A stretch of DNA of 64,000 nt from Lentisphaeria bacterium (lineage in GTDB: Bacteria; Verrucomicrobiota; Lentisphaeria; Victivallales; UBA1829): the NCBI GenBank assembly GCA_017503375.1, contig JAFVTF010000009.1, forward strand, positions 31,933-95,932, given 5' to 3'. The notes below the pieces were generated by a model. The model ran no database searches. It was not told the origin of the DNA and was given only the letters and a program-made list of their open reading frames with translations. This document shows positions 1-64,000 of this stretch, piece after piece. The stretch's first letter is position 1. Every line of letters starts with the position of its first letter. A program made the translations under genes and the position numbers.

Positions 1-2
1 AA

Positions 3-824
3 TTACGCTTTCCTGTATGCATTGATACTGTCACGAAGATCTTTCGCCGCTTTCCCTGCAGCTTCAGCAAAATCCTCACCTTTGGAAACATAAATGATTC
101 CACGGGAGGAATTGATCATCAAACCATTTCCATTGGAATCAAGACCATTCTTCATAACAGCTGCAATATCTCCGCCCTGAGCACCGATTCCGGGCACCAG
201 AAGAGGCATGTCCCCTGTCACCTTGCGGATCGCACCCAGCTGCTCCGGAAATGTCGCACCGGCAACCAATGCGATATTCTTATTGTAGTTCCAGCTTGTA
301 GAGGCAAGACGGGCCACATGCATAAACATCTCTTCTCCATTTTCAAGCTTGATATCCTGTATTTCCTTCGCGCCGGGATTGGAGGTACGGCAAAGAATGA
401 TTACGCCTTTTTCCGCATGATCCAGAAACGGCTTCAATGCATCCATCCCCATATAGGGATTAACCGTCACTGCATCCCCCTGAAAACGCTCAAATGCTTC
501 TTTGGCATACATGGCAGTGGTGGCGCCGATATCGGCTCTCTTCGCGTCCAGAATCACTGGAATCTCCGGATAGTTCTCTTTGATATACGATATCGTCATC
601 GCCAACTGATCATCTGCATCCTGTCCCGCATAATATGCCGCCTGCGGCTTGTAACAACAAACAAAATCTGCTGTCGCATCAACAATCGCTTTGTTGAATT
701 CAAAAATCGGATATTTTGCTCCCTTGACACAATCCGGCATCTTTGCCAGATCAGGATCAAGACCAACACAAACGAGGGAACCGGATCTCTTCCAGGCAGC
801 CTCAAGTTTTTCCATAAATGTCAT
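3..824 (-). CDS. pyrF: orotidine 5'-phosphate decarboxylase, long (type 2) form
   Basis: 273-aa complete ORF (TAA at 3-5). LVCVGLDPD, ILDAKRADIG, VTVNPYMG and PGIGAQGG motifs match type-2 OMP decarboxylases. Confidence 0.85.
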   Translation of the reverse strand: MTFMEKLEAAWKRSGSLVCVGLDPDLAKMPDCVKGAKYPIFEFNKAIVDATADFVCCYKPQAAYYAGQDADDQLAMTISYIKENYPEIPVILDAKRADIGATTAMYAKEAFERFQGDAVTVNPYMGMDALKPFLDHAEKGVIILCRTSNPGAKEIQDIKLENGEEMFMHVARLASTSWNYNKNIALVAGATFPEQLGAIRKVTGDMPLLVPGIGAQGGDIAAVMKNGLDSNGNGLMINSSRGIIYVSKGEDFAEAAGKAAKDLRDSINAYRKA

Positions 825-841
825 CGTTCGTTTCCTGTATC

Positions 842-1330
842 TTAATTTTTGGTGTTTCTGGATGGTACGATCTGATCAAAATCTTTGGAAAGTTTTTCCA
901 TGCCTTCTACAAGATGCTTGAATTCATCTTCCGGAAAATATTCCGCCATCTTTTCTGATATTCCACAGAAAAATTCATCAAGGACTGCGATCTTGTCATG
1001 GCAGTAATCAGAAAGTCTGATCCGGACTGAACGGCGGTCATCTTCCGCCTGTGTCCGCTGCAAATAACCACGTTTCACCATTGTCTCTACCATTCCGGAT
1101 ACCGCTGCGGGCGTCACATTCAAGGCTTCCGCAAGAGTCTTCAGCATAACCCCTTCCGGGCTTTTTGTCCGGGTTAATCTCTCAACGGTACGAAGCAATC
1201 TCAATTGCTGTACTGTGATATTCCAGGAATTGGAAAATTCTTCGCGTTCTCCGGCCCGGTCTCGCATGTCATCAACAAGCGTAAATAACGCTTTATAAAA
1301 TCTGACGGGTAGCTGATCTGTAGCTGCCAT
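842..1330 (-). CDS. MarR-family transcriptional regulator
   Basis: 162-aa ORF with a winged-HTH core (LKTLAEALNVTPAAVSGMVETMVKRGYLQR...DRRSVRIRLS). Lies directly upstream of pyrF on the same strand. Confidence 0.8.
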   Translation of the reverse strand: MAATDQLPVRFYKALFTLVDDMRDRAGEREEFSNSWNITVQQLRLLRTVERLTRTKSPEGVMLKTLAEALNVTPAAVSGMVETMVKRGYLQRTQAEDDRRSVRIRLSDYCHDKIAVLDEFFCGISEKMAEYFPEDEFKHLVEGMEKLSKDFDQIVPSRNTKN

Positions 1331-1485
1331 TTTTTATGGTTCCTTTCCGACTCCGGCTTGACACCGCACAGAAGCCGCAGACACATGGTTAATAATTAAA
1401 CTAACTTAATATACAGCTACTTCCGAATATTGCAAATAAAATCACTCTTTTTTTCACTTTTATTTCATATTTCAACGAAACCTGT

Positions 1486-1514
1486 TTGAAATTGAAAACG
1501 TTTGCTAATATATT
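1486..1514 (+). promoter_or_regulatory. sigma70-like promoter, TTGAAA-N17-TATATT
   Basis: TTGAAA at 1486-1491 and TATATT at 1509-1514, about 33 nt upstream of the ATG at 1547. The same consensus recurs upstream of several other genes in this window. Confidence 0.45.
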
Positions 1515-1546
1515 ATCCGCATCTTTCATTTTAACCCTGGAGATAT

Positions 1547-2287
1547 ATGAAAAATTTTTTTTCACTGCTTATCCTGCTTGGAGGTATTTTTACTATGACA
1601 GCATCCGGAGGAACTCTTTGTCTGACATTCGATGACCACTATCTTGAAAACTGGATAAAAGCAATCCCGCTTTTCAAGAAATATAACGCAAAAGCAACTT
1701 TTTTTGTCTGTGGAGAAGTCGACTCTAAGGTTATTGCCTCTATGAAAACACTGCAGGATGCAGGCCACACCATAGGACTGCATGGCATAAACCATGCAAA
1801 GTCTGTCGATTATGTGCAAAAAAACGGTCCCGTTGAATTTATGAAAAATGAAATCATTCCCCAGCTGGAAATTTGCCGGAAAAACGGAATCAAAATCCGT
1901 GCATTTGCCTATCCGAACAGTCAGAGATCTCATGAAACAGATAACGAATTGTTCAAGGAATTTGATTTTCTGCGTACAAGCTGGGCCGAAATCAGAAAAA
2001 AAGATATCCCCGTCGCAGATACCAACGGATGCTTTATCAAAAAAATCTCCGCAAAACAGCTCTTTTACGGTTTCCCCAGTAGCGGAAATTTCAATATGGA
2101 AGAAGTAAAAGCCGCTATGAAACGTGCTGCGGAAGAAAACTCTGTGCTTGTTCTCTATGCTCACAATATCACAGAAGAAATCCCGCCAAGCCACCACATT
2201 GCGGTATCTCAGCTGACCCAGCTGCTTGAATATGCAAAAACACTCAAATTATCCATCAAAGGATTCAACGAATTAGGCACTAACTAA
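1547..2287 (+). CDS. secreted polysaccharide deacetylase (NodB-homology domain)
   Basis: 246 aa with an N-terminal hydrophobic signal (FFSLLILLGGIFTMTASG). Carries LTFDDH, ATFFV and GLHGINHA motifs of the carbohydrate esterase 4/NodB fold. Confidence 0.7.
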   Translation: MKNFFSLLILLGGIFTMTASGGTLCLTFDDHYLENWIKAIPLFKKYNAKATFFVCGEVDSKVIASMKTLQDAGHTIGLHGINHAKSVDYVQKNGPVEFMKNEIIPQLEICRKNGIKIRAFAYPNSQRSHETDNELFKEFDFLRTSWAEIRKKDIPVADTNGCFIKKISAKQLFYGFPSSGNFNMEEVKAAMKRAAEENSVLVLYAHNITEEIPPSHHIAVSQLTQLLEYAKTLKLSIKGFNELGTN

Positions 2288-2392
2288 AAAAAACTCCGTA
2301 CACTCTGTACACTCCGTTATCTCCGTACAAAAACACCGGTTATAAGCAAGTTATCCCCCCCATTACCAACCATCCAAAGCCGGAAACAAGCC

Positions 2393-2429
2393 AAAAAAAA
2401 ACCGACCGCTCTTTGAGGAGCGATCGGTT
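2393..2429 (-). terminator. rho-independent terminator ending the ribosomal supercluster after rpsS
   Basis: On the minus strand: ACCGATCGCTC-ctcaaa-GAGCGGTCGGT followed by a T9 run. It starts 17 nt after the rpsS stop codon. Confidence 0.75.
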
Positions 2430-2445
2430 GTAAAAGAACAACTGA

Positions 2446-2721
2446 TTAAGCGTTCTTTCCGGAGATAACACCGTGGCCCTTGAATGTACGGGTCACAGAG
2501 AATTCGCCGAGCTTGTGTCCAACCATGTTTTCGGTAACGAAGACAGGGATGAACTGCTTTCCGTTGTGCACATGGAAAGTGTGGCCGACAAAATCCGGAA
2601 TCACCATGGAACGGCGAGACCAGGTTTTGATCGGTGCCTTTTTGCCGGACTCGTTCATTCTCTCGATCTTTTCGATCAGATGATAGTCTACGAAAGGTCC
2701 TTTCTTGAGAGATCTGGCCAT
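2446..2721 (-). CDS. rpsS: 30S ribosomal protein S19
   Basis: 91 aa, [12 protein letters not shown]...[23 protein letters not shown]. The start overlaps the rplB stop (TAATG). Confidence 0.97.
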
Positions 2722-3545
2722 TATTTCTTCCTCCGTTCAACAATGAAACGTTTGCTGTTCTTACGCGGGCAACGGGTCTTCTTGCCTTTGGCGAGCTGAC
2801 CCCACGGGGAGACAGGATGTCCACCACCGGAGCTTCTTCCTTCACCACCACCCATCGGATGGTCGACAGGGTTCTGAACAACACCGCGGACGTGGGGACG
2901 GAAACCGAGGTAGCGTTTCTTACCGGCTTTACCGAGAGAAACGTTCATATGGTCTGCGTTACCGACTTTTCCGATGGTTGCACGGCAATCAAGGTGAACC
3001 AGGCGGACTTCACCGCTGGGGAGCTTGACCTGTGCATAGTTGCCGTCTTTCGCACGGAGAACTGCAACCTGACCGGCGGAACGGACCATCTTGGCACCCT
3101 TGCCGGGTTCCAATTCGATGTTGTGGATTTCCAGACCGACAGGAATATTGCGGATCTTCATGCTGTTGCCGTTCTTGGGTTCGCAAGCATCACCAGCCTG
3201 AACCTTGTCGCCGACTTTCAGTCCATCCGGAGCCAGAATGTAGCTCTTGGAACCATCTTCGTAAGCGAGCAGAGCGATGAATGCACTGCGGTTCGGGTCG
3301 TATTCGAGGCTCTGAACAACTGCGGGCAGAGTGCATCTGCGGGCAAAGTCAATAGCACGGTAACGGCGTTTGTTTCCAGCACCGCGGAAACGGACAGTGA
3401 TACGACCGGCATTGTTACGTCCGCCGGAGGATTTGATCCCTTTGGTCAGGCTCTTCTTGGGAGCCTTCGCGGTGAGTTCTGAATAATCGAGAACCGTAAC
3501 ATATCTGCGGCTCTTCGTAAACGGTTTGTATGATTTGATAGGCAT
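2721..3545 (-). CDS. rplB: 50S ribosomal protein L2
   Basis: [14 protein letters not shown]...[18 protein letters not shown]. The track ORF extends 6 codons further upstream to 3563, but the canonical L2 N-terminus begins at 3545. Confidence 0.95.
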
Positions 3546-3559
3546 GTCTATTCCTCTCC

Positions 3560-3859
3560 TCAAGCAAGCTCAATGGTGCCTTCAGCAAGGGTGACGATGG
3601 CTTTCTTCCAGTCAGCTCTTTTGCCGACGATGGGAGAACGGCCAACGCGTTTCTTCTTACCGAGACAGTTGATGATGTTGACGGATGCGACCTTCACGCC
3701 ATAGATTTCTGTGATTGCAGCTGCAATCTGGAACTTTGTGGCCTTCGGATCAACCTTGAACGCGTACTGATTTGCTTCTTTCAGCAGTGCGCTCTTCTCC
3801 GTGACGAGGATATTGCGGATGATATCGTATGAATTCATATTCTTCTTCCCCTTCCTCAT
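3560..3859 (-). CDS. rplW: 50S ribosomal protein L23
   Basis: L23-like sequence ([13 protein letters not shown]...KKAIVTL). The ATG at 3859 overlaps the rplD stop (ATGA). An alternative start exists at 3838. Confidence 0.9.
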
Positions 3860-4497
3860 GCAAGACGTTTGACAAATTCGTCAAGAGCATCTTTTGTGAA
3901 GAGCAGCTTGTCGAAGTAAAGGACCTGATATGTATTGATGGTGGAAGCCTTCATCAAGAATGCCTTGGCAAGGTTGCCGGTAGCCTTGATGATCTTTTCA
4001 TCATCATACTCAGCGACGGAGATCATCACTTTAGCCTTGTCTGCATTCAGAGCCTTGAGCACTGCAACAGCACTCTTGGTCTTGCAGTCAGCCAATGTGA
4101 ACTGATCAACAATAATGAGATTGCCTTCCTGAACTTTGTCAGAGAAGGAACGCTTCAGAGCCAGTTTGCGAACCTTTGCGTTCAGCTTCATGGAGTAATC
4201 ACGGGGTTTGGGACCGAATGCTACGCCACCATGACGCCAGACGGGGTTTCTTGTGCTGCCGGCACGTGCACGTCCAAGACCTTTCTGCTTGAACGGTTTC
4301 TTTCCGGAGCCGCTGACTTCTGCGCGGGTTTTGGTGCAAGCAGTTCCAGCACGGACTTCTGCCAGGAAGCCAACTACGGCATCATGGACAGCCTGCGCAC
4401 CCTTGTCGAATTCAAGGCAGGAATCATCGAGAATGTATTCCCCGACTTTTTCGCCCTTGACGTTGACGATGTCAATATTTCTGGACATATAATTCAC
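3856..4497 (-). CDS. rplD: 50S ribosomal protein L4
   Basis: 213 aa with KPFKQKGLGRARAGSTRNPVWRHGGVAFGPKPRDY. Alternative start at 4488. Confidence 0.95.
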   Translation of the reverse strand: MNYMSRNIDIVNVKGEKVGEYILDDSCLEFDKGAQAVHDAVVGFLAEVRAGTACTKTRAEVSGSGKKPFKQKGLGRARAGSTRNPVWRHGGVAFGPKPRDYSMKLNAKVRKLALKRSFSDKVQEGNLIIVDQFTLADCKTKSAVAVLKALNADKAKVMISVAEYDDEKIIKATGNLAKAFLMKASTINTYQVLYFDKLLFTKDALDEFVKRLA

Positions 4498-4527
4498 CTG
4501 TTTCTTTTCTGTTAGGGTTACGCGCCG

Positions 4528-5163
4528 TTAACGCTTGATCGCCTTCTTAACGAACAATGTTCCGCCGTTGGGTCCCGGCACTGCGCCTCTCACGAAAAGC
4601 AGATTGTCCTCAACAGAAACGTCCACCAATTTGAGATTCTGAACAGTTCTGGAGGCATTGCCCAACTGACCTGCCATGGGTTTGCCCTTCACAATGTTAC
4701 CCGGGCTTTCACGGCAACCGATTGAACCCGGCTTCCGGTGCCAACCGCCACCATGTCCGTCACGTCCGCCTTTGAAATGATGGCGAACCATAACACCATT
4801 GTAGCCTTTTCCTTTTGTGACGCCGGTAATGTCAAGGAATTCATCCTTGGCAAAAATGTCAGCCTTCACAACAGATCCGATTTCAGGAACAGCTTCGCCT
4901 TCGCAGAGACGGAACTCTTTGATGACTTCCGGCGGATTGTCCTGGAGACCTGCCTTTGCAACAGATCCTTTCACAGCCTTGCTCACATTTTTAGCTTTTC
5001 TGGAGCCAAAGCCATACTGAACGGATGCATAACCATCACGTTCGATCGTCTTGACATCAAGAACAACGCAGGGACCAGCCTGAATCACCGTAACCGGGAT
5101 CAGAACACCCTTTTCGTCGTAGACCTGTGTCATTCCGACTTTCTTTCCGATAATACCTTTCAT
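4528..5163 (-). CDS. rplC: 50S ribosomal protein L3
   Basis: Canonical N-terminus MKGIIGKKVGMTQVYDEKG at 5163. The track ORF to 5232 adds 23 non-conserved residues. Confidence 0.95.
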   Translation of the reverse strand: MKGIIGKKVGMTQVYDEKGVLIPVTVIQAGPCVVLDVKTIERDGYASVQYGFGSRKAKNVSKAVKGSVAKAGLQDNPPEVIKEFRLCEGEAVPEIGSVVKADIFAKDEFLDITGVTKGKGYNGVMVRHHFKGGRDGHGGGWHRKPGSIGCRESPGNIVKGKPMAGQLGNASRTVQNLKLVDVSVEDNLLFVRGAVPGPNGGTLFVKKAIKR

Positions 5164-5252
5164 AGTACTCCTTACTGGCACATACCCTCGGATAAAGGCA
5201 TTGGTGCCGTTAGGGATCCTCCGCGGCAACACAGAGAATCCCGTTTATAAGC

Positions 5253-5276
5253 TCAGGCATCAACCTTGATGCCTGA
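5253..5276. promoter_or_regulatory. perfect 11-bp-stem palindromic hairpin between rpsJ and rplC
   Basis: TCAGGCATCAA-cc-TTGATGCCTGA, read directly in the 123-nt rpsJ-rplC spacer. Confidence 0.5.
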
Positions 5277-5286
5277 TATTGTTTTT

Positions 5287-5619
5287 TCAGCCAATCTTGA
5301 TGGAAATGTCAACACCGGCAGGAAGATTCAGCTTCTTCAGTTCATCAACTGTCTTCGCAGTGGGATTGATGATGTCCATCAATCTCTTGTGTGTCCGCAT
5401 TTCAAACTGATCCATGGACTTCTTGTCAACATGGGGTGAACGGTTCACGGTAAAACGTTCAATTCTTGTCGGAAGCGGAATCGGTCCGGCAACAACAGAA
5501 CCGGTGCGTCTGGCTGTGTTGAGGATTTCCGCGACAGACTGATCAAGCAGTCTGTGTTCGTACGCCTGCAGTTTGATACGGATCTTCTGCTGAGGCTTGG
5601 AAGCTGTTTTTGCGCTCAT
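5287..5619 (-). CDS. rpsJ: 30S ribosomal protein S10
   Basis: 110 aa, [16 protein letters not shown]...[21 protein letters not shown]. The ATG overlaps the fusA stop (ATGA). Confidence 0.97.
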
Positions 5620-7733
5620 TTCTTTGTATTCTCCACAATTTTTTCTTGAATGTTAGCGGGGACTCGTTCAAAGGAATCCGGTTCCATTGTATAGGATGCA
5701 CGGCCTTTGGAAAGGGAACGGATTGCAGTTGCATATCCGAACATTTCGGAAAGCGGGGTGTTCGCAAGAACACGGGAGGCATTTGCATTGGAGGAGTCAA
5801 GCTCGGCAATGGTTCCACGGCGGCTTGTAATGTCTCCGATGATTTCACCCATGTTTTCTTCCGGTGTGGTAACTTCAACCTTCATAATCGGTTCGAGAAG
5901 CATGATGCCGGCTTTCTTGGCGGCTTCTTTCAGACCCATGGAACCGGCAATCTTAAATGCCATTTCAGAGGAGTCAACCGGATGGAAGGATCCGTCAATA
6001 ATATCAACATTGAAGTCGATCAGAGGATAACCTGCGAGAACACCTGTCTGTGCAGCTTCGCGGATACCGTTTTCGATCGGCTTGATGAATTCCTTCGGAA
6101 TCGCACCGCCAACAATCTTGTTGACGATTGTGATACCATGTCCGCGTTCCATCGGAGTAACTGTGAGAACACAGTGACCGTACTGACCGCGTCCACCGGA
6201 CTGACGGACAAATTTGGAATCCTGAGTAACTTCCTTGAGAAGTGCTTCGCGGTAGGCAACTTCCGGTTTACCTGTGTTGGCTTCGACCTTGAATTCACGT
6301 TTCAAACGGTCAACAATGATTTCCAAGTGAAGTTCACCCATACCGGCAATGATTGTTTGTCCGGTTTCCTGGTTACTGGAAACAGTAAAGGTCGGGTCTT
6401 CTTCTGCCAGAGAGATCAAGGCTGCAGAGAGCTTATCTCTGTCTGCTGTGGTTGAAGGTTCAACAGCGATTGAAATAACAGGTTCCGGGAACGTCATGGA
6501 TTCCAGACAGATCGGAAGCTTTTCGTCGCAAAGGGTATCACCGGTAACAACATTCTTGAAACCAACAGCTGCAGCGATATCACCGCAGAAAATTTCATCA
6601 CGTTCTTCACGGGAGTTTGCGTGCATCTGAAGCAGACGGCCGAAACGTTCGGTTTTGCCGGTACGGGGGTTGTAAGCGGTCATACCGCGAACTGCTGTAC
6701 CGGAGTAAATACGGAAGAAGTAAAGTTTTCCAACGAACGGGTCGGTAGCGACCTTGAATGCAAGAGCGGAGAACGGTTCATCATCACCGCAATGACGTGA
6801 ATCGGGTTCATTGGTATCGGGATTGACACCTTTTGTTTCCCAGATATCAACGGGAGAGGGAAGATAATCAGTAACACCGTTCAGGAGAGGCTGAACACCT
6901 TTGTTCTTGAATGCGGTTCCGCAGAAAACAGGAACAATGTGACCGGCGATAACGCTCTTACGGATTGCTTTGCGGAGGTCTTCCTTTTCGGGCAGTTCGC
7001 CTTCGAGGAATGCCATCATGATGTCTTCGTCATCATCGGCAACAGCTTCAACAGCGTTGCTGTAAGCTTCTTTTGCCATATCGACGAGATCTTCCGGAAT
7101 GGGGACTTCGGTAACTTTATTACCATTGTCGCCAAGGAAGTGATATGCTTTCTGTTCAACGACGTCAACGATTCCGAGGAAGTCGGCTTCTTTTCCGATG
7201 GGAAGAGCCAGAGGAACTGCGTTGACACCGATTTTCTTTTTCATGTCAGCGACGACTTTGTAGAAATCGGCACCTGTACGGTCCATCTTATTGACGAACG
7301 CGATACAGGGGACATTGTATTTCTTAGCCTGTCTCCATACTGTTTCAGACTGAGGCTGAACACCGCCCACAGAGCAGAAAACACCGACTGCTCCGTCGAG
7401 AACGCGCAGAGAACGTTCCACTTCAGCAGTGAAGTCAACGTGCCCCGGGGTATCGATCAAGTTGATTCTGTGTTTTGTATCAAAACGATGCCAGAAGCAG
7501 GTTGTAGCAGCAGAAGTAATGGTAATACCGCGTTCCTGTTCCTGGACCATCCAGTCCATTGTTGCGGCGCCTTCATGAGTTTCGCCGATCTTGTGATTGA
7601 TGCCGGTGTAATAAAGGATTCGTTCGGAAAGTGTAGTTTTTCCGGCGTCAATGTGAGCCATAATACCGATGTTACGCACATTGGCAAGTGCAGCCTGGCG
7701 TTTCGGAGACTCTGTGTACTTGTGTTCAGTCAT
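5616..7733 (-). CDS. fusA: elongation factor G
   Basis: 705 aa with [25 protein letters not shown] and DTPGHVDF. Confidence 0.98.
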
Positions 7734-7770
7734 AATTCAGTCTTTCAATGAGCATGGGTTATTTTGCCGA

Positions 7771-8241
7771 TTACCAGCGGTAATGAGCAAAAGCTTTGTT
7801 GGCTTGCGCCATCTTGTAGGTATCTTCTTTCTTCTTTACAGATGCGCCCTGGTTTTCAAAAGCGTCAAGCAGTTCACTGGAAAGTGCATCTGCCATGGAA
7901 CGGCCTTTCTTAGCCTGAGAATAGGTTGCGATCCAGCGCATAGCCAAAGCGACCTGGCGTTCTGCGGGAACGTCAACAGGAACCTGGTAGGTAGCACCAC
8001 CAACGCGGCGGCTCTTAACTTCCAGTTTGGGTTTGATATTTTCCACAGCCTGAAGGAAAACTTCCAGGGGTTCCATATCTTTTTTCTTTTCTTTGATCAC
8101 GTCAAAAGCGCTGTAAACGATTTTCTGAGCGACGGACTTTTTACCGTTGCGCATGATGGTATTGATCAGGCGGGCAACGAGTTCGCTGTTATACTTGACG
8201 TCCGGCGTCATTTCTCTTTTGGTAATTCTGCGTCTTCTCAT
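7771..8241 (-). CDS. rpsG: 30S ribosomal protein S7
   Basis: 156 aa, PDVKYNSELVARLIN...ANKAFAHYRW. Confidence 0.97.
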   Translation of the reverse strand: MRRRRITKREMTPDVKYNSELVARLINTIMRNGKKSVAQKIVYSAFDVIKEKKKDMEPLEVFLQAVENIKPKLEVKSRRVGGATYQVPVDVPAERQVALAMRWIATYSQAKKGRSMADALSSELLDAFENQGASVKKKEDTYKMAQANKAFAHYRW

Positions 8242-8254
8242 AAGTTATCCTTCC

Positions 8255-8653
8255 TTATTTCTTCTTGCCGGCAGCATCGCCTGCCTTCGGAGTCTTGGCA
8301 CCGTATTTGGAACGGCTCTGTTTACGATCAGCAACGCCAAGGCTGTCGAGAGCACCGCGGACGACATGATAGCGGACACCGGGAAGGTCTCTTACACGAC
8401 CGCCCTTGATGAGAACAACAGAGTGTTCCTGAAGGTTGTGACCTTCGCCGCCGATGTAAGCGGTAACTTCCTGACCATTGGTCAGACGGACTTTACAGAT
8501 TTTACGGATAGCGGAGTTCGGCTTCTTCGGTGTCTTGGTTGTAACCTGAAGACAAACGCCACGTCTCTGCGGGCAACGGTCAAGAGCTTTGGATTTGCTC
8601 TTCTTAACTTTCGGGCTGCGGCCCGCTTTTACAAGCTGGTTGATTGTGGGCAT
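8255..8653 (-). CDS. rpsL: 30S ribosomal protein S12
   Basis: [12 protein letters not shown]...[11 protein letters not shown]...[16 protein letters not shown]. Confidence 0.98.
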
Positions 8654-8704
8654 ATTCTTTCCTTTAATGTCCTTTAATTACGTTTGAAACTGCATACAGG
8701 CGTT

Positions 8705-8733
8705 TAAAATAACACCAAAGTGTGCAGTTTTCA
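8705..8733 (-). promoter_or_regulatory. sigma70-like promoter upstream of rpsL
   Basis: The minus strand reads TTGAAA-N17-TATTTT, about 50 nt upstream of the rpsL ATG. Confidence 0.4.
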
Positions 8734-8788
8734 AGCGCAATTTTAATTTTTTTTCGTTTTTTTTATTTTATCGCGGCCAAAGAACGCG

Positions 8789-11700
8789 TTATTCTTCCTC
8801 ATTTGCCTCATCAATGGAGCTGCGGAGATCGTCTGAAAGACCCATTTCGCTTTCGTCAAAAATGGTATCTCCGAACATTTCATCGAGTTCTGAAGCAGTT
8901 TCATCATCAGCTATCACGTTTTCTTCCGCATCTTCATCCTGTTCCGGGAACTCTACAGGAATTTCTTCCCCGAGTTTTTCGGGATACATAGCCTGATAAC
9001 GGGCAGTACCTGTACCGGCAGGAATCAGATGACCGGTGATAACGTTTTCCTTGAATCCTCTCAGCCAGTCCGTCTTGCCGAGTGTGGCAGCATCTGTCAG
9101 AATACGGGTCGTATCCTGGAAGGATGCGGACGAAATGAAGCTTTCGGTTTCAAGAGAAGCCTTTGTGATACCGAGCAGGACAGGTTCGCCTTCTGCGGGA
9201 GTACCGCCGTTGGCGCGTGCCTTTTCGTTTTCACGCTGGAAGTCATATTTATCAACCTGTTCCCCTTCGAGGAACGGCGTGCTTCCCTGCTTCGTGATCA
9301 CAATCTTCTGCATCATCTGACGGATAATGATTTCAATGTGTTTGTCATTGATTTCCACACCCTGAGAACGGTACACTGTCTGAACTTCGTTAACCAGATA
9401 GCGCTGAAGCTCCTGAGGTCCGCAGACTTCGAGAATCATGCTGGGAACAATAGATCCGCCTGTAAGCTTTGCGCCCTTCCGGACATAATCGCCTTTGGAA
9501 ACAAACAGATGCTTGTTCAGCTGGATGCTGTGTTCTTCAAACTCATTGGTATCCGGATCGCGGATGATCAGCTGACGGCGGCTTCTCTGAACCTTGCCGA
9601 ATTCAACAAAACCATTGATACGGGCAATATCAGCAACTTCTTTCGGTGTACGTGCTTCAAAGAGTTCGGATACTCGCGGAAGCCCCCCGGTAATATCCTT
9701 GTTCTTCAACTGCTGACGCGGTACACGTGCAAGAACCATACCTTTATTGACCTTCTGATCCTTCTTCGCAATAACGAATGCTTCTGCCGGAAGAGGATAG
9801 TAGGAAAGAACATTTCCTTCCGCATCTTTCAGAATAATCTGAGGATGCAGGTCTTCACGGTGAGGCATAACGGTAAGTTCTTCGTTACCGCCGCGGACAG
9901 CACGGTTCAAGGTTACGTTTTCAATCAAATCTTTCCATTCAACGTATCCGCCATCTTCAGCAATGATCGGAAGGTGAGAAGAATCCCAAACAGCGATCAG
10001 CTCGCCTTTCTTGACCTTTGCATTGTCTTTCTTGTGAAGAATCGCACCGACTTCTGCAGTGTAACGTTCAATTTCACATTCTTTGATGGCATCCTGAAGG
10101 AAATCATAACTTTCATTGTAGAAAGCTCCGATAATTTCAGCTTCTTTGCGGGCACGTTCCTGTGCTTTTGCCGCAATAGCCTGAGCCTTTTCAGCATCAT
10201 AGATCACGATATAACCGTTCTTACTGACAATAACCGTTTCACCTTTTGAGTTTTCAACGGTACGGATATTTTCGTAACGGACAGTTCCGTCATCTTTCGC
10301 CGTAATTTCAGGTTTCTGGTATTTGGAAACAGCTGTACCACCGATGTGGAAGGTACGCATTGTAAGCTGAGTACCGGGTTCCCCGATGGACTGAGCAGCA
10401 ATGATACCGAGAGCGTCACCGATTTCTGCCATCTTGTCTGTTGCAAGGTTTCTTCCGTAGCACTTGACACAAACACCATGTTCAACATCGCAAGTCAGAA
10501 CAGAACGGATCAATACACGCTGAATATTCCGTTTTTCCACCAGTTCGGCCAGTTCCGGAGTGAACTCTTCGCCGGCTTTCACAAGGAGACGTCCGTCATC
10601 ATAGATGGGGTCACGGATATCCTGTGCAGAACAACGGCCGATCAAACGGTCCTTCAAAGGAAGCATGACCTGGTCACCTTCCACAATTGCACTGATCCAG
10701 ATACCTTTCATGGTTCCGCAATCTTCACAACGGCAGATGATATCCTGAGCAACGTCAACAAGCTTACGGGTCATGTAACCGGAGTCAGCTGTCTTCAATG
10801 CGGTATCTGCCAAACCTTTACGGGCACCGTGGGTACTGATGAAGTATTCCTGCACTGTCAAACCTTCACGGAAGTTTGACAGAATCGGACGTTCGATAAT
10901 ATCACCGGAGGGTTTTGCCATCAAACCGCGCATACCTGCCAGCTGACGGATCTGGTCCTTACTTCCTCGGGCTCCGGAATCCAACATTGCATAAACAGGG
11001 TTGATTTCCTTGCGGCTGACATGTTCAAGTTCGCGGAACAGAGCTTCTGCCACAGCATTACTGGTCTTTGTCCAGGAGTCAATGATGTTGTGATAACGTT
11101 CACCATTGGTGATAACACCCTTGCCGAACTGTTCGTTAAGCTTGTCAATTTCACCGCGGGTTTCAGAAATAAGCTCATTCTTCTTGGCGGGAACAACCAT
11201 GTCAGCAATAGAGATGGACAGTCCGGAACGGGTTGCATATTTATATCCCAGAGCTTTCAGACGGTCAAGCTGTTCAACAGTTGCCATATGACCAATGCAT
11301 TTGTATGCATTTGCAATCAGCTTTCCAAGATTTTTCTTCTTTGCAACATCATTGAAGAAACCGAGTCTCTTATCCCAGATGCTGTTGAAAATACAGCGGC
11401 CGGCAGTGGTAAGCAGGAATTTATCCTTGGAATTCCCGTGAACAGTTTCCACTCCGTAGTCGGGGTTGGGAATACGGATTGCATCATGAATCTTGATATG
11501 TCCGAGATCAAGAGCAAAGAGAACTTCGTTCAAATCACGGAAGGCACGGGCCTTTTCCGGATTCTGCGGTTCACTGGTCAAATAATAAGAACCAAGAGTA
11601 ATATCCTGGGTCGGTGTCATAATCGGCTTACCGTTTGCAGGTGAGAAGATGTTGTTGGTTGCAAGCATCAGCAGCTTGCATTCCAGCTGAGCAGCTCCGG

Positions 11701-13138
11701 AAAGCGGAACGTGAACAGCCATCTGGTCACCGTCAAAGTCAGCATTGTATGCAGTACACACAAGCGGATGCAGACGGATTGCAGAACCTTCGATCAGAAT
11801 CGGTTCAAAAGCCTGAATACTGAGTCGGTGCAGTGTAGGCGCACGGTTCAGCATGACAGGATGTCCCTTGGTCACTTCTTCCAGAATATCCCAAACTTCG
11901 GCATCACCGCGTTCAATTGCCTTCTTTGCATTACGTACGGTATGGCAATGTCCGCGTCCTTTCAGATGACGGATAATAAAGGGTTCAAAGAGGGTCAGAG
12001 CCATCTTCTTGGGAAGACCGCACTGGTGAAGCTTCAGTTCAGGACCGACAACGATCACAGAACGTCCGGAGTAGTCAACACGTTTACCAAGCAAGTTCTG
12101 ACGGAAACGGCCCTGTTTACCTTTCAGCATTTCACTGAGGGATTTCAGAGGACGGTTTCCTGCACCGGTAACCGCACGGCCATGACGGCCATTGTCAAGC
12201 AATGCATCAACAGCTTCCTGAAGCATGCGCTTTTCATTCCGGATAATCACTTCCGGTGTACGGAGCTGAAGCAGATTTTTCAAGCGGTTGTTACGGTTGA
12301 TGACACGACGATAGAGGTCGTTCAAGTCAGATGTCGCAAAACGGCCGCCTTCCAATGCAACCAGCGGACGGAGGTCCGGCGGAATCACAGGAAGAACTTC
12401 CATGATCATCCATTCAGGACGGGAATTACTGTAAAGGAATCCTTCCACAAGACGGAGTCTGCGGGAAAGTTTTTTCCGTTCCGCTTTGTTATTGCGATCC
12501 TGAAGCTGAGCAGCCAGTTCACCGCGAAGCTGTTCCAGATCAATCTGGGAAAGCAATTCACGGATCGCAGGAGCACCCATATCTGCCTTGAAAGCACCAT
12601 CTTCATACTGTTCGCATGCCTGATAGTATTCTGTTTCATCCATGGGCTGACCAAGAGTCAGCGGAGTATCACCCGGATCTGTAACAACCCAGTTCTCATA
12701 ATAAATGATGCCTTCCAGCTTTCTTGCTGTAATATCAAGCATTGTAGCAATACGGCTGGGCATACACTTGAAGAACCAGATGTGAGAGACAGGAACAGCA
12801 AGTTCAATGTGTCCCATGCGTTCACGGCGGACTTTGCTCAAAGTAACTTCCACACCGCAACGGTCGCAGATGATACCTTTGTGCTTGATCCGTTTGTACT
12901 TTCCGCAGTTACATTCCCAGTCACGGGAAGGTCCGAAAATACGTTCACAGAACAAACCGCCTTTTTCCGGCTTCAAGCTTCTGTAATTGATCGTTTCCGG
13001 ATTCTTGATCTCTCCGTGACTCCAGGATCGGATCACTTCTGGAGAAGCCACTTTAATGACAACCGCTTCAAATGCGGATGTCTGAGACTGCGCGGATGTA
13101 TCCTTGCGGTCTCCGGGTACATAGCTGTTATCAATCAT
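8789..13138 (-). CDS. rpoC: DNA-directed RNA polymerase subunit beta'
   Basis: 1449 aa with the [12 protein letters not shown] catalytic motif and an N-terminal zinc-binding Cys cluster. The start overlaps the rpoB stop (ATGA). Confidence 0.98.
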
Positions 13139-16100
13139 TCTTCCGTTCCTCCGGATTTTTCATTCATAGGTATTTCAGAACGCTTCTCCGCACGGACATC
13201 AAGTGCGAGACTCTGCATTTCCTTCAGCAGAACGTTGAAGGATTCCGGTCTGCCGGTATCCAAAACGTTTTCACCTCTGACAATGGACTCATAAATCTTG
13301 GTACGGCCTGTGACATCGTCACTCTTGACCGTAAGCATTTCCTGCAGAGTATATGCTGCACCGTATGCTTCCAAAGCCCAGACTTCCATTTCCCCGAAAC
13401 GCTGTCCGCCATGCTGAGCTTTACCGCCCAACGGCTGCTGCGTAACAAGAGAGTACGGTCCGACAGAACGAGCGTGAATCTTGTTGGCAACCAAGTGGTC
13501 AAGCTTCAACATGTAGATCTGACCAGTCATAACACGCTGATCAAATTTTTCACCGGTACGTCCATCATAAAGATCTGTCTTACCATCATATTTCAATTCG
13601 CCATCCACTTCACGGAAGCCCCAGTGGAAATCTTCCCCTGTTTCATCCTTGATCTTGGCATTGGCCTGCTTCATCATATCCACAATCTGATTTTCATGGA
13701 CACCGTCAAACACGGGTGTTGCAACCTTGCAGCCAAGCATCTTCGCAGCCCAGCCCAAGTGGGTTTCAAGCACCTGTCCAACGTTCATTCGGGACGGCAC
13801 ACCAAGGGGGTTCAGAACAATATCAACAGGTGTACCGTCACTCATAAACGGCATGTCTTCCACAGGAACAATCTTCGCAACAATACCCTTGTTACCATGA
13901 CGTCCTGCCATCTTGTCTCCAACCTGAACTTTCCGCTTGGAGGCAATGTAGACTTTCACCTTGCTGATGGTTCCGGGATCTTCACCATCACCATTTTCCA
14001 AAGCATCAATGGATTCATCACGCTGTCTTTCAAAATCCTTGAAAGAGCCGCGGTAACCACTGATAATTTCATCAATCTTCTGCTTGATTTCGCAATCATC
14101 CATACGATAGGAATCATACTTTGCAGCAAGTTTATTGATTGATGCAGGAGTGACCTTGCGGTTTGCAGAAACCAGAATCACATCATCTTTTCCGGCAGAG
14201 GTATCATAAATCGCACAAGGCAGCTTCTGATCCTTCAATGCTTCAGAAAGTTTTTCTGTCATTTCAGTCAGCAGCTTGGTAAACTGTGTCTTGTAATGGT
14301 CTTTCGCCTGCTTGATCTGCTTTCTGCGCTCAGATTTCGTCATGGACTGACGTGTGGAATCCTTGGCATACTCAATGCGGACATCCATCACAACACCGCC
14401 CTTACCGCTGGGAACAACAAGACTGGAGTCTTTTACATCGGCAGCTTTTTCCCCGAAAATTGCACGGAGCAAACGTTCTTCAGGTGCCAACTCGGTTTCA
14501 GATTTCGGTGTGATCTTTCCAACCAGAATATCTCCGGGTTTGACTTCAGCACCAAGACGGATCACTCCATCCGGTCCGAGATTGCGCAGAGCACCGTCTC
14601 CCAGGTTCGGAATATCACGGGTGATTTCTTCCGGACCAAGTTTGGTGTCACGGCTGGTAATCTCAAATTCGTCAATATGGATACTGGTATATACGTCTTC
14701 TTTCACAAGACGTTCACTCAGCACAATAGCGTCTTCAAAGTTATAACCGCACCAGGACATAAATGCGACCTGAACGTTTTTACCGAGAGCAAGTTCTCCA
14801 TGATCAGTTGCAGCACCGTCAGCAATGGGATCTCCAATCTTAACCGTCTGACCGGTACGGACCAGAGGACGCTGGTTGACACAGGTTCCGGCATTACTGC
14901 GGAGGAATTTCACAAGACGGTACACTGTAGGATTCGGGTCCGCAGTTTCTTTGCGGTTCTTACCATCAGTGGTAACAACAACTTCATCTGCACAGACTTC
15001 AGCGACAATCCCTTCAGAAACGGAAGAAACCACTGCTCTGGAGTCAACTGCAACCTTCCTTTCCAATCCGGTTCCGACATACGGAGATTCGGTGATCATC
15101 AGAGGAACACCCTGTCTCTGCATGTTCGCACCCATCAATGCACGGTTAGCATCGTCGTGTTCAAGGAAGGGAACGCAACCTGCAGCAGCACTGACCAGCT
15201 GCTTCGGAGAAACGTCCATATACTGAACATCTTCCCGGGCACGTTCTGCAGAGTCACCTTCAAAACGGGTCATGACAGTGGGGTTGATAAACATGTTGTT
15301 TTCATCCAGAGGAGCATTCGCCTGGGCAATCACAAAACGTTCTTCTTTATCTGCTGTCAAATAATCAATTTCATCAAGAACTTTGCAGTTTTCAACCCTG
15401 CGGTACGGTGTTTCAAGGAAACCGAACTTGTTGATCCGCGCATAAAGAGAAAGAGAAGAGATCAAACCGATGTTCGGACCTTCAGGAGTTTCAATCGGAC
15501 AAATTCTTCCATAGTGACTGGAGTGAACGTCACGAACTTCAAATCCTGCACGCTCACGGCTCAAACCACCGGGACCAAGAGCAGAAAGACGACGCTTGTT
15601 GGTCAATTCAGAAAGCGGGTTGACCTGATCCATGAACTGGGAAAGCTGGTTTCTTGCAAAGAAATCACGGATCACACCGGCAAATGCCTTGTAGTTGATC
15701 AGAGTGTACGGTGTCATACGCTGAGGATCAGATGATGATCCCAGAGACATGCGTTCATGAACCAAACGTTCCATACGGAGCAAACCGATACGGCACTGAT
15801 TCTGCATCAATTCACCAACCGTTCTCACACGGCGGCTGCCCAAATGGTCAATATCATCGGTATGTCCACCGGTATTGCTGCGGAGCTTCATGAGCTGCTT
15901 TGTCGCCTCCATCAAATCAGTCTTATCAAGAATGCGGAGGTCTTCAGGAAGGGAAAGTCCCAAACGCTCATTCAATTTGAAACGGCCGACAGCACCAAGG
16001 TCATAACGCTTGCTGTCAAAGAACAACCTCTTGAGAAGCTGTTTTGAACTGTTGACATTGGCAGGATCGCTGGGACGCATCTTTCTGAGAATCTCCTTCA

Positions 16101-16989
16101 AAGCATCTTCAGGAGTTTTGGAGGGATCAGCTTCAAGACATTTGATCAGATATGAATCCCCATCAGGAATATATGCGAGTTCGACCTTGGATATTGCACA
16201 TTCCGACATTTTCTTGACGTCAGATTCGTTGAGCTGGATGAAGGCGGGCACAACGACATTTTCGTCAGCATCAAGCACAGGAGCAAATGTATAGTAATGA
16301 CCGATTTCCTCAGCTTTGAGCAGCTGGGCAGGAGTCATTGTCTTGACAGTATATGCAGCTTCGACCATATCCCGGTTTGTATCATAACCGATCGCACGCA
16401 GGAATGTGGTAATCAAGAATTTGCGGCGTCTGCGCTTTCTGTCGAGATAAATATAAATGTTATCGTTGATATCAAACTGGACTTCCATCCAGGAACCACG
16501 ATCAGGAATAATTCTGTATGAATAAAGGGTACGTCCACTGGAATGTCTGGTTTTTTCATAGCAAATACCAGGCGATCTGTGGAGCTGACTGATAATAACA
16601 CGTTCAGCGCCGTTGATGATAAAAGTCCCGTGTTCAGTCATCATGGGGATTTCGCCAATGGGAACTTTTTCTTCAACGATGGCATCTTTATTTTTGAAAC
16701 GGAAATTGACTTCGAGAGATGCACTGTAATTCTTTCCGCCCTTGATGCAGTCAATTACATCCGTCTTCGGCTGTCCGAGTTCGTAAGAGATAAACTCAAG
16801 GACCATCTGTTTATCATAGTTTTCAATGGGAAATATTTCATTGAAAACTTCCTGCAGGCCCTGGTTGACACGCTGTTCGGGAGGAGTGTCGAGCTGTAGA
16901 AACGTTTTGTAGGAATCGACCTGTATGCCGATCAGATCGGGGATTTCCAAGACGTCTTTCAATTTTCCGAAATTTACACGTTCTGGCAT
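13135..16989 (-). CDS. rpoB: DNA-directed RNA polymerase subunit beta
   Basis: 1284 aa with the rifampicin-cluster region ([34 protein letters not shown]) and [12 protein letters not shown]. Confidence 0.98.
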
Positions 16990-17164
16990 AGATTCACCTT
17001 GCTAAAGAGTTCAAGAAGTGCTGCTTCATATTAAAAATCATATTAATCCGCCTTCAACATCCGATTAATACGACAAACCCCCGGGAAACATTCCACAGGG
17101 TTTTCAGGACATTTTTTACGTCTCAAATTGCTTGCAAAAGACTGTCCCGTAATTTGAGACACCG

Positions 17165-17201
17165 AACGGCGGTAAGCACTCTTACAGAGTCTACCGCCGT
17201 T
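17165..17201 (-). promoter_or_regulatory. 10-bp-stem hairpin in the rplL-rpoB spacer (attenuator or processing-site candidate)
   Basis: AACGGCGGTA-N17-TACCGCCGTT lies just downstream of the rplL stop. A second stem (TCTCAAATT...AATTTGAGA) follows. The position matches the known rplL-rpoB attenuator region of other bacteria. Confidence 0.4.
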
Positions 17202-17222
17202 TGGTTGTAAGACAAAATCAAA

Positions 17223-17624
17223 TTACTTGACTTCGACTTTAGCTCCTGCAGCTTCAAGGGTTTCCTTGATCTTCTGAGCTTCTTCCTTGGAGACGCCTTC
17301 CTTGACGTTCTTCGGGCAGCCATCAACGAGATCTTTGGCATCTTTCAGACCGAGACCAGTGATAGCACGGACTTCTTTGATAACATTGATCTTGCTTGCG
17401 CCGGCATCTGCCAGAACAACAGTGAATTCGGTCTGTTCTTCAGCAGCTGCAGCGGGAGCTGCACCAGCTGCGGGAGCTGCAGCAACTGCAACAGGAGCAG
17501 CTGCGCTGACACCGAGACGATCTTCGAGGGCCTTAACCAACTTGGAGAGTTCGAGAACGGAGAGCTTCTCGACGTAGGAGATAAACTGCTCCATTTCAGC
17601 AGTGAGTTCGACGTTTTCAGACAT
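17223..17624 (-). CDS. rplL: 50S ribosomal protein L7/L12
   Basis: 133 aa with an Ala-rich hinge and [23 protein letters not shown]. Confidence 0.97.
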
Positions 17625-17639
17625 TGTAATGTCCTCCTA

Positions 17640-18167
17640 TTATTTTGCTTCTTCGAGTTTGTTTTTGTATGCGTTGATGACGTTGATGATGCTTCCAGCC
17701 TTTGCGCTGAGGACACGGACGAGACCGGTCGGGACAGCGTTGAGGAGACCGAGCAACTGAGCCCGGAGAGCATCTTTGGAGGGCAGATCAGCGATAGCCT
17801 TGATTTCTGCCGCACTCAACATCGCGCCCTCAAAGTAACCGCACTTCGGGGCAAGAACTTCCTTAGTGGAAGCTGTAAATTCAGTAATGACTTTTGCAAC
17901 TGCACTTGCATCACCATTTCCGACAACAACAGCTGTGTCACCGGTGATCTTGGTGTTGGCAAGAGCTTCAAGTCCATTCAGTTCCGCAACCTTGCGAACA
18001 ACACGGTTCTTGAGAACGTGGCAGTTTGCACCGGCAGCATAAAGCTTGTCGCGGAAATTATTCATCTCTGCAGTGCTGAGACCTTTGTAGGAGACGAAAT
18101 AAACAAAATCAGAACTTGTCAGCATGGCAGCGATATCGTTACCGATCTGGATCTTTTCCTGTCTCAT
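17640..18167 (-). CDS. rplJ: 50S ribosomal protein L10
   Basis: 175 aa, L10-like. Sits between rplA and rplL, and its start overlaps the rplA stop by 4 nt. Confidence 0.93.
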   Translation of the reverse strand: MRQEKIQIGNDIAAMLTSSDFVYFVSYKGLSTAEMNNFRDKLYAAGANCHVLKNRVVRKVAELNGLEALANTKITGDTAVVVGNGDASAVAKVITEFTASTKEVLAPKCGYFEGAMLSAAEIKAIADLPSKDALRAQLLGLLNAVPTGLVRVLSAKAGSIINVINAYKNKLEEAK

Positions 18168-18874
18168 TTCTGCTCCTTCATGTAGTCACGCACATCGACC
18201 TTGATGCCGGGAGACATCGTGGAAGAGATTGTGCAGGTCTGAATGTAAACACCTTTTGCGGATGCGGGTTTTGCCTTCACAAGAGCCTGAATGACAGCAC
18301 CGCAGTTTTCTGCGAGGTCTTCAGCAGCGAAGGAAAGTTTTCCGACAGGGACCTGAACACAAGCGCCTTTGTCAGCGCGGAATTCAACACGTCCTGCCTT
18401 TGCTTCTGCAACTGCATTACCGACTTTGTCTGTTACTGTACCGGTCTTGGGGTTCGGCATAAGTCCTTTGGGACCCAGCTGACGTCCGAGAGGACGTACC
18501 TTACCCATTGCTGCCGGAGATGCGATCAGCACGTCGAAATCGACCCAGCCGCCCTTGATTTTTTCGATGAGATCGTCGAAACCGACAAAGTCTGCACCGT
18601 TTGCAAGAGCATCCTGTTTGAGCTGTTCGTCATCAGTAATGACAGTAACAACAACTTTTTTTCCTGTTCCCTTCGGAAGGGGAACAGCGCCTCTGACGGT
18701 CTGGTCAGTCTGCTTGGGGTCGACACCGAGTTTGAACGCGATTTCGACTGTCTGGTCAAATTTGACCGCAGGCATAGCCTTCAACGTCTTGAGGGCGTCC
18801 AGAACGTTCAGCACGGCATTCTTGTCGAATGTTGCGAGCTGTGCTCTGTAGAGTTTACTTCTCTTAGCCATCAA
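18164..18874 (-). CDS. rplA: 50S ribosomal protein L1
   Basis: 236 aa, [24 protein letters not shown]...[14 protein letters not shown]. Confidence 0.97.
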
Positions 18875-19292
18875 TCACCTCAACTCCCATGCTGCGTGCA
18901 GTACCAGCGATAATTTTGATCGCGGCCTCTTCACTGCGGGCGTTGATATCGTCCTTCTTCGTCTGAACGATCTGCTTGATCTGGGAGAGCGTAATCTTTC
19001 CGGCGCTTTCGCGTCCGGGAGTTTTAGCTCCAGATGCAAGACCAGCAACCTTCTTGATCAGAACAGCTGCCGGGGGGGATTTCGTTACGAACGTAAAGGA
19101 GCGATCCTGGTAGACGCTAATCACCACGGGAATAACCATTCCCGCCTGGGACTGTGTGGCGGCATTGAATTCTTTACAGAAACCCATGATATTGACACCA
19201 GCCTGACCAAGAGCGGGACCCACGGGGGGTGCCGGATTGGCTGCGCCGGCGGGAATCTGCAAACGGATAACCGCTGTCACCTTTTTCGCCAT
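18864..19292 (-). CDS. rplK: 50S ribosomal protein L11
   Basis: 142 aa, [35 protein letters not shown]. Confidence 0.97.
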
Positions 19293-19393
19293 TTGTTCCT
19301 CCGTTTCCGTAAACGTGGTTGGAAAGGCAGGGCTTCTCCCGCGTTTACGACGTATGTTTTATTATCAGTCTTACCGAACGGGTGCAGTAAAAA

Positions 19394-19978
19394 TTACTGT
19401 TCGCGTTCGACCTGCCAAGACTCTGCTTCCACAGGGGTGGAACGGCCGAAGATGGTTACATCCAATTCGAGCTTTCCATGTTCGCCGTCAATTTTTGTAA
19501 TAACGCCTTCAAAGTTTTCGAAGGCACCTTCAATAATCCGGACGCGTTCGCCGACTTCGTATTCGATTTTGGGTTTGGCTTCTGCGCTGGAGTCGTTTAC
19601 TGCAGTCTGACGGAGAATATCATCCACTTCATTCTGCGTAAGGGGTACAGGACGTTCAGGAGTACCTCCAAGGAAACCGATTACCCCCTGAATTCCGCGG
19701 ATAAAATACCAGACATCTTCATTGAGGGAACCGTCTTCTTTGTAAAGTTCCATTCTCACAAGAACATAACCGGGGTAAAATTTCCGGTCGATTTTTCTCT
19801 GTCCGCCGCCTTTTTTATGTTCGACGATTCGTTCAGTAGGAATAAGGACTTCATAAACAGGAAGAGATTTTTCTTCTGTCTGAAGGGCAGCCAGAATATT
19901 TTCTCTGACTTTATTTTCGCGGCTAGAGAGGGCATGCAGCACAAACCATTGTCCGACATTTCTATCCATGATAATCAA
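19394..19978 (-). CDS. nusG: transcription termination/antitermination factor NusG
   Basis: WFVLHALSSRENKV (NGN domain) plus a C-terminal KOW (GERVRIIEGAFENFEGVI). Alternative start at 19969. Confidence 0.93.
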   Translation of the reverse strand: MIIMDRNVGQWFVLHALSSRENKVRENILAALQTEEKSLPVYEVLIPTERIVEHKKGGGQRKIDRKFYPGYVLVRMELYKEDGSLNEDVWYFIRGIQGVIGFLGGTPERPVPLTQNEVDDILRQTAVNDSSAEAKPKIEYEVGERVRIIEGAFENFEGVITKIDGEHGKLELDVTIFGRSTPVEAESWQVEREQ

Positions 19979-19998
19979 TGCTCCCGGTATATGGCCGA

Positions 19999-20196
19999 TT
20001 AAAGTTTAATGATGCCTTTGACGATGTGGAAGAGGATTTGATCCACGCCCGCAACAAAGATGGAAGTCACAGCCAGCGCAACGATAACGAGGATGGTGGA
20101 TTCGAGGAGCTGACTCTTTTCGGGCCAGGTACATTTTGCCATTTCATCCATAGTTTCAGCGATAAAAGCTCTTGTTTTAGAGAACCATCTGCTCAT
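19999..20196 (-). CDS. secE: preprotein translocase subunit SecE
   Basis: 65 aa with a single C-terminal TM helix, in the conserved position between tRNA-Trp and nusG. Confidence 0.85.
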   Translation of the reverse strand: MSRWFSKTRAFIAETMDEMAKCTWPEKSQLLESTILVIVALAVTSIFVAGVDQILFHIVKGIIKL

Positions 20197-20232
20197 GGTC
20201 CTGCTCCTTCCATAAAATAAGTTAAAAAAAAA

Positions 20233-20308
20233 TGGCAGGGGCTGAGAGGCTCGAACTCACGACCTGCGGTTTTGGAGACCGCTGCTCTACCAACTGAGCT
20301 AAACCCCT
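20233..20308 (-). tRNA. tRNA-Trp (anticodon CCA)
   Basis: Hand-folded 76-nt cloverleaf: acceptor AGGGGTT/AGCCCCT, D arm GCTC-AGTTGGTA-GAGC, anticodon arm GCGGT-CTCCAAA-ACCGC, T loop TTCGAGC. The 3' CCA is encoded. Confidence 0.9.
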
Positions 20309-20329
20309 GCGGGAAAGGAAACCGAGAAC

Positions 20330-20479
20330 TTACTTGGTTTCCTTGTGAACTGTGCGCTTGCGGTCGAACTTACAGAATTTCACTTTTTCCAAACGACCGG
20401 GAGTATTTCTTTTTTCCTTGGTCGTGGTGTAATTCCGACGTTTGCACTCAGTGCATTCAAGTGTAATGATCTCACGCAT
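20330..20479 (-). CDS. rpmG: 50S ribosomal protein L33
   Basis: 49-aa ORF, below the track cutoff and translated by hand: [49 protein letters not shown]. Sits in the canonical tuf-rpmG-tRNA-Trp-secE position. Confidence 0.9.
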
Positions 20480-20549
20480 AATATCTGATTCCAGTTACAA
20501 CCGGGAAGCGGCAGTTTTGAGGCTGCCGCCTTGATCCCGGAAGTTTCAA

Positions 20550-21758
20550 TTACTTCACGATTTCGGTAACACGACCGGAAGCAACTGTACGTCCGCCTTC
20601 GCGGATAGCGAAGCGCTGGGTCTTTTCCATAGCGATAGGAGCGATCAATTCGACATTGATTGTGACCTTATCGCCGGGCATGACCATTTCAACGCCTTCC
20701 TGCAGTTTGATGATACCGGTAACGTCTGTTGTTCTGAAGTAGAACTGAGGACGATAGTTGGAGAAGAACGGGCTGTGACGTCCGCCTTCTTCTTTGGAAA
20801 GGACGTAGATTTCAGCGGTGAATGTGGTATGAGGAGTGATGGAAGCGGGCTTAGCAAGAACCTGTCCGCGTTCGACTTCTTCCTTCTTGGTACCACGGAG
20901 AAGACATCCGATATTGTCACCAGCCTGACCTCTGTCGAGTTCTTTACGGAACATTTCGACACCGGTGATGGTGGTTTTGCCGGTTTCTTTCATACCGACG
21001 ATTTCGACAGCGTCACCAACTTTAACTTCGCCGCGTTCGACACGACCGGTAACAACTGTACCACGACCTTCGATGGAGAAGACGTCTTCGATCGGCATCA
21101 GGAAGGGCTTGTCTGTTTCGCGTTCCGGTTCCGGAACCCAGCTGTCGATAGCATCCATCAGATCCTGAATGCAGTTACATTCGGGGGTGGAGGGATCGGT
21201 AGCCTGGAGTGCGGGATATGCAGCACCGCGGACGATGGGGGTGTTGTCAGCATCAAAGTCATATTTGCCGAGGAGTTCGCGAATTTCCATTTCGACAAGG
21301 TCGAGGAGTTCGGGATCGTCGACGAGGTCAACTTTGTTCAAGAAAACAACGATACGGGGAACACCGACCTGTTTTGCGAGAAGGATGTGTTCACGGGTCT
21401 GGGGCATGGGACCGTCGACTGCGGAAACAACGAGGATAGCACCGTCCATCTGAGCAGCACCGGTGATCATGTTTTTGACATAGTCAGCATGGCCGGGGCA
21501 GTCAACGTGAGCATAGTGACGGGTTGCTGTCTGGTATTCGACGTGGGATGTTGCGATTGTCAGAATCTTGGTAGCGTCACGACGACCCTTGGATTCGGAA
21601 GCTTTAGCAACCTGGTCGTAGGGGATGTAATCCGCAAGACCTTTGAGGTTCTGGACATGGGTGATTGCCGCTGTCAAAGTTGTTTTACCATGGTCGACGT
21701 GACCGATTGTACCAACGTTGACGTGGGGTTTTTCTCTGTTAAATTTCTCTTTTGCCAT
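20550..21758 (-). CDS. tuf: elongation factor Tu
   Basis: 402 aa with [17 protein letters not shown] and NKVD. The switch-I region is atypical (see findings). Confidence 0.97.
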
Positions 21759-21873
21759 TTCTTCCTCCTTAATTCGGTGACTCTATGGCCCTGTTTGTTT
21801 ACGTTTATTGTTAACGTTCGTTATTGTTATTGTTTTCTTTTATCTTTGCAGCCAGTCTCCGAATGGAGAAAAC

Positions 21874-21949
<76 letters not shown>

Positions 21950-22006
21950 ATATTTTTCTCAGCCACACCCATCCATGCAAGCACAAAGGGTGCGCGATAT
22001 TGTAGT

Positions 22007-22034
22007 AATATAATACCATTTTTCAATATGTCAA
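22007..22034 (-). promoter_or_regulatory. sigma70-like promoter for tRNA-Thr-tuf
   Basis: The minus strand reads TTGACA-N16-TATATT, about 60 nt upstream of tRNA-Thr. Confidence 0.45.
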
Positions 22035-22179
22035 ATGAAAAAATCGTTTTTTTTTGCATTTTTTTCAAAAAAAATTTTAAAACCACTTGATTTTCGGCAA
22101 ATAACCATTAGATTTCTTTAAAATCAAGTTTGCTGAAGTGTGCAATCTGCACTCCGGCAACGTTATCATATAATATAAC

Positions 22180-23409
22180 ATGAAAACTGGAGAAAGTCAA
22201 ATGCTGATGCAAGAATCTTTCCGTTGGTACGGTCCGAATGACCAGGTTCCGCTCTCTTATATCCGTCAAACCGGAGCGACTGGAGTTGTCAGTTCCCTGC
22301 ACCATATTCCTTACGGGGAAGTCTGGACCGAAGAAGAGATCCTTTCTTATAAGAAGAAGATAGAAGATGCCGGACTGATCTGGAACGTTGTTGAAAGTCT
22401 TCCTGTTCATGAAGATATCAAAGTCCGTTCCGGCCGTTACCTTGAGTATATTGAAAACTACAAGATCAGCCTCCGCAACCTCGGAAAATGCGGGGTAAAA
22501 GTCATTACCTACAACTTTATGCCTGTTCTTGACTGGGTTCGTACAGATCTTCATTACAAACTTCCTGATGGGAGTGAAGCATTATTCTACAATCAGAAAC
22601 AGTTTGCCGCTTTTGAAATTTTCATTCTCAAGCGTGAAGGAGCAGAAGCCGATTACACACCGGAAACCGTGGCAAAAGCGAAGGCTTACTATGACAGCAT
22701 GAGTGAATCTGAACGTGACACGCTGACACGCGGAATTATTGACAATTTCCCCGGATTCAAGGGTGTTACGCTTGAAGATGTCCGCAGCATGCTTGCCCGT
22801 TACAAGACAATGACCCGTGAAGATCTTGAAGCGAATTTGCGTTATTTTCTTTCCGAAGTTGTACCTGTCGCGGAAGAAGCCGGCTGTATCATGGTGATTC
22901 ACCCGGACGATCCTCCGCGTTCCATTCTCGGTCTGCCCAGAATTTTCAGCAATCTGGAAGATATTCATAATCTTCTTGCGATGCAGGACAGTCCTGCGAA
23001 CGGAATTTGCTTCTGTTCCGGAAGTTTCAGCGGCAGACGTGATAACGATATTGTAAAAATGTTCAAAGCCTGCGCACCGCGAGTCGGTTTCCTGCACATG
23101 AGAAGTACGCAGCATGATGATGAAGGCAACTTCTTTGAAGCGAACCATCTGGAAGGCAGCGTTGACATGTTTGAACTGATGAAAGCAGTCTGTGAAGAAC
23201 AGATCCGCCGGAAAGCGGAAGGCAGAGCTGACTGGCAGATTCCGATGCGTCCTGACCACGGACATGTTATGATGGACGATTTGGAAAAGCCTGCTGTTGC
23301 CAACCCCGGCTACACAGCGATCGGCCGTATGAAAGGTCTTGCCGAATTGCGCGGACTTGAATTTGGAGTTTTGAAAGCCTATCATCCGGAAATTCTGAAA
23401 GAACTCTGA
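22180..23409 (+). CDS. uxuA: mannonate dehydratase
   Basis: Colinear with E. coli UxuA as recalled: FRWYGPNDQVPLSYIRQTGATGVVSSLHHIPYGEVW, YNFMPVLDWVRTDL, HPDDPPRSILGLPRI, PMRPDHGH. Alternative start at 22201. Confidence 0.92.
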   Translation: MKTGESQMLMQESFRWYGPNDQVPLSYIRQTGATGVVSSLHHIPYGEVWTEEEILSYKKKIEDAGLIWNVVESLPVHEDIKVRSGRYLEYIENYKISLRNLGKCGVKVITYNFMPVLDWVRTDLHYKLPDGSEALFYNQKQFAAFEIFILKREGAEADYTPETVAKAKAYYDSMSESERDTLTRGIIDNFPGFKGVTLEDVRSMLARYKTMTREDLEANLRYFLSEVVPVAEEAGCIMVIHPDDPPRSILGLPRIFSNLEDIHNLLAMQDSPANGICFCSGSFSGRRDNDIVKMFKACAPRVGFLHMRSTQHDDEGNFFEANHLEGSVDMFELMKAVCEEQIRRKAEGRADWQIPMRPDHGHVMMDDLEKPAVANPGYTAIGRMKGLAELRGLEFGVLKAYHPEILKEL

Positions 23410-24932
23410 TGCTTACGAGGACATTTTCTGCTACATTGAGCGGTGTTGACGCCCGGACGATCGAGGTGGAAGTCAACGCAACAGGACAGGGGGAAGAATC
23501 CAATGTTGTCATTGTCGGACTTCCTGATGCAGCGGTCCGGGAGAGCCGGAACCGTGTAAGTTCTGCGCTTCAATCGAGCGGATATGGACATCCATCCGGA
23601 TATACGCTGGTGAATTTAGCACCTGCAGATATCCGGAAAGAGGGTGCAGCGTTTGATCTTCCGATAGCGCTGGCGTTTTTATCTGCGCTTGGGCTTGTGA
23701 ACCGGGAAGAACTGGAACATTCTCTGATTGTCGGAGAATTGGCTTTGGATGGTTCTGTGCGTCCTGTCAAGGGGTGTCTTCCCATGGCGATGCTGGCACG
23801 TGATCTTGCGCCGGGAATCCGGAACCTGATTGTTCCGGCAAAGAATGCACCGGAAGCGGTAATTGCGGCAAAACACATGAGAGTTTTTGCTGTAACGAAT
23901 TTACGTGAAGCGGCAGATGCCATAGCTGGAAATTTTTTACCGCTTGCACCTTCAAAAACTGACCTTTTCCAGGAGCCGGACTGGTCGATTTATCCGGATT
24001 TTGCGGATGTCAAGGGACAATATATGGCGAAACGGGCATTGGAGATTGCTGCAGCTGGCGGACATAATGTTCTGTTCATCGGACCTCCGGGAACCGGGAA
24101 ATCCATGCTTGCCAGCCGTCTGCCCGGGATTCTGCCGCCGATGACCGAACAGGAATCATTGGAAACGAGCCGTGTTTACAGTGTATCCGGAATGCTGAGT
24201 TCAGATTCACCGCTGCTGAAAACGCGTCCCTTCCGTTCGCCGCACCATACGGTGAGCGATGCAGGATTGCTTGGGGGCGGAACAGATCCGCGTCCGGGAG
24301 AAATCAGTCTGGCACATAATGGTGTTTTGTTTCTGGATGAACTTCCGGAATTCAAGCGGAGCGTTCTGGAGACATTGCGGCAGCCGATGGAGACGGGCGT
24401 GATCACAATCAGCCGTGCTGCCGGAAGTTTTGATTTTCCGTGCAGATTCTTATTCCTTGCGGCGATGAATCCGTGTCCATGCGGACATTTCGGGGATCCC
24501 CGGAGAGCGTGCCGTTGCGGAGCGAAACGGATTCAGGATTACCGTGCGAAGATCTCCGGACCGCTGCTTGACCGTATTGACCTTCATGTTGAAGTTGCGG
24601 CACTTACGGACCATGAACTGCTGAATGCGCCTGTCAGTGAACCGAGTTCAGCGATCCGGGAACGTGTATTCCGTGCAAGAATGATTCAGAATGAGCGCGG
24701 AGTAATCAATTCCCAGCTTGGACCGAAACATTTGCGGGAATTCTGTCAGATTGCCATGAGTGACAAAAACAAGCTGCGGCACATGATCAATGAGCTTGCG
24801 TTGAGTGCGCGGGCATACGACAGAATTTTACGCGTAGCAAGGACGATTGCAGACCTTGACGGAGTTCCGGAAATCAGCATGGAACATATTTACGAAGCTG
24901 TCGGCTACCGTTCCCTTGACAGGCGGATGTAA
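23409..24932 (+). CDS. YifB/ComM-family Mg-chelatase-like AAA+ ATPase
   Basis: 507 aa with an N-terminal Lon-like domain (VNLAPADIRKEGAAFDLPIALA), Walker A GPPGTGKS and GVLFLDELPEF. Confidence 0.9.
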   Translation: MLTRTFSATLSGVDARTIEVEVNATGQGEESNVVIVGLPDAAVRESRNRVSSALQSSGYGHPSGYTLVNLAPADIRKEGAAFDLPIALAFLSALGLVNREELEHSLIVGELALDGSVRPVKGCLPMAMLARDLAPGIRNLIVPAKNAPEAVIAAKHMRVFAVTNLREAADAIAGNFLPLAPSKTDLFQEPDWSIYPDFADVKGQYMAKRALEIAAAGGHNVLFIGPPGTGKSMLASRLPGILPPMTEQESLETSRVYSVSGMLSSDSPLLKTRPFRSPHHTVSDAGLLGGGTDPRPGEISLAHNGVLFLDELPEFKRSVLETLRQPMETGVITISRAAGSFDFPCRFLFLAAMNPCPCGHFGDPRRACRCGAKRIQDYRAKISGPLLDRIDLHVEVAALTDHELLNAPVSEPSSAIRERVFRARMIQNERGVINSQLGPKHLREFCQIAMSDKNKLRHMINELALSARAYDRILRVARTIADLDGVPEISMEHIYEAVGYRSLDRRM

Positions 24933-25008
24933 AAAAAACTTTATATTCCGTCTGGAAAACGAATGGAAACGGGAGTATATTAACAGAATAATTCCGGAGA
25001 AAAAAAGA

Positions 25009-25320
25009 ATGAAATTCATTTTGACATTTTTGGTATTTATCCTGTGCGGTCTGGCGGCCTTTTCAATATTGGGAGCCGGAGCGGTTGCGCTTGCCGCATC
25101 CGGTACGCTTCCGGATACGGCGATGGGACATTATATTCTGTCGGCGATTTATTTTATGCTGAGCGGCTCTCTGATTTTTTCAGCAGTCGGGATGGTTCTC
25201 GGGATTATTACAGGAGTTATCGGTTTTCTTCTTTTGAGCCGTCTCCGTACGATTATTTCGTTTGCGCTTGCGATTATTCTGGGCGCGATCTGGTATTTTT
25301 TATTAACCTGTGAGTTGTAA
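25009..25320 (+). CDS. small integral membrane protein, function unknown
   Basis: 103 aa starting from the ATG at 25009. About three hydrophobic helices. The upstream part of track ORF 24847 overlaps the comM 3' end. Confidence 0.5.
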   Translation: MKFILTFLVFILCGLAAFSILGAGAVALAASGTLPDTAMGHYILSAIYFMLSGSLIFSAVGMVLGIITGVIGFLLLSRLRTIISFALAIILGAIWYFLLTCEL

Positions 25321-25321
25321 C

Positions 25322-25807
25322 ATGGCAAAATTCAGAAGCGGATTCGGTTATGATGCACACCGTTTTGCAGCGGGGCGTCCCATGATGCTTTGCGGGATTC
25401 AGATTCCCTGTGAGTTCGGTCTTGCCGGCCACAGTGATGCGGATGCACCGCTTCACGCATTGACAGATGCTCTTCTGGGAGCACTTGCGCTTGGAGATAT
25501 CGGGAAACTGTTTCCGGATACTGACCAGGCGTATCTCAACGCGGACAGCGTTGTACTTTTACAGAAAGCATATTCTCTGGAGGCCTTCCGCGAATGGGAG
25601 ATTTCCAGTATTGATATAACGATAGTTGCACAAAAGCCCAAGATCGGACCTCACACGGAGGCTATGCGGGAACGGATTGCTTCTGCGCTGGGGATCAGTG
25701 CGGATTGTGTTTCCATCAAGGGAAAGACTACGGAAGGGATGGGTTTTTGCGGCAGAGGAGAAGGATTGCAGACATTTGCGCAGGTCCTTCTGGAAAGGAA
25801 AGGTTGA
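25322..25807 (+). CDS. ispF: 2-C-methyl-D-erythritol 2,4-cyclodiphosphate synthase
   Basis: FRSGFGYDAHRF...GHSDADAPLHALTDALLGALALGDIG. Confidence 0.93.
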   Translation: MAKFRSGFGYDAHRFAAGRPMMLCGIQIPCEFGLAGHSDADAPLHALTDALLGALALGDIGKLFPDTDQAYLNADSVVLLQKAYSLEAFREWEISSIDITIVAQKPKIGPHTEAMRERIASALGISADCVSIKGKTTEGMGFCGRGEGLQTFAQVLLERKG

Positions 25808-25810
25808 TTT

Positions 25811-26365
25811 ATGCTCGAAGATCTTGTGAAACAGACATTGCTTGAATTGGGAGAAGATCCGGAACGGGAAGGTTTGGTAAAAACTCCGGAACGGGTTGCC
25901 AGAAGTTTGAAATTTCTGACCCGCGGCTATCAGCAGGATATTGATGAAGTGATTCACGGTGCGATTTTCACGCAGGATTGCGATGATATGGTGATCGTGA
26001 AAGATATTGAATTTTACAGTTTGTGCGAACATCACATGCTGCCTTTTTTCGGGAAATGCCATATCGGTTACATTCCGAAAGGACGTGTTTTCGGGGTTTC
26101 CAAACTTGCGCGTCTGGTGGATGTATTCGCACGCCGTCTGCAAATCCAGGAACGGATGACGCAGCAGATTGCACAGCAGATTTTTGAAATCATTGAACCG
26201 GAAGGAGTCGGTGTGGTTGTGGAAGCACAGCATCTCTGCATGAGAATGCGCGGTGTGGAAAAACAGAACTCCCAGATGGTTACATCATCCATGCTGGGTT
26301 CATTCCGGAAGGAAACGGCTACCCGGATGGAATTTTTGAGTTTGATCAACGCAAACAGGAATTAA
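25811..26365 (+). CDS. folE: GTP cyclohydrolase I
   Basis: [13 protein letters not shown]..., [35 protein letters not shown]. Confidence 0.93.
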
Positions 26366-26368
26366 AAT

Positions 26369-26821
26369 ATGAGAGTTCTGCTTCAGAGAGCCGCTGCCGG
26401 AAGTGTAACAATTTCCGGGGAATGTGTAGGAAAGATCGGAAAAGGATTGGTACTTCTCATCGGAGTTACTCATACAGACACCCCGGAAGATGTGGATTAT
26501 CTGGTGAAAAAATGTGCAAATCTGCGTATTTTTGAAGATGAGAACGGGAAAATGAACCGTTCTCTGCTGGACATTAACGGGGAAGTTCTTGCGGTATCGC
26601 AATTCACGTTGTACGGTGATTGTGTGAAGGGACGGCGTCCCGGGTTTGATGCGGCGGCGGAACCTGTCATGGCTGAAAAGCTGTATGATCTTTTTGTAGA
26701 AAAGATGAAGCAGGAAGGAGTCCGGAAAGTTGATACCGGGCGGTTCGGAGCAGATATGATGGTCTCCATTGAAAATGACGGACCTGTTACATTTATGCTG
26801 GAAAGCAAGGCAAAATCATGA
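26369..26821 (+). CDS. dtd: D-aminoacyl-tRNA deacylase
   Basis: 150 aa, MRVLLQR...GLVLLIGV...VSQFTLYGD...GRRPGF. Confidence 0.92.
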
Positions 26822-27966
26822 AAAATGTAGTAATACTCGGTTCGACCGGATCGGTTGGAGAAAGCGGATTCCGTGTGGCGCAGGCGATGCGGGATCAGGT
26901 GCGGGTTCTCGGAGTCGTGGGAAATACGAATCTGAAACGGCTGGGAGAACAGGCAGCGGACCTGGGCTGTACTTTTGCAGCGACAGGCAACGGAAATGCA
27001 GCTGCTCTTCAGAAAGAATTGCCGTCCGGCTGCAAAGCATACGCCGGGATGGATGCCATTTGTGAGTTGGTGAGCCGTCCGGAAGTTGATCTGGTTCTGT
27101 GTGCGATTGTCGGAATCACCTCTCTTCCTGCGGTTCTGGCGGCGATCCGTGCAAGAAAAACCATTGCGCTTGCCACAAAAGAAGTTCTTGTTCTTGCCGG
27201 AACACTTGTGATGAATGAAGCGGAAAAATATCAGGCAAAAATAATTCCCGTTGACAGTGAACACAGTGCGGTGTTCCAGTGTCTTGAAGGACAACAGAAG
27301 AATTTTTCCAAAATACTTCTGACCTGCAGCGGCGGTCCGTTCCGGAATACGCCTGCGGAGCAGTTGAAATCAGTTACCTGGGCAGATGCCATGAAACATC
27401 CGACCTGGAATATGGGAGAGAAAGTCACGCTGGATTCAGCAACTCTGATGAATAAGGCTTTAGAGATGGTGGAAGCGCACCATCTGTTCGGTGCGCCGGA
27501 AGAAAAAATCGGTGTATTGATCCATCCGCAATCCATTGTTCACTCCATGGTGGAATATGAAGATGGAGCTGTGATCGCTCATTTGAGTATGCCTGACATG
27601 AGATTTCCGGTACAGTATGCATTTTCCTGGCCGGAACGGTGTCCGGGCGGATTACCTGCATTGAATCTGGCAAAGGCTGGAACGCTTACGTTTGAAGAGC
27701 CTGATACGGTGAGATTTCCTTCGTTGGATTATGCACGGGAAGCGATCCGGAAAGGCGGTGTTGCGGGCGCAGTAATGAATGCGGCAAATGAAGCGGCATA
27801 TCATCGGTTCAAAGCCGGAGATATCGGTTTTACTGACATCTGGCGGATCGTGGAACGTACTATGAATACCATAGAAAATAAAAAGAAAGAGGTCTCTCTA
27901 GAAGAGATCATGGAAGCGGACCGTGCAGCACGTGCATTTGCTTCCGGAATCAAATTGAAAGGATAA
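26818..27966 (+). CDS. dxr: 1-deoxy-D-xylulose 5-phosphate reductoisomerase
   Basis: [13 protein letters not shown]..., [14 protein letters not shown], and THPTWNMG-type motif ([21 protein letters not shown]). Confidence 0.95.
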
Positions 27967-29654
27967 TGGATTTTATGAGCAGTTTTCTGAATGTACTCTC
28001 GATCATCGGGGCAACAGTCTTCATGATCTTTTTCTTCGGTTTTTGTATTTTTATTCATGAACTGGGACATTTTCTTGCGGCGAAATGGCGCGGTTTGAAA
28101 GTTACGGCATTTTCCATCGGATTCCGCAAAATCTGGGGAAAAACCTGGAACGGTGTGGAATACCGGATCGGCTGGATTCCCTTCGGCGGATATGTGGAAA
28201 TCCCGCAGGTGGATGGTGACGGTGCAAAAGTCAAAGATGAAAACGGAAATGATATTGAGATTCCTGCAGCGAAACCGCTGGACCGGATGATCACAGTCGT
28301 TGCCGGACCGCTCTTCAATATTCTGTTCGGATTTGTTCTGGGAACAGTGATCTGGATCACCGGGATCCCGCAGGACACACCGAACCTGAAAGAGATTGAA
28401 GTTGCAGTAATCAAGCAGGACAGCCCGGAATACAAAGCCGGATTGCGTGAAGGGGATGTTATCACAAAACTGAACGGACGTTCCTTCAACACCAGCTGGA
28501 ACGGCATATTCAAAGAGATCCTCACAACTGTCGGCCCGGTCAAAATGACAGTCCGTAAGAAAGATGGTTCTGTTCAGGAAATCTCCTATGTTCCTGCAAT
28601 AAACAATAAAGTTCTGCCGGATGAAGGGGTTGCTTATCCGTTTTTCCTCCCGAAACTGCCGCTGTTTGTCTATCCGGATGAAGGAACACCCGCCTGGAAT
28701 GCAGGCATCAGAAAAGGGGACAAAATTCTTGCGATCAATAATGAACATCCCACCTCCATTAAAGAGTTTGAGTTGATGATCGACCATTCCAAAGGTCAGC
28801 CTGTTACAATTCTGATTGAACGCAACGGAAAAGAGATGACCATAGAAGGAGTCAAACCTGTTCCGCATGAGATCAAGGGTGAAAAAGGAATCTGGCAAGT
28901 TGGAATCGTCTACAATCCGACGGCAGAAAAGCTCTCCGCAATTGAGGTTAGGAAAGGCGGAGCAGCAGACAAAGCCGGACTGAAAAAAGATGATATCATC
29001 AGCAAAATCAATGGTGAAGTTCCGGTTCCGGCAAATTTCCCTGTTATTATCCAGAATACCGCTGGAAAGCCGTTGAAACTGGAAATTATCCGGAAAGAAC
29101 CTGCCGGGAAAGTGGAAACTATCGAACTGAAACCGGACTTTATTCAGTATTACACCATTGGCGTTCAGTATGCCTATATTGCGCATCCTACTCCGTGGGA
29201 TCAGTTTATGAACACGATATCCCTCACATGGAAATCCATGCGTGCAATCGGTTACAGTATCGGAAAAACGGTTGGACTGACAGAACGGCAGACCACAGTC
29301 AAGCCCAAACACATGAGCGGACCTCTGGGAATCGGACGCATCCTTTACCGTTCCGTATACGACGGCTCCCTGATTCAGGGGCTGAATATTGTGGTTCTCA
29401 TCACCTTCAGTCTCGGATTGCTGAACCTGCTTCCCTTCCCTGTGCTTGACGGCGGACATTTTCTGCTTGCGCTGCTTGAAATCATCTTCCGGAAACCGAT
29501 TCCGGAAAAATATCTTAATCCGATCTCGTATGCCTTTGTTGCAATCATCATCGGATTCATGATTTTTGTAACGTTCTATGATGCAAAACGGGTCATCGGG
29601 GATTTTATGCCAAAGAAACCGGCTGTGGAAATCCCGAATAAACCGGGGAAATAA
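27966..29654 (+). CDS. rseP: RIP site-2 metalloprotease RseP (M50 family, multiple PDZ domains)
   Basis: HELGHFLAAK zinc motif, PDZ-like repeats, and C-terminal LLNLLPFPVLDGGH. The dxr-rseP adjacency is widely conserved. Confidence 0.9.
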   Translation: MDFMSSFLNVLSIIGATVFMIFFFGFCIFIHELGHFLAAKWRGLKVTAFSIGFRKIWGKTWNGVEYRIGWIPFGGYVEIPQVDGDGAKVKDENGNDIEIPAAKPLDRMITVVAGPLFNILFGFVLGTVIWITGIPQDTPNLKEIEVAVIKQDSPEYKAGLREGDVITKLNGRSFNTSWNGIFKEILTTVGPVKMTVRKKDGSVQEISYVPAINNKVLPDEGVAYPFFLPKLPLFVYPDEGTPAWNAGIRKGDKILAINNEHPTSIKEFELMIDHSKGQPVTILIERNGKEMTIEGVKPVPHEIKGEKGIWQVGIVYNPTAEKLSAIEVRKGGAADKAGLKKDDIISKINGEVPVPANFPVIIQNTAGKPLKLEIIRKEPAGKVETIELKPDFIQYYTIGVQYAYIAHPTPWDQFMNTISLTWKSMRAIGYSIGKTVGLTERQTTVKPKHMSGPLGIGRILYRSVYDGSLIQGLNIVVLITFSLGLLNLLPFPVLDGGHFLLALLEIIFRKPIPEKYLNPISYAFVAIIIGFMIFVTFYDAKRVIGDFMPKKPAVEIPNKPGK

Positions 29655-29656
29655 CA

Positions 29657-30688
29657 ATGGCAAAAAAAGCCGGAAGTGACGTTTCCATCTCTGACATCGC
29701 TGAAAAATGCGGTGTCAGTGCCATGACAGTCAGCCGTGTAATGCGGCAAAGTCCGGTTGTAAGCAAAAAGACCAGGGAACTTGTTCTGGCGGCAGCGGAG
29801 GAGCTTGGATATCTCAAAGGTTCCCGGCTGGGAAGACCTGCGGGGACACCCCGGGATGCTCATACGCGGGTCCGTTTGATCTGCGGAACTCCGGAACGCG
29901 GTCCCGTTGTTTTCCAGATGCGGCTTTTATCCGCCGTAGAACGCGCGCTGACGGCCAGAAACTGTGAATGTGTTCTCTACTGCGGAACCGGTGATTACCG
30001 CACCTTCCTGCGCCTGCAAGCCTCCGCTTTGAAAACGGAAGCTCAGGCAACCTTCATCATCGGGGATTTTCCGGAAAAACAGCTGACTTCCCTGATCGCA
30101 GCTTTCCCCGGAGCTGTTCTGATCGACAATCCGGGTACTCCCGATACAAATGCTTCCTTCAACTCGTTTGCGTTCGACAATGCCGCAGCTGCAGAACTGG
30201 CATTGTCACATTTGCTGGAACAGGGATATGACAACCCACTGATTCTCACCGGGCCGGAAAGGCATTTCTTCTCCAGAGAAATCGAAACCGGATGCCGCCG
30301 CTTTATGAAATCTCATGGAAAAGCAATGCCGGAAATCATACGGACAGATTACACGCCTGCCTCTGCCGAAATTGCTATGAAAAAATATCTTGCCTCCGGA
30401 AAAAAATTCGATTCTGTCTTTACCACCGACGAAATCGCAACAGGAGTATACCGGGCCATGCTTTCTTCCGGGCGGAATATTCCGGGAGATGCTGCAATCT
30501 GCGGCTGTGATAATCTTCCATCCGGAGCTGTGCTTTATCCTTCTCTTACAACAATCTCACTTGATTATGAAGAACTTGCACGAAGTGCAGTTGAGTTTGT
30601 GCTCCGGAAAGAAAAAAACGGAATCCCGAAACGGATTCGCCTGATGCCATCCTTAATTATCCGGGAATCCACCGCCAAACGGAATTAA
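29657..30688 (+). CDS. LacI-family transcriptional regulator
   Basis: N-terminal HTH (VSISDIAEKCGVSAMTVSRVMRQ) followed by a periplasmic-binding-protein-like sugar-binding core. Confidence 0.85.
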   Translation: MAKKAGSDVSISDIAEKCGVSAMTVSRVMRQSPVVSKKTRELVLAAAEELGYLKGSRLGRPAGTPRDAHTRVRLICGTPERGPVVFQMRLLSAVERALTARNCECVLYCGTGDYRTFLRLQASALKTEAQATFIIGDFPEKQLTSLIAAFPGAVLIDNPGTPDTNASFNSFAFDNAAAAELALSHLLEQGYDNPLILTGPERHFFSREIETGCRRFMKSHGKAMPEIIRTDYTPASAEIAMKKYLASGKKFDSVFTTDEIATGVYRAMLSSGRNIPGDAAICGCDNLPSGAVLYPSLTTISLDYEELARSAVEFVLRKEKNGIPKRIRLMPSLIIRESTAKRN

Positions 30689-30709
30689 AACAACTTTCAT
30701 CCTTTTATC

Positions 30710-30738
30710 TTGAAATCCGGATTATCCCGTGCTATATT
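30710..30738 (+). promoter_or_regulatory. sigma70-like promoter with extended -10 (TTGAAA-N17-TATATT, TGc upstream)
   Basis: TTGAAA at 30710-30715 and gtgcTATATT ending at 30738. Transcription would read through repeat copy A into the 30978 gene. Confidence 0.45.
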
Positions 30739-30752
30739 ACGCGATGAAAAAA

Positions 30753-30953
30753 GCTCTGTTCCCAATAAAGGCTGCTTTGTGATCGGGGAAGAAAGGAAAA
30801 AATTTTGAGGAAATTTTTTCCCTTCTTCCCCGAACCCCACCATCCTTTTTCAAACCTTTTTGCGGCATTCCGATTTTTGCTGTGCAAAAATCAAAATGCC
30901 ATCTTTGGGTTAAAACAGCGGAAAAACTTACCTGCCTTTATTGGAAACAGAGC
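30753..30953 (+). repeat. family-1 structured intergenic repeat, copy A (about 201 nt)
   Basis: Bounded by a 20-nt imperfect TIR (GCTCTGTTCCCAATAAAGGC / GCCTTTATTGGAAACAGAGC). Contains two long hairpins at 30784-30832 and 30864-30900. The central part is near-identical to the reverse complement of 37233-37433. Confidence 0.85.
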
Positions 30954-30977
30954 CAAAAAAATTATGAGGGAGCTCAA

Positions 30978-32816
30978 ATGAAGCGTTTGAAAGAATTTTT
31001 CGTCTGCCGGAAGGATAATTTTGCCTCTGCGTTCCGATTCGGGATATTGAATTTTATTGTCTTTGCCGCGATTGGAATTTTTTACCGGACACAAGTATAT
31101 ATTTCTGATGTTACATTTGCCGGAGAGATTTATTCATTCTTTCTGTTTTTGGCAATTCCAGGTGTGCTTGCACTTATCCTGGCTTTGCTTACGATGCTTT
31201 GTGCATGCATAAATAAACATGCAATGCGGATCATCGGTGTTTTTGCGGGGATTCTTTGTACAGCATTTCTGATGATAGATGCCGTTGTTTTCAGCCAATA
31301 CAAATTTCATATTGATTCCGCGATGCTGGCTCTTTTCCTTTCTGATGCCGGAACCGAATTGATTCCCTTTTCCTGGGGAATGTTCCTCATGGCGGCAGCA
31401 GGTTTTCTCGTTATCACAGCAGTTGTTATTTTTCTGATGTTTCTTGCTGAAAAAACATCAAAGGCGATCTATACAAAGATTGCAAAAATTTCCGCATGTG
31501 TTTTCCTTGCCGGATTCCTTGTTTATCACGGATGGCACGCTTATGCGACCTTCAAAGGAGATCCCATTATTCTGGAACGGAATCAGACTTTTCCCGGAAA
31601 TTTCGGATTGTCAGCTAAACGTCTTCTCACAAGACTCGGTTTCAAACCTGGAGAAAATTTTGACATGAACAAAGACCGCGGTTCTTTCCATTATCCGTTA
31701 TCGGCTCTTCAGTTCAAAGAAGATGCCCGGAAATACAATGTCGTCTTTGTGATCGTTGATGCCCTGCGTGGAGATATGATCACGCCGGATGTGATGCCGT
31801 ACCTCAGTAAATTTGCAGGCGAAAATGCGTACTTCAAAAATCATTTCAGTAACGGAAACTGTACACGGACCGGAATGTTTGCGCTTTTCTCCGGAATCTA
31901 CGGAACCTACTGGGACCAAGCCCTTTCCGCAGGACGCGGCAGTGTGCTGGTCGACAGTCTTCTGCAGCGCGGTTATGAAACAGGCATCTCCTTCTCTGCC
32001 GCATTGACCAATCCGGAGTTTGACCGGACCATTTTCGCCAACGTGAACGGAATGACTCTGAAACGGAAAGGATTCAATAAACTGGAACGGGATTATGAAG
32101 CAATCAGAGAGTTTAAGGATTTTGTGCTGAAACGGGATAAATCCAAACCCTCATTCGCTGTGCTGATGTACGATTCCCTTCATGGATATATCGTTCCGGA
32201 AAACTTCAAGGCACCCTTTGACAATGCTTATGATACAATGAATTACCTGACCTTGCGGAAAGATGATAAAGCACAGAAAGAAAAAGTATTCAATCTGATC
32301 CGGAATGCCTCTGCTTTTATCGATACTCAGCTGCAGGATATGATGGAATTCCTCAAAAAGGAATATGACTGGAACAATACAATTTTCGTGATTACCTCTG
32401 ACCACGGAAATGAGTGCAACGAGTCCGGAAACAATATCTGGGGACATAACAGTAAATTCTCCAGATATCAGCTGCATGTTCCCTTGATTCTTGCCGGAGG
32501 CCCTGTTCAGAAAGGCGTATTCAGACACAGAACCTACCATGTGGATGTTGTTCCGACGCTGATGAAAATGCTCGGCTGTAAAACTGAGCTCAAAGATTAT
32601 TCCGCCGGAAGATGGCTCTGGGAAACCTCTGAAAGAGATATGATGATTCTTTCCAGTTATTCCAACCGCGCTATGATTTACAATGATACAATCTATGAAA
32701 TGAACCGGAACGGGGTCTCATACAACTATGATTTGGAGGGGAAAAGCGTCAAAGCTCCGCCCTCCGGAAAACTGACAAAAGAATTTCTGAATGAAATTTC
32801 CAGATTTTCACGCTGA
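30978..32816 (+). CDS. membrane-anchored alkaline-phosphatase/sulfatase-superfamily protein (YejM/PbgA/LtaS-like)
   Basis: N-terminal multi-TM region, then VVFVIVDALRGD, NGNCTRTG and TSDHGNE motifs. The ATG at 30978 has a GAGGGA RBS. The track ORF from GTG 30882 runs through the repeat. Confidence 0.7.
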   Translation: MKRLKEFFVCRKDNFASAFRFGILNFIVFAAIGIFYRTQVYISDVTFAGEIYSFFLFLAIPGVLALILALLTMLCACINKHAMRIIGVFAGILCTAFLMIDAVVFSQYKFHIDSAMLALFLSDAGTELIPFSWGMFLMAAAGFLVITAVVIFLMFLAEKTSKAIYTKIAKISACVFLAGFLVYHGWHAYATFKGDPIILERNQTFPGNFGLSAKRLLTRLGFKPGENFDMNKDRGSFHYPLSALQFKEDARKYNVVFVIVDALRGDMITPDVMPYLSKFAGENAYFKNHFSNGNCTRTGMFALFSGIYGTYWDQALSAGRGSVLVDSLLQRGYETGISFSAALTNPEFDRTIFANVNGMTLKRKGFNKLERDYEAIREFKDFVLKRDKSKPSFAVLMYDSLHGYIVPENFKAPFDNAYDTMNYLTLRKDDKAQKEKVFNLIRNASAFIDTQLQDMMEFLKKEYDWNNTIFVITSDHGNECNESGNNIWGHNSKFSRYQLHVPLILAGGPVQKGVFRHRTYHVDVVPTLMKMLGCKTELKDYSAGRWLWETSERDMMILSSYSNRAMIYNDTIYEMNRNGVSYNYDLEGKSVKAPPSGKLTKEFLNEISRFSR

Positions 32817-32839
32817 GCTTCAACTGCGCTCAGCGTGAA
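32807..32839. terminator. 12-bp perfect hairpin spanning both stop codons of two convergent genes
   Basis: TTCACGCTGAGC-N9-GCTCAGCGTGAA. The two stop codons (32814-32816 and 32820-32822) lie inside the structure. Confidence 0.5.
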
Positions 32840-34844
32840 TTGCCACTCCGTTTCTCACCATATCCAGAGAGCCGGCAAAAGTGATTGCGGGGTCCGGTTC
32901 GATCACGTATTCTTTCCAGCCGGGAACTGTCGGTTTCACACCAAACACATAACGGGCAATCAGATACAGCGGATATGCGCCCCACGGATGGGAAATACTC
33001 ACCATTTCCTGCGGATTATACCAATATTCCGAGGTGGCTGTCAATCCGGCATTGACCATATCCATCCAGCGGGAATCTTTTCCGAAAAGCAACGCAAACG
33101 CACTCTTGCCGCGTCCATAACGGAACAGTGTTTCCAAATAGAAATAACCTGTATAAAGACTGCATTCCATTCCGCATTTTTCCACAAAATCGACCACAGC
33201 CGGGACATATTTTTCCGGAACGATATCGCTCCACAAAGCCCAGAGGTTTGCATACAGCGAACAGTTTTCTGATTCCGGACGGTCTCTGTAAAGACCTTTC
33301 TCCGAATCAAAACAGCGGGCATGGATTGCCTCTGCCATGGTCCGGCTTTCCTGAAGCAGTTCCGCTGCTTCAGCATCTTTCCCGATTGCAGATGCAAGTT
33401 CGGAAAGCAGTTTCAGCACTTTGCAGGACAATGCATTGGTGGCTGTCAGATATTCACTGTTCCCCATATCATATCCCTGCTGATATTCCACCGGCCAATC
33501 CACAAGCACAATCAGCGGATATTTCCGGATCATTCCATCCTGAATCAAATCCCGGAATCCGGAATAAGCAGCCAGCTGATCAAAACGCTCACGAATGAAC
33601 TCAACATCACCGCTTTCCATGTAATAATCATAGAAAAGAACAGCCATTTCCAACGCCCAGTCACAAGGCCAGGTCGGATGCGTCAAAAGATAATCCAATG
33701 TCCGCTTTGCAGCACGCAAATCACTGTTCACAACAAAAGATGCAGCCATCGTCAAAAGCGTATCTGCTTCGTACGGAATCCGTTCACGGGTGAAACAATC
33801 CACAAAATAATCCACTGTCAGATTCCGGATGGAATCGCTGCACATATTCCAGACCGACGGCAAATATGGATGAGCCGTTTCAAATTTTGCAGAGTCGGCA
33901 AACGGGGCTGTAATCACGATCCGCTGAAGAGCTTCCGGATTCAAATCCCCGGAATATCCGGCAATTTCCGCATAACGGAAACAACGCACCCCGAAATGTT
34001 CCAGAGTCTGACCGCCTGCACGGAAACTCCAAAGTTCCTGATAACAAACCTGACAGCGCATTTCATACCGCACCTGATCATTCCAGAGTTCTTCGCCCAG
34101 ACGGAGTTCAATATCTCCGCCGCTGGCAGGTCCGGTCAAGCGGATGGAACCAATCCCGGTTTTTCCGAAATCGGCAATATAATTTCCATTCTCCCGTTTC
34201 CAGATTCTGACTGGTTTCTGGACTTCCACGGTATAATTGAACTCAGCCGTACGTTCCGGAGAATCACTTTGCACAATGACCGGATCACTCCAGGAGGCAT
34301 CGTTGAACTCGATCTCTGAATTCCAGCCATCCGGAGAAATTGTTCCATCAATATGTTCAAAAATCTCACCGGGACCGATATTTCCTTTGAAATATCCATT
34401 CATTCCGGGACATTTCCACGGAATCGGGGAATAAAGCAATCTCGCATCAAAGAGTTTCCATTGAGGTTCAACGGAGCACTCTCCGCAGAAGATTTCCACG
34501 CTGACACCATCCGTATCCCCACGGAATGCAACAGCGGCAAGATGTTCTCCGGCAGCAATATTTTCCAAAGAAAACTCATGAACAATACGGTCGCCGTCAT
34601 GACTGCTCCGCAGCGGTCCGCAGGAGATAAATTTTCCATCGAACCAGAGACGGAACCGGATAAAACTGTTTCCCATCAGCCAGCCGCCATCATGACCATC
34701 GCCGCGGCGGGGCATACAACAGGGTTTCAAGTAAGTTGTAGGATCACAGGTGATCCGGATTTTGATGTCAGAAACACTCTGTAAAGCGAAACGGCCTCTG
34801 AGGAAGGCAGTTCCGAGCGCATGGAAACAGTTTTTCATGTTCAC
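32820..34844 (-). CDS. GH78-like glycoside hydrolase (alpha-L-rhamnosidase six-hairpin domain)
   Basis: 674 aa. DCFTRERIPYEADTLL resembles the DCPxRDERxGWxGD motif. The C-terminal SHPWGAYPLYLIARYVFGVKP is typical of the Bac_rhamnosid6H fold. Confidence 0.55.
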   Translation of the reverse strand: MNMKNCFHALGTAFLRGRFALQSVSDIKIRITCDPTTYLKPCCMPRRGDGHDGGWLMGNSFIRFRLWFDGKFISCGPLRSSHDGDRIVHEFSLENIAAGEHLAAVAFRGDTDGVSVEIFCGECSVEPQWKLFDARLLYSPIPWKCPGMNGYFKGNIGPGEIFEHIDGTISPDGWNSEIEFNDASWSDPVIVQSDSPERTAEFNYTVEVQKPVRIWKRENGNYIADFGKTGIGSIRLTGPASGGDIELRLGEELWNDQVRYEMRCQVCYQELWSFRAGGQTLEHFGVRCFRYAEIAGYSGDLNPEALQRIVITAPFADSAKFETAHPYLPSVWNMCSDSIRNLTVDYFVDCFTRERIPYEADTLLTMAASFVVNSDLRAAKRTLDYLLTHPTWPCDWALEMAVLFYDYYMESGDVEFIRERFDQLAAYSGFRDLIQDGMIRKYPLIVLVDWPVEYQQGYDMGNSEYLTATNALSCKVLKLLSELASAIGKDAEAAELLQESRTMAEAIHARCFDSEKGLYRDRPESENCSLYANLWALWSDIVPEKYVPAVVDFVEKCGMECSLYTGYFYLETLFRYGRGKSAFALLFGKDSRWMDMVNAGLTATSEYWYNPQEMVSISHPWGAYPLYLIARYVFGVKPTVPGWKEYVIEPDPAITFAGSLDMVRNGVAIHAERS

Positions 34845-35954
34845 TCACTTTCCATTGACTGCAAATTTTACGATACGGACCGCTTTTCCGGTACTGCGGG
34901 AATCTTTTGCTTTTCCCACTTCAAGCACAAGTTTATGCGTTCCGGAATCCAGTTCATCTGCAAGAATTGCTGTGTATGGATAATGTAATCCTTTGCTGAA
35001 CCGGTGAAAAAGTTTCAAACTCTTGAACGGGGAACCATCTATACTGTACCGGACGGAACCGGCATCCGGTCCGGCTGTCAGATACAAACCGATACATGTT
35101 CCCTGAAATGTCAGGCTCAAACTTGCACCCATCCGGGAGGAATAAAGATACGGAATACCCACATACTGTTTGCGGGTTATCCCTTCCAGAGAATCCCAGT
35201 CCGGCTCTCCGAAGGTCCAATTCTCATCAAATTCCGCAGAATCCGGAGAAATGAACATGCCGTTTACAAAGCTGTTCGGATCAAGCAGTTTTTCCGGTAT
35301 CTCAGCAACAGAATTTTCCGGAGAATTTTCCAGAAGTTCCTTGATCAAATCCCGGTAAATCTGATTTCCGAACGGAGCGGGATGCACCCCTCCGAAATCA
35401 TTTGCCCAGTCAAATTCCCCCGCAGCAAGACGGGAAGAAACTTCCTGAGCAAAGTTGATGCTGGGCAGATGATAATATTTTGCAACCTTTTCCATGGCAC
35501 GGATTTCCCGGGGAACTTTTCCCTGCCGGAACGTTTCGTTATGGGATTCATTGGCTGTATAAAGGAAAACTATATCCATTTCCGGATTGTTTGCATACGC
35601 CTGACGGACCATTCCTTCCATGGCTCGGATTGTCAGCGATGGTTTCAGATGTCCATCCTGATTGTCATTTACTGCAAATTCTATAAAAAGCAAATCAATC
35701 ATTCCATGGCTGAATACATCCGTCCCGATCCGGAATGAACCGGTATCGGAACATGTGGAACTGATCCCTGCATTGATAAATTCCAATCTGGAAGTCGGAA
35801 ACATTTCCCGGATCATTTCAGATGTCAGAAAGGAATATCCCTGCGGCATTTCTGTAATAGAACCGCCGATAAAGGCGACTTTTCCATATTTCTGCTGCTG
35901 GAACTTACTCAAAGAAGTCCCGGCACCACGACGGAGCTGAATCACTTTCCGCAT
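34845..35954 (-). CDS. SGNH/GDSL-family hydrolase with a C-terminal beta-rich domain
   Basis: VAFIGGSITE (block I Ser) and LLFIEFAVNDNQDG (block III). The start at 35954 lies 4 nt after the upstream gene's stop. The track ORF to 36089 overlaps that gene. Confidence 0.65.
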   Translation of the reverse strand: MRKVIQLRRGAGTSLSKFQQQKYGKVAFIGGSITEMPQGYSFLTSEMIREMFPTSRLEFINAGISSTCSDTGSFRIGTDVFSHGMIDLLFIEFAVNDNQDGHLKPSLTIRAMEGMVRQAYANNPEMDIVFLYTANESHNETFRQGKVPREIRAMEKVAKYYHLPSINFAQEVSSRLAAGEFDWANDFGGVHPAPFGNQIYRDLIKELLENSPENSVAEIPEKLLDPNSFVNGMFISPDSAEFDENWTFGEPDWDSLEGITRKQYVGIPYLYSSRMGASLSLTFQGTCIGLYLTAGPDAGSVRYSIDGSPFKSLKLFHRFSKGLHYPYTAILADELDSGTHKLVLEVGKAKDSRSTGKAVRIVKFAVNGK

Positions 35955-35958
35955 AGAT

Positions 35959-37053
35959 TCACTTCCAATCCGGCAATTCATCAAGACGGACAATTCTTCC
36001 GGTATCCTCGGAAAGTCCTGCCGCAAAACAGAATCGCATTGTCTGATAAGCATCTTCTGCAGGAACTCCCGGCGGAAGACCATTGGCAACCAGTTCTATG
36101 ATTTTTTTATTCTGTCCGCTCGTATTATGGATCCAGCTGTTATCCAATGCCTGCGGATAACGGATCTCTTCGTCACGGGCACTGTCAAGACGTTCTCCTG
36201 TATCGGTAAATGTCCAGCGGCGGATTCTGCGGGCAAACACGTCAGTTTCAATCATTCCTTTGTCACCCATAATCAGATACTGCAGAACATGTCCGTCATC
36301 TCTCTGTTTCGCCAGAAGATCTTCGTACTGTTCTCCATGATAGGATTCGGCTGCAAACGCGGTGAAGAGAAGAACACCGATTCCGCCGTTCTTGAACGTA
36401 GTCGTAATATTGTGATTGTCTCTGTACTCCACATACGGCAGAACTCTGGGAGATGCAACTGCATAAACAGATTCCGGTTCGGAACCCATAAACCAACGCT
36501 GAAGATCAAGATAATGGGAAAGTTTTTCTCCAATCAGAAAACTTCCCTTCCCCTTGCTGCGCCAGGAACCTTTCGGATGATGTACCGTACAAAGATAACG
36601 GGTTTGAATATTCACGACCTTCCCGATCAAGCCCTGATCGATCCATTCTTTTGCTTTCATATAAAGTCTGGAATAATGCAGTTCAAAACCAATCTGAAGG
36701 AATCCGTTCAATTCCTGTTTCAATTTGATCAGACGGGTCGCTTCCTCCAGTGTATCGCCCATGGGCTTTTCACACATAACTTTCTTTCCCGCACGCAGTG
36801 CAGCTTCGGCAAGCGGAATATGGGACTCATTACTTGAGGCAATGGAAACAAATTTGATTTCCGGATTCGCCAGAATCTCAGGCAGATCAGCAGCAATAAT
36901 TCCCAATTCAGAAGCCCGCTGGGCACGCCGCTCCGGATCCGGTTCATAACCATAAATCCTGTTCACATGGGGTGAAGATTTCGCTGCGCCAACATGAGTT
37001 TTTCCCATTCCGCCCAGACCGAGAACTGCCACATCAAATTTTTCCATACTCAT
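35959..37053 (-). CDS. Gfo/Idh/MocA-family NAD(P)-dependent oxidoreductase
   Basis: Rossmann N-terminus (KFDVAVLGLGGMGKTH) and a CEKP motif (VMCEKPM). The start is near 37053 after an AAGGA RBS. The track ORF to 37326 runs into repeat copy B. Confidence 0.8.
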   Translation of the reverse strand: MSMEKFDVAVLGLGGMGKTHVGAAKSSPHVNRIYGYEPDPERRAQRASELGIIAADLPEILANPEIKFVSIASSNESHIPLAEAALRAGKKVMCEKPMGDTLEEATRLIKLKQELNGFLQIGFELHYSRLYMKAKEWIDQGLIGKVVNIQTRYLCTVHHPKGSWRSKGKGSFLIGEKLSHYLDLQRWFMGSEPESVYAVASPRVLPYVEYRDNHNITTTFKNGGIGVLLFTAFAAESYHGEQYEDLLAKQRDDGHVLQYLIMGDKGMIETDVFARRIRRWTFTDTGERLDSARDEEIRYPQALDNSWIHNTSGQNKKIIELVANGLPPGVPAEDAYQTMRFCFAAGLSEDTGRIVRLDELPDWK

Positions 37054-37099
37054 AATCATTTCCTTTTCAATAATTTTCCGGTTTCCCGGGACAGCAGAT

Positions 37100-37127
37100 A
37101 AAATAGCACGTTTTTGTTGTTTTTCAA
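37100..37127 (-). promoter_or_regulatory. sigma70-like promoter of the Gfo/Idh/MocA-SGNH-GH78 operon
   Basis: The minus strand reads TTGAAA-N16-(gTGc)TATTTT, about 45 nt upstream of the start codon. Confidence 0.4.
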
Positions 37128-37232
37128 TCACTGAATCTTCTTTTTTGACGTCCCGCAGCAGTCTTTTACAAAAAAACTTTTTTCCGGAACTGAAGAATTC
37201 TCTGAAAATAATGAAAGTCCGGAAATAAAAAG

Positions 37233-37433
37233 GTTCTGTTCCCAATACGGGTTGGCAAGCCTTTCCGCTGTTTTTACCCAAAGATGGCATTTTGATTTTT
37301 GTACAGCAAAAATCGGAATGCCGCAAAAAGGTTTGAAAAAGGATGATGGGGTTCGGGGAAGAAGGGAAAAAATTTCCTCAAAATTTTTTCCCTTCTTCCC
37401 CGATCACAAAACAACCTTTTCTGGGAACAGAGC
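37233..37433 (-). repeat. family-1 structured intergenic repeat, copy B (inverted relative to copy A)
   Basis: The reverse complement aligns with 30753-30953. The central roughly 150 nt differ at only a handful of positions by eye. Termini are TCTGTTCCCA / TGGGAACAGA. Confidence 0.85.
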
Positions 37434-37440
37434 TAAAATA

Positions 37441-37480
37441 AAAAAAAACGGGACAGCAGTTTGAAGACCGCACTGTCCCG
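37441..37480 (-). terminator. rho-independent terminator of dat-ddc
   Basis: The minus strand reads CGGGACAG-N16-CTGTCCCG followed by T8, 27 nt after the ddc stop. Confidence 0.75.
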
Positions 37481-37506
37481 AATTCAATGTTGTGAAAGAA
37501 TCTGAT

Positions 37507-38961
37507 TCACCGCAAAGAGGCAATCAAATCCATCAGACCTGTCAGGACTTCATGCGTCAGAAGCGGATTCAGCAGAGTGAATTTCAGATAAACGCTACCA
37601 TGACAAACTGTCTGCCCGATCACAACGCCATGCTCATGAAGCAATGCACGGCGGATCCGTTTGTTCATATCATCTGCACTTTCTGCACTTCCGGATTGAG
37701 GCAGAACACGGAAAACCACTGAACTGATTTCCGGCTTGATGACAACATCAAATTCCGGATTCTTTGACAGTTCCCCGTAAAGAAATGCCGCATTGTCAAT
37801 GCTCCGGGTGATAAGAGCGGACCAGCCTTCTTTTCCGCGCATCCGGAAGGACATCCAAACTTTCAACGCATCGAAACGGCGGGTCGTCTGCATGGACTTG
37901 TTCACCAGATTGATGTAGCCGTCTTCCTCATCCTCTTCCCTGTTCAGGTAATCGGCATGAATGGTGAGCGCATCGAAATATTTGCCGTCTTTCACCAGAG
38001 AAGCACTGCAGCTGATAGGCAGCATGAACATCTTATGAAAGTCCACTGTAATGGAATCACAATCTGCCAGACCAGCCACGCGGGAGGCATATTTTTCAGA
38101 AAGGATCACACCGCTGCCGTAAGCGGCATCAGCATGAAGCCACATCCCGTATTCATCGCAGATTGCCCGGAGTTCTTTCAGCGGGTCAATGCTGCCGAAA
38201 TCGGTTGTTCCGACGGTTGCGCCGATACAGAACGGAAGATTTCCGGCTTCCACATCCTTGCGGATCAGCTCTTTCAGTGCCGCGAGATCCATTTTCATGG
38301 CGTTATCGACAGGCACTTTCACGACAGCTTCATAACCCAATCCCATGAGATGAGCACTCTTTTCCATGGAGAAATGGGAAACTTCGGAGGTGTACATCCG
38401 GAATTTTCTGAAATCAGCGGGCAACCCGCACTTTTTCACATCCCATCCGAGTTTTTCGTTGCAGAAACGGTCACGTGCAAGAAGCAGGCCGGAAAGGTTT
38501 GACTGAGAACCGCCGGAAGTGAAAACGCCGTCTGCTTTTTCATCATAACCGTAAAGCGCACAAAGCTTGTTGATCACATCCACTTCGATTTCCGTTGCCA
38601 CGGGAGCCTGATCCCAGGAATCCATGGACTGGTTGAAGGTGGAAAGAATCAATTCCGCTGCAACAGATTCCAGCAGAACGGAACTGTGGAGATGCGCCAT
38701 ATAATTGGTGGAGGAAGGACGCAGGAAGTTGGGCAGGATCTTTTCAGAAACTTCTTTCAAAAGCTCATCGAACCCCATGGATTTTTCCGGAAGAAGTTCT
38801 TCCGTACGCACCAGTGCACGGAGATTTTCCGGGGTCATTCCCGCATAAGCCTTTCCATGGTCCATGGATGCCGCGACCGCACGGACCGTGGCATCCATCA
38901 TCCGGATATATTCTGCCTTGTCGGCAGCGGAAGAAGTGAGAAAAAGATTACTTTGTGACAT
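37507..38961 (-). CDS. ddc: PLP-dependent group II decarboxylase, L-2,4-diaminobutyrate decarboxylase-like
   Basis: About 484 aa with DFHKMFMLP (PLP-Lys) and HADAAYGSG. Immediately downstream of, and overlapping, a DABA aminotransferase gene, as in known dat-ddc pairs. The start ATG at 38961 overlaps dat by 14 nt. Confidence 0.75.
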   Translation of the reverse strand: MSQSNLFLTSSAADKAEYIRMMDATVRAVAASMDHGKAYAGMTPENLRALVRTEELLPEKSMGFDELLKEVSEKILPNFLRPSSTNYMAHLHSSVLLESVAAELILSTFNQSMDSWDQAPVATEIEVDVINKLCALYGYDEKADGVFTSGGSQSNLSGLLLARDRFCNEKLGWDVKKCGLPADFRKFRMYTSEVSHFSMEKSAHLMGLGYEAVVKVPVDNAMKMDLAALKELIRKDVEAGNLPFCIGATVGTTDFGSIDPLKELRAICDEYGMWLHADAAYGSGVILSEKYASRVAGLADCDSITVDFHKMFMLPISCSASLVKDGKYFDALTIHADYLNREEDEEDGYINLVNKSMQTTRRFDALKVWMSFRMRGKEGWSALITRSIDNAAFLYGELSKNPEFDVVIKPEISSVVFRVLPQSGSAESADDMNKRIRRALLHEHGVVIGQTVCHGSVYLKFTLLNPLLTHEVLTGLMDLIASLR

Positions 38962-40321
38962 CGCGGTCGACCTCACACACGACTTTTTCAAAGATGTCGA
39001 GCATGGTGTTGATCTCATCAAAGGTCACATTCAAAGCACAGAGACAGCGCATGACTGCACCGTGTCTTCCGCCTCTTTCCATCACGAGTTTGTTATTGAA
39101 ACATTCGTGCTGAACACGTGCTGCGATCTCACCGCTTCCGGGGAGTGCACCCAGTGAATCCTTTGCACCCTTGGGATCAACGAATTCACATCCGAGCATC
39201 AAACCTTTTCCGCGGATATCTCCGATAATGGAGACTTTATTTTTGAGTTCCAGCATCCGTTTCTGCATCATTTCACCTTTGGCGGTGACTTCTGCCAAAA
39301 ATTCGGGCTGGGAAACGCGTTTCATGACAACTGTTCCGGCACGCATGGCAAGCTGGTTTCCGCGGAATGTTCCGGCATGGGAACCGGGCTGCCACTTGTC
39401 AAGTTCCTTGTTGTAGATAACAACTGACATGGGCTGGGTTCCGCCGATTGCCTTGGAGACCAGAATCACATCGGGAACGATATCTGCATATTCAAATGCA
39501 AAGAATTTACCGGATCTTCCAACACCGCACTGGATTTCGTCCACGATCATGGGAATCCCCAGTTCTTTGGTCACGCGGCGGACTGTCTGGAGGAATTCAA
39601 CAGGAGCGGGGATCACACCGCCTTCGCCCTGAATGGGTTCCAGAATAACAGCTGCGGGCTTGGTAATACCACTTTCCGGATCCTTCAGCATACGTTCAAA
39701 ATATTCACAGCATGCCTTGGTTCCGGCTTCTCCGCCCAGTCCGAACGGACAGCGGTAGCTGTAAGGATACGGCATGAAATGAACGTCCGGCATCAGTGCG
39801 GGAACTTTGGATTTTGCTCCGAGGTTTCCGGTCAGAGACATGGGACCATGTCCCATTCCGTGATAAGCGCCGTGGAACGCGATCACAGAACTGCGTCCGG
39901 TTGCGGTTTTGCAAAGTTTGATTGCCGCATCAGTAGCATCTGTTCCGGAAGGACTGCAGAACTGAACTTTAACATTGTTTCTCATTTCTTCGGGAAGAAG
40001 AGCAAAGAGAGATTCCACGAAATCATGTTTGACGGGAGTCATCAGGTCGAGTGTGTGAAGCGGACGGTCGCTGGTGAGCATTTCAACCATGACCTGATTG
40101 ACTTCAGGATCGTTATGCCCGAGTGCAAGCGTTCCGGCACCGCAAAGGAAATCCAGATAACGGTTACCTTCCACATCTGTCAGCCAAACGCCTTTTGCCT
40201 TTACAAGGGAGAAAGGAAACTTTCTCGGATAGCTTCTGGCATTTGATTCAGTTTCTTCCTGACGAAGCATGTAGTCCGCATTGGTCAACATGCCCTGCGC
40301 ATTTTCTTTAAGTTCCATCAT
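38948..40321 (-). CDS. dat: diaminobutyrate--2-oxoglutarate aminotransferase (class III)
   Basis: 457 aa with RQEETESNARSYPRKFP, EPIQGEGGV and DEIQCGVGRSGKFFAFE, typical of Dat/EctB enzymes. Confidence 0.8.
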   Translation of the reverse strand: MMELKENAQGMLTNADYMLRQEETESNARSYPRKFPFSLVKAKGVWLTDVEGNRYLDFLCGAGTLALGHNDPEVNQVMVEMLTSDRPLHTLDLMTPVKHDFVESLFALLPEEMRNNVKVQFCSPSGTDATDAAIKLCKTATGRSSVIAFHGAYHGMGHGPMSLTGNLGAKSKVPALMPDVHFMPYPYSYRCPFGLGGEAGTKACCEYFERMLKDPESGITKPAAVILEPIQGEGGVIPAPVEFLQTVRRVTKELGIPMIVDEIQCGVGRSGKFFAFEYADIVPDVILVSKAIGGTQPMSVVIYNKELDKWQPGSHAGTFRGNQLAMRAGTVVMKRVSQPEFLAEVTAKGEMMQKRMLELKNKVSIIGDIRGKGLMLGCEFVDPKGAKDSLGALPGSGEIAARVQHECFNNKLVMERGGRHGAVMRCLCALNVTFDEINTMLDIFEKVVCEVDRDVTK

Positions 40322-40400
40322 AACAACAGAACCCTTCTATTCCGGAATCACGCCGGATTCCGTTTGCTTGTTAACAACACCCCTTCCCTTTCGGGACGGG

Positions 40401-40446
40401 AAAAAAACAGGGACATCCACTCTCTTTTTCTCAAGAGTAATATCCC
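40401..40446 (-). terminator. terminator-like hairpin plus U-tract inside the dat 5' leader
   Basis: The minus strand reads GGGATATTACTCTTGAGAAAAAGAGAGTGGATGTCCC-TG-TTTTTTT. It lies between the predicted promoter (40502-40530) and the dat ATG (40321). Confidence 0.45.
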
Positions 40447-40501
40447 GGCCGCAGAGATTTTTCTGTTTTCGGAATAGATTTTACAGAAAACTCCCTACTA
40501 T

Positions 40502-40530
40502 ACAATATCATTCTTTTGCTTATTTTTCAA
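40502..40530 (-). promoter_or_regulatory. sigma70-like promoter of dat-ddc
   Basis: The minus strand reads TTGAAA-N17-TATTGT. This implies a 5' leader of roughly 170 nt. Confidence 0.4.
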
Positions 40531-40589
40531 CTTTAATATGCCGCTCAATGAAATTTTTTTTGATTTTTTTTAGTGGAATCACGAAAAAA

Positions 40590-42692
40590 TCAAAGTTTCT
40601 TCAGGACACATTCCCCGGCAGGGAGCTTTTTCCGGTCCCAAACAGCTGCTTCTGTTCCGAAGTTGGCGGCAAACTGCCAGCGGCTGCCGTCTGGAGCCGT
40701 AAATTCCACTGCCCGGAACATACCTTCCGCCGGAAGCTGTTTCAAAGAATATTTACTTCCTTCCGCTGCAGAACTTCCTGCAACAACTGCATAACCGGTA
40801 TCAGCCAGAATATCTCCGGGCATCCGGCGGACTCGCGGTGTGTTCTCCACTGTTCCGCAAATCTCATTCAAATGAAGAGAGGTCATCTGACGGCAATATT
40901 TCAGGTTTCCGCGGTCTTCCGGTGAGACATAAATCTTGAACGAATCGGCACCGTAACCGAGAACCAGTGTGATCTTGTCATCCACATTCACCCAGCTTGA
41001 TTTTGTATCAATTACTCCTTCCCCGGATCTTCTTCTGACTGTACGGGTGAAATTTTCACCTTTGTATGTGCGGATTTCCCCGTTGAATATATCGTTCGGG
41101 ATCTGCCATCCGATGGTACGGAGTGTGACAAGAGAATGTTCTTTCAGCACATGCACATATTCCAGAACGATCATACTTTTCCCGTCGGGCAGAGCCGCAC
41201 AGGCTGATTTGCTCTGCAATGTATGATATCTGCCTTCTCCTTCGCCCCAGGGTCCGGCTTCGATAAAATCGATTTTTCCGGAACTGATAAAACCGCCGGA
41301 AAATGATTTCCGGAACATTTCCGGGAAATCCTGAGCAACAAAATGTCCTTCATACTGTGCATGACCATTGCCGTGCCACTCTGCCAGATCGCTGCTGTCA
41401 AGCGGCAATGCAAGAACCATAGGACCTTCCCCGGCACGCCGTACAACAGAGCGGACGATTGATTCGCTCTTGACCATATCGGCACCGTGAAAATCATCAC
41501 TCCAGACAGCCGGCACTGTCTTTGCGGGTTTTGCGGCAGGCTGAAGCATTTTCCAATGACTGCGGACATACGCTGCAAATGCCAGAATTGCAAAAGGATC
41601 TGATTCCAGTCTGGTATAATAATAACGGCTCTGATAACTCATATCATCAAGACGTTTCCCGAAGAAGGAGCCGTTTCCGTTTATATTCTGTTCAAACCGG
41701 AGCAGTTCTGCCATTCCCTGTTCCAATCCGGCATCCGGCTTTTCCCCGTAACAATCCTGCATCATCAGAAGAATCGGCATAAGATACATCTGACAATAAC
41801 AGTATCTTGCGCGGGTATCTCCGCCGATCCGCAAGAGACGTCCGTCCGGGAAAATGAAATGTTTGACCACTTCCCAGAGATCTTTCACATGATGTTTCGC
41901 CTCTTCCGGCATTTCCCAGCCACGGGATTTACAGTAGAAATGGAGATAAGCCGCATGGGAAAGAGTGATGATACTGTAACCGATATTCATGTACCCGTGA
42001 TGGTCAAGAGAAAAATTTTCGGTGAAATTAGGTCCGACATACCATTCTTTCAGTGTTTTTTCACGGAATTTCTTATTGGATTTCTCATCTGATGGGATGG
42101 AAATGGAGTTCAGAAAGAGAGCACATGCTTTATCCAGATAAACCTCTCTGTTGGGGCAATCCGGATAATCCATTGCAGTTTTGAACAGAAAACTTGCGTT
42201 CCAGAAATTGGATTCCGGTTTGTTTCCGCTGCCGAAAATTCCGTCAATGGATGCCACTACCGGATAATTTTCCACGAGCCAGTCGGCTTCAAAACAGCGG
42301 AGATTCCGGAACGCCGTCTGATCTTTTTTGGTCAGATAAGGTTCCAATGCCAATTGTCCGGCAGCCATCCGTTCGAGTCCGAGAATGGAAATCCAGCTTC
42401 CGCCCCATTCTTCGCCGCAACTGTTTTTCAGCGGTCCGGTTTTATGGGAATAAAGATCGTACCGGAACAATTTCAAAGCAAGTTCCCGGGCTTCTTTTTC
42501 AATGACAGGGTCTTGTGTCTGTTCAGCAAGGATTGCCATTCCTCCGGCAACATTGAAATTACTCTGAACTGCCCAGTGAGCAGCTTCTCCGGTTCCGTAA
42601 TAAGCATGTTTTTTATCCACATCGCGGATTTCCTGTTTGGCAAACGGCAGGAAATTTTCCAGCATTTCCACATAATATGCACTGTTCAGCAT
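40590..42692 (-). CDS. hypothetical 700-aa protein; possible heparinase II/III-like or polysaccharide-lyase-like fold (weak)
   Basis: Long ORF. The ATG at 42692 has an AAGGAG RBS 8 nt upstream. No catalytic motif recognised with confidence. Transcribed divergently from the UbiA operon. Confidence 0.6.
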   Translation of the reverse strand: MLNSAYYVEMLENFLPFAKQEIRDVDKKHAYYGTGEAAHWAVQSNFNVAGGMAILAEQTQDPVIEKEARELALKLFRYDLYSHKTGPLKNSCGEEWGGSWISILGLERMAAGQLALEPYLTKKDQTAFRNLRCFEADWLVENYPVVASIDGIFGSGNKPESNFWNASFLFKTAMDYPDCPNREVYLDKACALFLNSISIPSDEKSNKKFREKTLKEWYVGPNFTENFSLDHHGYMNIGYSIITLSHAAYLHFYCKSRGWEMPEEAKHHVKDLWEVVKHFIFPDGRLLRIGGDTRARYCYCQMYLMPILLMMQDCYGEKPDAGLEQGMAELLRFEQNINGNGSFFGKRLDDMSYQSRYYYTRLESDPFAILAFAAYVRSHWKMLQPAAKPAKTVPAVWSDDFHGADMVKSESIVRSVVRRAGEGPMVLALPLDSSDLAEWHGNGHAQYEGHFVAQDFPEMFRKSFSGGFISSGKIDFIEAGPWGEGEGRYHTLQSKSACAALPDGKSMIVLEYVHVLKEHSLVTLRTIGWQIPNDIFNGEIRTYKGENFTRTVRRRSGEGVIDTKSSWVNVDDKITLVLGYGADSFKIYVSPEDRGNLKYCRQMTSLHLNEICGTVENTPRVRRMPGDILADTGYAVVAGSSAAEGSKYSLKQLPAEGMFRAVEFTAPDGSRWQFAANFGTEAAVWDRKKLPAGECVLKKL

Positions 42693-42772
42693 GATGGATG
42701 TCTCCTTCTTTTTCATAAATATCTTTATCAGCCCATTTCTTATTTGCTGATAATGTAATATCCCTTTATTTT

Positions 42773-42792
42773 TTTTCAAGTCGACTTGAAAA
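42773..42792. promoter_or_regulatory. perfect 20-bp palindrome containing back-to-back -35 boxes
   Basis: TTTTCAAGTCGACTTGAAAA. TTGAAA on each strand is followed at 16-17 nt by TATACT (plus, 42809-42814) and TACATT (minus). Confidence 0.55.
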
Positions 42793-42852
42793 TATTATGA
42801 TACAGCAGTATACTTTTCGCAAAGATTCAATAATTTAAATGAAGATTTGACG

Positions 42853-43776
42853 ATGATGCAGAAAGACTTTTTCTATTATTATCTGCGCTCCATGCGCCTT
42901 TACTACTGTTTTGTGACCGGCATGACGACTCTTGCCGGAACAGTAATGGCACACGCATTTTGCGGACATCCGTGGGGATGGCAGGACGCTGTTGTGCTGA
43001 CCGTCGGTTTTTTTGCCTGGGGCGTGAATCAAATCTTCAGTGACTGGTGCGACAGACAGGAAGATTCCATCAATGCACCGCACCGTCCGATGGTTTCCGG
43101 AAAACTTTCCCCGAAACCGGCATTGATTCTTTCCACATCGCTTATGCTCATTTTTGCTGCGGCATCGTATTTTGCAAGTCCGTGGACTCTGCTCTTTCTG
43201 GCAATCGGGGGAGGTTTGAATCTGTGCTACTCCAAACTGAAAAAAATTCCTGTTCTGAATTGTCTGACCTATGCAATGGCAATCACCTGCTGTGCATTAT
43301 ATGGATACTCCGGGACATGCGGAGTTCTGCCGGGGACATCATGTATTCTGCCGTTTCTTCTGATTCTTCCTGCCCATTTCCTCATGTGTTCTTTCAGTTA
43401 TAATAAGGATAAAGAGGGCGACCGCAGGAGCGGAATACGTACACTTCAAACGTTGTATCCGGACCGGATCACTCTGCCGGGACATTGGATTGCCGGGATG
43501 ATTTATACGTTTGCAATTTTTCATTTTACAAAATCCGGGGAAGACCGTTTGACAGTGATAATTTTCACCATTGCAGCAGTTCTGCTGTTGTCAAAGCTGA
43601 TTTTTTTGCTTGAAAAAGAGAAATATCATCCGGCGGTCTGCTGGAACTGTATGCTGTGTGTGTGCTGGCTGTGCAATCTGATTATTCCGTTTTTTCCGGG
43701 AACAATAATTCTTGCACCGCTTTCTCTTTTGATAATATGGCTGATCTTCAGGTGGTACCCCGATGAAAAAGAGTAA
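42853..43776 (+). CDS. UbiA-superfamily membrane prenyltransferase
   Basis: About 307 aa and polytopic. Asp-rich motifs NQIFSDWCDRQED and YNKDKEGD. The track ORF starts at TTG 42847; the first ATG is at 42853. Confidence 0.8.
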   Translation: MMQKDFFYYYLRSMRLYYCFVTGMTTLAGTVMAHAFCGHPWGWQDAVVLTVGFFAWGVNQIFSDWCDRQEDSINAPHRPMVSGKLSPKPALILSTSLMLIFAAASYFASPWTLLFLAIGGGLNLCYSKLKKIPVLNCLTYAMAITCCALYGYSGTCGVLPGTSCILPFLLILPAHFLMCSFSYNKDKEGDRRSGIRTLQTLYPDRITLPGHWIAGMIYTFAIFHFTKSGEDRLTVIIFTIAAVLLLSKLIFLLEKEKYHPAVCWNCMLCVCWLCNLIIPFFPGTIILAPLSLLIIWLIFRWYPDEKE

Positions 43777-45013
43777 ATTCATAACCGGATTTTCCAAACT
43801 TCTGTTTTATGCACGGATGTCGCTTGTCTGTGCATGGCGGTTCCGTTCAATTCCTGTTTTGTGGAAAGCAGGGAAGTTTACAGGAGTGTTTTTCAAACAC
43901 AAACTTCTGAAACTTGGAACGGGAGAATACAAACTTGATTTTTACATGCCGCGCTATCCGTCGGAAGCCTTTTTCACTGCAATGGCAGATAAACTGACAG
44001 AGAAACCGCCGCGCCCGGTCAGCGTAGTCTGGTCCATTTCCAAAGCATGTGCCTATCATTGTCCGCATTGTTATCAGGGACATGATCCGGCAAAAGAAAT
44101 GCCTTTGGAAAAGATGAGACAGTCTGTCCGTGAACTGTGCCGGAGCGGTGTTTCCGCATGGGCAGTGGAAGGCGGCGAACCGCTGCTCCGATTTGAACGG
44201 CTGGAGGCTCTTCTGGAGGAGACAAAAGGGCTGGAAGTCTGGGTAAACTCCACCGGGCACAGTGCAACGCCGAAAAAGATTGCCCGGATGAAAGAACTGG
44301 AAGTGACCGGAATCATGAGTTCGATACATTCCGTTGATCCGGCAATCCATGATGCGTTTACCGGAGTTCCGGGTTCATTTGAAACAGCTTTGAATTTTCT
44401 GAAAGAGTGCCGGAATGCGGGATTTCTCACCGGATTCAATACGGTTTTGAATGACGATCAGATTATTGCCGGGGAAATTGATAAAATCATGGCTCTGGCT
44501 GCGGAAAATCAGTGCGATTACATTCAGCTGATCCACCCGAAAGCCTGCGGAAAATGGGGCGGCTGCAATTTTGATACAGCACGCCATGAAGAGGCGGTGC
44601 GGATCGCTTGCGAAGCCCAGAAAAGATATAATTCTTCTGCCGAAAAACATGCACCGATCCTGACAGCTCAAGTTTTTGAAGAATCGGAAGAGATGCTGGG
44701 CTGTACAGCCGGAGCCATTGACCGCTTTTATGTGGGCTGCTCCGGAGAAGTCCAGCCGTGTGAATTCGTGAATATCTCCTTCGGAAATCTGAATGAAGAA
44801 CCGTACGAACGCATTTATGAACGGATGCGGAAGGCTTTTCCGGTTCCAAGCTGCGACTGGCTCTGCTGCGCCCATGCGGAAGAAATCGCAGCAGCGGTTG
44901 CAGAAAACGGCGGAAAAACTCCTATTCCGTGGGAACAGACCCGCGAACTGATCCGAAACTGGAAATGCGGGGAACCGACACCCGTTTATGAACGGATGGG
45001 GATTTACCGATGA
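43763..45013 (+). CDS. radical SAM enzyme with a SPASM/twitch-like C-terminal Cys cluster
   Basis: 416 aa with CAYHCPHC (CX3CX2C), GGEPLL, and C-terminal GCTAGAIDRFYVGCSGEVQPCEF. Overlaps the UbiA gene by 14 nt. Confidence 0.8.
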   Translation: MKKSKFITGFSKLLFYARMSLVCAWRFRSIPVLWKAGKFTGVFFKHKLLKLGTGEYKLDFYMPRYPSEAFFTAMADKLTEKPPRPVSVVWSISKACAYHCPHCYQGHDPAKEMPLEKMRQSVRELCRSGVSAWAVEGGEPLLRFERLEALLEETKGLEVWVNSTGHSATPKKIARMKELEVTGIMSSIHSVDPAIHDAFTGVPGSFETALNFLKECRNAGFLTGFNTVLNDDQIIAGEIDKIMALAAENQCDYIQLIHPKACGKWGGCNFDTARHEEAVRIACEAQKRYNSSAEKHAPILTAQVFEESEEMLGCTAGAIDRFYVGCSGEVQPCEFVNISFGNLNEEPYERIYERMRKAFPVPSCDWLCCAHAEEIAAAVAENGGKTPIPWEQTRELIRNWKCGEPTPVYERMGIYR

Positions 45014-45885
45014 AACTTCTGCTTCTGATGAATCCATCTTCCCGCGGCGGACTCGGAAAACAACTCTGGAACAGATTATTTTCTGCCATCGAAAAAAATG
45101 GATTGATATATCAGAAACACATTCTTTCCAATATAGAAGAAGCGTATGAACTGGCAAAATCAGCGACCGGATTTGATGCTGTTGCGGCGGTTGGCGGGGA
45201 TGGAACAGTCAATGCAGTTGCAGCAGGTGTATTGGAAAATCCTGATCCAGATTTGAAATTCGGGGTACTTTACACCGGAACGAGTCCGGATTTCTGCCGT
45301 TTTCACGGAATTCCCACGGAACCGGAAGAAGCAGTGAATATTCTTTGCGGAAATTTCAGCCGGAAAATCCCGGTCCTTGTTGCGAACGGGAAACCGTTTT
45401 TCTGTTCCTGCAATCCGGGGATGGGTGCGGAAGTTGCGGCCGGAGCAAACCGGATGCGTCCGTTTTTCGGAGATGGTATCGGAACGTTTCTTGCATTGTT
45501 GAAAGCCCTGCTCCGCAACAGAAAATGGAATTTCAAGCTCAACAGAGAACGTGACCTTGCCAATTGTAATCATCTGCTTTTCACACGGATGCCATATATT
45601 GCAGGCGGAATCAACATTGATTTGCCGGACTTGAAAGATGATGAATTTGTGGTATGGTATCTTCAGGATATTTCCCGCCGGAAATGGTTATCCATTCTGC
45701 CCGGACTTTACCGGGGAGATGTGCAAGGACATCTGGAAATTCTGAAAGAATCAGTCCGGCTGGAATGTCCGGAAGAGTGTCCGGTTGAATTCGATGGTGA
45801 TCCGCATGGTTCATTGCCGTTGGAAATTTCTTTTTCACCCCGGAAATTGAATCTGATCTGCAGAAAAGAAGGAACTGAAAAATGA
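45010..45885 (+). CDS. DAG-kinase-fold lipid kinase (YegS/BmrU family)
   Basis: 291 aa with LLLMNPSSRGG and AAVGGDGTVN motifs. ATGA overlap with the upstream gene. Confidence 0.75.
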   Translation: MKLLLLMNPSSRGGLGKQLWNRLFSAIEKNGLIYQKHILSNIEEAYELAKSATGFDAVAAVGGDGTVNAVAAGVLENPDPDLKFGVLYTGTSPDFCRFHGIPTEPEEAVNILCGNFSRKIPVLVANGKPFFCSCNPGMGAEVAAGANRMRPFFGDGIGTFLALLKALLRNRKWNFKLNRERDLANCNHLLFTRMPYIAGGINIDLPDLKDDEFVVWYLQDISRRKWLSILPGLYRGDVQGHLEILKESVRLECPEECPVEFDGDPHGSLPLEISFSPRKLNLICRKEGTEK

Positions 45886-46763
45886 AAGAACATGAAATGA
45901 TCAGGAACATTGCCGGAATTCATGGTTCAACCCCTTTTTCTGCCGATGCGGAACAGTTCGGAAACATGCTTTATTCAATGGACAGTTTTTCCAAAACAGA
46001 AGATTTTTTTGAATTCACTCCTCCGGAAATCATCGGGCGTAACATGGCGGCGGCAGCTTGCTCCGATCTGCTCGCCAGCGGAATAAAACCGGATTTTCTG
46101 ATTCAGGCATGGAACATGGATTCTGCTGAGACAGAAGAATATTATCTGGAAATCAGCCGGGGAATCGAATCAGTTCTTCAGTATTACGGCGCAATCTGTA
46201 TCGGCGGAGATATGGGGTGTTCAAGTCCGTGGAACTGGACAGCCACAGTCGGCGGAAATTTGAAATCTGCCCCTGTCCGGCGGAAAGCATCGCAGAAAAT
46301 TCCCTTTGATCTTTATCTTTCCGGCAGTCTGGGCGATGCCAATCTTGCAGCCTTTTTCCGGAAAGAAATGCCCTTGATCGAACTCCGGAACCCTGTTCCG
46401 CAGAATTCGCTCTTTGCTACTGATACCAGCGGCGGATTCTTTGATGCGTTGGAAAACTTCCGCCGTGTAAACCCGGAACTTTCCGTTGAACTTGAAAATA
46501 TTCCCTGTGCCATACAGGAACCGCTCCCATTCCCCGAAGAGTTCCTCCTGATCGGCGGAGTAGGAGAATATGAATTGCTTTATGCCGTTCCGGCCGGATT
46601 CCCGGCTGAGGGAATCAAAATCGGAACAGGTGATTTTTCCGGAAAGGGAATCCATTTCAAACACGGCGGAACAATGCACTCACCACCTCCGGATTACAGA
46701 AATATTCCGCCGGAGCAATGGTTCGCGAAAACGGAAGAATATTACCGGGAGGTGTTCCGATGA
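45882..46763 (+). CDS. PurM/ThiL-superfamily (AIR-synthase-related) ATP-utilising enzyme
   Basis: 293 aa with IGRNMAAAACSDLLASGIKP, CIGGDMG and ATDTSGGFFDAL, resembling ThiL/PurM/HypE family blocks. ATGA overlap upstream. Confidence 0.6.
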   Translation: MKEHEMIRNIAGIHGSTPFSADAEQFGNMLYSMDSFSKTEDFFEFTPPEIIGRNMAAAACSDLLASGIKPDFLIQAWNMDSAETEEYYLEISRGIESVLQYYGAICIGGDMGCSSPWNWTATVGGNLKSAPVRRKASQKIPFDLYLSGSLGDANLAAFFRKEMPLIELRNPVPQNSLFATDTSGGFFDALENFRRVNPELSVELENIPCAIQEPLPFPEEFLLIGGVGEYELLYAVPAGFPAEGIKIGTGDFSGKGIHFKHGGTMHSPPPDYRNIPPEQWFAKTEEYYREVFR

Positions 46764-47998
46764 AATCTCTTTTTGAACGGTGTTATCAATCCGGGAAAAA
46801 ACTCACTGACAAGACAGAACTTCTTGCTCAGGAATTGAACGATTCCCCGCCCGCTTATTTTGACGGATTGAATATGACTTTGCTGGAAGGAGTAAAGCCT
46901 GTTACAAAAGTCAGATTGCCTTCCGGTGAGATCAAAGAAATGCTCATGCTCGGCAGTAACTCGTTTCTGAATCTGAACTGGCATCCGCGTGTGATCGAAG
47001 CCGAACGGAACGCATTGGATAAATACGGTTCCGGAGCAGGATCGCCTCCCCTTTATTCCGGAACAACAGATTTACATGAGGAACTGGAAACGGAACTGGC
47101 AAAATTCTGCGGAACAGAAGCCGCGTTGCTCTTCCCTGCCGGATATTCCGGAAATATCGGTGTGCTTTCCGGCTTGTGCCGTCCGGGAGATGCAATTTTC
47201 TGTGACAGCTCCAATCATGCGTCTCTTTATGACGGTGCGCGTCTTTCCGGAGCACGCGTTATTCCTTACCTCCATTTGAATCCAAAGCACCTGGAACGCT
47301 GTTTGAAGCAGTCTGAAGAACCGGGAAAGCTCATTGCAACCGATGGAGTTTTTTCCATGGAAGGTTCACTGGCTCCCGTGGATGAACTGGTCCGTCTGAA
47401 AGAAAAATATGATTCTCTCCTGATGGTGGATGATGCACACGGATTCTGGGCTGTGGGACCGGATGGAATGGGAACTGCCAGTGTGTTCGGAGTCCGGGAC
47501 AAGGTCGATCTGCATTACGGAACATTCAGCAAAGCATTGGGAAGTGTCGGCGGATTCTGTGCAGGGAAACGGCATGTGATCGACTATTTGCGGTATTACG
47601 CACGCAGTACATTCTTTTCCAGCGCACTTCCTGCGGCAACGGCTGCAGCAATTCTGGAATCCATCCGTATTGTCAAAGAAGAACCGGAACATCTGAAAAA
47701 TCTCAAACGGAACCGTAATTTCTTCCAAAGTGAATTGGAAAAGCGGGGAATCAATACCTTGAACAGCCGTTCTGCGATTATTCCTGTACTGGTCGGCGAT
47801 GAAGAAAAACTCGGAAAGCTCCAGATGGCGCTGTTTGATGCGGGCATTTTCTCCAATATCGGCACAACTCCGGCAGTCAATGCCTCCAAATGCCGTTTGC
47901 GTCTGAATGTCATGGCGACTCATTCTCTTGAACAATTGAACTTTGCCGTGGAAACCATTGAAAAACTGGCGAAAAAATTTCAGGTGATCCCAGCATGA
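46760..47998 (+). CDS. PLP-dependent alpha-oxoamine synthase (BioF/Spt/Kbl family acyltransferase)
   Basis: LGSNSFLNL, SNHASLYDG, ATDGVFSMEG, MVDDAHG, and GTFSKALGSVGGF (PLP-Lys). The ATG at 46760 overlaps the upstream stop (ATGA) and follows a GGGAGG RBS. Confidence 0.85.
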   Translation: MKSLFERCYQSGKKLTDKTELLAQELNDSPPAYFDGLNMTLLEGVKPVTKVRLPSGEIKEMLMLGSNSFLNLNWHPRVIEAERNALDKYGSGAGSPPLYSGTTDLHEELETELAKFCGTEAALLFPAGYSGNIGVLSGLCRPGDAIFCDSSNHASLYDGARLSGARVIPYLHLNPKHLERCLKQSEEPGKLIATDGVFSMEGSLAPVDELVRLKEKYDSLLMVDDAHGFWAVGPDGMGTASVFGVRDKVDLHYGTFSKALGSVGGFCAGKRHVIDYLRYYARSTFFSSALPAATAAAILESIRIVKEEPEHLKNLKRNRNFFQSELEKRGINTLNSRSAIIPVLVGDEEKLGKLQMALFDAGIFSNIGTTPAVNASKCRLRLNVMATHSLEQLNFAVETIEKLAKKFQVIPA

Positions 47999-48972
47999 CA
48001 AAAATATTGATCACAGGTGCGGGCGGTTATATCGGTTCCAATGCAGTGGAATATTTCATGAAACGGGGATTCGATGTGACCGGGATGATCCGGAATAAAG
48101 TTGCCCCCAGATTTCAGGACTCCGGAGCCAAAGCGATCCGGGCGGATCTCTATGATCTGAAATCTCTGGATCATCTTTTTCAATCCGGAAGTTATGATTA
48201 TGTCATTCACATAGCAGCACTGGCAAGCGATACCGGACTGCGGGAGAAATTCCGGCTTGCCAACTTTGAAGCAGTAAAACATCTTGCAAATCTTTCCATG
48301 AAAAACAACGTGAAACGGTTTGTTTATCTTTCCACCGCAGATGTTTACGGACTTCATGATTTTCACGGAGAAACGGAAGATCAGCTCTCATTCGATCATG
48401 ATGTAACAAATCCTTATCCGGAATTCAAAATCAAATCGGAAGAGTGGCTGGCAGAAAATCTTCCTGCAGAAAGATTTTCCTGTGTCCGCCCCTGTGTTGT
48501 ATTCGGCAACGGCGACACCACCATAACGCCCCGTGCAATTGCTTTCCTGAAAAGTTCGCCGTTCGTAATCCATTTCGGCAAATGGAAAGGAAAAAACCGC
48601 TGGCCGCTGGCACATGTGGAAAATGTCTGCCGGACACTTCACGGAGCCATGCTTCTTCCGGAGGCTGGCGGAAAAGGTGCAACTGTTCTGGATTCAAAAT
48701 ATACCGATCTGTCCCGATATTACCGGGAACTTGCGGCAGAATATCTTCCGGAGAAAACAATCCGGGAACTTACTCTTCCCCGATGGGTGATTCTCCCCGC
48801 AGCATGGTTCGCAAGCACATTCTCCGGAGAAAAACCGCTGTTTGATCCTACAATCTACGCATTGGATACCATCATACACAATCTGGATTTTTCCAATCAA
48901 CGGATGCTTGAATGGATTCATAAGGTCGGCGAACAGGAATTTGTGGAAAATGATGTTTCCAATAGAGGGTGA
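47995..48972 (+). CDS. extended SDR (NAD-dependent epimerase/dehydratase/reductase family)
   Basis: 325 aa with ILITGAGGYIGS and the catalytic YPEFK (YxxxK). ATGA overlap upstream. Confidence 0.8.
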   Translation: MTKILITGAGGYIGSNAVEYFMKRGFDVTGMIRNKVAPRFQDSGAKAIRADLYDLKSLDHLFQSGSYDYVIHIAALASDTGLREKFRLANFEAVKHLANLSMKNNVKRFVYLSTADVYGLHDFHGETEDQLSFDHDVTNPYPEFKIKSEEWLAENLPAERFSCVRPCVVFGNGDTTITPRAIAFLKSSPFVIHFGKWKGKNRWPLAHVENVCRTLHGAMLLPEAGGKGATVLDSKYTDLSRYYRELAAEYLPEKTIRELTLPRWVILPAAWFASTFSGEKPLFDPTIYALDTIIHNLDFSNQRMLEWIHKVGEQEFVENDVSNRG

Positions 48973-48974
48973 TT

Positions 48975-49190
48975 TGTGATCAGGGAAGAGGGGAAAAACG
49001 GTAGAAGAATTTTCCGCTGATAAAAGATACCGTCCCCATTTTTCTCTTTCAAACTATGGCATATTCATTTTTTTTGTCATAAAAAAATGAATATGCCGCA
49101 AAAGATTTTGAAAAAGGGTGATGGGGTTCGGGGAAGCGGGAAAAAGACTTTTCTCAAAAGTTTTTTCCCGCTTCCCCGATTTCAAACAGC
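48975..49190 (-). repeat. family-1 structured intergenic repeat, divergent copy C
   Basis: Same orientation as copy B. It shares the linker GCCGCAAAAG-TTTGAAAAAGG-TGATGGGGTT and both hairpins (49068-49096 region and 49128-49178), but with different stem sequences. Confidence 0.7.
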
Positions 49191-49215
49191 TATCTTTCCA
49201 ATCACTCACCGGAAA

Positions 49216-50394
49216 TTACTTGGTATATTCCAGTTTGTAATAGCGGGTTGCATCCGGCGGACGGATGTTGGTCAACGTGCCTTTGTAATGCCGCAGTTCT
49301 GTGCGGATATAAGGATGTTTCAGCAATTCCTTTTCGTTCAGATCGATTCCGAGTCCGGGACGGTCCGGAATGATCATGCAGCCATCACGCAAGGTGAGGT
49401 CTTCATCGCAAATCTCTGCGCGCCAGGGAACATCTGTCATCATCATTTCCAGCATGACGAAGTTGGGGATACATGCCGCAAGCTGAAGTGATGCCGCATT
49501 TGCCACAGGACCGGAGGGATTGTGCGGACAGAATCCGATGTGACGGGCCTCCGCTTCTGCTCCCAGCATACGCATTTCCATGATACCGCCCGCATGGGAG
49601 ATATCCGGCTGTATGTAATCTGTACAGTTCAGGTCAAAGAACTGACGGTATTCATAACGGTTGTAGAGACGTTCCCCGGCGGCGAGGGAAACGCGGACAC
49701 GTTCTTTGACTTCCCGCATACCTTCTTTGTCATCCGGCGGAATGGGTTCTTCAAACCAGAAGATATCAAATTCTTCCAGCCGTCTTCCGATTTTGACCGC
49801 TGTGGGGATATCAAATCTTCCGTGACCTTCGATGAGGAGCTGAACATCTTCGCCCACTGCTTCGGAAACTTTGCGGATGCACTCCATTGCCTGATTCAGT
49901 TCCGCCTTGCCAATCTGAAGCCACGCTTTGCCGAAGGGATCCCACTTGCAGCCCGGATAACGGTGTTTTTTTACTTCCAGAGCCTTCTCTGCGAATTCAT
50001 CGGGAGTTTTCGCCGGAGCAAACCAGCCGTTGACATAAACGGGGATCGCATCACGGACTTTTCCGCCCAGCAGCTGCCAGACAGGGACATTCAAATCTTT
50101 TCCTTTGATATCCCACAACGCCATTTCCACCCCTGCGAGGGCACTCATCAGAACCGGACCGCCGCGCCAGTAGGCATCGCGGTAGCAATCATGACGGAAC
50201 GCTTCAATATTGTGGGGATCTTTGCCGATCAGATAGCTTTCCAAATCATGGATTGCAGCCTGAATGGTCATTTCTTTATATTCCAGAGTGGATTCACCCC
50301 AGCCGTAAATACCGGAATCGGTTTCCACTTTCACAAACACAAAGTTTGTGCGGAACGCATTACTGATAAATGTTTTAACTGCAGTGATCTTCAT
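49216..50394 (-). CDS. enolase-superfamily sugar-acid dehydratase or cycloisomerase (D-galactonate dehydratase-like)
   Basis: 392 aa, colinear with DgoD as recalled: MKIT..., GWGE, GGPVLMSALAGVEMALWDIKGKDLNVPVWQLLGG, IEEP, AAGERL, QPDISHAGG. Confidence 0.8.
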   Translation of the reverse strand: MKITAVKTFISNAFRTNFVFVKVETDSGIYGWGESTLEYKEMTIQAAIHDLESYLIGKDPHNIEAFRHDCYRDAYWRGGPVLMSALAGVEMALWDIKGKDLNVPVWQLLGGKVRDAIPVYVNGWFAPAKTPDEFAEKALEVKKHRYPGCKWDPFGKAWLQIGKAELNQAMECIRKVSEAVGEDVQLLIEGHGRFDIPTAVKIGRRLEEFDIFWFEEPIPPDDKEGMREVKERVRVSLAAGERLYNRYEYRQFFDLNCTDYIQPDISHAGGIMEMRMLGAEAEARHIGFCPHNPSGPVANAASLQLAACIPNFVMLEMMMTDVPWRAEICDEDLTLRDGCMIIPDRPGLGIDLNEKELLKHPYIRTELRHYKGTLTNIRPPDATRYYKLEYTK

Positions 50395-50398
50395 TTTT

Positions 50399-51235
50399 TC
50401 AATCCTTTATTTCATCATAAACGCGAACATAATCCACAATGAATGCATCGGGAAGAACCGCTTTTTTCAAACTTTCTGCGGGTTTGTTGCTGCTGTCCAA
50501 AATTTCTCCGGTCAGAACATCCAGCCAGCGGTAGCCCATACACTCAGTTGAGACCAGAATGAACTGTTCGGTTTGGGAAACAGCTTCGGAACAACGCCAG
50601 GTCTCTTTCCCATCAATGTAATAAATATATTCATCGGGAGTCCACTCCAGACCGAAGGTATGATATCCGTCAGCAGTTTCTTCCAGTTTGATATCTCCGG
50701 ACCCTGCATGTTTGTGGTCCGCACCGTAACCGCCCCAGTGATTATTGTGGGAAACGGTATTATCCCGACGGAAACTTTCCATGATATCCACTTCCACGCC
50801 GGCTTCCTTCGGGTCGGCGCAGAATCCGATTCTGGGAGACTGCAGCCAGAATGCGGACCACCAGCCTTCCTGCGTCTGAAGTTTGCACCGGATCTCATAA
50901 TAACCGTATTTATGCATGAATTTCGGTTCGGAGAACTTGGCGATCGGCCAGCCGAATCCGTCTTTTTCAAATTTTTCGCCCGGACGGTCCATGTAGTTTT
51001 CCCCGGTCTGAAGCTGAGTACTGTAATAGTGACCGTCTTTTTCCATCAGAGAAAGAACAAGGTTTCCCTTTCCATCCAGAGCAGCTGTTTCATCGGAAAG
51101 ACACATCTGGCGTTTCTGCAGGATATGATAGCGGAAACTCCACTTGGTCATATCAAGTTCGGTACCGTCAAACTCATCATTCCAGACGAGTTTCCATTTT
51201 TTGCCTGCGGGCAGTAAACTTTTTACGTGTTCCAT
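50399..51235 (-). CDS. glycoside hydrolase family 16
   Basis: 278 aa with WNDEFDG and the catalytic EVDIME (ExDxxE). No obvious signal peptide. Confidence 0.8.
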   Translation of the reverse strand: MEHVKSLLPAGKKWKLVWNDEFDGTELDMTKWSFRYHILQKRQMCLSDETAALDGKGNLVLSLMEKDGHYYSTQLQTGENYMDRPGEKFEKDGFGWPIAKFSEPKFMHKYGYYEIRCKLQTQEGWWSAFWLQSPRIGFCADPKEAGVEVDIMESFRRDNTVSHNNHWGGYGADHKHAGSGDIKLEETADGYHTFGLEWTPDEYIYYIDGKETWRCSEAVSQTEQFILVSTECMGYRWLDVLTGEILDSSNKPAESLKKAVLPDAFIVDYVRVYDEIKD

Positions 51236-51246
51236 AGCAAATCTCC

Positions 51247-51990
51247 TCAGGGTGCGTAATACATTCCGCCGTTAATATTGACGGTTTCCCCGGTCACATA
51301 TCCGTTTTTAACCACAAACATGACAGCATCGGCGATCTCTTCACTGGTTGCGGGACGTCCCAGCGGAATCGCATCGCTTTCTTCCTTATATTTTTCTGGT
51401 GTCAGACGCTTATTGATATTTTCTGTAATGACCATTCCGGGGCAGACAGTGTTTGCTGTAATTCCGAAAGGTGCACCATTATGAGCCATTGCACGGGTCA
51501 CGCCATGCATACCGAGTTTGGAAACCCCGTAAGCGATCATGTGCATTTCAGCCGGACGGAAGGAGCGGACGGATGCAACATTCACGATTCTGCCCCAGCC
51601 GTATTCTTTTGCCCGTTCAAAGAATGCCATGGAACAGAGGAAACAGCCTTTCAGGTTCACATCCATAACCATGGACCACCATTCGCCTTCGGTCATTTCT
51701 CCGGTTCTGCGCCAGGGGTCAAGACGGGCATTGTTGACGAGAATATCCACTCTGCCGAGGTCATCGAACATTTTTGCAACTGCCTGTTCATTGGAGACAT
51801 CGCAGCGGTAGATATCAGCTTCTCCGCCGGCTTCAATAATTTCATTTGCAACATTCTGTGCATTTGTGATGTTGTTGGCGCAGTTGACGATCACCTTTGC
51901 GCCTTCTGCCGCCAGTGCTTTTGCAATCACTCTGCCGATTCCCTGGGAACCGCCGGTTACAAGTGCCGTTTTTCCTTTTAATGAGGACAT
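51247..51990 (-). CDS. classical SDR oxidoreductase (FabG-like)
   Basis: 247 aa with TGGSQGIGR, NNA and YGVSK (YxxxK). Confidence 0.85.
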   Translation of the reverse strand: MSSLKGKTALVTGGSQGIGRVIAKALAAEGAKVIVNCANNITNAQNVANEIIEAGGEADIYRCDVSNEQAVAKMFDDLGRVDILVNNARLDPWRRTGEMTEGEWWSMVMDVNLKGCFLCSMAFFERAKEYGWGRIVNVASVRSFRPAEMHMIAYGVSKLGMHGVTRAMAHNGAPFGITANTVCPGMVITENINKRLTPEKYKEESDAIPLGRPATSEEIADAVMFVVKNGYVTGETVNINGGMYYAP

Positions 51991-52001
51991 GATTCTCTCC
52001 T

Positions 52002-52781
52002 TTATCCGATAGTATATTTAGGTGTTAATTTTCTTGAGATCTCTTCCGCCGCCGCTTTCACGGTTTTACATACTCTTTTATGATAAGCAGCTGTATATTG
52101 TTCTTTTGTGATACTTGCCCCGAGTGCTGCAAAAAACACATCGTCACGCAGAACAGGATAAGCATAGATCCATTGAAATTCTTTTTCGCAAACAAGAAAA
52201 CCTGCTTCTTTCACTTTATCCAGATTTCCGTTCAAAGTCTTTTCATTTCCGAAGCCGGAAAGAAACGCGCCTCCTGCTTTCTTTTCCCTGCGGAAACAGG
52301 AAAGCCGCTCTTCTTCAGAACAGTTTGCGATCAGTAAAAGACCTGTTGCGGTTTCAAAAATATCATCATAACAGGGCTGTGTGATCCGGATATCCAATTC
52401 CCGGTTGCAGTTTTTGTGATAAAGCACATAACGCTTTCCGTGATATAATTGAGCTGTCAGAACGGATGTCTGCAGCTCTTCTGCACAACGGTCGATCACT
52501 GGAACCGCCTGATTCAGAAAATCCTGCTGAAATCTTGCAATGTTATTCATTGTCAGCAGTTTCGGTCCCGGAACATACCCCTGCTGACGGGAGACTTTCA
52601 GGATATATCCCATATCCAACAGCTGTTTCAGCAGACGGGAACAGGTTGCCCGGTTCAGGTTGAGTTTTTCCGCCAGCTGTGCAGGCAGCATCGGGGCCGG
52701 AGAGGAAATAACGATCTGCTCCAGAATAGAAAACGTTTTGTTGATTACGTTACCCAATGTTATCTCCTTTGATAAGTTCAT
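52002..52781 (-). CDS. IclR-family transcriptional regulator
   Basis: 259 aa with an N-terminal wHTH (LAEKLNLNRATCSRLLKQLLDMGYI) and a C-terminal IclR effector domain. Confidence 0.8.
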   Translation of the reverse strand: MNLSKEITLGNVINKTFSILEQIVISSPAPMLPAQLAEKLNLNRATCSRLLKQLLDMGYILKVSRQQGYVPGPKLLTMNNIARFQQDFLNQAVPVIDRCAEELQTSVLTAQLYHGKRYVLYHKNCNRELDIRITQPCYDDIFETATGLLLIANCSEEERLSCFRREKKAGGAFLSGFGNEKTLNGNLDKVKEAGFLVCEKEFQWIYAYPVLRDDVFFAALGASITKEQYTAAYHKRVCKTVKAAAEEISRKLTPKYTIG

Positions 52782-53330
52782 AATATGAAATTATTTATCT
52801 ATATGATAAAATATACATCGCATAAAATAAAAAATCAAGCAGACTTTTTAATTTTTTATCGGACTTGTTCCCATCCGGATAAAAGGATATAAAAAGGCAG
52901 GATTCCTGATTTTTCTCACAGATATCCCATAAGAGCTGTTAATTTTCTCTTTTAGAGGTAATTTCAAAAGTCCGGTAAAATTTGGCTGAAAAGAGATTGC
53001 TGATGAAATGGAAATGGTAGTTTGAGCGTGGCTACTCAAAGTGTAACCACCGAAAACGCTCCATTTTCAAATCTCTGCAAGAATTTTCAGACATTTTTGA
53101 AGACTTTTGAAATTGCCTCAAAGGGAAAATATCACTGCAAGACTTTTCATCATCAAAAATCGGGTCACAAATGGCAAAAAAAATTGCCAAAAAACAAGCA
53201 TGTGAAGACTTCAAGCAAAAATCTTCACGGATTCAGGTCTTTGTCAAGGATTTTCTTTGCCTCTGCCGTACAGAAAATGTATTTTCAAAGAGAGAAAACA
53301 CTCTTTTTTCATTTTTTTTTCAAAACGGGC

Positions 53331-53358
53331 TTGACTTTTTTCTGATGTGGTGTATATT
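53331..53358 (+). promoter_or_regulatory. sigma70-like promoter of tRNA-Gly
   Basis: TTGACT at 53331-53336 and (TG)TATATT ending at 53358, 16 nt upstream of the mature tRNA 5' end. Confidence 0.55.
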
Positions 53359-53374
53359 AACCGCATACAACCAA

Positions 53375-53449
53375 GCGGGCGTAGCTCAGTGGTAGAGCAT
53401 CTCGTTGCCAACGAGATGGTCGTGGGTTCGAGTCCCATCACCCGCTCCA
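53375..53449 (+). tRNA. tRNA-Gly (anticodon GCC)
   Basis: Hand-folded 75-nt cloverleaf: GCGGGCG acceptor (one C-A mismatch), D arm GCTC-AGTGGTA-GAGC, anticodon arm TCTCG-TTGCCAA-CGAGA, T loop TTCGAGT. The CCA is encoded. Confidence 0.88.
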
Positions 53450-53461
53450 TTCAAAATTTTC

Positions 53462-53491
53462 ATCACAGAGTAAAATCTGTGATTTTTTTTT
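53462..53491 (+). terminator. rho-independent terminator after tRNA-Gly
   Basis: ATCACAGA-gtaaaa-TCTGTGAT followed by a T9 run. Confidence 0.7.
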
Positions 53492-53567
53492 GCTCTGTTC
53501 CACACATGGGGTGGTAAATCTTTCTAACAATCACAAAGCCGCTTTTATCGGAAACTGAACCAGATTT

Positions 53568-54026
53568 TTACAGGTCCAGTGTCAGAGAATAGTGAATGTT
53601 TTCCGGACAGCCGGCAAACGGGAATTTTTTCTCATGGGTGATCCGGAATCCCATCTTCAAATAAAAGCCGGGAGCCTGAAATGTATTGGTGGTCAAATCA
53701 ATCTTTTCAGCACCGTTTTCTTTCGCATAAGATATAAATGATTCAAACAATTTTCTTCCGATTCCGTTCCCGCGGAAATTCTCTTCCAGAAAAAAGAAAT
53801 CCACAAAAATATGACGGGGATCATTTTTCCAGTGGAAAGAAATCCCCCCGTGTTTATCTCCGTTTTCATCACATGCAAGCAGGGCAAACTGTTCCTGATA
53901 CCGTTCCGCATGAACATCTATCCGCTTGGCTTTTGTCTTGGAGAGATTGTAAGTATAAAGCGCATCATGAATATCTGCAGAGTCACTGTAACGGTCCGAC
54001 AAACAGAAGGTGATTGACTGTTCCAT
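53568..54026 (-). CDS. GNAT-family N-acetyltransferase
   Basis: FRGNGIGRKLFESFISYAKENGAEKIDLTT...GFYLKMGF (acetyl-CoA binding motif A). The start at 54026 avoids overlap with the upstream gene. Confidence 0.75.
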   Translation of the reverse strand: MEQSITFCLSDRYSDSADIHDALYTYNLSKTKAKRIDVHAERYQEQFALLACDENGDKHGGISFHWKNDPRHIFVDFFFLEENFRGNGIGRKLFESFISYAKENGAEKIDLTTNTFQAPGFYLKMGFRITHEKKFPFAGCPENIHYSLTLDL

Positions 54027-54042
54027 GATACTCAGCCCCGCT

Positions 54043-55374
54043 TTATTCACTCTGCTTTTTGACCATTCCGGCAAAGACAATGGAAACGAACAGAGTCAGA
54101 GCGAGCAGCATGGGATAGAACAGATATTTGATCAAATCCAGAGAGGCAATTTCCAATCCGGCTCCTTTTGCCACACCGATTGCAATCAGGATTTGTGCGC
54201 CGTAGGGAATCAGCCCCTGAACCACACATGACATGGTGTCAAGAATACTTGAGATCCGTCTGGGGTCACAGTGAAATTTGTCGGAAAGCACCTTGGCGAT
54301 CGGTCCGGCGATCACAATTGCAACCGTATTGTTTGCAGTAAACAGGTTGATCATCCCGACCAGCAGAGCCACACCGAGTTCACAACCTTTTCTGCCGGAA
54401 ATCATCTTCTGGATCTTCTTCAGGAGATAACTGATTCCGCCGTTATGCCGGATCACCGCAAGAAGTCCGCCGGCAAGGATCGCAACGATCAGAGTTTCCG
54501 CCATGCCGAGCGTTCCCGCGCCTGTCTGTTTAAGCGCAGCGGCAAAAGTCAGATTTCCGGTAAAAATCCCGATTCCCATTGCAACAACGGAACCGAGGAA
54601 CAGCAATCCCATGACATTCATCCCGATCAAAGCTCCTGCCAGAATGGAGATGTACGGCAAAACCAGAACGATGGTTTTCCAGGTAATCGGATCAGAGACC
54701 GGAGCCGCAGAGAGATTTCTGCCGGTACACCAGTAGAGGAGCAATGTAAGAGCGGCGGCAGGCAGACTGATCTTCAAATTCATGAGGAACTTGTCTTTCA
54801 TAGCCACCTGCTGAGTTCTTGTAGCGGCAATGGTGGTATCGGAAATCATCGACATATTGTCCCCGAACATTGCCCCGCCGATAACGGTACCGATCATCAG
54901 AGCCGGAGAAACCTGCATGGACCCGATGAGTCCGATAGCGATGGGAGTCAATGCCGCAATGGTCCCGCAGCTGGTTCCGATGGCAAGAGAGATAAAACAG
55001 GAGATGAGGAAAAATCCGGGCAGGATCAGAGCTTCCGGAATCAGATGTCTTGCGACCAGCACGGTTGCATCCACTGCACCCATTGCCTTTGCGATGCTGC
55101 CGAATGCCCCGGCAAGAATAAAAATCAGACACATGATCATGATATTATTATCGCCCATACCGCGGGCATAGATTTCGATTTTGTCATTGAGGCTCTGTTT
55201 TCTGTCCTGAATCAGAGCTGCAGCGGAGGCGATGAGGAACGCCACCGGCATCGGAACGAAATAGAAATCGTTTTTCCAGATGGAGATTCCGAGATAAAAG
55301 ACGAGGAAAACGAAAAAGGGAATAAGTGCGCGGAATCGCGGACCGCGATCGGGAATAAGGTTTTGTCCGTTCAT
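54043..55374 (-). CDS. NhaC-family Na+/H+ antiporter-like transporter
   Basis: 443 aa and highly hydrophobic, with about 11-12 TM helices. Resembles NhaC/MleN family sequences. Confidence 0.7.
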   Translation of the reverse strand: MNGQNLIPDRGPRFRALIPFFVFLVFYLGISIWKNDFYFVPMPVAFLIASAAALIQDRKQSLNDKIEIYARGMGDNNIMIMCLIFILAGAFGSIAKAMGAVDATVLVARHLIPEALILPGFFLISCFISLAIGTSCGTIAALTPIAIGLIGSMQVSPALMIGTVIGGAMFGDNMSMISDTTIAATRTQQVAMKDKFLMNLKISLPAAALTLLLYWCTGRNLSAAPVSDPITWKTIVLVLPYISILAGALIGMNVMGLLFLGSVVAMGIGIFTGNLTFAAALKQTGAGTLGMAETLIVAILAGGLLAVIRHNGGISYLLKKIQKMISGRKGCELGVALLVGMINLFTANNTVAIVIAGPIAKVLSDKFHCDPRRISSILDTMSCVVQGLIPYGAQILIAIGVAKGAGLEIASLDLIKYLFYPMLLALTLFVSIVFAGMVKKQSE

Positions 55375-55521
55375 GAAAAACTCCGGTTGTTTATGTTATT
55401 CTGTTTTGAAAGTATTGCTGTAATTTAGCATGAAGGAATGATTTTTGCAAATATCGGTGGTACGGATTATTTTTTTTATACAGAAAAACCAAGACTTTTT
55501 TCTGATTTTTTATTTTTGCTC

Positions 55522-55550
55522 TTGATATTTCCGGAAAAGTAATGTATATT
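55522..55550 (+). promoter_or_regulatory. sigma70-like promoter of recJ
   Basis: TTGATA-N17-TATATT with TG upstream of the -10, about 30 nt before the recJ ATG. Confidence 0.45.
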
Positions 55551-55581
55551 GCGGTGTGTTTAAAGAAAGAAGAAAGGTAAA

Positions 55582-57303
55582 ATGGGTAACAAAATATGGG
55601 ATTGCTCGTCTGACGGAAAAGAAATCATAGCTGAGGAACTTGCCAGGGGAAAATCATTGCCCCGGGCTATTGCACTTTATTTAGTGTCACGTGGAATAGG
55701 TTTGAAGGATGTGGATGCATACTTTGATGCATCATTGGAATATCTCAGCGACCCGTTCCGGTTTCCGGGCATGGAAATTGCCGTCAAACGTTTATGGAAA
55801 GCGGTCGTCAACCGTGAACAGATCCTCATTCATGGGGATTATGATACGGACGGCGTCACCGCCACGGCTCTGTTGTCTCGAATTCTCGAACGCAACGGGG
55901 CTATCGTCACGAACTTTCTGCCGCACCGTTTTGATGACGGATACGGGTTCACACCCGAATCACTGGTCAAGGCATTGGAAACCACCGAAGGTCATTGCGG
56001 GGTCCTTGTCACGGTCGACTGCGGAATCAACAGCTGTGAAGCAGTGGAAGAAGCCTCCAGACGCGGAATTGATGTGATCATCACGGACCATCATGAACCG
56101 GGGAATATTCTGCCGGATGCCATTGCCAATATCAACCCGAAGATCCATCCGGAACTTGCGGATCTCCACAATCTCTCCGGAGTCGGCGTTGCGTTCAAAC
56201 TGGCACATGCGTTTCTGGATTACGGACGCCGCACAAGTCTCGGCGGATTCCTCACCAATCTGGAAGATGTGCTGGACTTTGTCGCACTCGGAACAGTGGC
56301 GGATATCGTCTCCCTGCTGGGAGAAAACCGTATTCTGGTGAAACAGGGTATGGAAGTCCTGAAACGGCAGGTCCGTCCGGGCGTCCGGGCATTGATTGAA
56401 GTTGCGCGGATCACCGGCGGCGGAATGAAACCTTCCGATATCACATTCAAACTGGCTCCCAGAATCAATGCCGCAGGCCGTCTGGGCAATGCGATCACTG
56501 CACTGGATCTGATGACCTCCTCCCGCATTGTGGATGCTTATAAATATGCAGACCAGCTGGAACAGTTCAATCAGAAGCGGCAGGCGAAAGAACAGGAAAT
56601 TTTCAGCGAAGCAAAACACCTTGTGGAATCCGATCCGGCATTCCATGACCGTTACTCCATCGTTGCCGCCGGAGAGGATTGGCATCAGGGCGTGATCGGT
56701 ATCGTGGCAAGCCGCTTTGCAAGGGATTACAACCGTCCGGCAATCGTTCTCACCATTCAGAACGGGGAAGCTCACGGTTCCGGCCGCAGCGTCGGAAAAC
56801 TGAACCTCATCAATATTCTGACAAAATGTTCCAAACATCTGACCCGTTACGGCGGACACCCGATGGCTGTCGGACTCGGTTTGCGAGAAGAAGATATTCC
56901 GGCATTCCAGGCTGAATTTGAAAAATGTGTCAGAAATGAATTGACCTCTGAAGATCTGGCTGACAAAGTCAATTATGACGGAACAGTTGCGATCGGGGAT
57001 ATCGGAGATGAGTTTTTCAATTATTACGAAAAACTCGGACCGTTCGGACATGGAAACCCGCAGCCCTGTTACCGGATCAAATCAGCCGAAATCGTCCGTA
57101 CCTTTGCAATCAAATCCGGACACACCAAAGGAATTCTCCGGGATTCCAACGGCGACACCATAGATTTCATTGCATTCAATATGCAGTTGGATCCCCATAC
57201 GACATGGGATGTTCTGGCAATACCCCAGATCAATGAATATTACGGGGAACGCAGACGTCAGCTGCAAATCATTGATGTGAAAGCATCTTTCAAGGATGAG
57301 TAA
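55582..57303 (+). CDS. recJ: single-stranded-DNA-specific exonuclease RecJ
   Basis: 573 aa with DHH motifs (ILIHGDYDTDGVTA, TVDCG, ITDHH) and a DHHA1 domain (GGHPMAVG). Confidence 0.93.
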   Translation: MGNKIWDCSSDGKEIIAEELARGKSLPRAIALYLVSRGIGLKDVDAYFDASLEYLSDPFRFPGMEIAVKRLWKAVVNREQILIHGDYDTDGVTATALLSRILERNGAIVTNFLPHRFDDGYGFTPESLVKALETTEGHCGVLVTVDCGINSCEAVEEASRRGIDVIITDHHEPGNILPDAIANINPKIHPELADLHNLSGVGVAFKLAHAFLDYGRRTSLGGFLTNLEDVLDFVALGTVADIVSLLGENRILVKQGMEVLKRQVRPGVRALIEVARITGGGMKPSDITFKLAPRINAAGRLGNAITALDLMTSSRIVDAYKYADQLEQFNQKRQAKEQEIFSEAKHLVESDPAFHDRYSIVAAGEDWHQGVIGIVASRFARDYNRPAIVLTIQNGEAHGSGRSVGKLNLINILTKCSKHLTRYGGHPMAVGLGLREEDIPAFQAEFEKCVRNELTSEDLADKVNYDGTVAIGDIGDEFFNYYEKLGPFGHGNPQPCYRIKSAEIVRTFAIKSGHTKGILRDSNGDTIDFIAFNMQLDPHTTWDVLAIPQINEYYGERRRQLQIIDVKASFKDE

Positions 57304-57336
57304 ACAAACGGGGCTGTTGCAAAACTTAAATATTTA

Positions 57337-57394
57337 GCTCTGTTCCCAACAGCAGAAGGATTTACCAACCTGTATGGGGAACAGCGCTTTTTTA
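57337..57394 (+). terminator. rho-independent terminator after recJ, built from the GCTCTGTTCCC motif
   Basis: GCTCTGTTCCC-N29-GGGAACAGCGC followed by T6. Confidence 0.6.
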
Positions 57395-57467
57395 TAAAAT
57401 TCCTGACATATATCAGTCCTCAAAGGGAAGCTGCCGGAGGAAAAACATTGTGTTTTTCAACAGCCCC

Positions 57468-57495
57468 TTGAAATTTCCGGAAACCGTGCTAAATT
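57468..57495 (+). promoter_or_regulatory. sigma70-like promoter with extended -10 (TTGAAA-N16-TGcTAAATT)
   Basis: Read directly from the sequence. It lies about 160 nt upstream of the lipoprotein ATG, with a U-tract structure in between. Confidence 0.4.
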
Positions 57496-57653
57496 ATATG
57501 CAACAGGATGATTTTCAAAAGAAATAAACGGAGGAAAAATTAAACGGTTGCACTCTGATAACCGCTGAATTTCGTTATTCCGGAGAAAAGGAACCTTTTC
57601 CGGATGTCCGTTGTTTTTTTTGAAAATACTTAGACAGAAAGGATTTGCACAAA

Positions 57654-58052
57654 ATGAAAATAAAGATCATTCAGGTATTTGTACTGTCTCTTGCCGTTGT
57701 TTTACTGAGCGGCTGCGCAATCAGCCGGAATAATGACAGATCTTTCTGGGATGTGATCCAGCATTTTGAAAAAAACGGGATCCATGTGGAATCCGTAAAT
57801 CCTTTGGATACAAGACAAGTGAAGGCAGTAAGAGCGTATGCCTTTACCATAGGGGAACGCCAGGTCGGCGTTTATAAGTATGACAGTAACGATCAAAAAC
57901 ACAAGGAGAAACTGCGCCGCGTAGACGAAACAGGCGTTTTCTATGTGGTGGGGATCCGTTTCAAAGCAATCCGGAACGGTTCTTTTATTCTCATTGATTT
58001 TGAGAAACATCCGCAGAAAGCAGCCATCGTTAACGCATTTCAAACATTTTGA
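57654..58052 (+). CDS. small lipoprotein, function unknown
   Basis: MKIKIIQVFVLSLAVVLLSGC lipobox. The ATG at 57654 follows an AAAGGA RBS. The track ORF starts at TTG 57645. Confidence 0.7.
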   Translation: MKIKIIQVFVLSLAVVLLSGCAISRNNDRSFWDVIQHFEKNGIHVESVNPLDTRQVKAVRAYAFTIGERQVGVYKYDSNDQKHKEKLRRVDETGVFYVVGIRFKAIRNGSFILIDFEKHPQKAAIVNAFQTF

Positions 58053-58420
58053 GGATCAACAAGTTGTAATATCCTGAACTTTTCCGGAAAAGGGTCGTGA
58101 TGTTCCGGAAAAAGAAAAGAGCCACTGTGTGGAAACGGGATATCTTTGATCGAGATGATTCTGAAAATAGGTGTTTTGGGGAGGGGCCCCAAGGTTTTGT
58201 TCAAGCGGGAATTCCGGAGTTCTTCCGGTATTGCGGATTTCACGCTTCGACAAAACAACCTTTTCAGAGCACCCCGGCAGAGTATTCCTTTCAAATCACA
58301 GCAGTGCAAAAAACAAAAGCATAAAATTGGATTTCAGGAAAAGCCGGGGCCGATGACGTTTTATTCCGTCACCGGGTCTCTTCCTTTTTTTGAAAATCCG
58401 GAAAGAAAGGAATGTTGTAA

Positions 58421-61141
58421 ATGACAACAGCCGCTCAGAAAAAGTACGTTTATCTTTTCGGAAAAGGAATTTCCGAAGGCCGCGCAGACATGAAGAACCT
58501 TCTCGGAGGAAAAGGTGCAAACCTTGCTGAAATGGCAATCCTCGGACTCCCCGTTCCGGCAGGTTTCACCATCACCACAGAATGCTGCGTGGATTACTTC
58601 AACAACGGCATGAAAATGCCCGAACAGCTCAAGAATGATGTCCCTGCCGCACTTGCAGAAGTTGAAAAACTCATGGGAATGAAATTCGGCGATCCCGAAA
58701 ATCCGCTCCTCATCTCCTGCCGCTCCGGTGCACGTTCCAGTATGCCCGGTATGATGGAAACAGTCCTCAACGTCGGTCTCTCCTCCGTCACAATCCCCGG
58801 ACTCATCAGGAAGACCGGAAATGAACGGTTCGTCTACGATGCTTACCGCCGTCTGATCATGATGTATTCTGACGTTGTGATGGAAAAAGCAGAAGGACTG
58901 GAACCCGCTGCCGGAAAAGGAATCCGCAAGCTCCTCGACGAAAAACTGGAAGAACTGAAAAAAGCAAAAGGTTATGCTTCCGATACAGATCTGACCGTGG
59001 AAGATTTGAAAGCTCTCTGCGAAGAATTCAAAGCGATCATCAAAAAAGAACTCGGAACAGAATTCCCCGATGATGCCATGGCTCAGCTCAATGGCGGTAT
59101 CGGCGCAGTTTTCAAAAGCTGGAACGGTAAAAAAGCTGTCGCTTACCGCAGAATCGAAGGCATTCCCGATGACTGGGGAACCGCTGTCAACGTGCAGTCC
59201 ATGGTTTTCGGAAACATGGGCGATACCTCCGCAACAGGTGTTGCCTTCACCCGTGACCCTGCAACAGGCGACAACAAATTCTATGGCGAATGGCTCATCA
59301 ATGCTCAGGGCGAAGACGTTGTGGCTGGAACCCGTACTCCCAACCCCTTGAATGATGACACCAAGAACGAACAGAACAAGCTTCTGCCCTCCATGCAGCA
59401 GCTTTATCCCGCTCTTTACAAGCAGCTCGATGATATCCGCACCAATCTGGAACAGCACTATCATGACATGCTGGATATTGAATTCACCATCCAGGAAGGT
59501 CATCTTTACATGCTCCAGTGCCGCGTTGGAAAACGCACCGGATGCGCAGCTGTCCACATGGCTCTGGATATGCTCAATGAAGGTCTTATTGATGAAAAGA
59601 CCGCTGTTCTCCGCGTAGCTCCTGCCCAGCTGGATGAACTGCTTCACCCGATCCTTGACGCAAAAGCTGAAAAAGCCGCTGCTGATAAACTCTTTGTGAA
59701 AGGACTTCCCGCAGGTCCCGGCGGTGCTGTCGGTAAAATCGTCTTCACCTCCGAAGACTCCATGGCTCTCTCCGCAAAAGGCATTGCAAATATCCTCGTC
59801 CGCGAAGAAACCAATCCGGAAGACGTGGAAGGTATGCGTTCTGCAAACGGTATTCTCACTTCCCGCGGCGGTATGACAAGCCATGCGGCTCTCGTTTGCC
59901 GCGGATGGGGGAAATGCTGTATTGTCGGCGCAGGAGAATTGGTTATCGACGAAGAAGCAAAAACCGTTTCCGCAGGCGGCTTCACATTCAAAGAAGGCGA
60001 TTACATCAGCTTGAACGGTTCCAAAGGTTATGCTTATGCAGGCGCAATCGACATGATGGACGCAAGCGAAAACACCGACTTCCAGGAATTCATGAAGCTG
60101 GTCGATAAATTCCGTACTCTCGGAGTCCGCACCAATGCCGACACCGCAGATGATGCAGCTGTCGCCCGCAAGTTCGGTGCTGAAGGAATCGGTCTCTTCC
60201 GTATTGAACACATGTTCTACGGCAAAAACAGTGAAGAACCGCTGTTTGCTCTCCGCAAGATGATCCTCTGCAGCAGTAAAGAAGAACGTATTGCTGCTCT
60301 CAATGAGCTTATGCCCATGATGAAAAAGAGCATCATCGCCACCTTCACCGCCATGAAGGGTCTGCCTGTAACCATCCGTCTGATGGATCCCCCTCTCCAT
60401 GAATTCGTTCCCAAAGCTGCTGACAAAGTCGCTCAGATCGCTGAAAGTCTGAACATCACCGTGGATGAAGTGGAAAAACGCGCTGAAGCGATCCACGAAT
60501 CCAACCCGATGATGGGACATCGCGGCTGCCGTCTGGGAGTGACCTTCCCCGAAGTCACCGCAATGCAGGCCCGCGCTATCTTTGAAGCTGGTATCGAATG
60601 CGGTATCGAACCGGAAATCATGATTCCTGTCACCTGCGACGGAAACGAACTGAAAGATCAGAAAGCCGTCATCAGCAAGGTCGCGGAAGAAGTGAAGAAA
60701 GACTTCAACCTTTCCGAACTCAAATACATGGTCGGTACCATGATCGAAATCCCCCGTGCTGCGATCCTCGCCGGAAGCATGGCTCAGGAAGCGGAATTCT
60801 TCTCCTTCGGTACCAATGACTTGACTCAGATGACATTCGGTTTCAGCCGCGATGACGTCGGAGCATTCCTGGGTGATTATCTTGACAAGAAGATTCTGCC
60901 TTCTGATCCGTTCCAGACCATTGATGTGGAAGGTGTCGGATTCCTGATCCGTCATGCAGTAACCGAAGGCCGCAAGGTCCGTTCCGATCTGAAGGTTGGT
61001 ATCTGCGGCGAACAGGGCGGGGAATCTGCTTCTGTTGCATTCTGCTATGCAATGGGCTTGAACTATGTTTCCTGCAGTCCATTCCGCGTACCCATCGCCA
61101 AACTGGCTTCTGCTCATGCAGCGATCGTTGCCGGCAAATAA
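58421..61141 (+). CDS. ppdK: pyruvate, phosphate dikinase
   Basis: 906 aa with an ATP-grasp N-terminus, the phospho-His motif TSRGGMTSHAALV, and a C-terminal PEP-utilising TIM barrel (GICGEQGG). Confidence 0.96.
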   Translation: MTTAAQKKYVYLFGKGISEGRADMKNLLGGKGANLAEMAILGLPVPAGFTITTECCVDYFNNGMKMPEQLKNDVPAALAEVEKLMGMKFGDPENPLLISCRSGARSSMPGMMETVLNVGLSSVTIPGLIRKTGNERFVYDAYRRLIMMYSDVVMEKAEGLEPAAGKGIRKLLDEKLEELKKAKGYASDTDLTVEDLKALCEEFKAIIKKELGTEFPDDAMAQLNGGIGAVFKSWNGKKAVAYRRIEGIPDDWGTAVNVQSMVFGNMGDTSATGVAFTRDPATGDNKFYGEWLINAQGEDVVAGTRTPNPLNDDTKNEQNKLLPSMQQLYPALYKQLDDIRTNLEQHYHDMLDIEFTIQEGHLYMLQCRVGKRTGCAAVHMALDMLNEGLIDEKTAVLRVAPAQLDELLHPILDAKAEKAAADKLFVKGLPAGPGGAVGKIVFTSEDSMALSAKGIANILVREETNPEDVEGMRSANGILTSRGGMTSHAALVCRGWGKCCIVGAGELVIDEEAKTVSAGGFTFKEGDYISLNGSKGYAYAGAIDMMDASENTDFQEFMKLVDKFRTLGVRTNADTADDAAVARKFGAEGIGLFRIEHMFYGKNSEEPLFALRKMILCSSKEERIAALNELMPMMKKSIIATFTAMKGLPVTIRLMDPPLHEFVPKAADKVAQIAESLNITVDEVEKRAEAIHESNPMMGHRGCRLGVTFPEVTAMQARAIFEAGIECGIEPEIMIPVTCDGNELKDQKAVISKVAEEVKKDFNLSELKYMVGTMIEIPRAAILAGSMAQEAEFFSFGTNDLTQMTFGFSRDDVGAFLGDYLDKKILPSDPFQTIDVEGVGFLIRHAVTEGRKVRSDLKVGICGEQGGESASVAFCYAMGLNYVSCSPFRVPIAKLASAHAAIVAGK

Positions 61142-61166
61142 GCCGGTAACGCTATCCGTTTTTTCC

Positions 61167-61359
61167 GGGGAACCACGGAATACACGGAAATAACACGGAA
61201 AAATTTCGGGGTTGAAATGTTACTTCCCAAAACATTTCAACCCCGCATTGTTTTAAAGGAATTCCGGCTTGAGAAAATCCGAAAAACATCTCTCTGGGAA
61301 AACGGTCACGCTTTCCCGGAAAAATTTCCGTGAAACTTCCGTGATTTCCACGGTTCCCC
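61167..61359 (+). repeat. family-2 repeat, left copy (about 193 nt)
   Basis: Ends are GGGGAACC.../...GGTTCCCC. Three CACGGAA units sit at the left end and three TTCCGTG-like units at the right end. An internal perfect 14-bp hairpin lies at 61208-61244. Its inverted copy is at 63827-64000. Confidence 0.85.
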
Positions 61360-61370
61360 ATGAAAAAAAG

Positions 61371-61399
61371 TTGAATTTTCTTTATTCCTGTGCTATATT
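61371..61399 (+). promoter_or_regulatory. sigma70-like promoter with extended -10 upstream of the MTase module
   Basis: TTGAAT-N17-(TGc)TATATT. This implies a leader of roughly 300 nt before the MTase ATG at 61700. Confidence 0.45.
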
Positions 61400-61630
61400 G
61401 AACTGAAACCTGCTATTCAATCAACAACAGAAAGGATGAATTACTGACCCAGAGATTGAATTGATCTGAAAATTTCTTTTACAGCATAAAATTTCAGGCT
61501 ATCCTCACAAACCACCACCTTGTAGAATAAAGCCGAAAACACAACGAGAACGGAACTTTGTGCCGTGTATTTTTGTATACACGGTGCATTTCTGCATTTG
61601 TATCGTTGTGTACGTCTGTGGTGGACGTGT

Positions 61631-61665
61631 GAGGATGTATGAATCAGGGATGCACCTCTTTTTTT
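61631..61665 (+). terminator. terminator-like hairpin plus T7 inside the MTase leader
   Basis: GAGG-a-TGTAT / loop / ATGCA-CCTC followed by TTTTTTT. Its 5' GAGG is shared with a competing long-range helix (61503-61518 paired with 61618-61634). Confidence 0.4.
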
Positions 61666-61699
61666 GTGGTGTTTCCCGGAAATACGGAGAATACCACAG

Positions 61700-62746
61700 A
61701 TGGCAGGCAACGAAAATTTACAAAAAGCTAATAAAGCTAAAAAAGATGAGTTCTACACTCAATTATGTGACATAGAAAAGGAATTGCGGCATTATAAAAA
61801 ACATTTCAAGGAGAAAACCGTTTTCTGTAATTGTGATGATCCTTATGAAAGCAATTTCTTCAAATATTTCGCCATGAATTTCAACTTTCTCGGGTTAAAA
61901 AAACTGATTGCGACCTGTTATGCAAAATCTCCGGTTGCAGGTGAAGAACTGGCATTATTCAATTTTTTCGGTTTGAAAGATGACAATGCAGAATTGATCG
62001 CCCATAAAATTGAAATTACAGAAGTGACCGATGAAAATGGCGATGGAGCAATCGACCTTGCAGATGTGGAACTGCTGCTGAAAAACAAGAAAAATTCTCT
62101 TATCAGGTTGAAAGGAGATGGAGATTTCCGTTCGGAAGAGTGCATTGAACTTCTGAAAGAAGCTGATGTTGTAGTTACAAATCCGCCGTTTTCTCTCTTC
62201 CGGGAATATGTTGCACAACTGGTGCAGTATGATAAGAAATTTGTTATTATCGGTCATCAAAATGCTCTTACCTATAAAGAAATATTTCCTCTGATAAAAG
62301 AAAATCGAATGTGGCTTGGGTTCGGTTTTAAAGGCGGCGCTGCACACTTTCACTCACCATACCAGGATATTGCAACAGCAACGGATCATAAAGACGGAAT
62401 GATAAGAGTTTCGGGGGTTGTATGGCTCTCAAATTTAGATATTCAAAAACGTCATGAAGAATTGGTTCTTTACAAAAAATATACTCCGGAAGAATATCCG
62501 AAATATGACAATTATGATGCGATCAATATCGATAAAACTGTTGAAATACCATATGATTACGATGGTGTAATGGGTGTCCCTATCACATTCTTGGATAAAT
62601 ATAATCCGGAACAGTTTGAAATAATCGGTCTGGATAGATATGTAGAAGATAATCCTAGGTATGGGCATCGTTTTACGCTCAAAGGAAAGGAAACCTATGC
62701 CAGAATCCTAATCTGCAAAAAAGGAGTTTCAAAAAATGAAAATTGA
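61700..62746 (+). CDS. N6-adenine DNA methyltransferase (EcoRI-methylase-like family)
   Basis: About 348 aa from the ATG at 61700 (GGAGA RBS 9 nt upstream). N-terminal KKDEFYTQLCDIEKEL and the catalytic VVTNPPF (NPPF) motif. Confidence 0.8.
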   Translation: MAGNENLQKANKAKKDEFYTQLCDIEKELRHYKKHFKEKTVFCNCDDPYESNFFKYFAMNFNFLGLKKLIATCYAKSPVAGEELALFNFFGLKDDNAELIAHKIEITEVTDENGDGAIDLADVELLLKNKKNSLIRLKGDGDFRSEECIELLKEADVVVTNPPFSLFREYVAQLVQYDKKFVIIGHQNALTYKEIFPLIKENRMWLGFGFKGGAAHFHSPYQDIATATDHKDGMIRVSGVVWLSNLDIQKRHEELVLYKKYTPEEYPKYDNYDAINIDKTVEIPYDYDGVMGVPITFLDKYNPEQFEIIGLDRYVEDNPRYGHRFTLKGKETYARILICKKGVSKNEN

Positions 62747-63818
62747 ACTGCATGAACTTACCATCCGGGAAATTGCTGAAAATTATATCGACCACGCAGA
62801 AAACGGAGTGACCGGATACAATGGGAAACTCAATATCAGACCGAAATATCAGCGGGAATTCGTTTATGATTCCCAAAAACGGAATGCGGTCATTGAAACG
62901 ATCATGAAAGGTTTTCCGCTGAACGTGATGTATTGGGTCAAAAACAGCGATGAAATGTTTGAAGTCCTTGACGGACAACAGCGGACAATCAGTTTCTGTC
63001 AATATGTGAACGGTGATTTTTCATTCAACAACAGGGCATTTCATAATCTGACCGCACCCGAACAGCAGCAGATTCTTGATTACAAAGTCATGGTTTATTT
63101 CTGCGAGGGTAACGATAAAGAAAAACTTGATTGGTTTCAAGTAATCAATATTGCGGGAGAAAAACTCACCATGCAGGAGCTGCGGAATGCAACCTATACC
63201 GGAAGTTGGCTGAGTGACGCAAAATTGAAATTCAGCAAGCGGAACTGTGCCGCTTATCTGAAAGGAAATAAATATCTGACAGGTGAAACCATCCGTCAGG
63301 ACTATCTGGAAACCGCGCTGCGCTGGATCAGTAAGGGGAAAATAGAAGATTACATGTCGAAACATCAGCATGATCCAAATGCAAATGAGCTGTATTTTTA
63401 CTTTTTGAACGTGATCGACTGGGTGGAAATGACCTTCATCAAATATCGGAAAGAGATGAAAGGAATCGAATGGGGACCGCTTTACGATGAATTTAAGGCT
63501 CAAGTCTTTGACACAAAAGAGTTGGAAGAGCAGATTTCAGAACTGATGGCAGATGAAGATGTTACCAGTAAAAAAGGTGTTTATTCTTATGTTCTGACAA
63601 AAGAAGAAAAGTATTTGAATGTACGGGCATTTGACAACCGGATGAAACGGACAGCTTATGAGAAACAGGACGGACTCTGTCCGAGATGCGGGAAGCATTT
63701 TGAATTTGAAGAGATGGAAGCGGATCACATTACGCCCTGGTGTGAAGGCGGAAAAACGTTGGCAGAAAACTGCCAGATGCTTTGTAAAGACTGCAACCGC
63801 AGAAAATCAAATCTTTGA
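62736..63818 (+). CDS. DUF262 (ParB/GmrSD N-terminal-like) domain fused to a C-terminal HNH nuclease
   Basis: 360 aa with IRPKYQREFVY and LDGQQRT (DUF262 signature). The C-terminal CPRCG...ADHITPW...NCQMLCKDCNRRK forms an HNH/His-Me finger. Overlaps the MTase gene by 11 nt. Confidence 0.8.
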   Translation: MKIELHELTIREIAENYIDHAENGVTGYNGKLNIRPKYQREFVYDSQKRNAVIETIMKGFPLNVMYWVKNSDEMFEVLDGQQRTISFCQYVNGDFSFNNRAFHNLTAPEQQQILDYKVMVYFCEGNDKEKLDWFQVINIAGEKLTMQELRNATYTGSWLSDAKLKFSKRNCAAYLKGNKYLTGETIRQDYLETALRWISKGKIEDYMSKHQHDPNANELYFYFLNVIDWVEMTFIKYRKEMKGIEWGPLYDEFKAQVFDTKELEEQISELMADEDVTSKKGVYSYVLTKEEKYLNVRAFDNRMKRTAYEKQDGLCPRCGKHFEFEEMEADHITPWCEGGKTLAENCQMLCKDCNRRKSNL

Positions 63819-63826
63819 TTTTTTTT

Positions 63827-64000
63827 GGGAAACCACGGAATACACAGAAGTTTCACGGAGATTTTTCGGGAAAAACGTGACCGTTTTCCCCTTGAGATGT
63901 TTTTCAGATTTTCTCAAACCGGAATTCCTTTAAAACAATGCGGGGTTGAAATGTTATTTCCAAAAACATTTCAACCCCAAAATTTTTCCGTGTTATTTCC
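63827..64000 (-). repeat. family-2 repeat, right copy (inverted; truncated by the window end)
   Basis: The reverse complement aligns along its whole visible length with 61185-61359. It starts 8 nt after the stop of the DUF262-HNH gene. Confidence 0.85.

Follow-up and report, generated by a model that had tools for sequence, protein, structure and literature searches.

A six-gene operon conserved across anaerobic PVC-superphylum bacteria without a counterpart among described pathways

Six overlapping genes of a gut Lentisphaeria bacterium form an operon that is conserved across anaerobic bacteria of the PVC superphylum and has no counterpart among described pathways. The operon lies within the window analyzed here (64,000 nucleotides of contig JAFVTF010000009.1) and encodes, in order, a UbiA-superfamily prenyltransferase, a radical-SAM (rSAM) enzyme, a DAGK-fold kinase, a ThiL-like enzyme, an alpha-oxoamine synthase (AOS) and an extended SDR. 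A lipid product is tentatively favored below.

Layout and conservation of the operon

The six co-directional ORFs span 42853–48972 on the + strand, and successive ORFs overlap by 14, 4, 4, 4, and 4 nt, the last four junctions being of the ATGA type. The 14-nt overlap of the UbiA and rSAM genes reads ATGAAAAAGAGTAA. Independent gene calls made on identical metagenome contigs place the start codons at the same sites (307, 416, 291, 293, 412, and 325 aa). Re-analysis reproduced the coordinates and overlaps of the sequence-only reading exactly, every motif it quoted (NQIFSDWCDRQED, YNKDKEGD, CAYHCPHC, GGDGT, GTFSKALG, GAGGYIGS, and YPEFK) is present in the translations, Pfam supports all six of its family calls, and the overlapping ORFs bear out a single tight operon. 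A sigma-70-like promoter candidate, TTGAAA-N17-TATACT (42786..42814, + strand; 39 nt upstream of the first start codon), matches 10 of the 12 consensus positions and is the top sigma-70-like match within 42.5–49.4 kb; it thus stands as earlier proposed, by consensus pattern only. The 244-nt gap between the operon and a convergent gene contains two perfect hairpins, neither assigned to a strand. The first (49058..49097) has 17-nt arms, a 6-nt loop, and an energy of about -21 kcal/mol, and the second (49130..49177), a candidate bidirectional terminator, has 16-nt GC-rich arms flanked by runs of A and of T and an energy of about -39 kcal/mol on the + strand and -37 on the - strand. Each arm sequence occurs at a single site in the window, so that what had been taken for a repeat element is not a dispersed repeat; the two local hairpins would most simply be terminators. 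The operon sits in a core chromosomal region with rpoBC, EF-G, dxr, and rseP, and its GC content is 0.478 (window, 0.473). With dxr present, the host very likely makes its isoprenoid precursors by the MEP route.

The six families lie side by side in 36 of 67 species genome loci, from Lentisphaeria/Victivallales, Kiritimatiellia, Verrucomicrobia, and Thermoguttaceae, and the same is true of at least 16 among 62 environmental loci. Two gene orders (21 and 15 loci) account for the 36 complete genome loci, and a 5.28-Mb contig carries the same families as a stand-alone six-gene operon. The label “orphan” was therefore wrong as to distribution. In some genomes, UbiA and rSAM are fused into single proteins of 706–725 aa. 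The genes are shuffled in loci L135/L130 (ThiL-KAS-SDR-rSAM-UbiA-OYE-AOS(-DAGK)) and L122 (MMPL-KAS-DH-AOS-SDR-rSAM-DAGK-ThiL), and non-orthologous replacement is seen in L123/L124 (ThiL-AOS-DAGK-UbiA-classical SDR-B12/N2-type rSAM). The tightest module of the cluster is UbiA-rSAM-DAGK-ThiL; about nine loci lack a local AOS and/or SDR (L035, L036, L040, L044, L047, L050, L053, and L065, with ThiL alone in L037). On this comparative evidence, the six-gene grouping is not due to chance, and the ATGA-type overlaps that join the six genes here, together with the synteny, the gene content kept through shuffling and replacement, and the fusions in other loci, argue for one functional unit. Accessory genes in relatives encode OYE or nitroreductase-type reductases, ketoacyl synthase (KAS; 6 loci, in deep variants), and, also in deep variants, a PKS-type dehydratase and an MMPL exporter. 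A MarR regulator lies upstream at 6 loci, and the L135 variant ends with an AI-2E-family transporter. Rumen or gut organisms are numerous among the carriers, and metagenomes from sediment and freshwater contain the cluster just as often.

None of the six proteins reaches any NCBIfam equivalog cutoff, and a full-text literature search found no description of the six-family combination, in keeping with the earlier view that it fits no described pathway.

The prenyltransferase and the radical-SAM enzyme

The first gene (42853..43776, + strand) encodes a UbiA-superfamily membrane prenyltransferase (307 aa; PF01040, 7e-29), a polytopic protein with hydrophobic segments along its whole length. With the single sequence as query, the nearest relative is the archaeal DGGGP synthase (DGGGPS; 5.6e-08, 65 bits, low identity), and a profile built from 15 orthologs matches M. 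jannaschii DGGGPS at 6.6e-17, chlorophyll synthase at 3e-12, and aromatic prenyltransferases only at ~1e-4. The acidic (Asp/Glu) motif 1, the Y...K motif 2, and the DxxxD motif 3 are kept in common with DGGGPS, although motif 1 across the operon UbiA family is (N/S)D-x5-ED rather than NDxxDxxxD, and the match reaches only 60–64 bits against equivalog cutoffs of 269–353. The protein also falls outside the housekeeping MenA/UbiA/CyoE enzymes (at most 64 bits, cutoffs 180–494; NCBIfam). In the synthesis of archaeal diether lipids, DGGGPS, itself of the UbiA family, puts the second geranylgeranyl chain on GGGP (PMC9385802), and UbiA enzymes are reported, in a passage of the same source that cites Hemmi 2004, to group by acceptor. 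Because the operon enzyme is nearest DGGGPS, keeps its motifs, belongs to a family that clusters by acceptor, and comes from a host very likely to have the MEP route, it may prenylate a phospholipid-like acceptor, which, as for DGGGPS, would be a lipid bearing one chain and a three-carbon head that is phosphorylated. The archaeal diether pathway differs in that the operon contains neither GGGPS nor G1P dehydrogenase, its hosts are bacteria of the PVC group, and its UbiA protein has an rSAM enzyme as its partner or fusion domain.

The UbiA relative decaprenyl-phosphate phosphoribosyltransferase uses PRPP and is matched at 42.8 bits (NCBIfam), which gives some room to a non-prenyl electrophile: an alcohol made by the AOS and SDR (and the rSAM enzyme) would be converted to a diphosphate by the two ATP enzymes, and the UbiA-type enzyme would alkylate another acceptor with it. 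The operon does combine an alcohol-forming pair, AOS and SDR, with two ATP enzymes acting in sequence and a transferase that uses a diphosphate, and the logic has precedents in HMP-P kinase with thiamine-phosphate synthase and in MfnE with MfnF in methanofuran synthesis. The idea is nevertheless improbable, as the operon UbiA is nearer DGGGPS and ChlG than the PRPP-using clade, a carbocation would not form readily at a primary or secondary carbon beside an ammonium group, and we know of no precedent for such a route in lipid metabolism.

The second gene (43763..45013, + strand) encodes the rSAM enzyme (416 aa; PF04055, 1.8e-18; CAYHCPHC cluster motif), the best-conserved operon protein, with 58–93% identity between loci. 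It has two N-terminal helices and a Cys-containing C-terminal domain that is partially SPASM/twitch-like (AF2 model pLDDT 90.6), and its Pfam SPASM match is marginal (22.2 bits, cutoff 21.5). C96/C100/C103 and C314/C333/C368 are invariant across 56 homologs. The Cys-rich SPASM-like tail read earlier thus holds as a C-terminal Cys domain, but the canonical seven-Cys motif of SPASM enzymes is not conserved, three C-terminal cysteines being invariant instead. Foldseek neighbors of the model are generic at a TM of ~0.5 (SkfB, BlsE, SuiB, viperin, DesII, PqqE, MoaA, and anSME), so that the search gave no functional neighbor, and tetraether synthase is absent from the top 50 PDB matches. Known lipid-modifying rSAM enzymes include the archaeal tetraether synthase Tes/GDGT-MAS and ring synthases, and the twitch/SPASM small-molecule enzymes include BtrN, DesII, and anSME. 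The operon enzyme resembles these in oxygen-independent radical chemistry, in a C-terminal Cys-bearing auxiliary domain, and in being membrane-proximal, as the UbiA fusion shows, and DesII and anSME are among its structural neighbors. It differs from the known comparators also in that a B12/N2-type rSAM takes its place in L123/L124.

The kinase and the ThiL-like enzyme

The third gene (45010..45885, + strand) encodes a soluble lipid kinase of the DAGK fold (DgkB/YegS-type, 291 aa, GGDGT; DAGK_cat 1.6e-20, YegS_C 6e-06) in which a scan found no hydrophobic segments. Its closest solved relatives are 4wer and DgkB, and the comparison does not tie it specifically to sphingosine or ceramide kinases, a point against the route proposed below. 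Sphingosine and ceramide kinases share the DAGK fold and phosphorylate a lipid hydroxyl.

The fourth gene (45882..46763, + strand) encodes a PurM-fold ATP enzyme (293 aa; AIRS N-domain 1e-09). Its AF2 model (pLDDT 94.3) has the full PurM fold, and Foldseek ranks A. aeolicus ThiL first (TM 0.70–0.77, 16–18% identity), followed by HypE, SelD, and PurM. ThiL converts a phosphate to a diphosphate. The operon enzyme shares with ThiL the two-domain fold, the N-domain acidic residues, and GGD, and none of 58 homologs departs from the acidic and GGD motifs. A D-x-S-G-G sequence sits where ThiL has D-x-S-D-G, with Gly in place of one metal-binding Asp of this C-domain motif, and the match to thiL (TIGR01379) is 62 bits against a cutoff of 184. 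Unlike ThiL, it belongs to a small separate family (95 clusters at E<=1e-30 in 1.84 billion representatives) confined to this cluster context. The fold and the conserved metal and ATP motifs suggest ThiL-like phosphoryl transfer, whereas the operon context argues that thiamine phosphate cannot be the substrate.

The two ATP enzymes could instead act in series on the prenyl donor, converting a prenol (e.g., geranylgeraniol or chlorophyll-derived gut phytol) to prenyl phosphate and then to prenyl diphosphate, after which UbiA would attach the prenyl group to the unphosphorylated AOS/SDR amino alcohol, giving a prenylated amino lipid without a phosphate head. Such service to the donor, not the amino alcohol, is suggested by the loci in which AOS and/or SDR sit elsewhere while the four-gene core stays contiguous; the second conversion is exactly ThiL chemistry, and the rumen or gut origin of many carriers would suit it. 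UbiA donors, moreover, must be diphosphates with proximal unsaturation (PMC9385802). We consider this alternative rather unlikely, as the host very likely has its own MEP route and prenol salvage would be unnecessary, sediment and freshwater metagenomes carry the cluster as often, and the phosphate on DGGGPS-like acceptors matters for binding (PMC9385802). The route would also need prenol phosphorylation by DAGK-fold or PurM-fold enzymes. For this activity, we know of no precedent in either fold.

The alpha-oxoamine synthase, the SDR and the proposed product

The fifth gene (46760..47998, + strand) encodes a ‘type A’ AOS (412 aa; Aminotran_1_2 3.6e-56) with the GTFSKA PLP-lysine motif. It lies outside the BioF and Kbl equivalogs (343 bits, cutoff 426, and 333 bits, cutoff 460, respectively; NCBIfam). 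Its best NCBIfam model is Bacteroidetes-type SPT, although at 363 bits against a cutoff of 640, and its closest solved relative is S. multivorum SPT (295 bits). The substrate loop is unusual (GSPPLY; AGSPPLYSGT versus CAGSRFLNGT in SPT), and Phe replaces Tyr54. In Kiritimatiellia clusters, an SPT-like paralog (494–500 bits on the SPT model) takes its place, and its GTFSKS and GSRFLNG motifs are characteristic of SPT (PMC10196870). The AOS found inside the clusters of other lineages resembles Kbl (391 bits, cutoff 460). The amino acid, the chain length, and even decarboxylation are uncertain because of the unusual loop and these Kbl-like enzymes. The sixth gene (47995..48972, + strand) encodes an extended SDR (325 aa; Epimerase 9.4e-31, 3Beta_HSD 2.8e-14) with a GAGGYIGS NAD(P)-binding motif and an S...YPEFK catalytic motif. 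Its best NCBIfam model is OleD 2-alkyl-3-oxoalkanoate reductase (80 bits, cutoff 580), and all 608 homologs at E<=1e-20 have generic names only.

Bacterial ceramide synthesis uses Spt, a 3-keto reductase (CerR or the Bacteroides KDS reductase), bCerS, and ceramide kinase. The operon resembles this pathway in an AOS closest to Bacteroidetes-type SPT, an epimerase-family SDR directly after it, and a DAGK-fold lipid kinase, and the Kiritimatiellia version even uses the paralog with the SPT motif. It differs in the AOS features given above, in having no N-acyltransferase of the ceramide-synthase type, a gene for which could lie elsewhere in the genome, and in adding UbiA, rSAM, and ThiL-like genes, families that, to our knowledge, known sphingolipid pathways do not use. 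No ACP or acyl-ACP synthetase is found among cluster neighbors. Capnine/sulfonolipid synthesis (cysteate acyltransferase and dehydrocapnine reductase) likewise employs an AOS and an NAD(P)H reductase to make a long-chain amino alcohol, but the operon AOS is nearer SPT than the solved cysteate-C-fatty acyltransferase (204 bits), and the operon has no cysteate synthase and carries extra UbiA, rSAM, and kinase genes. Ordinary metabolism, either as the canonical ceramide pathway or as a chance juxtaposition of BioF/Kbl, ThiL, MenA/UbiA/CyoE, and DgkB genes, has in its favor that each protein's superfamily includes housekeeping enzymes. This reading is effectively refuted and highly improbable: equivalog cutoffs are unreached, synteny, fusions, and replacements over at least four phylum-level lineages exclude chance, and the ceramide pathway would require the missing acyltransferase and leave three of the six families foreign to it.

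AOS enzymes also make CAI-1-type signals, and a small diffusible product in place of a structural lipid, whether an amino- or hydroxy-ketone of the autoinducer kind, a pyrazine, or a redox cofactor bearing a prenyl group, would suit the distant CqsA match (209 bits, cutoff 428; NCBIfam), the MarR and AI-2E-family genes, and hosts that may be without quinones, as is K. glycovorans (PMC5148204). This too is improbable, because the AOS is much nearer SPT than CqsA, the KAS, PKS-type dehydratase, and MMPL neighbors suggest long chains, as do the lipid enzymes related to UbiA, SDR, and kinase, and the operon lies in the core chromosome with a GC content equal to that of the window. A lipid product is instead indicated by the polytopic UbiA, the deep-variant neighbors, and the relation of the SDR to OleD, a lipid 3-oxo reductase; the accessory reductases, ketoacyl synthase, dehydratase, and exporter likewise point to it. 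A sphingoid-type backbone is suggested by the closeness of the AOS to Bacteroidetes SPT, the SPT-like Kiritimatiellia paralog, and the absence of an N-acyltransferase from the operon. This evidence fits the sphingoid-like, prenylated lipid proposed in the sequence-only reading, of which the families, the tight operon, and the undescribed combination were sustained and the orphan status and repeat element were not. The proposal also came through each computational refutation which that reading had set, as the six families co-occur in synteny elsewhere, the AOS lies outside BioF and Kbl, and the UbiA protein lies outside MenA/UbiA/CyoE.

From family resemblance at low identity (ThiL, 16–21%; UbiA to DGGGPS, 65 bits), we infer the following route to such a lipid. 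The AOS would join a small, serine-like amino acid to a long-chain acyl thioester, giving a 2-amino-3-ketone that the extended SDR would reduce to an amino alcohol, and the DAGK-fold kinase would phosphorylate a hydroxyl of this single-chain lipid, as sphingosine and ceramide kinases do. UbiA would then move a polyprenyl group from polyprenyl diphosphate to the free OH (or NH2) of the phosphorylated one-chain backbone, parallel to the addition of the second chain to GGGP by DGGGPS, and the prenyl group would serve as the second hydrophobic tail, replacing the N-acylation of ceramide synthase. The membrane-sited rSAM enzyme beside UbiA may perform oxygen-independent C–H chemistry on the prenylated lipid, after which the flavin reductase that many relatives carry (OYE or ferredoxin-nitroreductase) would reduce a C=C bond. 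The ThiL-like enzyme, with ATP, may convert a phosphate monoester to a diphosphate, either on the lipid head group or on a prenyl phosphate as future donor. In anaerobic PVC bacteria, the operon is best read as a single co-functional biosynthetic unit, most likely for a membrane or envelope lipid consisting of an isoprenoid-bearing sphingoid-type amino alcohol with a phosphate or diphosphate head, a reading to which we give somewhat less than even weight.

Operon layout and chromosomal setting

Six genes on the + strand (window positions 42853–48972) overlap successively by 14, 4, 4, 4 and 4 nt; the 14-nt overlap is ATGAAAAAGAGTAA, and the remaining four junctions are of the ATGA type. The encoded proteins are a UbiA-superfamily enzyme (Pfam UbiA, 7e-29), a radical-SAM enzyme (rSAM; Radical_SAM, 1.8e-18, plus a marginal SPASM match), a DAGK-fold kinase (DAGK_cat/YegS_C, 1.6e-20), a ThiL-like protein (AIRS, 1e-09), an alpha-oxoamine synthase (AOS; Aminotran_1_2, 3.6e-56) and an Epimerase-type extended SDR (9.4e-31). 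They are 307, 416, 291, 293, 412 and 325 aa long, and their starts are identical in independent gene calls (identical metagenome contigs). The six-ORF layout and overlap lengths claimed in a sequence-only reading are borne out by the ORFs and junctions; all motifs quoted there are found in the translations, and each of its six family assignments is backed by Pfam. None of the six proteins reaches an NCBIfam equivalog cutoff.

The top promoter-like match in the region, TTGAAA-N17-TATACT (42786–42814), is a candidate promoter by consensus match only. The 'repeat element' previously placed 3′ of the operon is instead a pair of local perfect hairpins (49058–49097, −21 kcal/mol; 49130–49177, −39 kcal/mol). 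Each hairpin arm has a single site within the window, which rules out a dispersed repeat; lying between the operon and a convergent gene, the two hairpins are most simply terminators. At Rfam gathering score, the window and six related loci yield nothing except tRNAs, and therefore no riboswitch clue. In six Victivallales loci (L020, L021, L024, L025, L064, L070; L-numbers denote homologous loci in other genomes or environmental contigs), a MarR-family regulator of about 170 aa is encoded a short way ahead of the operon, upstream of UbiA; the window lacks it.

The window is ordinary core chromosome, with rpoB/rpoC, EF-G, EF-Tu, L1, dxr-rseP, uxuA and genes for carbohydrate-active enzymes. A horizontal-transfer island is unsupported, since the GC content of the operon (0.478) is about that of the window (0.473) and core genes lie on the flanks. 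Divergent from the operon is a 729-aa ORF (40590–42779, − strand) that has no Pfam match and whose positional conservation is limited to the nearest relatives, L014 and L016 (51–53% identity); it is not counted as a member of the system.

Several other features of the window were observed. Overlapping Pyridoxal_deC and Aminotran_3 genes (37507–40321, − strand; about 74 nt of overlap as listed) are paired as is usual for diaminobutyrate aminotransferase/decarboxylase, which serves diaminopropane or polyamine synthesis; the pair is not kept beside the operon in other genomes. A membrane protein with DUF3413 and Sulfatase domains (30882–32816, + strand), of YejM/PbgA- or EptA-like architecture and thus envelope-lipid-related, is encoded 10 kb upstream of the operon. 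At the window edge, the gene for an EcoRI-type adenine methyltransferase shares 11 nt with the GmrSD_N-HNH endonuclease gene after it (61664–63818, + strand), and the segment, with a low GC of 0.40 at 62–64 kb, looks like a small restriction or defence island. Two ORFs of >900 aa occupy the same DNA on opposite strands (58361–61117, −; 58421–61141, +), the minus-strand one being without a Pfam match.

Distribution and rearrangement of the gene set

The closest genome is a Lentisphaeria MAG from roe-deer caecum, with 66–93% protein identity over the six genes. A profile of the ThiL-like protein run against one-genome-per-species collections gives 67 loci, hosted by Lentisphaeria/Victivallales, Kiritimatiellia, Verrucomicrobia, Thermoguttaceae and one Armatimonadia bin; the operon is present in a MAG (L017) classified as Victivallis vadensis, a cultured species. 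In 36 of these 67 loci the six families stand side by side, in two orders: UbiA-rSAM-DAGK-ThiL-AOS-SDR (21 loci, as in the window) and AOS-UbiA-rSAM-DAGK-ThiL-SDR (15 loci). Most loci outside the 36 are interrupted by contig ends, and AOS and/or SDR are genuinely non-local in about nine. Scanning again with a divergent profile gives 62 environmental loci, 16 of which contain all six families by tblastn; the majority have a seven-gene form in which an Old-Yellow-Enzyme reductase (OYE) is placed between ThiL and AOS. The operon is therefore not an orphan, as it had been called, and the six families do occur in synteny elsewhere. On a 5.28-Mb contig, exactly these six genes form a stand-alone operon.

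In the genome loci, the UbiA-rSAM-DAGK-ThiL core is always unbroken, save for inserted AAA_14/DUF4143 genes. These encode ATPases of 381–433 aa and lie between DAGK and ThiL (L032, L036, L039, L040, L044, L047, L048, L052), at the same operon junction in several Kiritimatiellia genomes. The gene is probably a selfish element able to tolerate or exploit the junction, and it is treated as an insertion rather than as part of the pathway. A ferredoxin-nitroreductase fusion gene lies 3′ of SDR in 16 loci, and OYE is present in nine genome loci; the window has neither.

More distant loci retain the families in other arrangements. The order in L135 and L130 is ThiL-ketoacyl synthase-SDR-rSAM-UbiA-OYE-AOS, followed in L135 by DAGK and an AI-2E-family transporter gene (the L130 contig is cut after AOS), and that in L122 is MMPL exporter-ketoacyl synthase-PKS-type dehydratase-AOS-SDR-rSAM-DAGK-ThiL. 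In L123 (9992–16417) and L124 (9992–16366, on an 860-kb marine contig), the order is ThiL-AOS-DAGK-UbiA-classical SDR-B12/N2-type rSAM, with a classical (adh_short) SDR replacing the extended SDR and a B12-binding/N2-type rSAM replacing the SPASM-like one. UbiA and rSAM are a single protein of 706–725 aa in one Victivallaceae clade, and the fusion was verified in L015 (169–2331) as one uninterrupted ORF. The gene content outlasts shuffling, fusion and non-orthologous replacement, which strongly indicates a single pathway that requires these six activities; the operon is almost certainly a genuine co-functional unit. The ketoacyl synthase, dehydratase and MMPL genes speak for a lipid product.

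The six enzymes and their relatives

The AOS has the features of its superfamily (BioF/Kbl/SPT/ALAS), including fold-type I, the PLP-Lys, the PLP-stacking His and the pyridine-N Asp. Its top NCBIfam score is to the Bacteroidetes model of serine palmitoyltransferase (SPT) (NF047600, 363 bits against a cutoff of 640; NF047599, 297 vs 500; NF047603, 237 vs 670), and it lies outside the BioF (TIGR00858, 343 vs 426) and Kbl (NF005394, 333 vs 460; TIGR01822, 277 vs 493) equivalogs. Among solved structures, its closest match is Sphingobacterium multivorum SPT (295 bits), and the two align over the full length with NHAS, DDAH and GTFSK conserved. SPT is characterized by the PLP motif GTFSKS and a GSR loop facing the amino-acid substrate (PMC10196870). 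Mapped on the SPT structure (PMC10196870), the window AOS retains Asn52, the PLP-stacking His, the Asp and the PLP-Lys and lacks both characteristic elements, having GTFSKA for GTFSKS and AGSPPLYSGT for CAGSRFLNGT, as well as Phe for Tyr54. This 'type A' AOS is common to the window and 19 loci. A Kiritimatiellia paralogue, 'type B', has GTFSKS/GSRFLNG in 11 loci and scores 494–500 bits on the SPT model (cutoff 640), and the environmental form, 'type C', is Kbl-like (391 vs 460).

Two rival assignments were considered. A tetrapyrrole pathway, with the AOS as ALAS, the rSAM as AhbD/NirJ and the UbiA protein as ChlG/CyoE, is rejected because the AOS scores lower as ALAS (244 bits) than as SPT and the rSAM falls far under the NCBIfam AhbD and NirJ cutoffs. 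A pairing of Kbl with an SDR-type threonine dehydrogenase was raised because type C is Kbl-like; it is opposed by the ketoacyl synthase, dehydratase and MMPL neighbours and by the SPT-like type B, which together argue for long chains. The SDR (N-terminal Rossmann motif GAGGYIGS, catalytic residues in LST and YPEFK; Epimerase, 107 bits) has as its top family match OleD, a lipid 3-oxo reductase (80 vs 580), followed by HpnA (60 vs 368) and GalE (59 vs 262).

The UbiA protein belongs to PF01040 (101 bits vs a cutoff of 34) and has the hydrophobic segments of a polytopic membrane protein; its two Asp-rich Mg/diphosphate motifs, D64..E70-D71 and D186-x3-D190, are invariant among 15 orthologues. Its nearest solved relative is archaeal DGGGP synthase (DGGGPS; single sequence 5.6e-08, profile 6.6e-17), with chlorophyll synthase second (profile, 3e-12) and aromatic prenyltransferases distant (about 1e-4), and it scores below the DGGGPS equivalog cutoffs (NF009521, 59.7 vs 296; NF009522, 49.5 vs 353). 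The DGGGPS motifs are N62/D66-x3-D70, Y125-x5-K130 and D183..D187 (PMC9385802). Motifs 2 and 3 align in the UbiA protein and motif 1 is altered: the N62 position is Ser in the window protein (Asn is the family consensus), and the D66 equivalent is variable across the family. Scores on CyoE (41 vs 210), UbiA (30 vs 275) and MqnP (20 vs 375) models place the protein outside the housekeeping MenA/UbiA/CyoE groups. The window also contains dxr (DXP reductoisomerase) followed by rseP (26818–29654, + strand), which very likely reflects the MEP route to isoprenoid precursors and is relevant to how the UbiA enzyme obtains its donor.

The rSAM has an invariant C96-x3-C100-x2-C103 motif (PF04055, 67.7 bits), and its AF2 model (pLDDT 90.6) aligns with rSAM cores. 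Sequence matches in the PDB are weak, and Foldseek with this confident model finds generic neighbours only. For the SPASM-like tail of the earlier reading, the Pfam SPASM score is barely above cutoff (22.2 vs 21.5). The SPASM subfamily is defined by a C-terminal seven-Cys motif and two auxiliary 4Fe-4S clusters; only C314, C333 and C368 are invariant in this C-terminus, one or two more Cys being frequent. The three invariant residues would fit a single auxiliary cluster (twitch-like) rather than the full SPASM pair.

The kinase (DAGK_cat, 73 bits; YegS_C, 26.5 bits; GGDGT) matches 4wer over the full length and resembles soluble DgkB/YegS-type enzymes. Its top equivalog score is 74 against a cutoff of 274, and no specific kinship to sphingosine kinase is detected. 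The ThiL-like protein scores 62 on TIGR01379 (cutoff 184). Its AF2 model (pLDDT 94.3) is nearest to ThiL (TM 0.70–0.77), then HypE, SelD and PurM, and no thiamine gene lies beside it in any locus examined. The family is small, with 95 clusters at E<=1e-30 among 1.84 billion representatives.

A proposed lipid pathway

We class the operon as a putative bacterial amino-lipid or sphingoid-type pathway. The AOS, reductase and lipid kinase echo three parts of bacterial sphingolipid synthesis; the UbiA-rSAM pair and the ThiL-like enzyme are without precedent there, and neither the window operon nor the conserved gene set includes a ceramide-synthase-type N-acyltransferase. In L064 (5038–6780) and L066 (about 646–2400), the gene directly upstream of UbiA encodes a 580-aa fusion that joins a GNAT/FeeM-like N-acyltransferase to a CobD/HisC-like PLP domain. 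The latter domain belongs to a family of enzymes acting on phospho-amino alcohols or acids, and the fusion is a hint that this lineage has a phosphorylated amino alcohol as intermediate and carries out N-acylation. It is not a general seventh gene, being confined to these two loci and absent from the 62 metagenome loci. A canonical ceramide pathway and a chance juxtaposition of housekeeping genes are effectively excluded, as no equivalog is reached and the synteny is recurrent.

The product is probably a lipid; a diffusible signal or cofactor is an unlikely alternative. In the scheme proposed here, AOS and SDR would form a sphingoid-type long-chain amino alcohol, which the DAGK-fold kinase would phosphorylate. 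The DGGGPS-like UbiA enzyme would add a polyprenyl second tail, replacing the N-acyl chain supplied by ceramide synthase, and the membrane-adjacent rSAM may then modify the prenylated lipid without oxygen; the flavin reductase of many relatives could subsequently remove a double bond. The ThiL-like enzyme would convert a phosphate to a diphosphate, on the head group or on the prenyl donor. The main rival is that both ATP enzymes make the prenyl diphosphate from free prenol, which would lead to the same product class; a precedent is Sulfolobus, from which kinases acting on geranylgeraniol and on geranylgeranyl phosphate have been reported (Ohnuma, 1996, as cited in PMC9385802). Less probably, the diphosphate of the amino alcohol may itself be the electrophile. 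Overall, the scheme of a prenylated amino alcohol is tentative. Somewhat less likely, though with a real chance, is a new lipid class in which a DGGGPS-like enzyme would attach an isoprenoid, through an ether bond or through N, to a sphingoid-type phosphate backbone, and a dedicated, sometimes fused rSAM would remodel the chain without oxygen, the ThiL-type protein being the first known PurM-fold lipid- or prenyl-phosphate kinase. Such a class would mix sphingolipid and archaeal-ether-lipid logic in anaerobic PVC bacteria.

The amino-lipid interpretation of the sequence-only reading, still an inference, withstands all three of the computational refutation tests set out there. Its statement that the combination matches no described pathway also stands: the six-family combination is found neither in NCBIfam (June 2026) nor in the searchable full-text literature (enzyme families, taxa and lipid terms), and the description of K. 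glycovorans contains generic polar-lipid data only.

The natural UbiA-rSAM fusions offer a biochemical handle, and Victivallis vadensis is cultured. If the scheme is correct, prenylation in place of N-acylation would be a third route to the second tail of a sphingoid base, which would bear on the mixing of lipid chemistry across the bacterial–archaeal 'lipid divide' and on the interpretation of anoxic-sediment biomarkers. Three large superfamilies would each gain an activity, namely a ThiL-like kinase for lipid or prenyl phosphates, an rSAM coupled to the membrane and acting on lipids, and a bacterial prenyltransferase of DGGGPS-like type. Anaerobic Lentisphaerae, Kiritimatiellia, Verrucomicrobia and Planctomycetes, groups common in rumen, gut, digesters and sediments, would then possess an undescribed membrane or envelope lipid. 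Because bacterial sphingolipids are immunomodulators, it would also be a candidate host-facing lipid of gut PVC bacteria.
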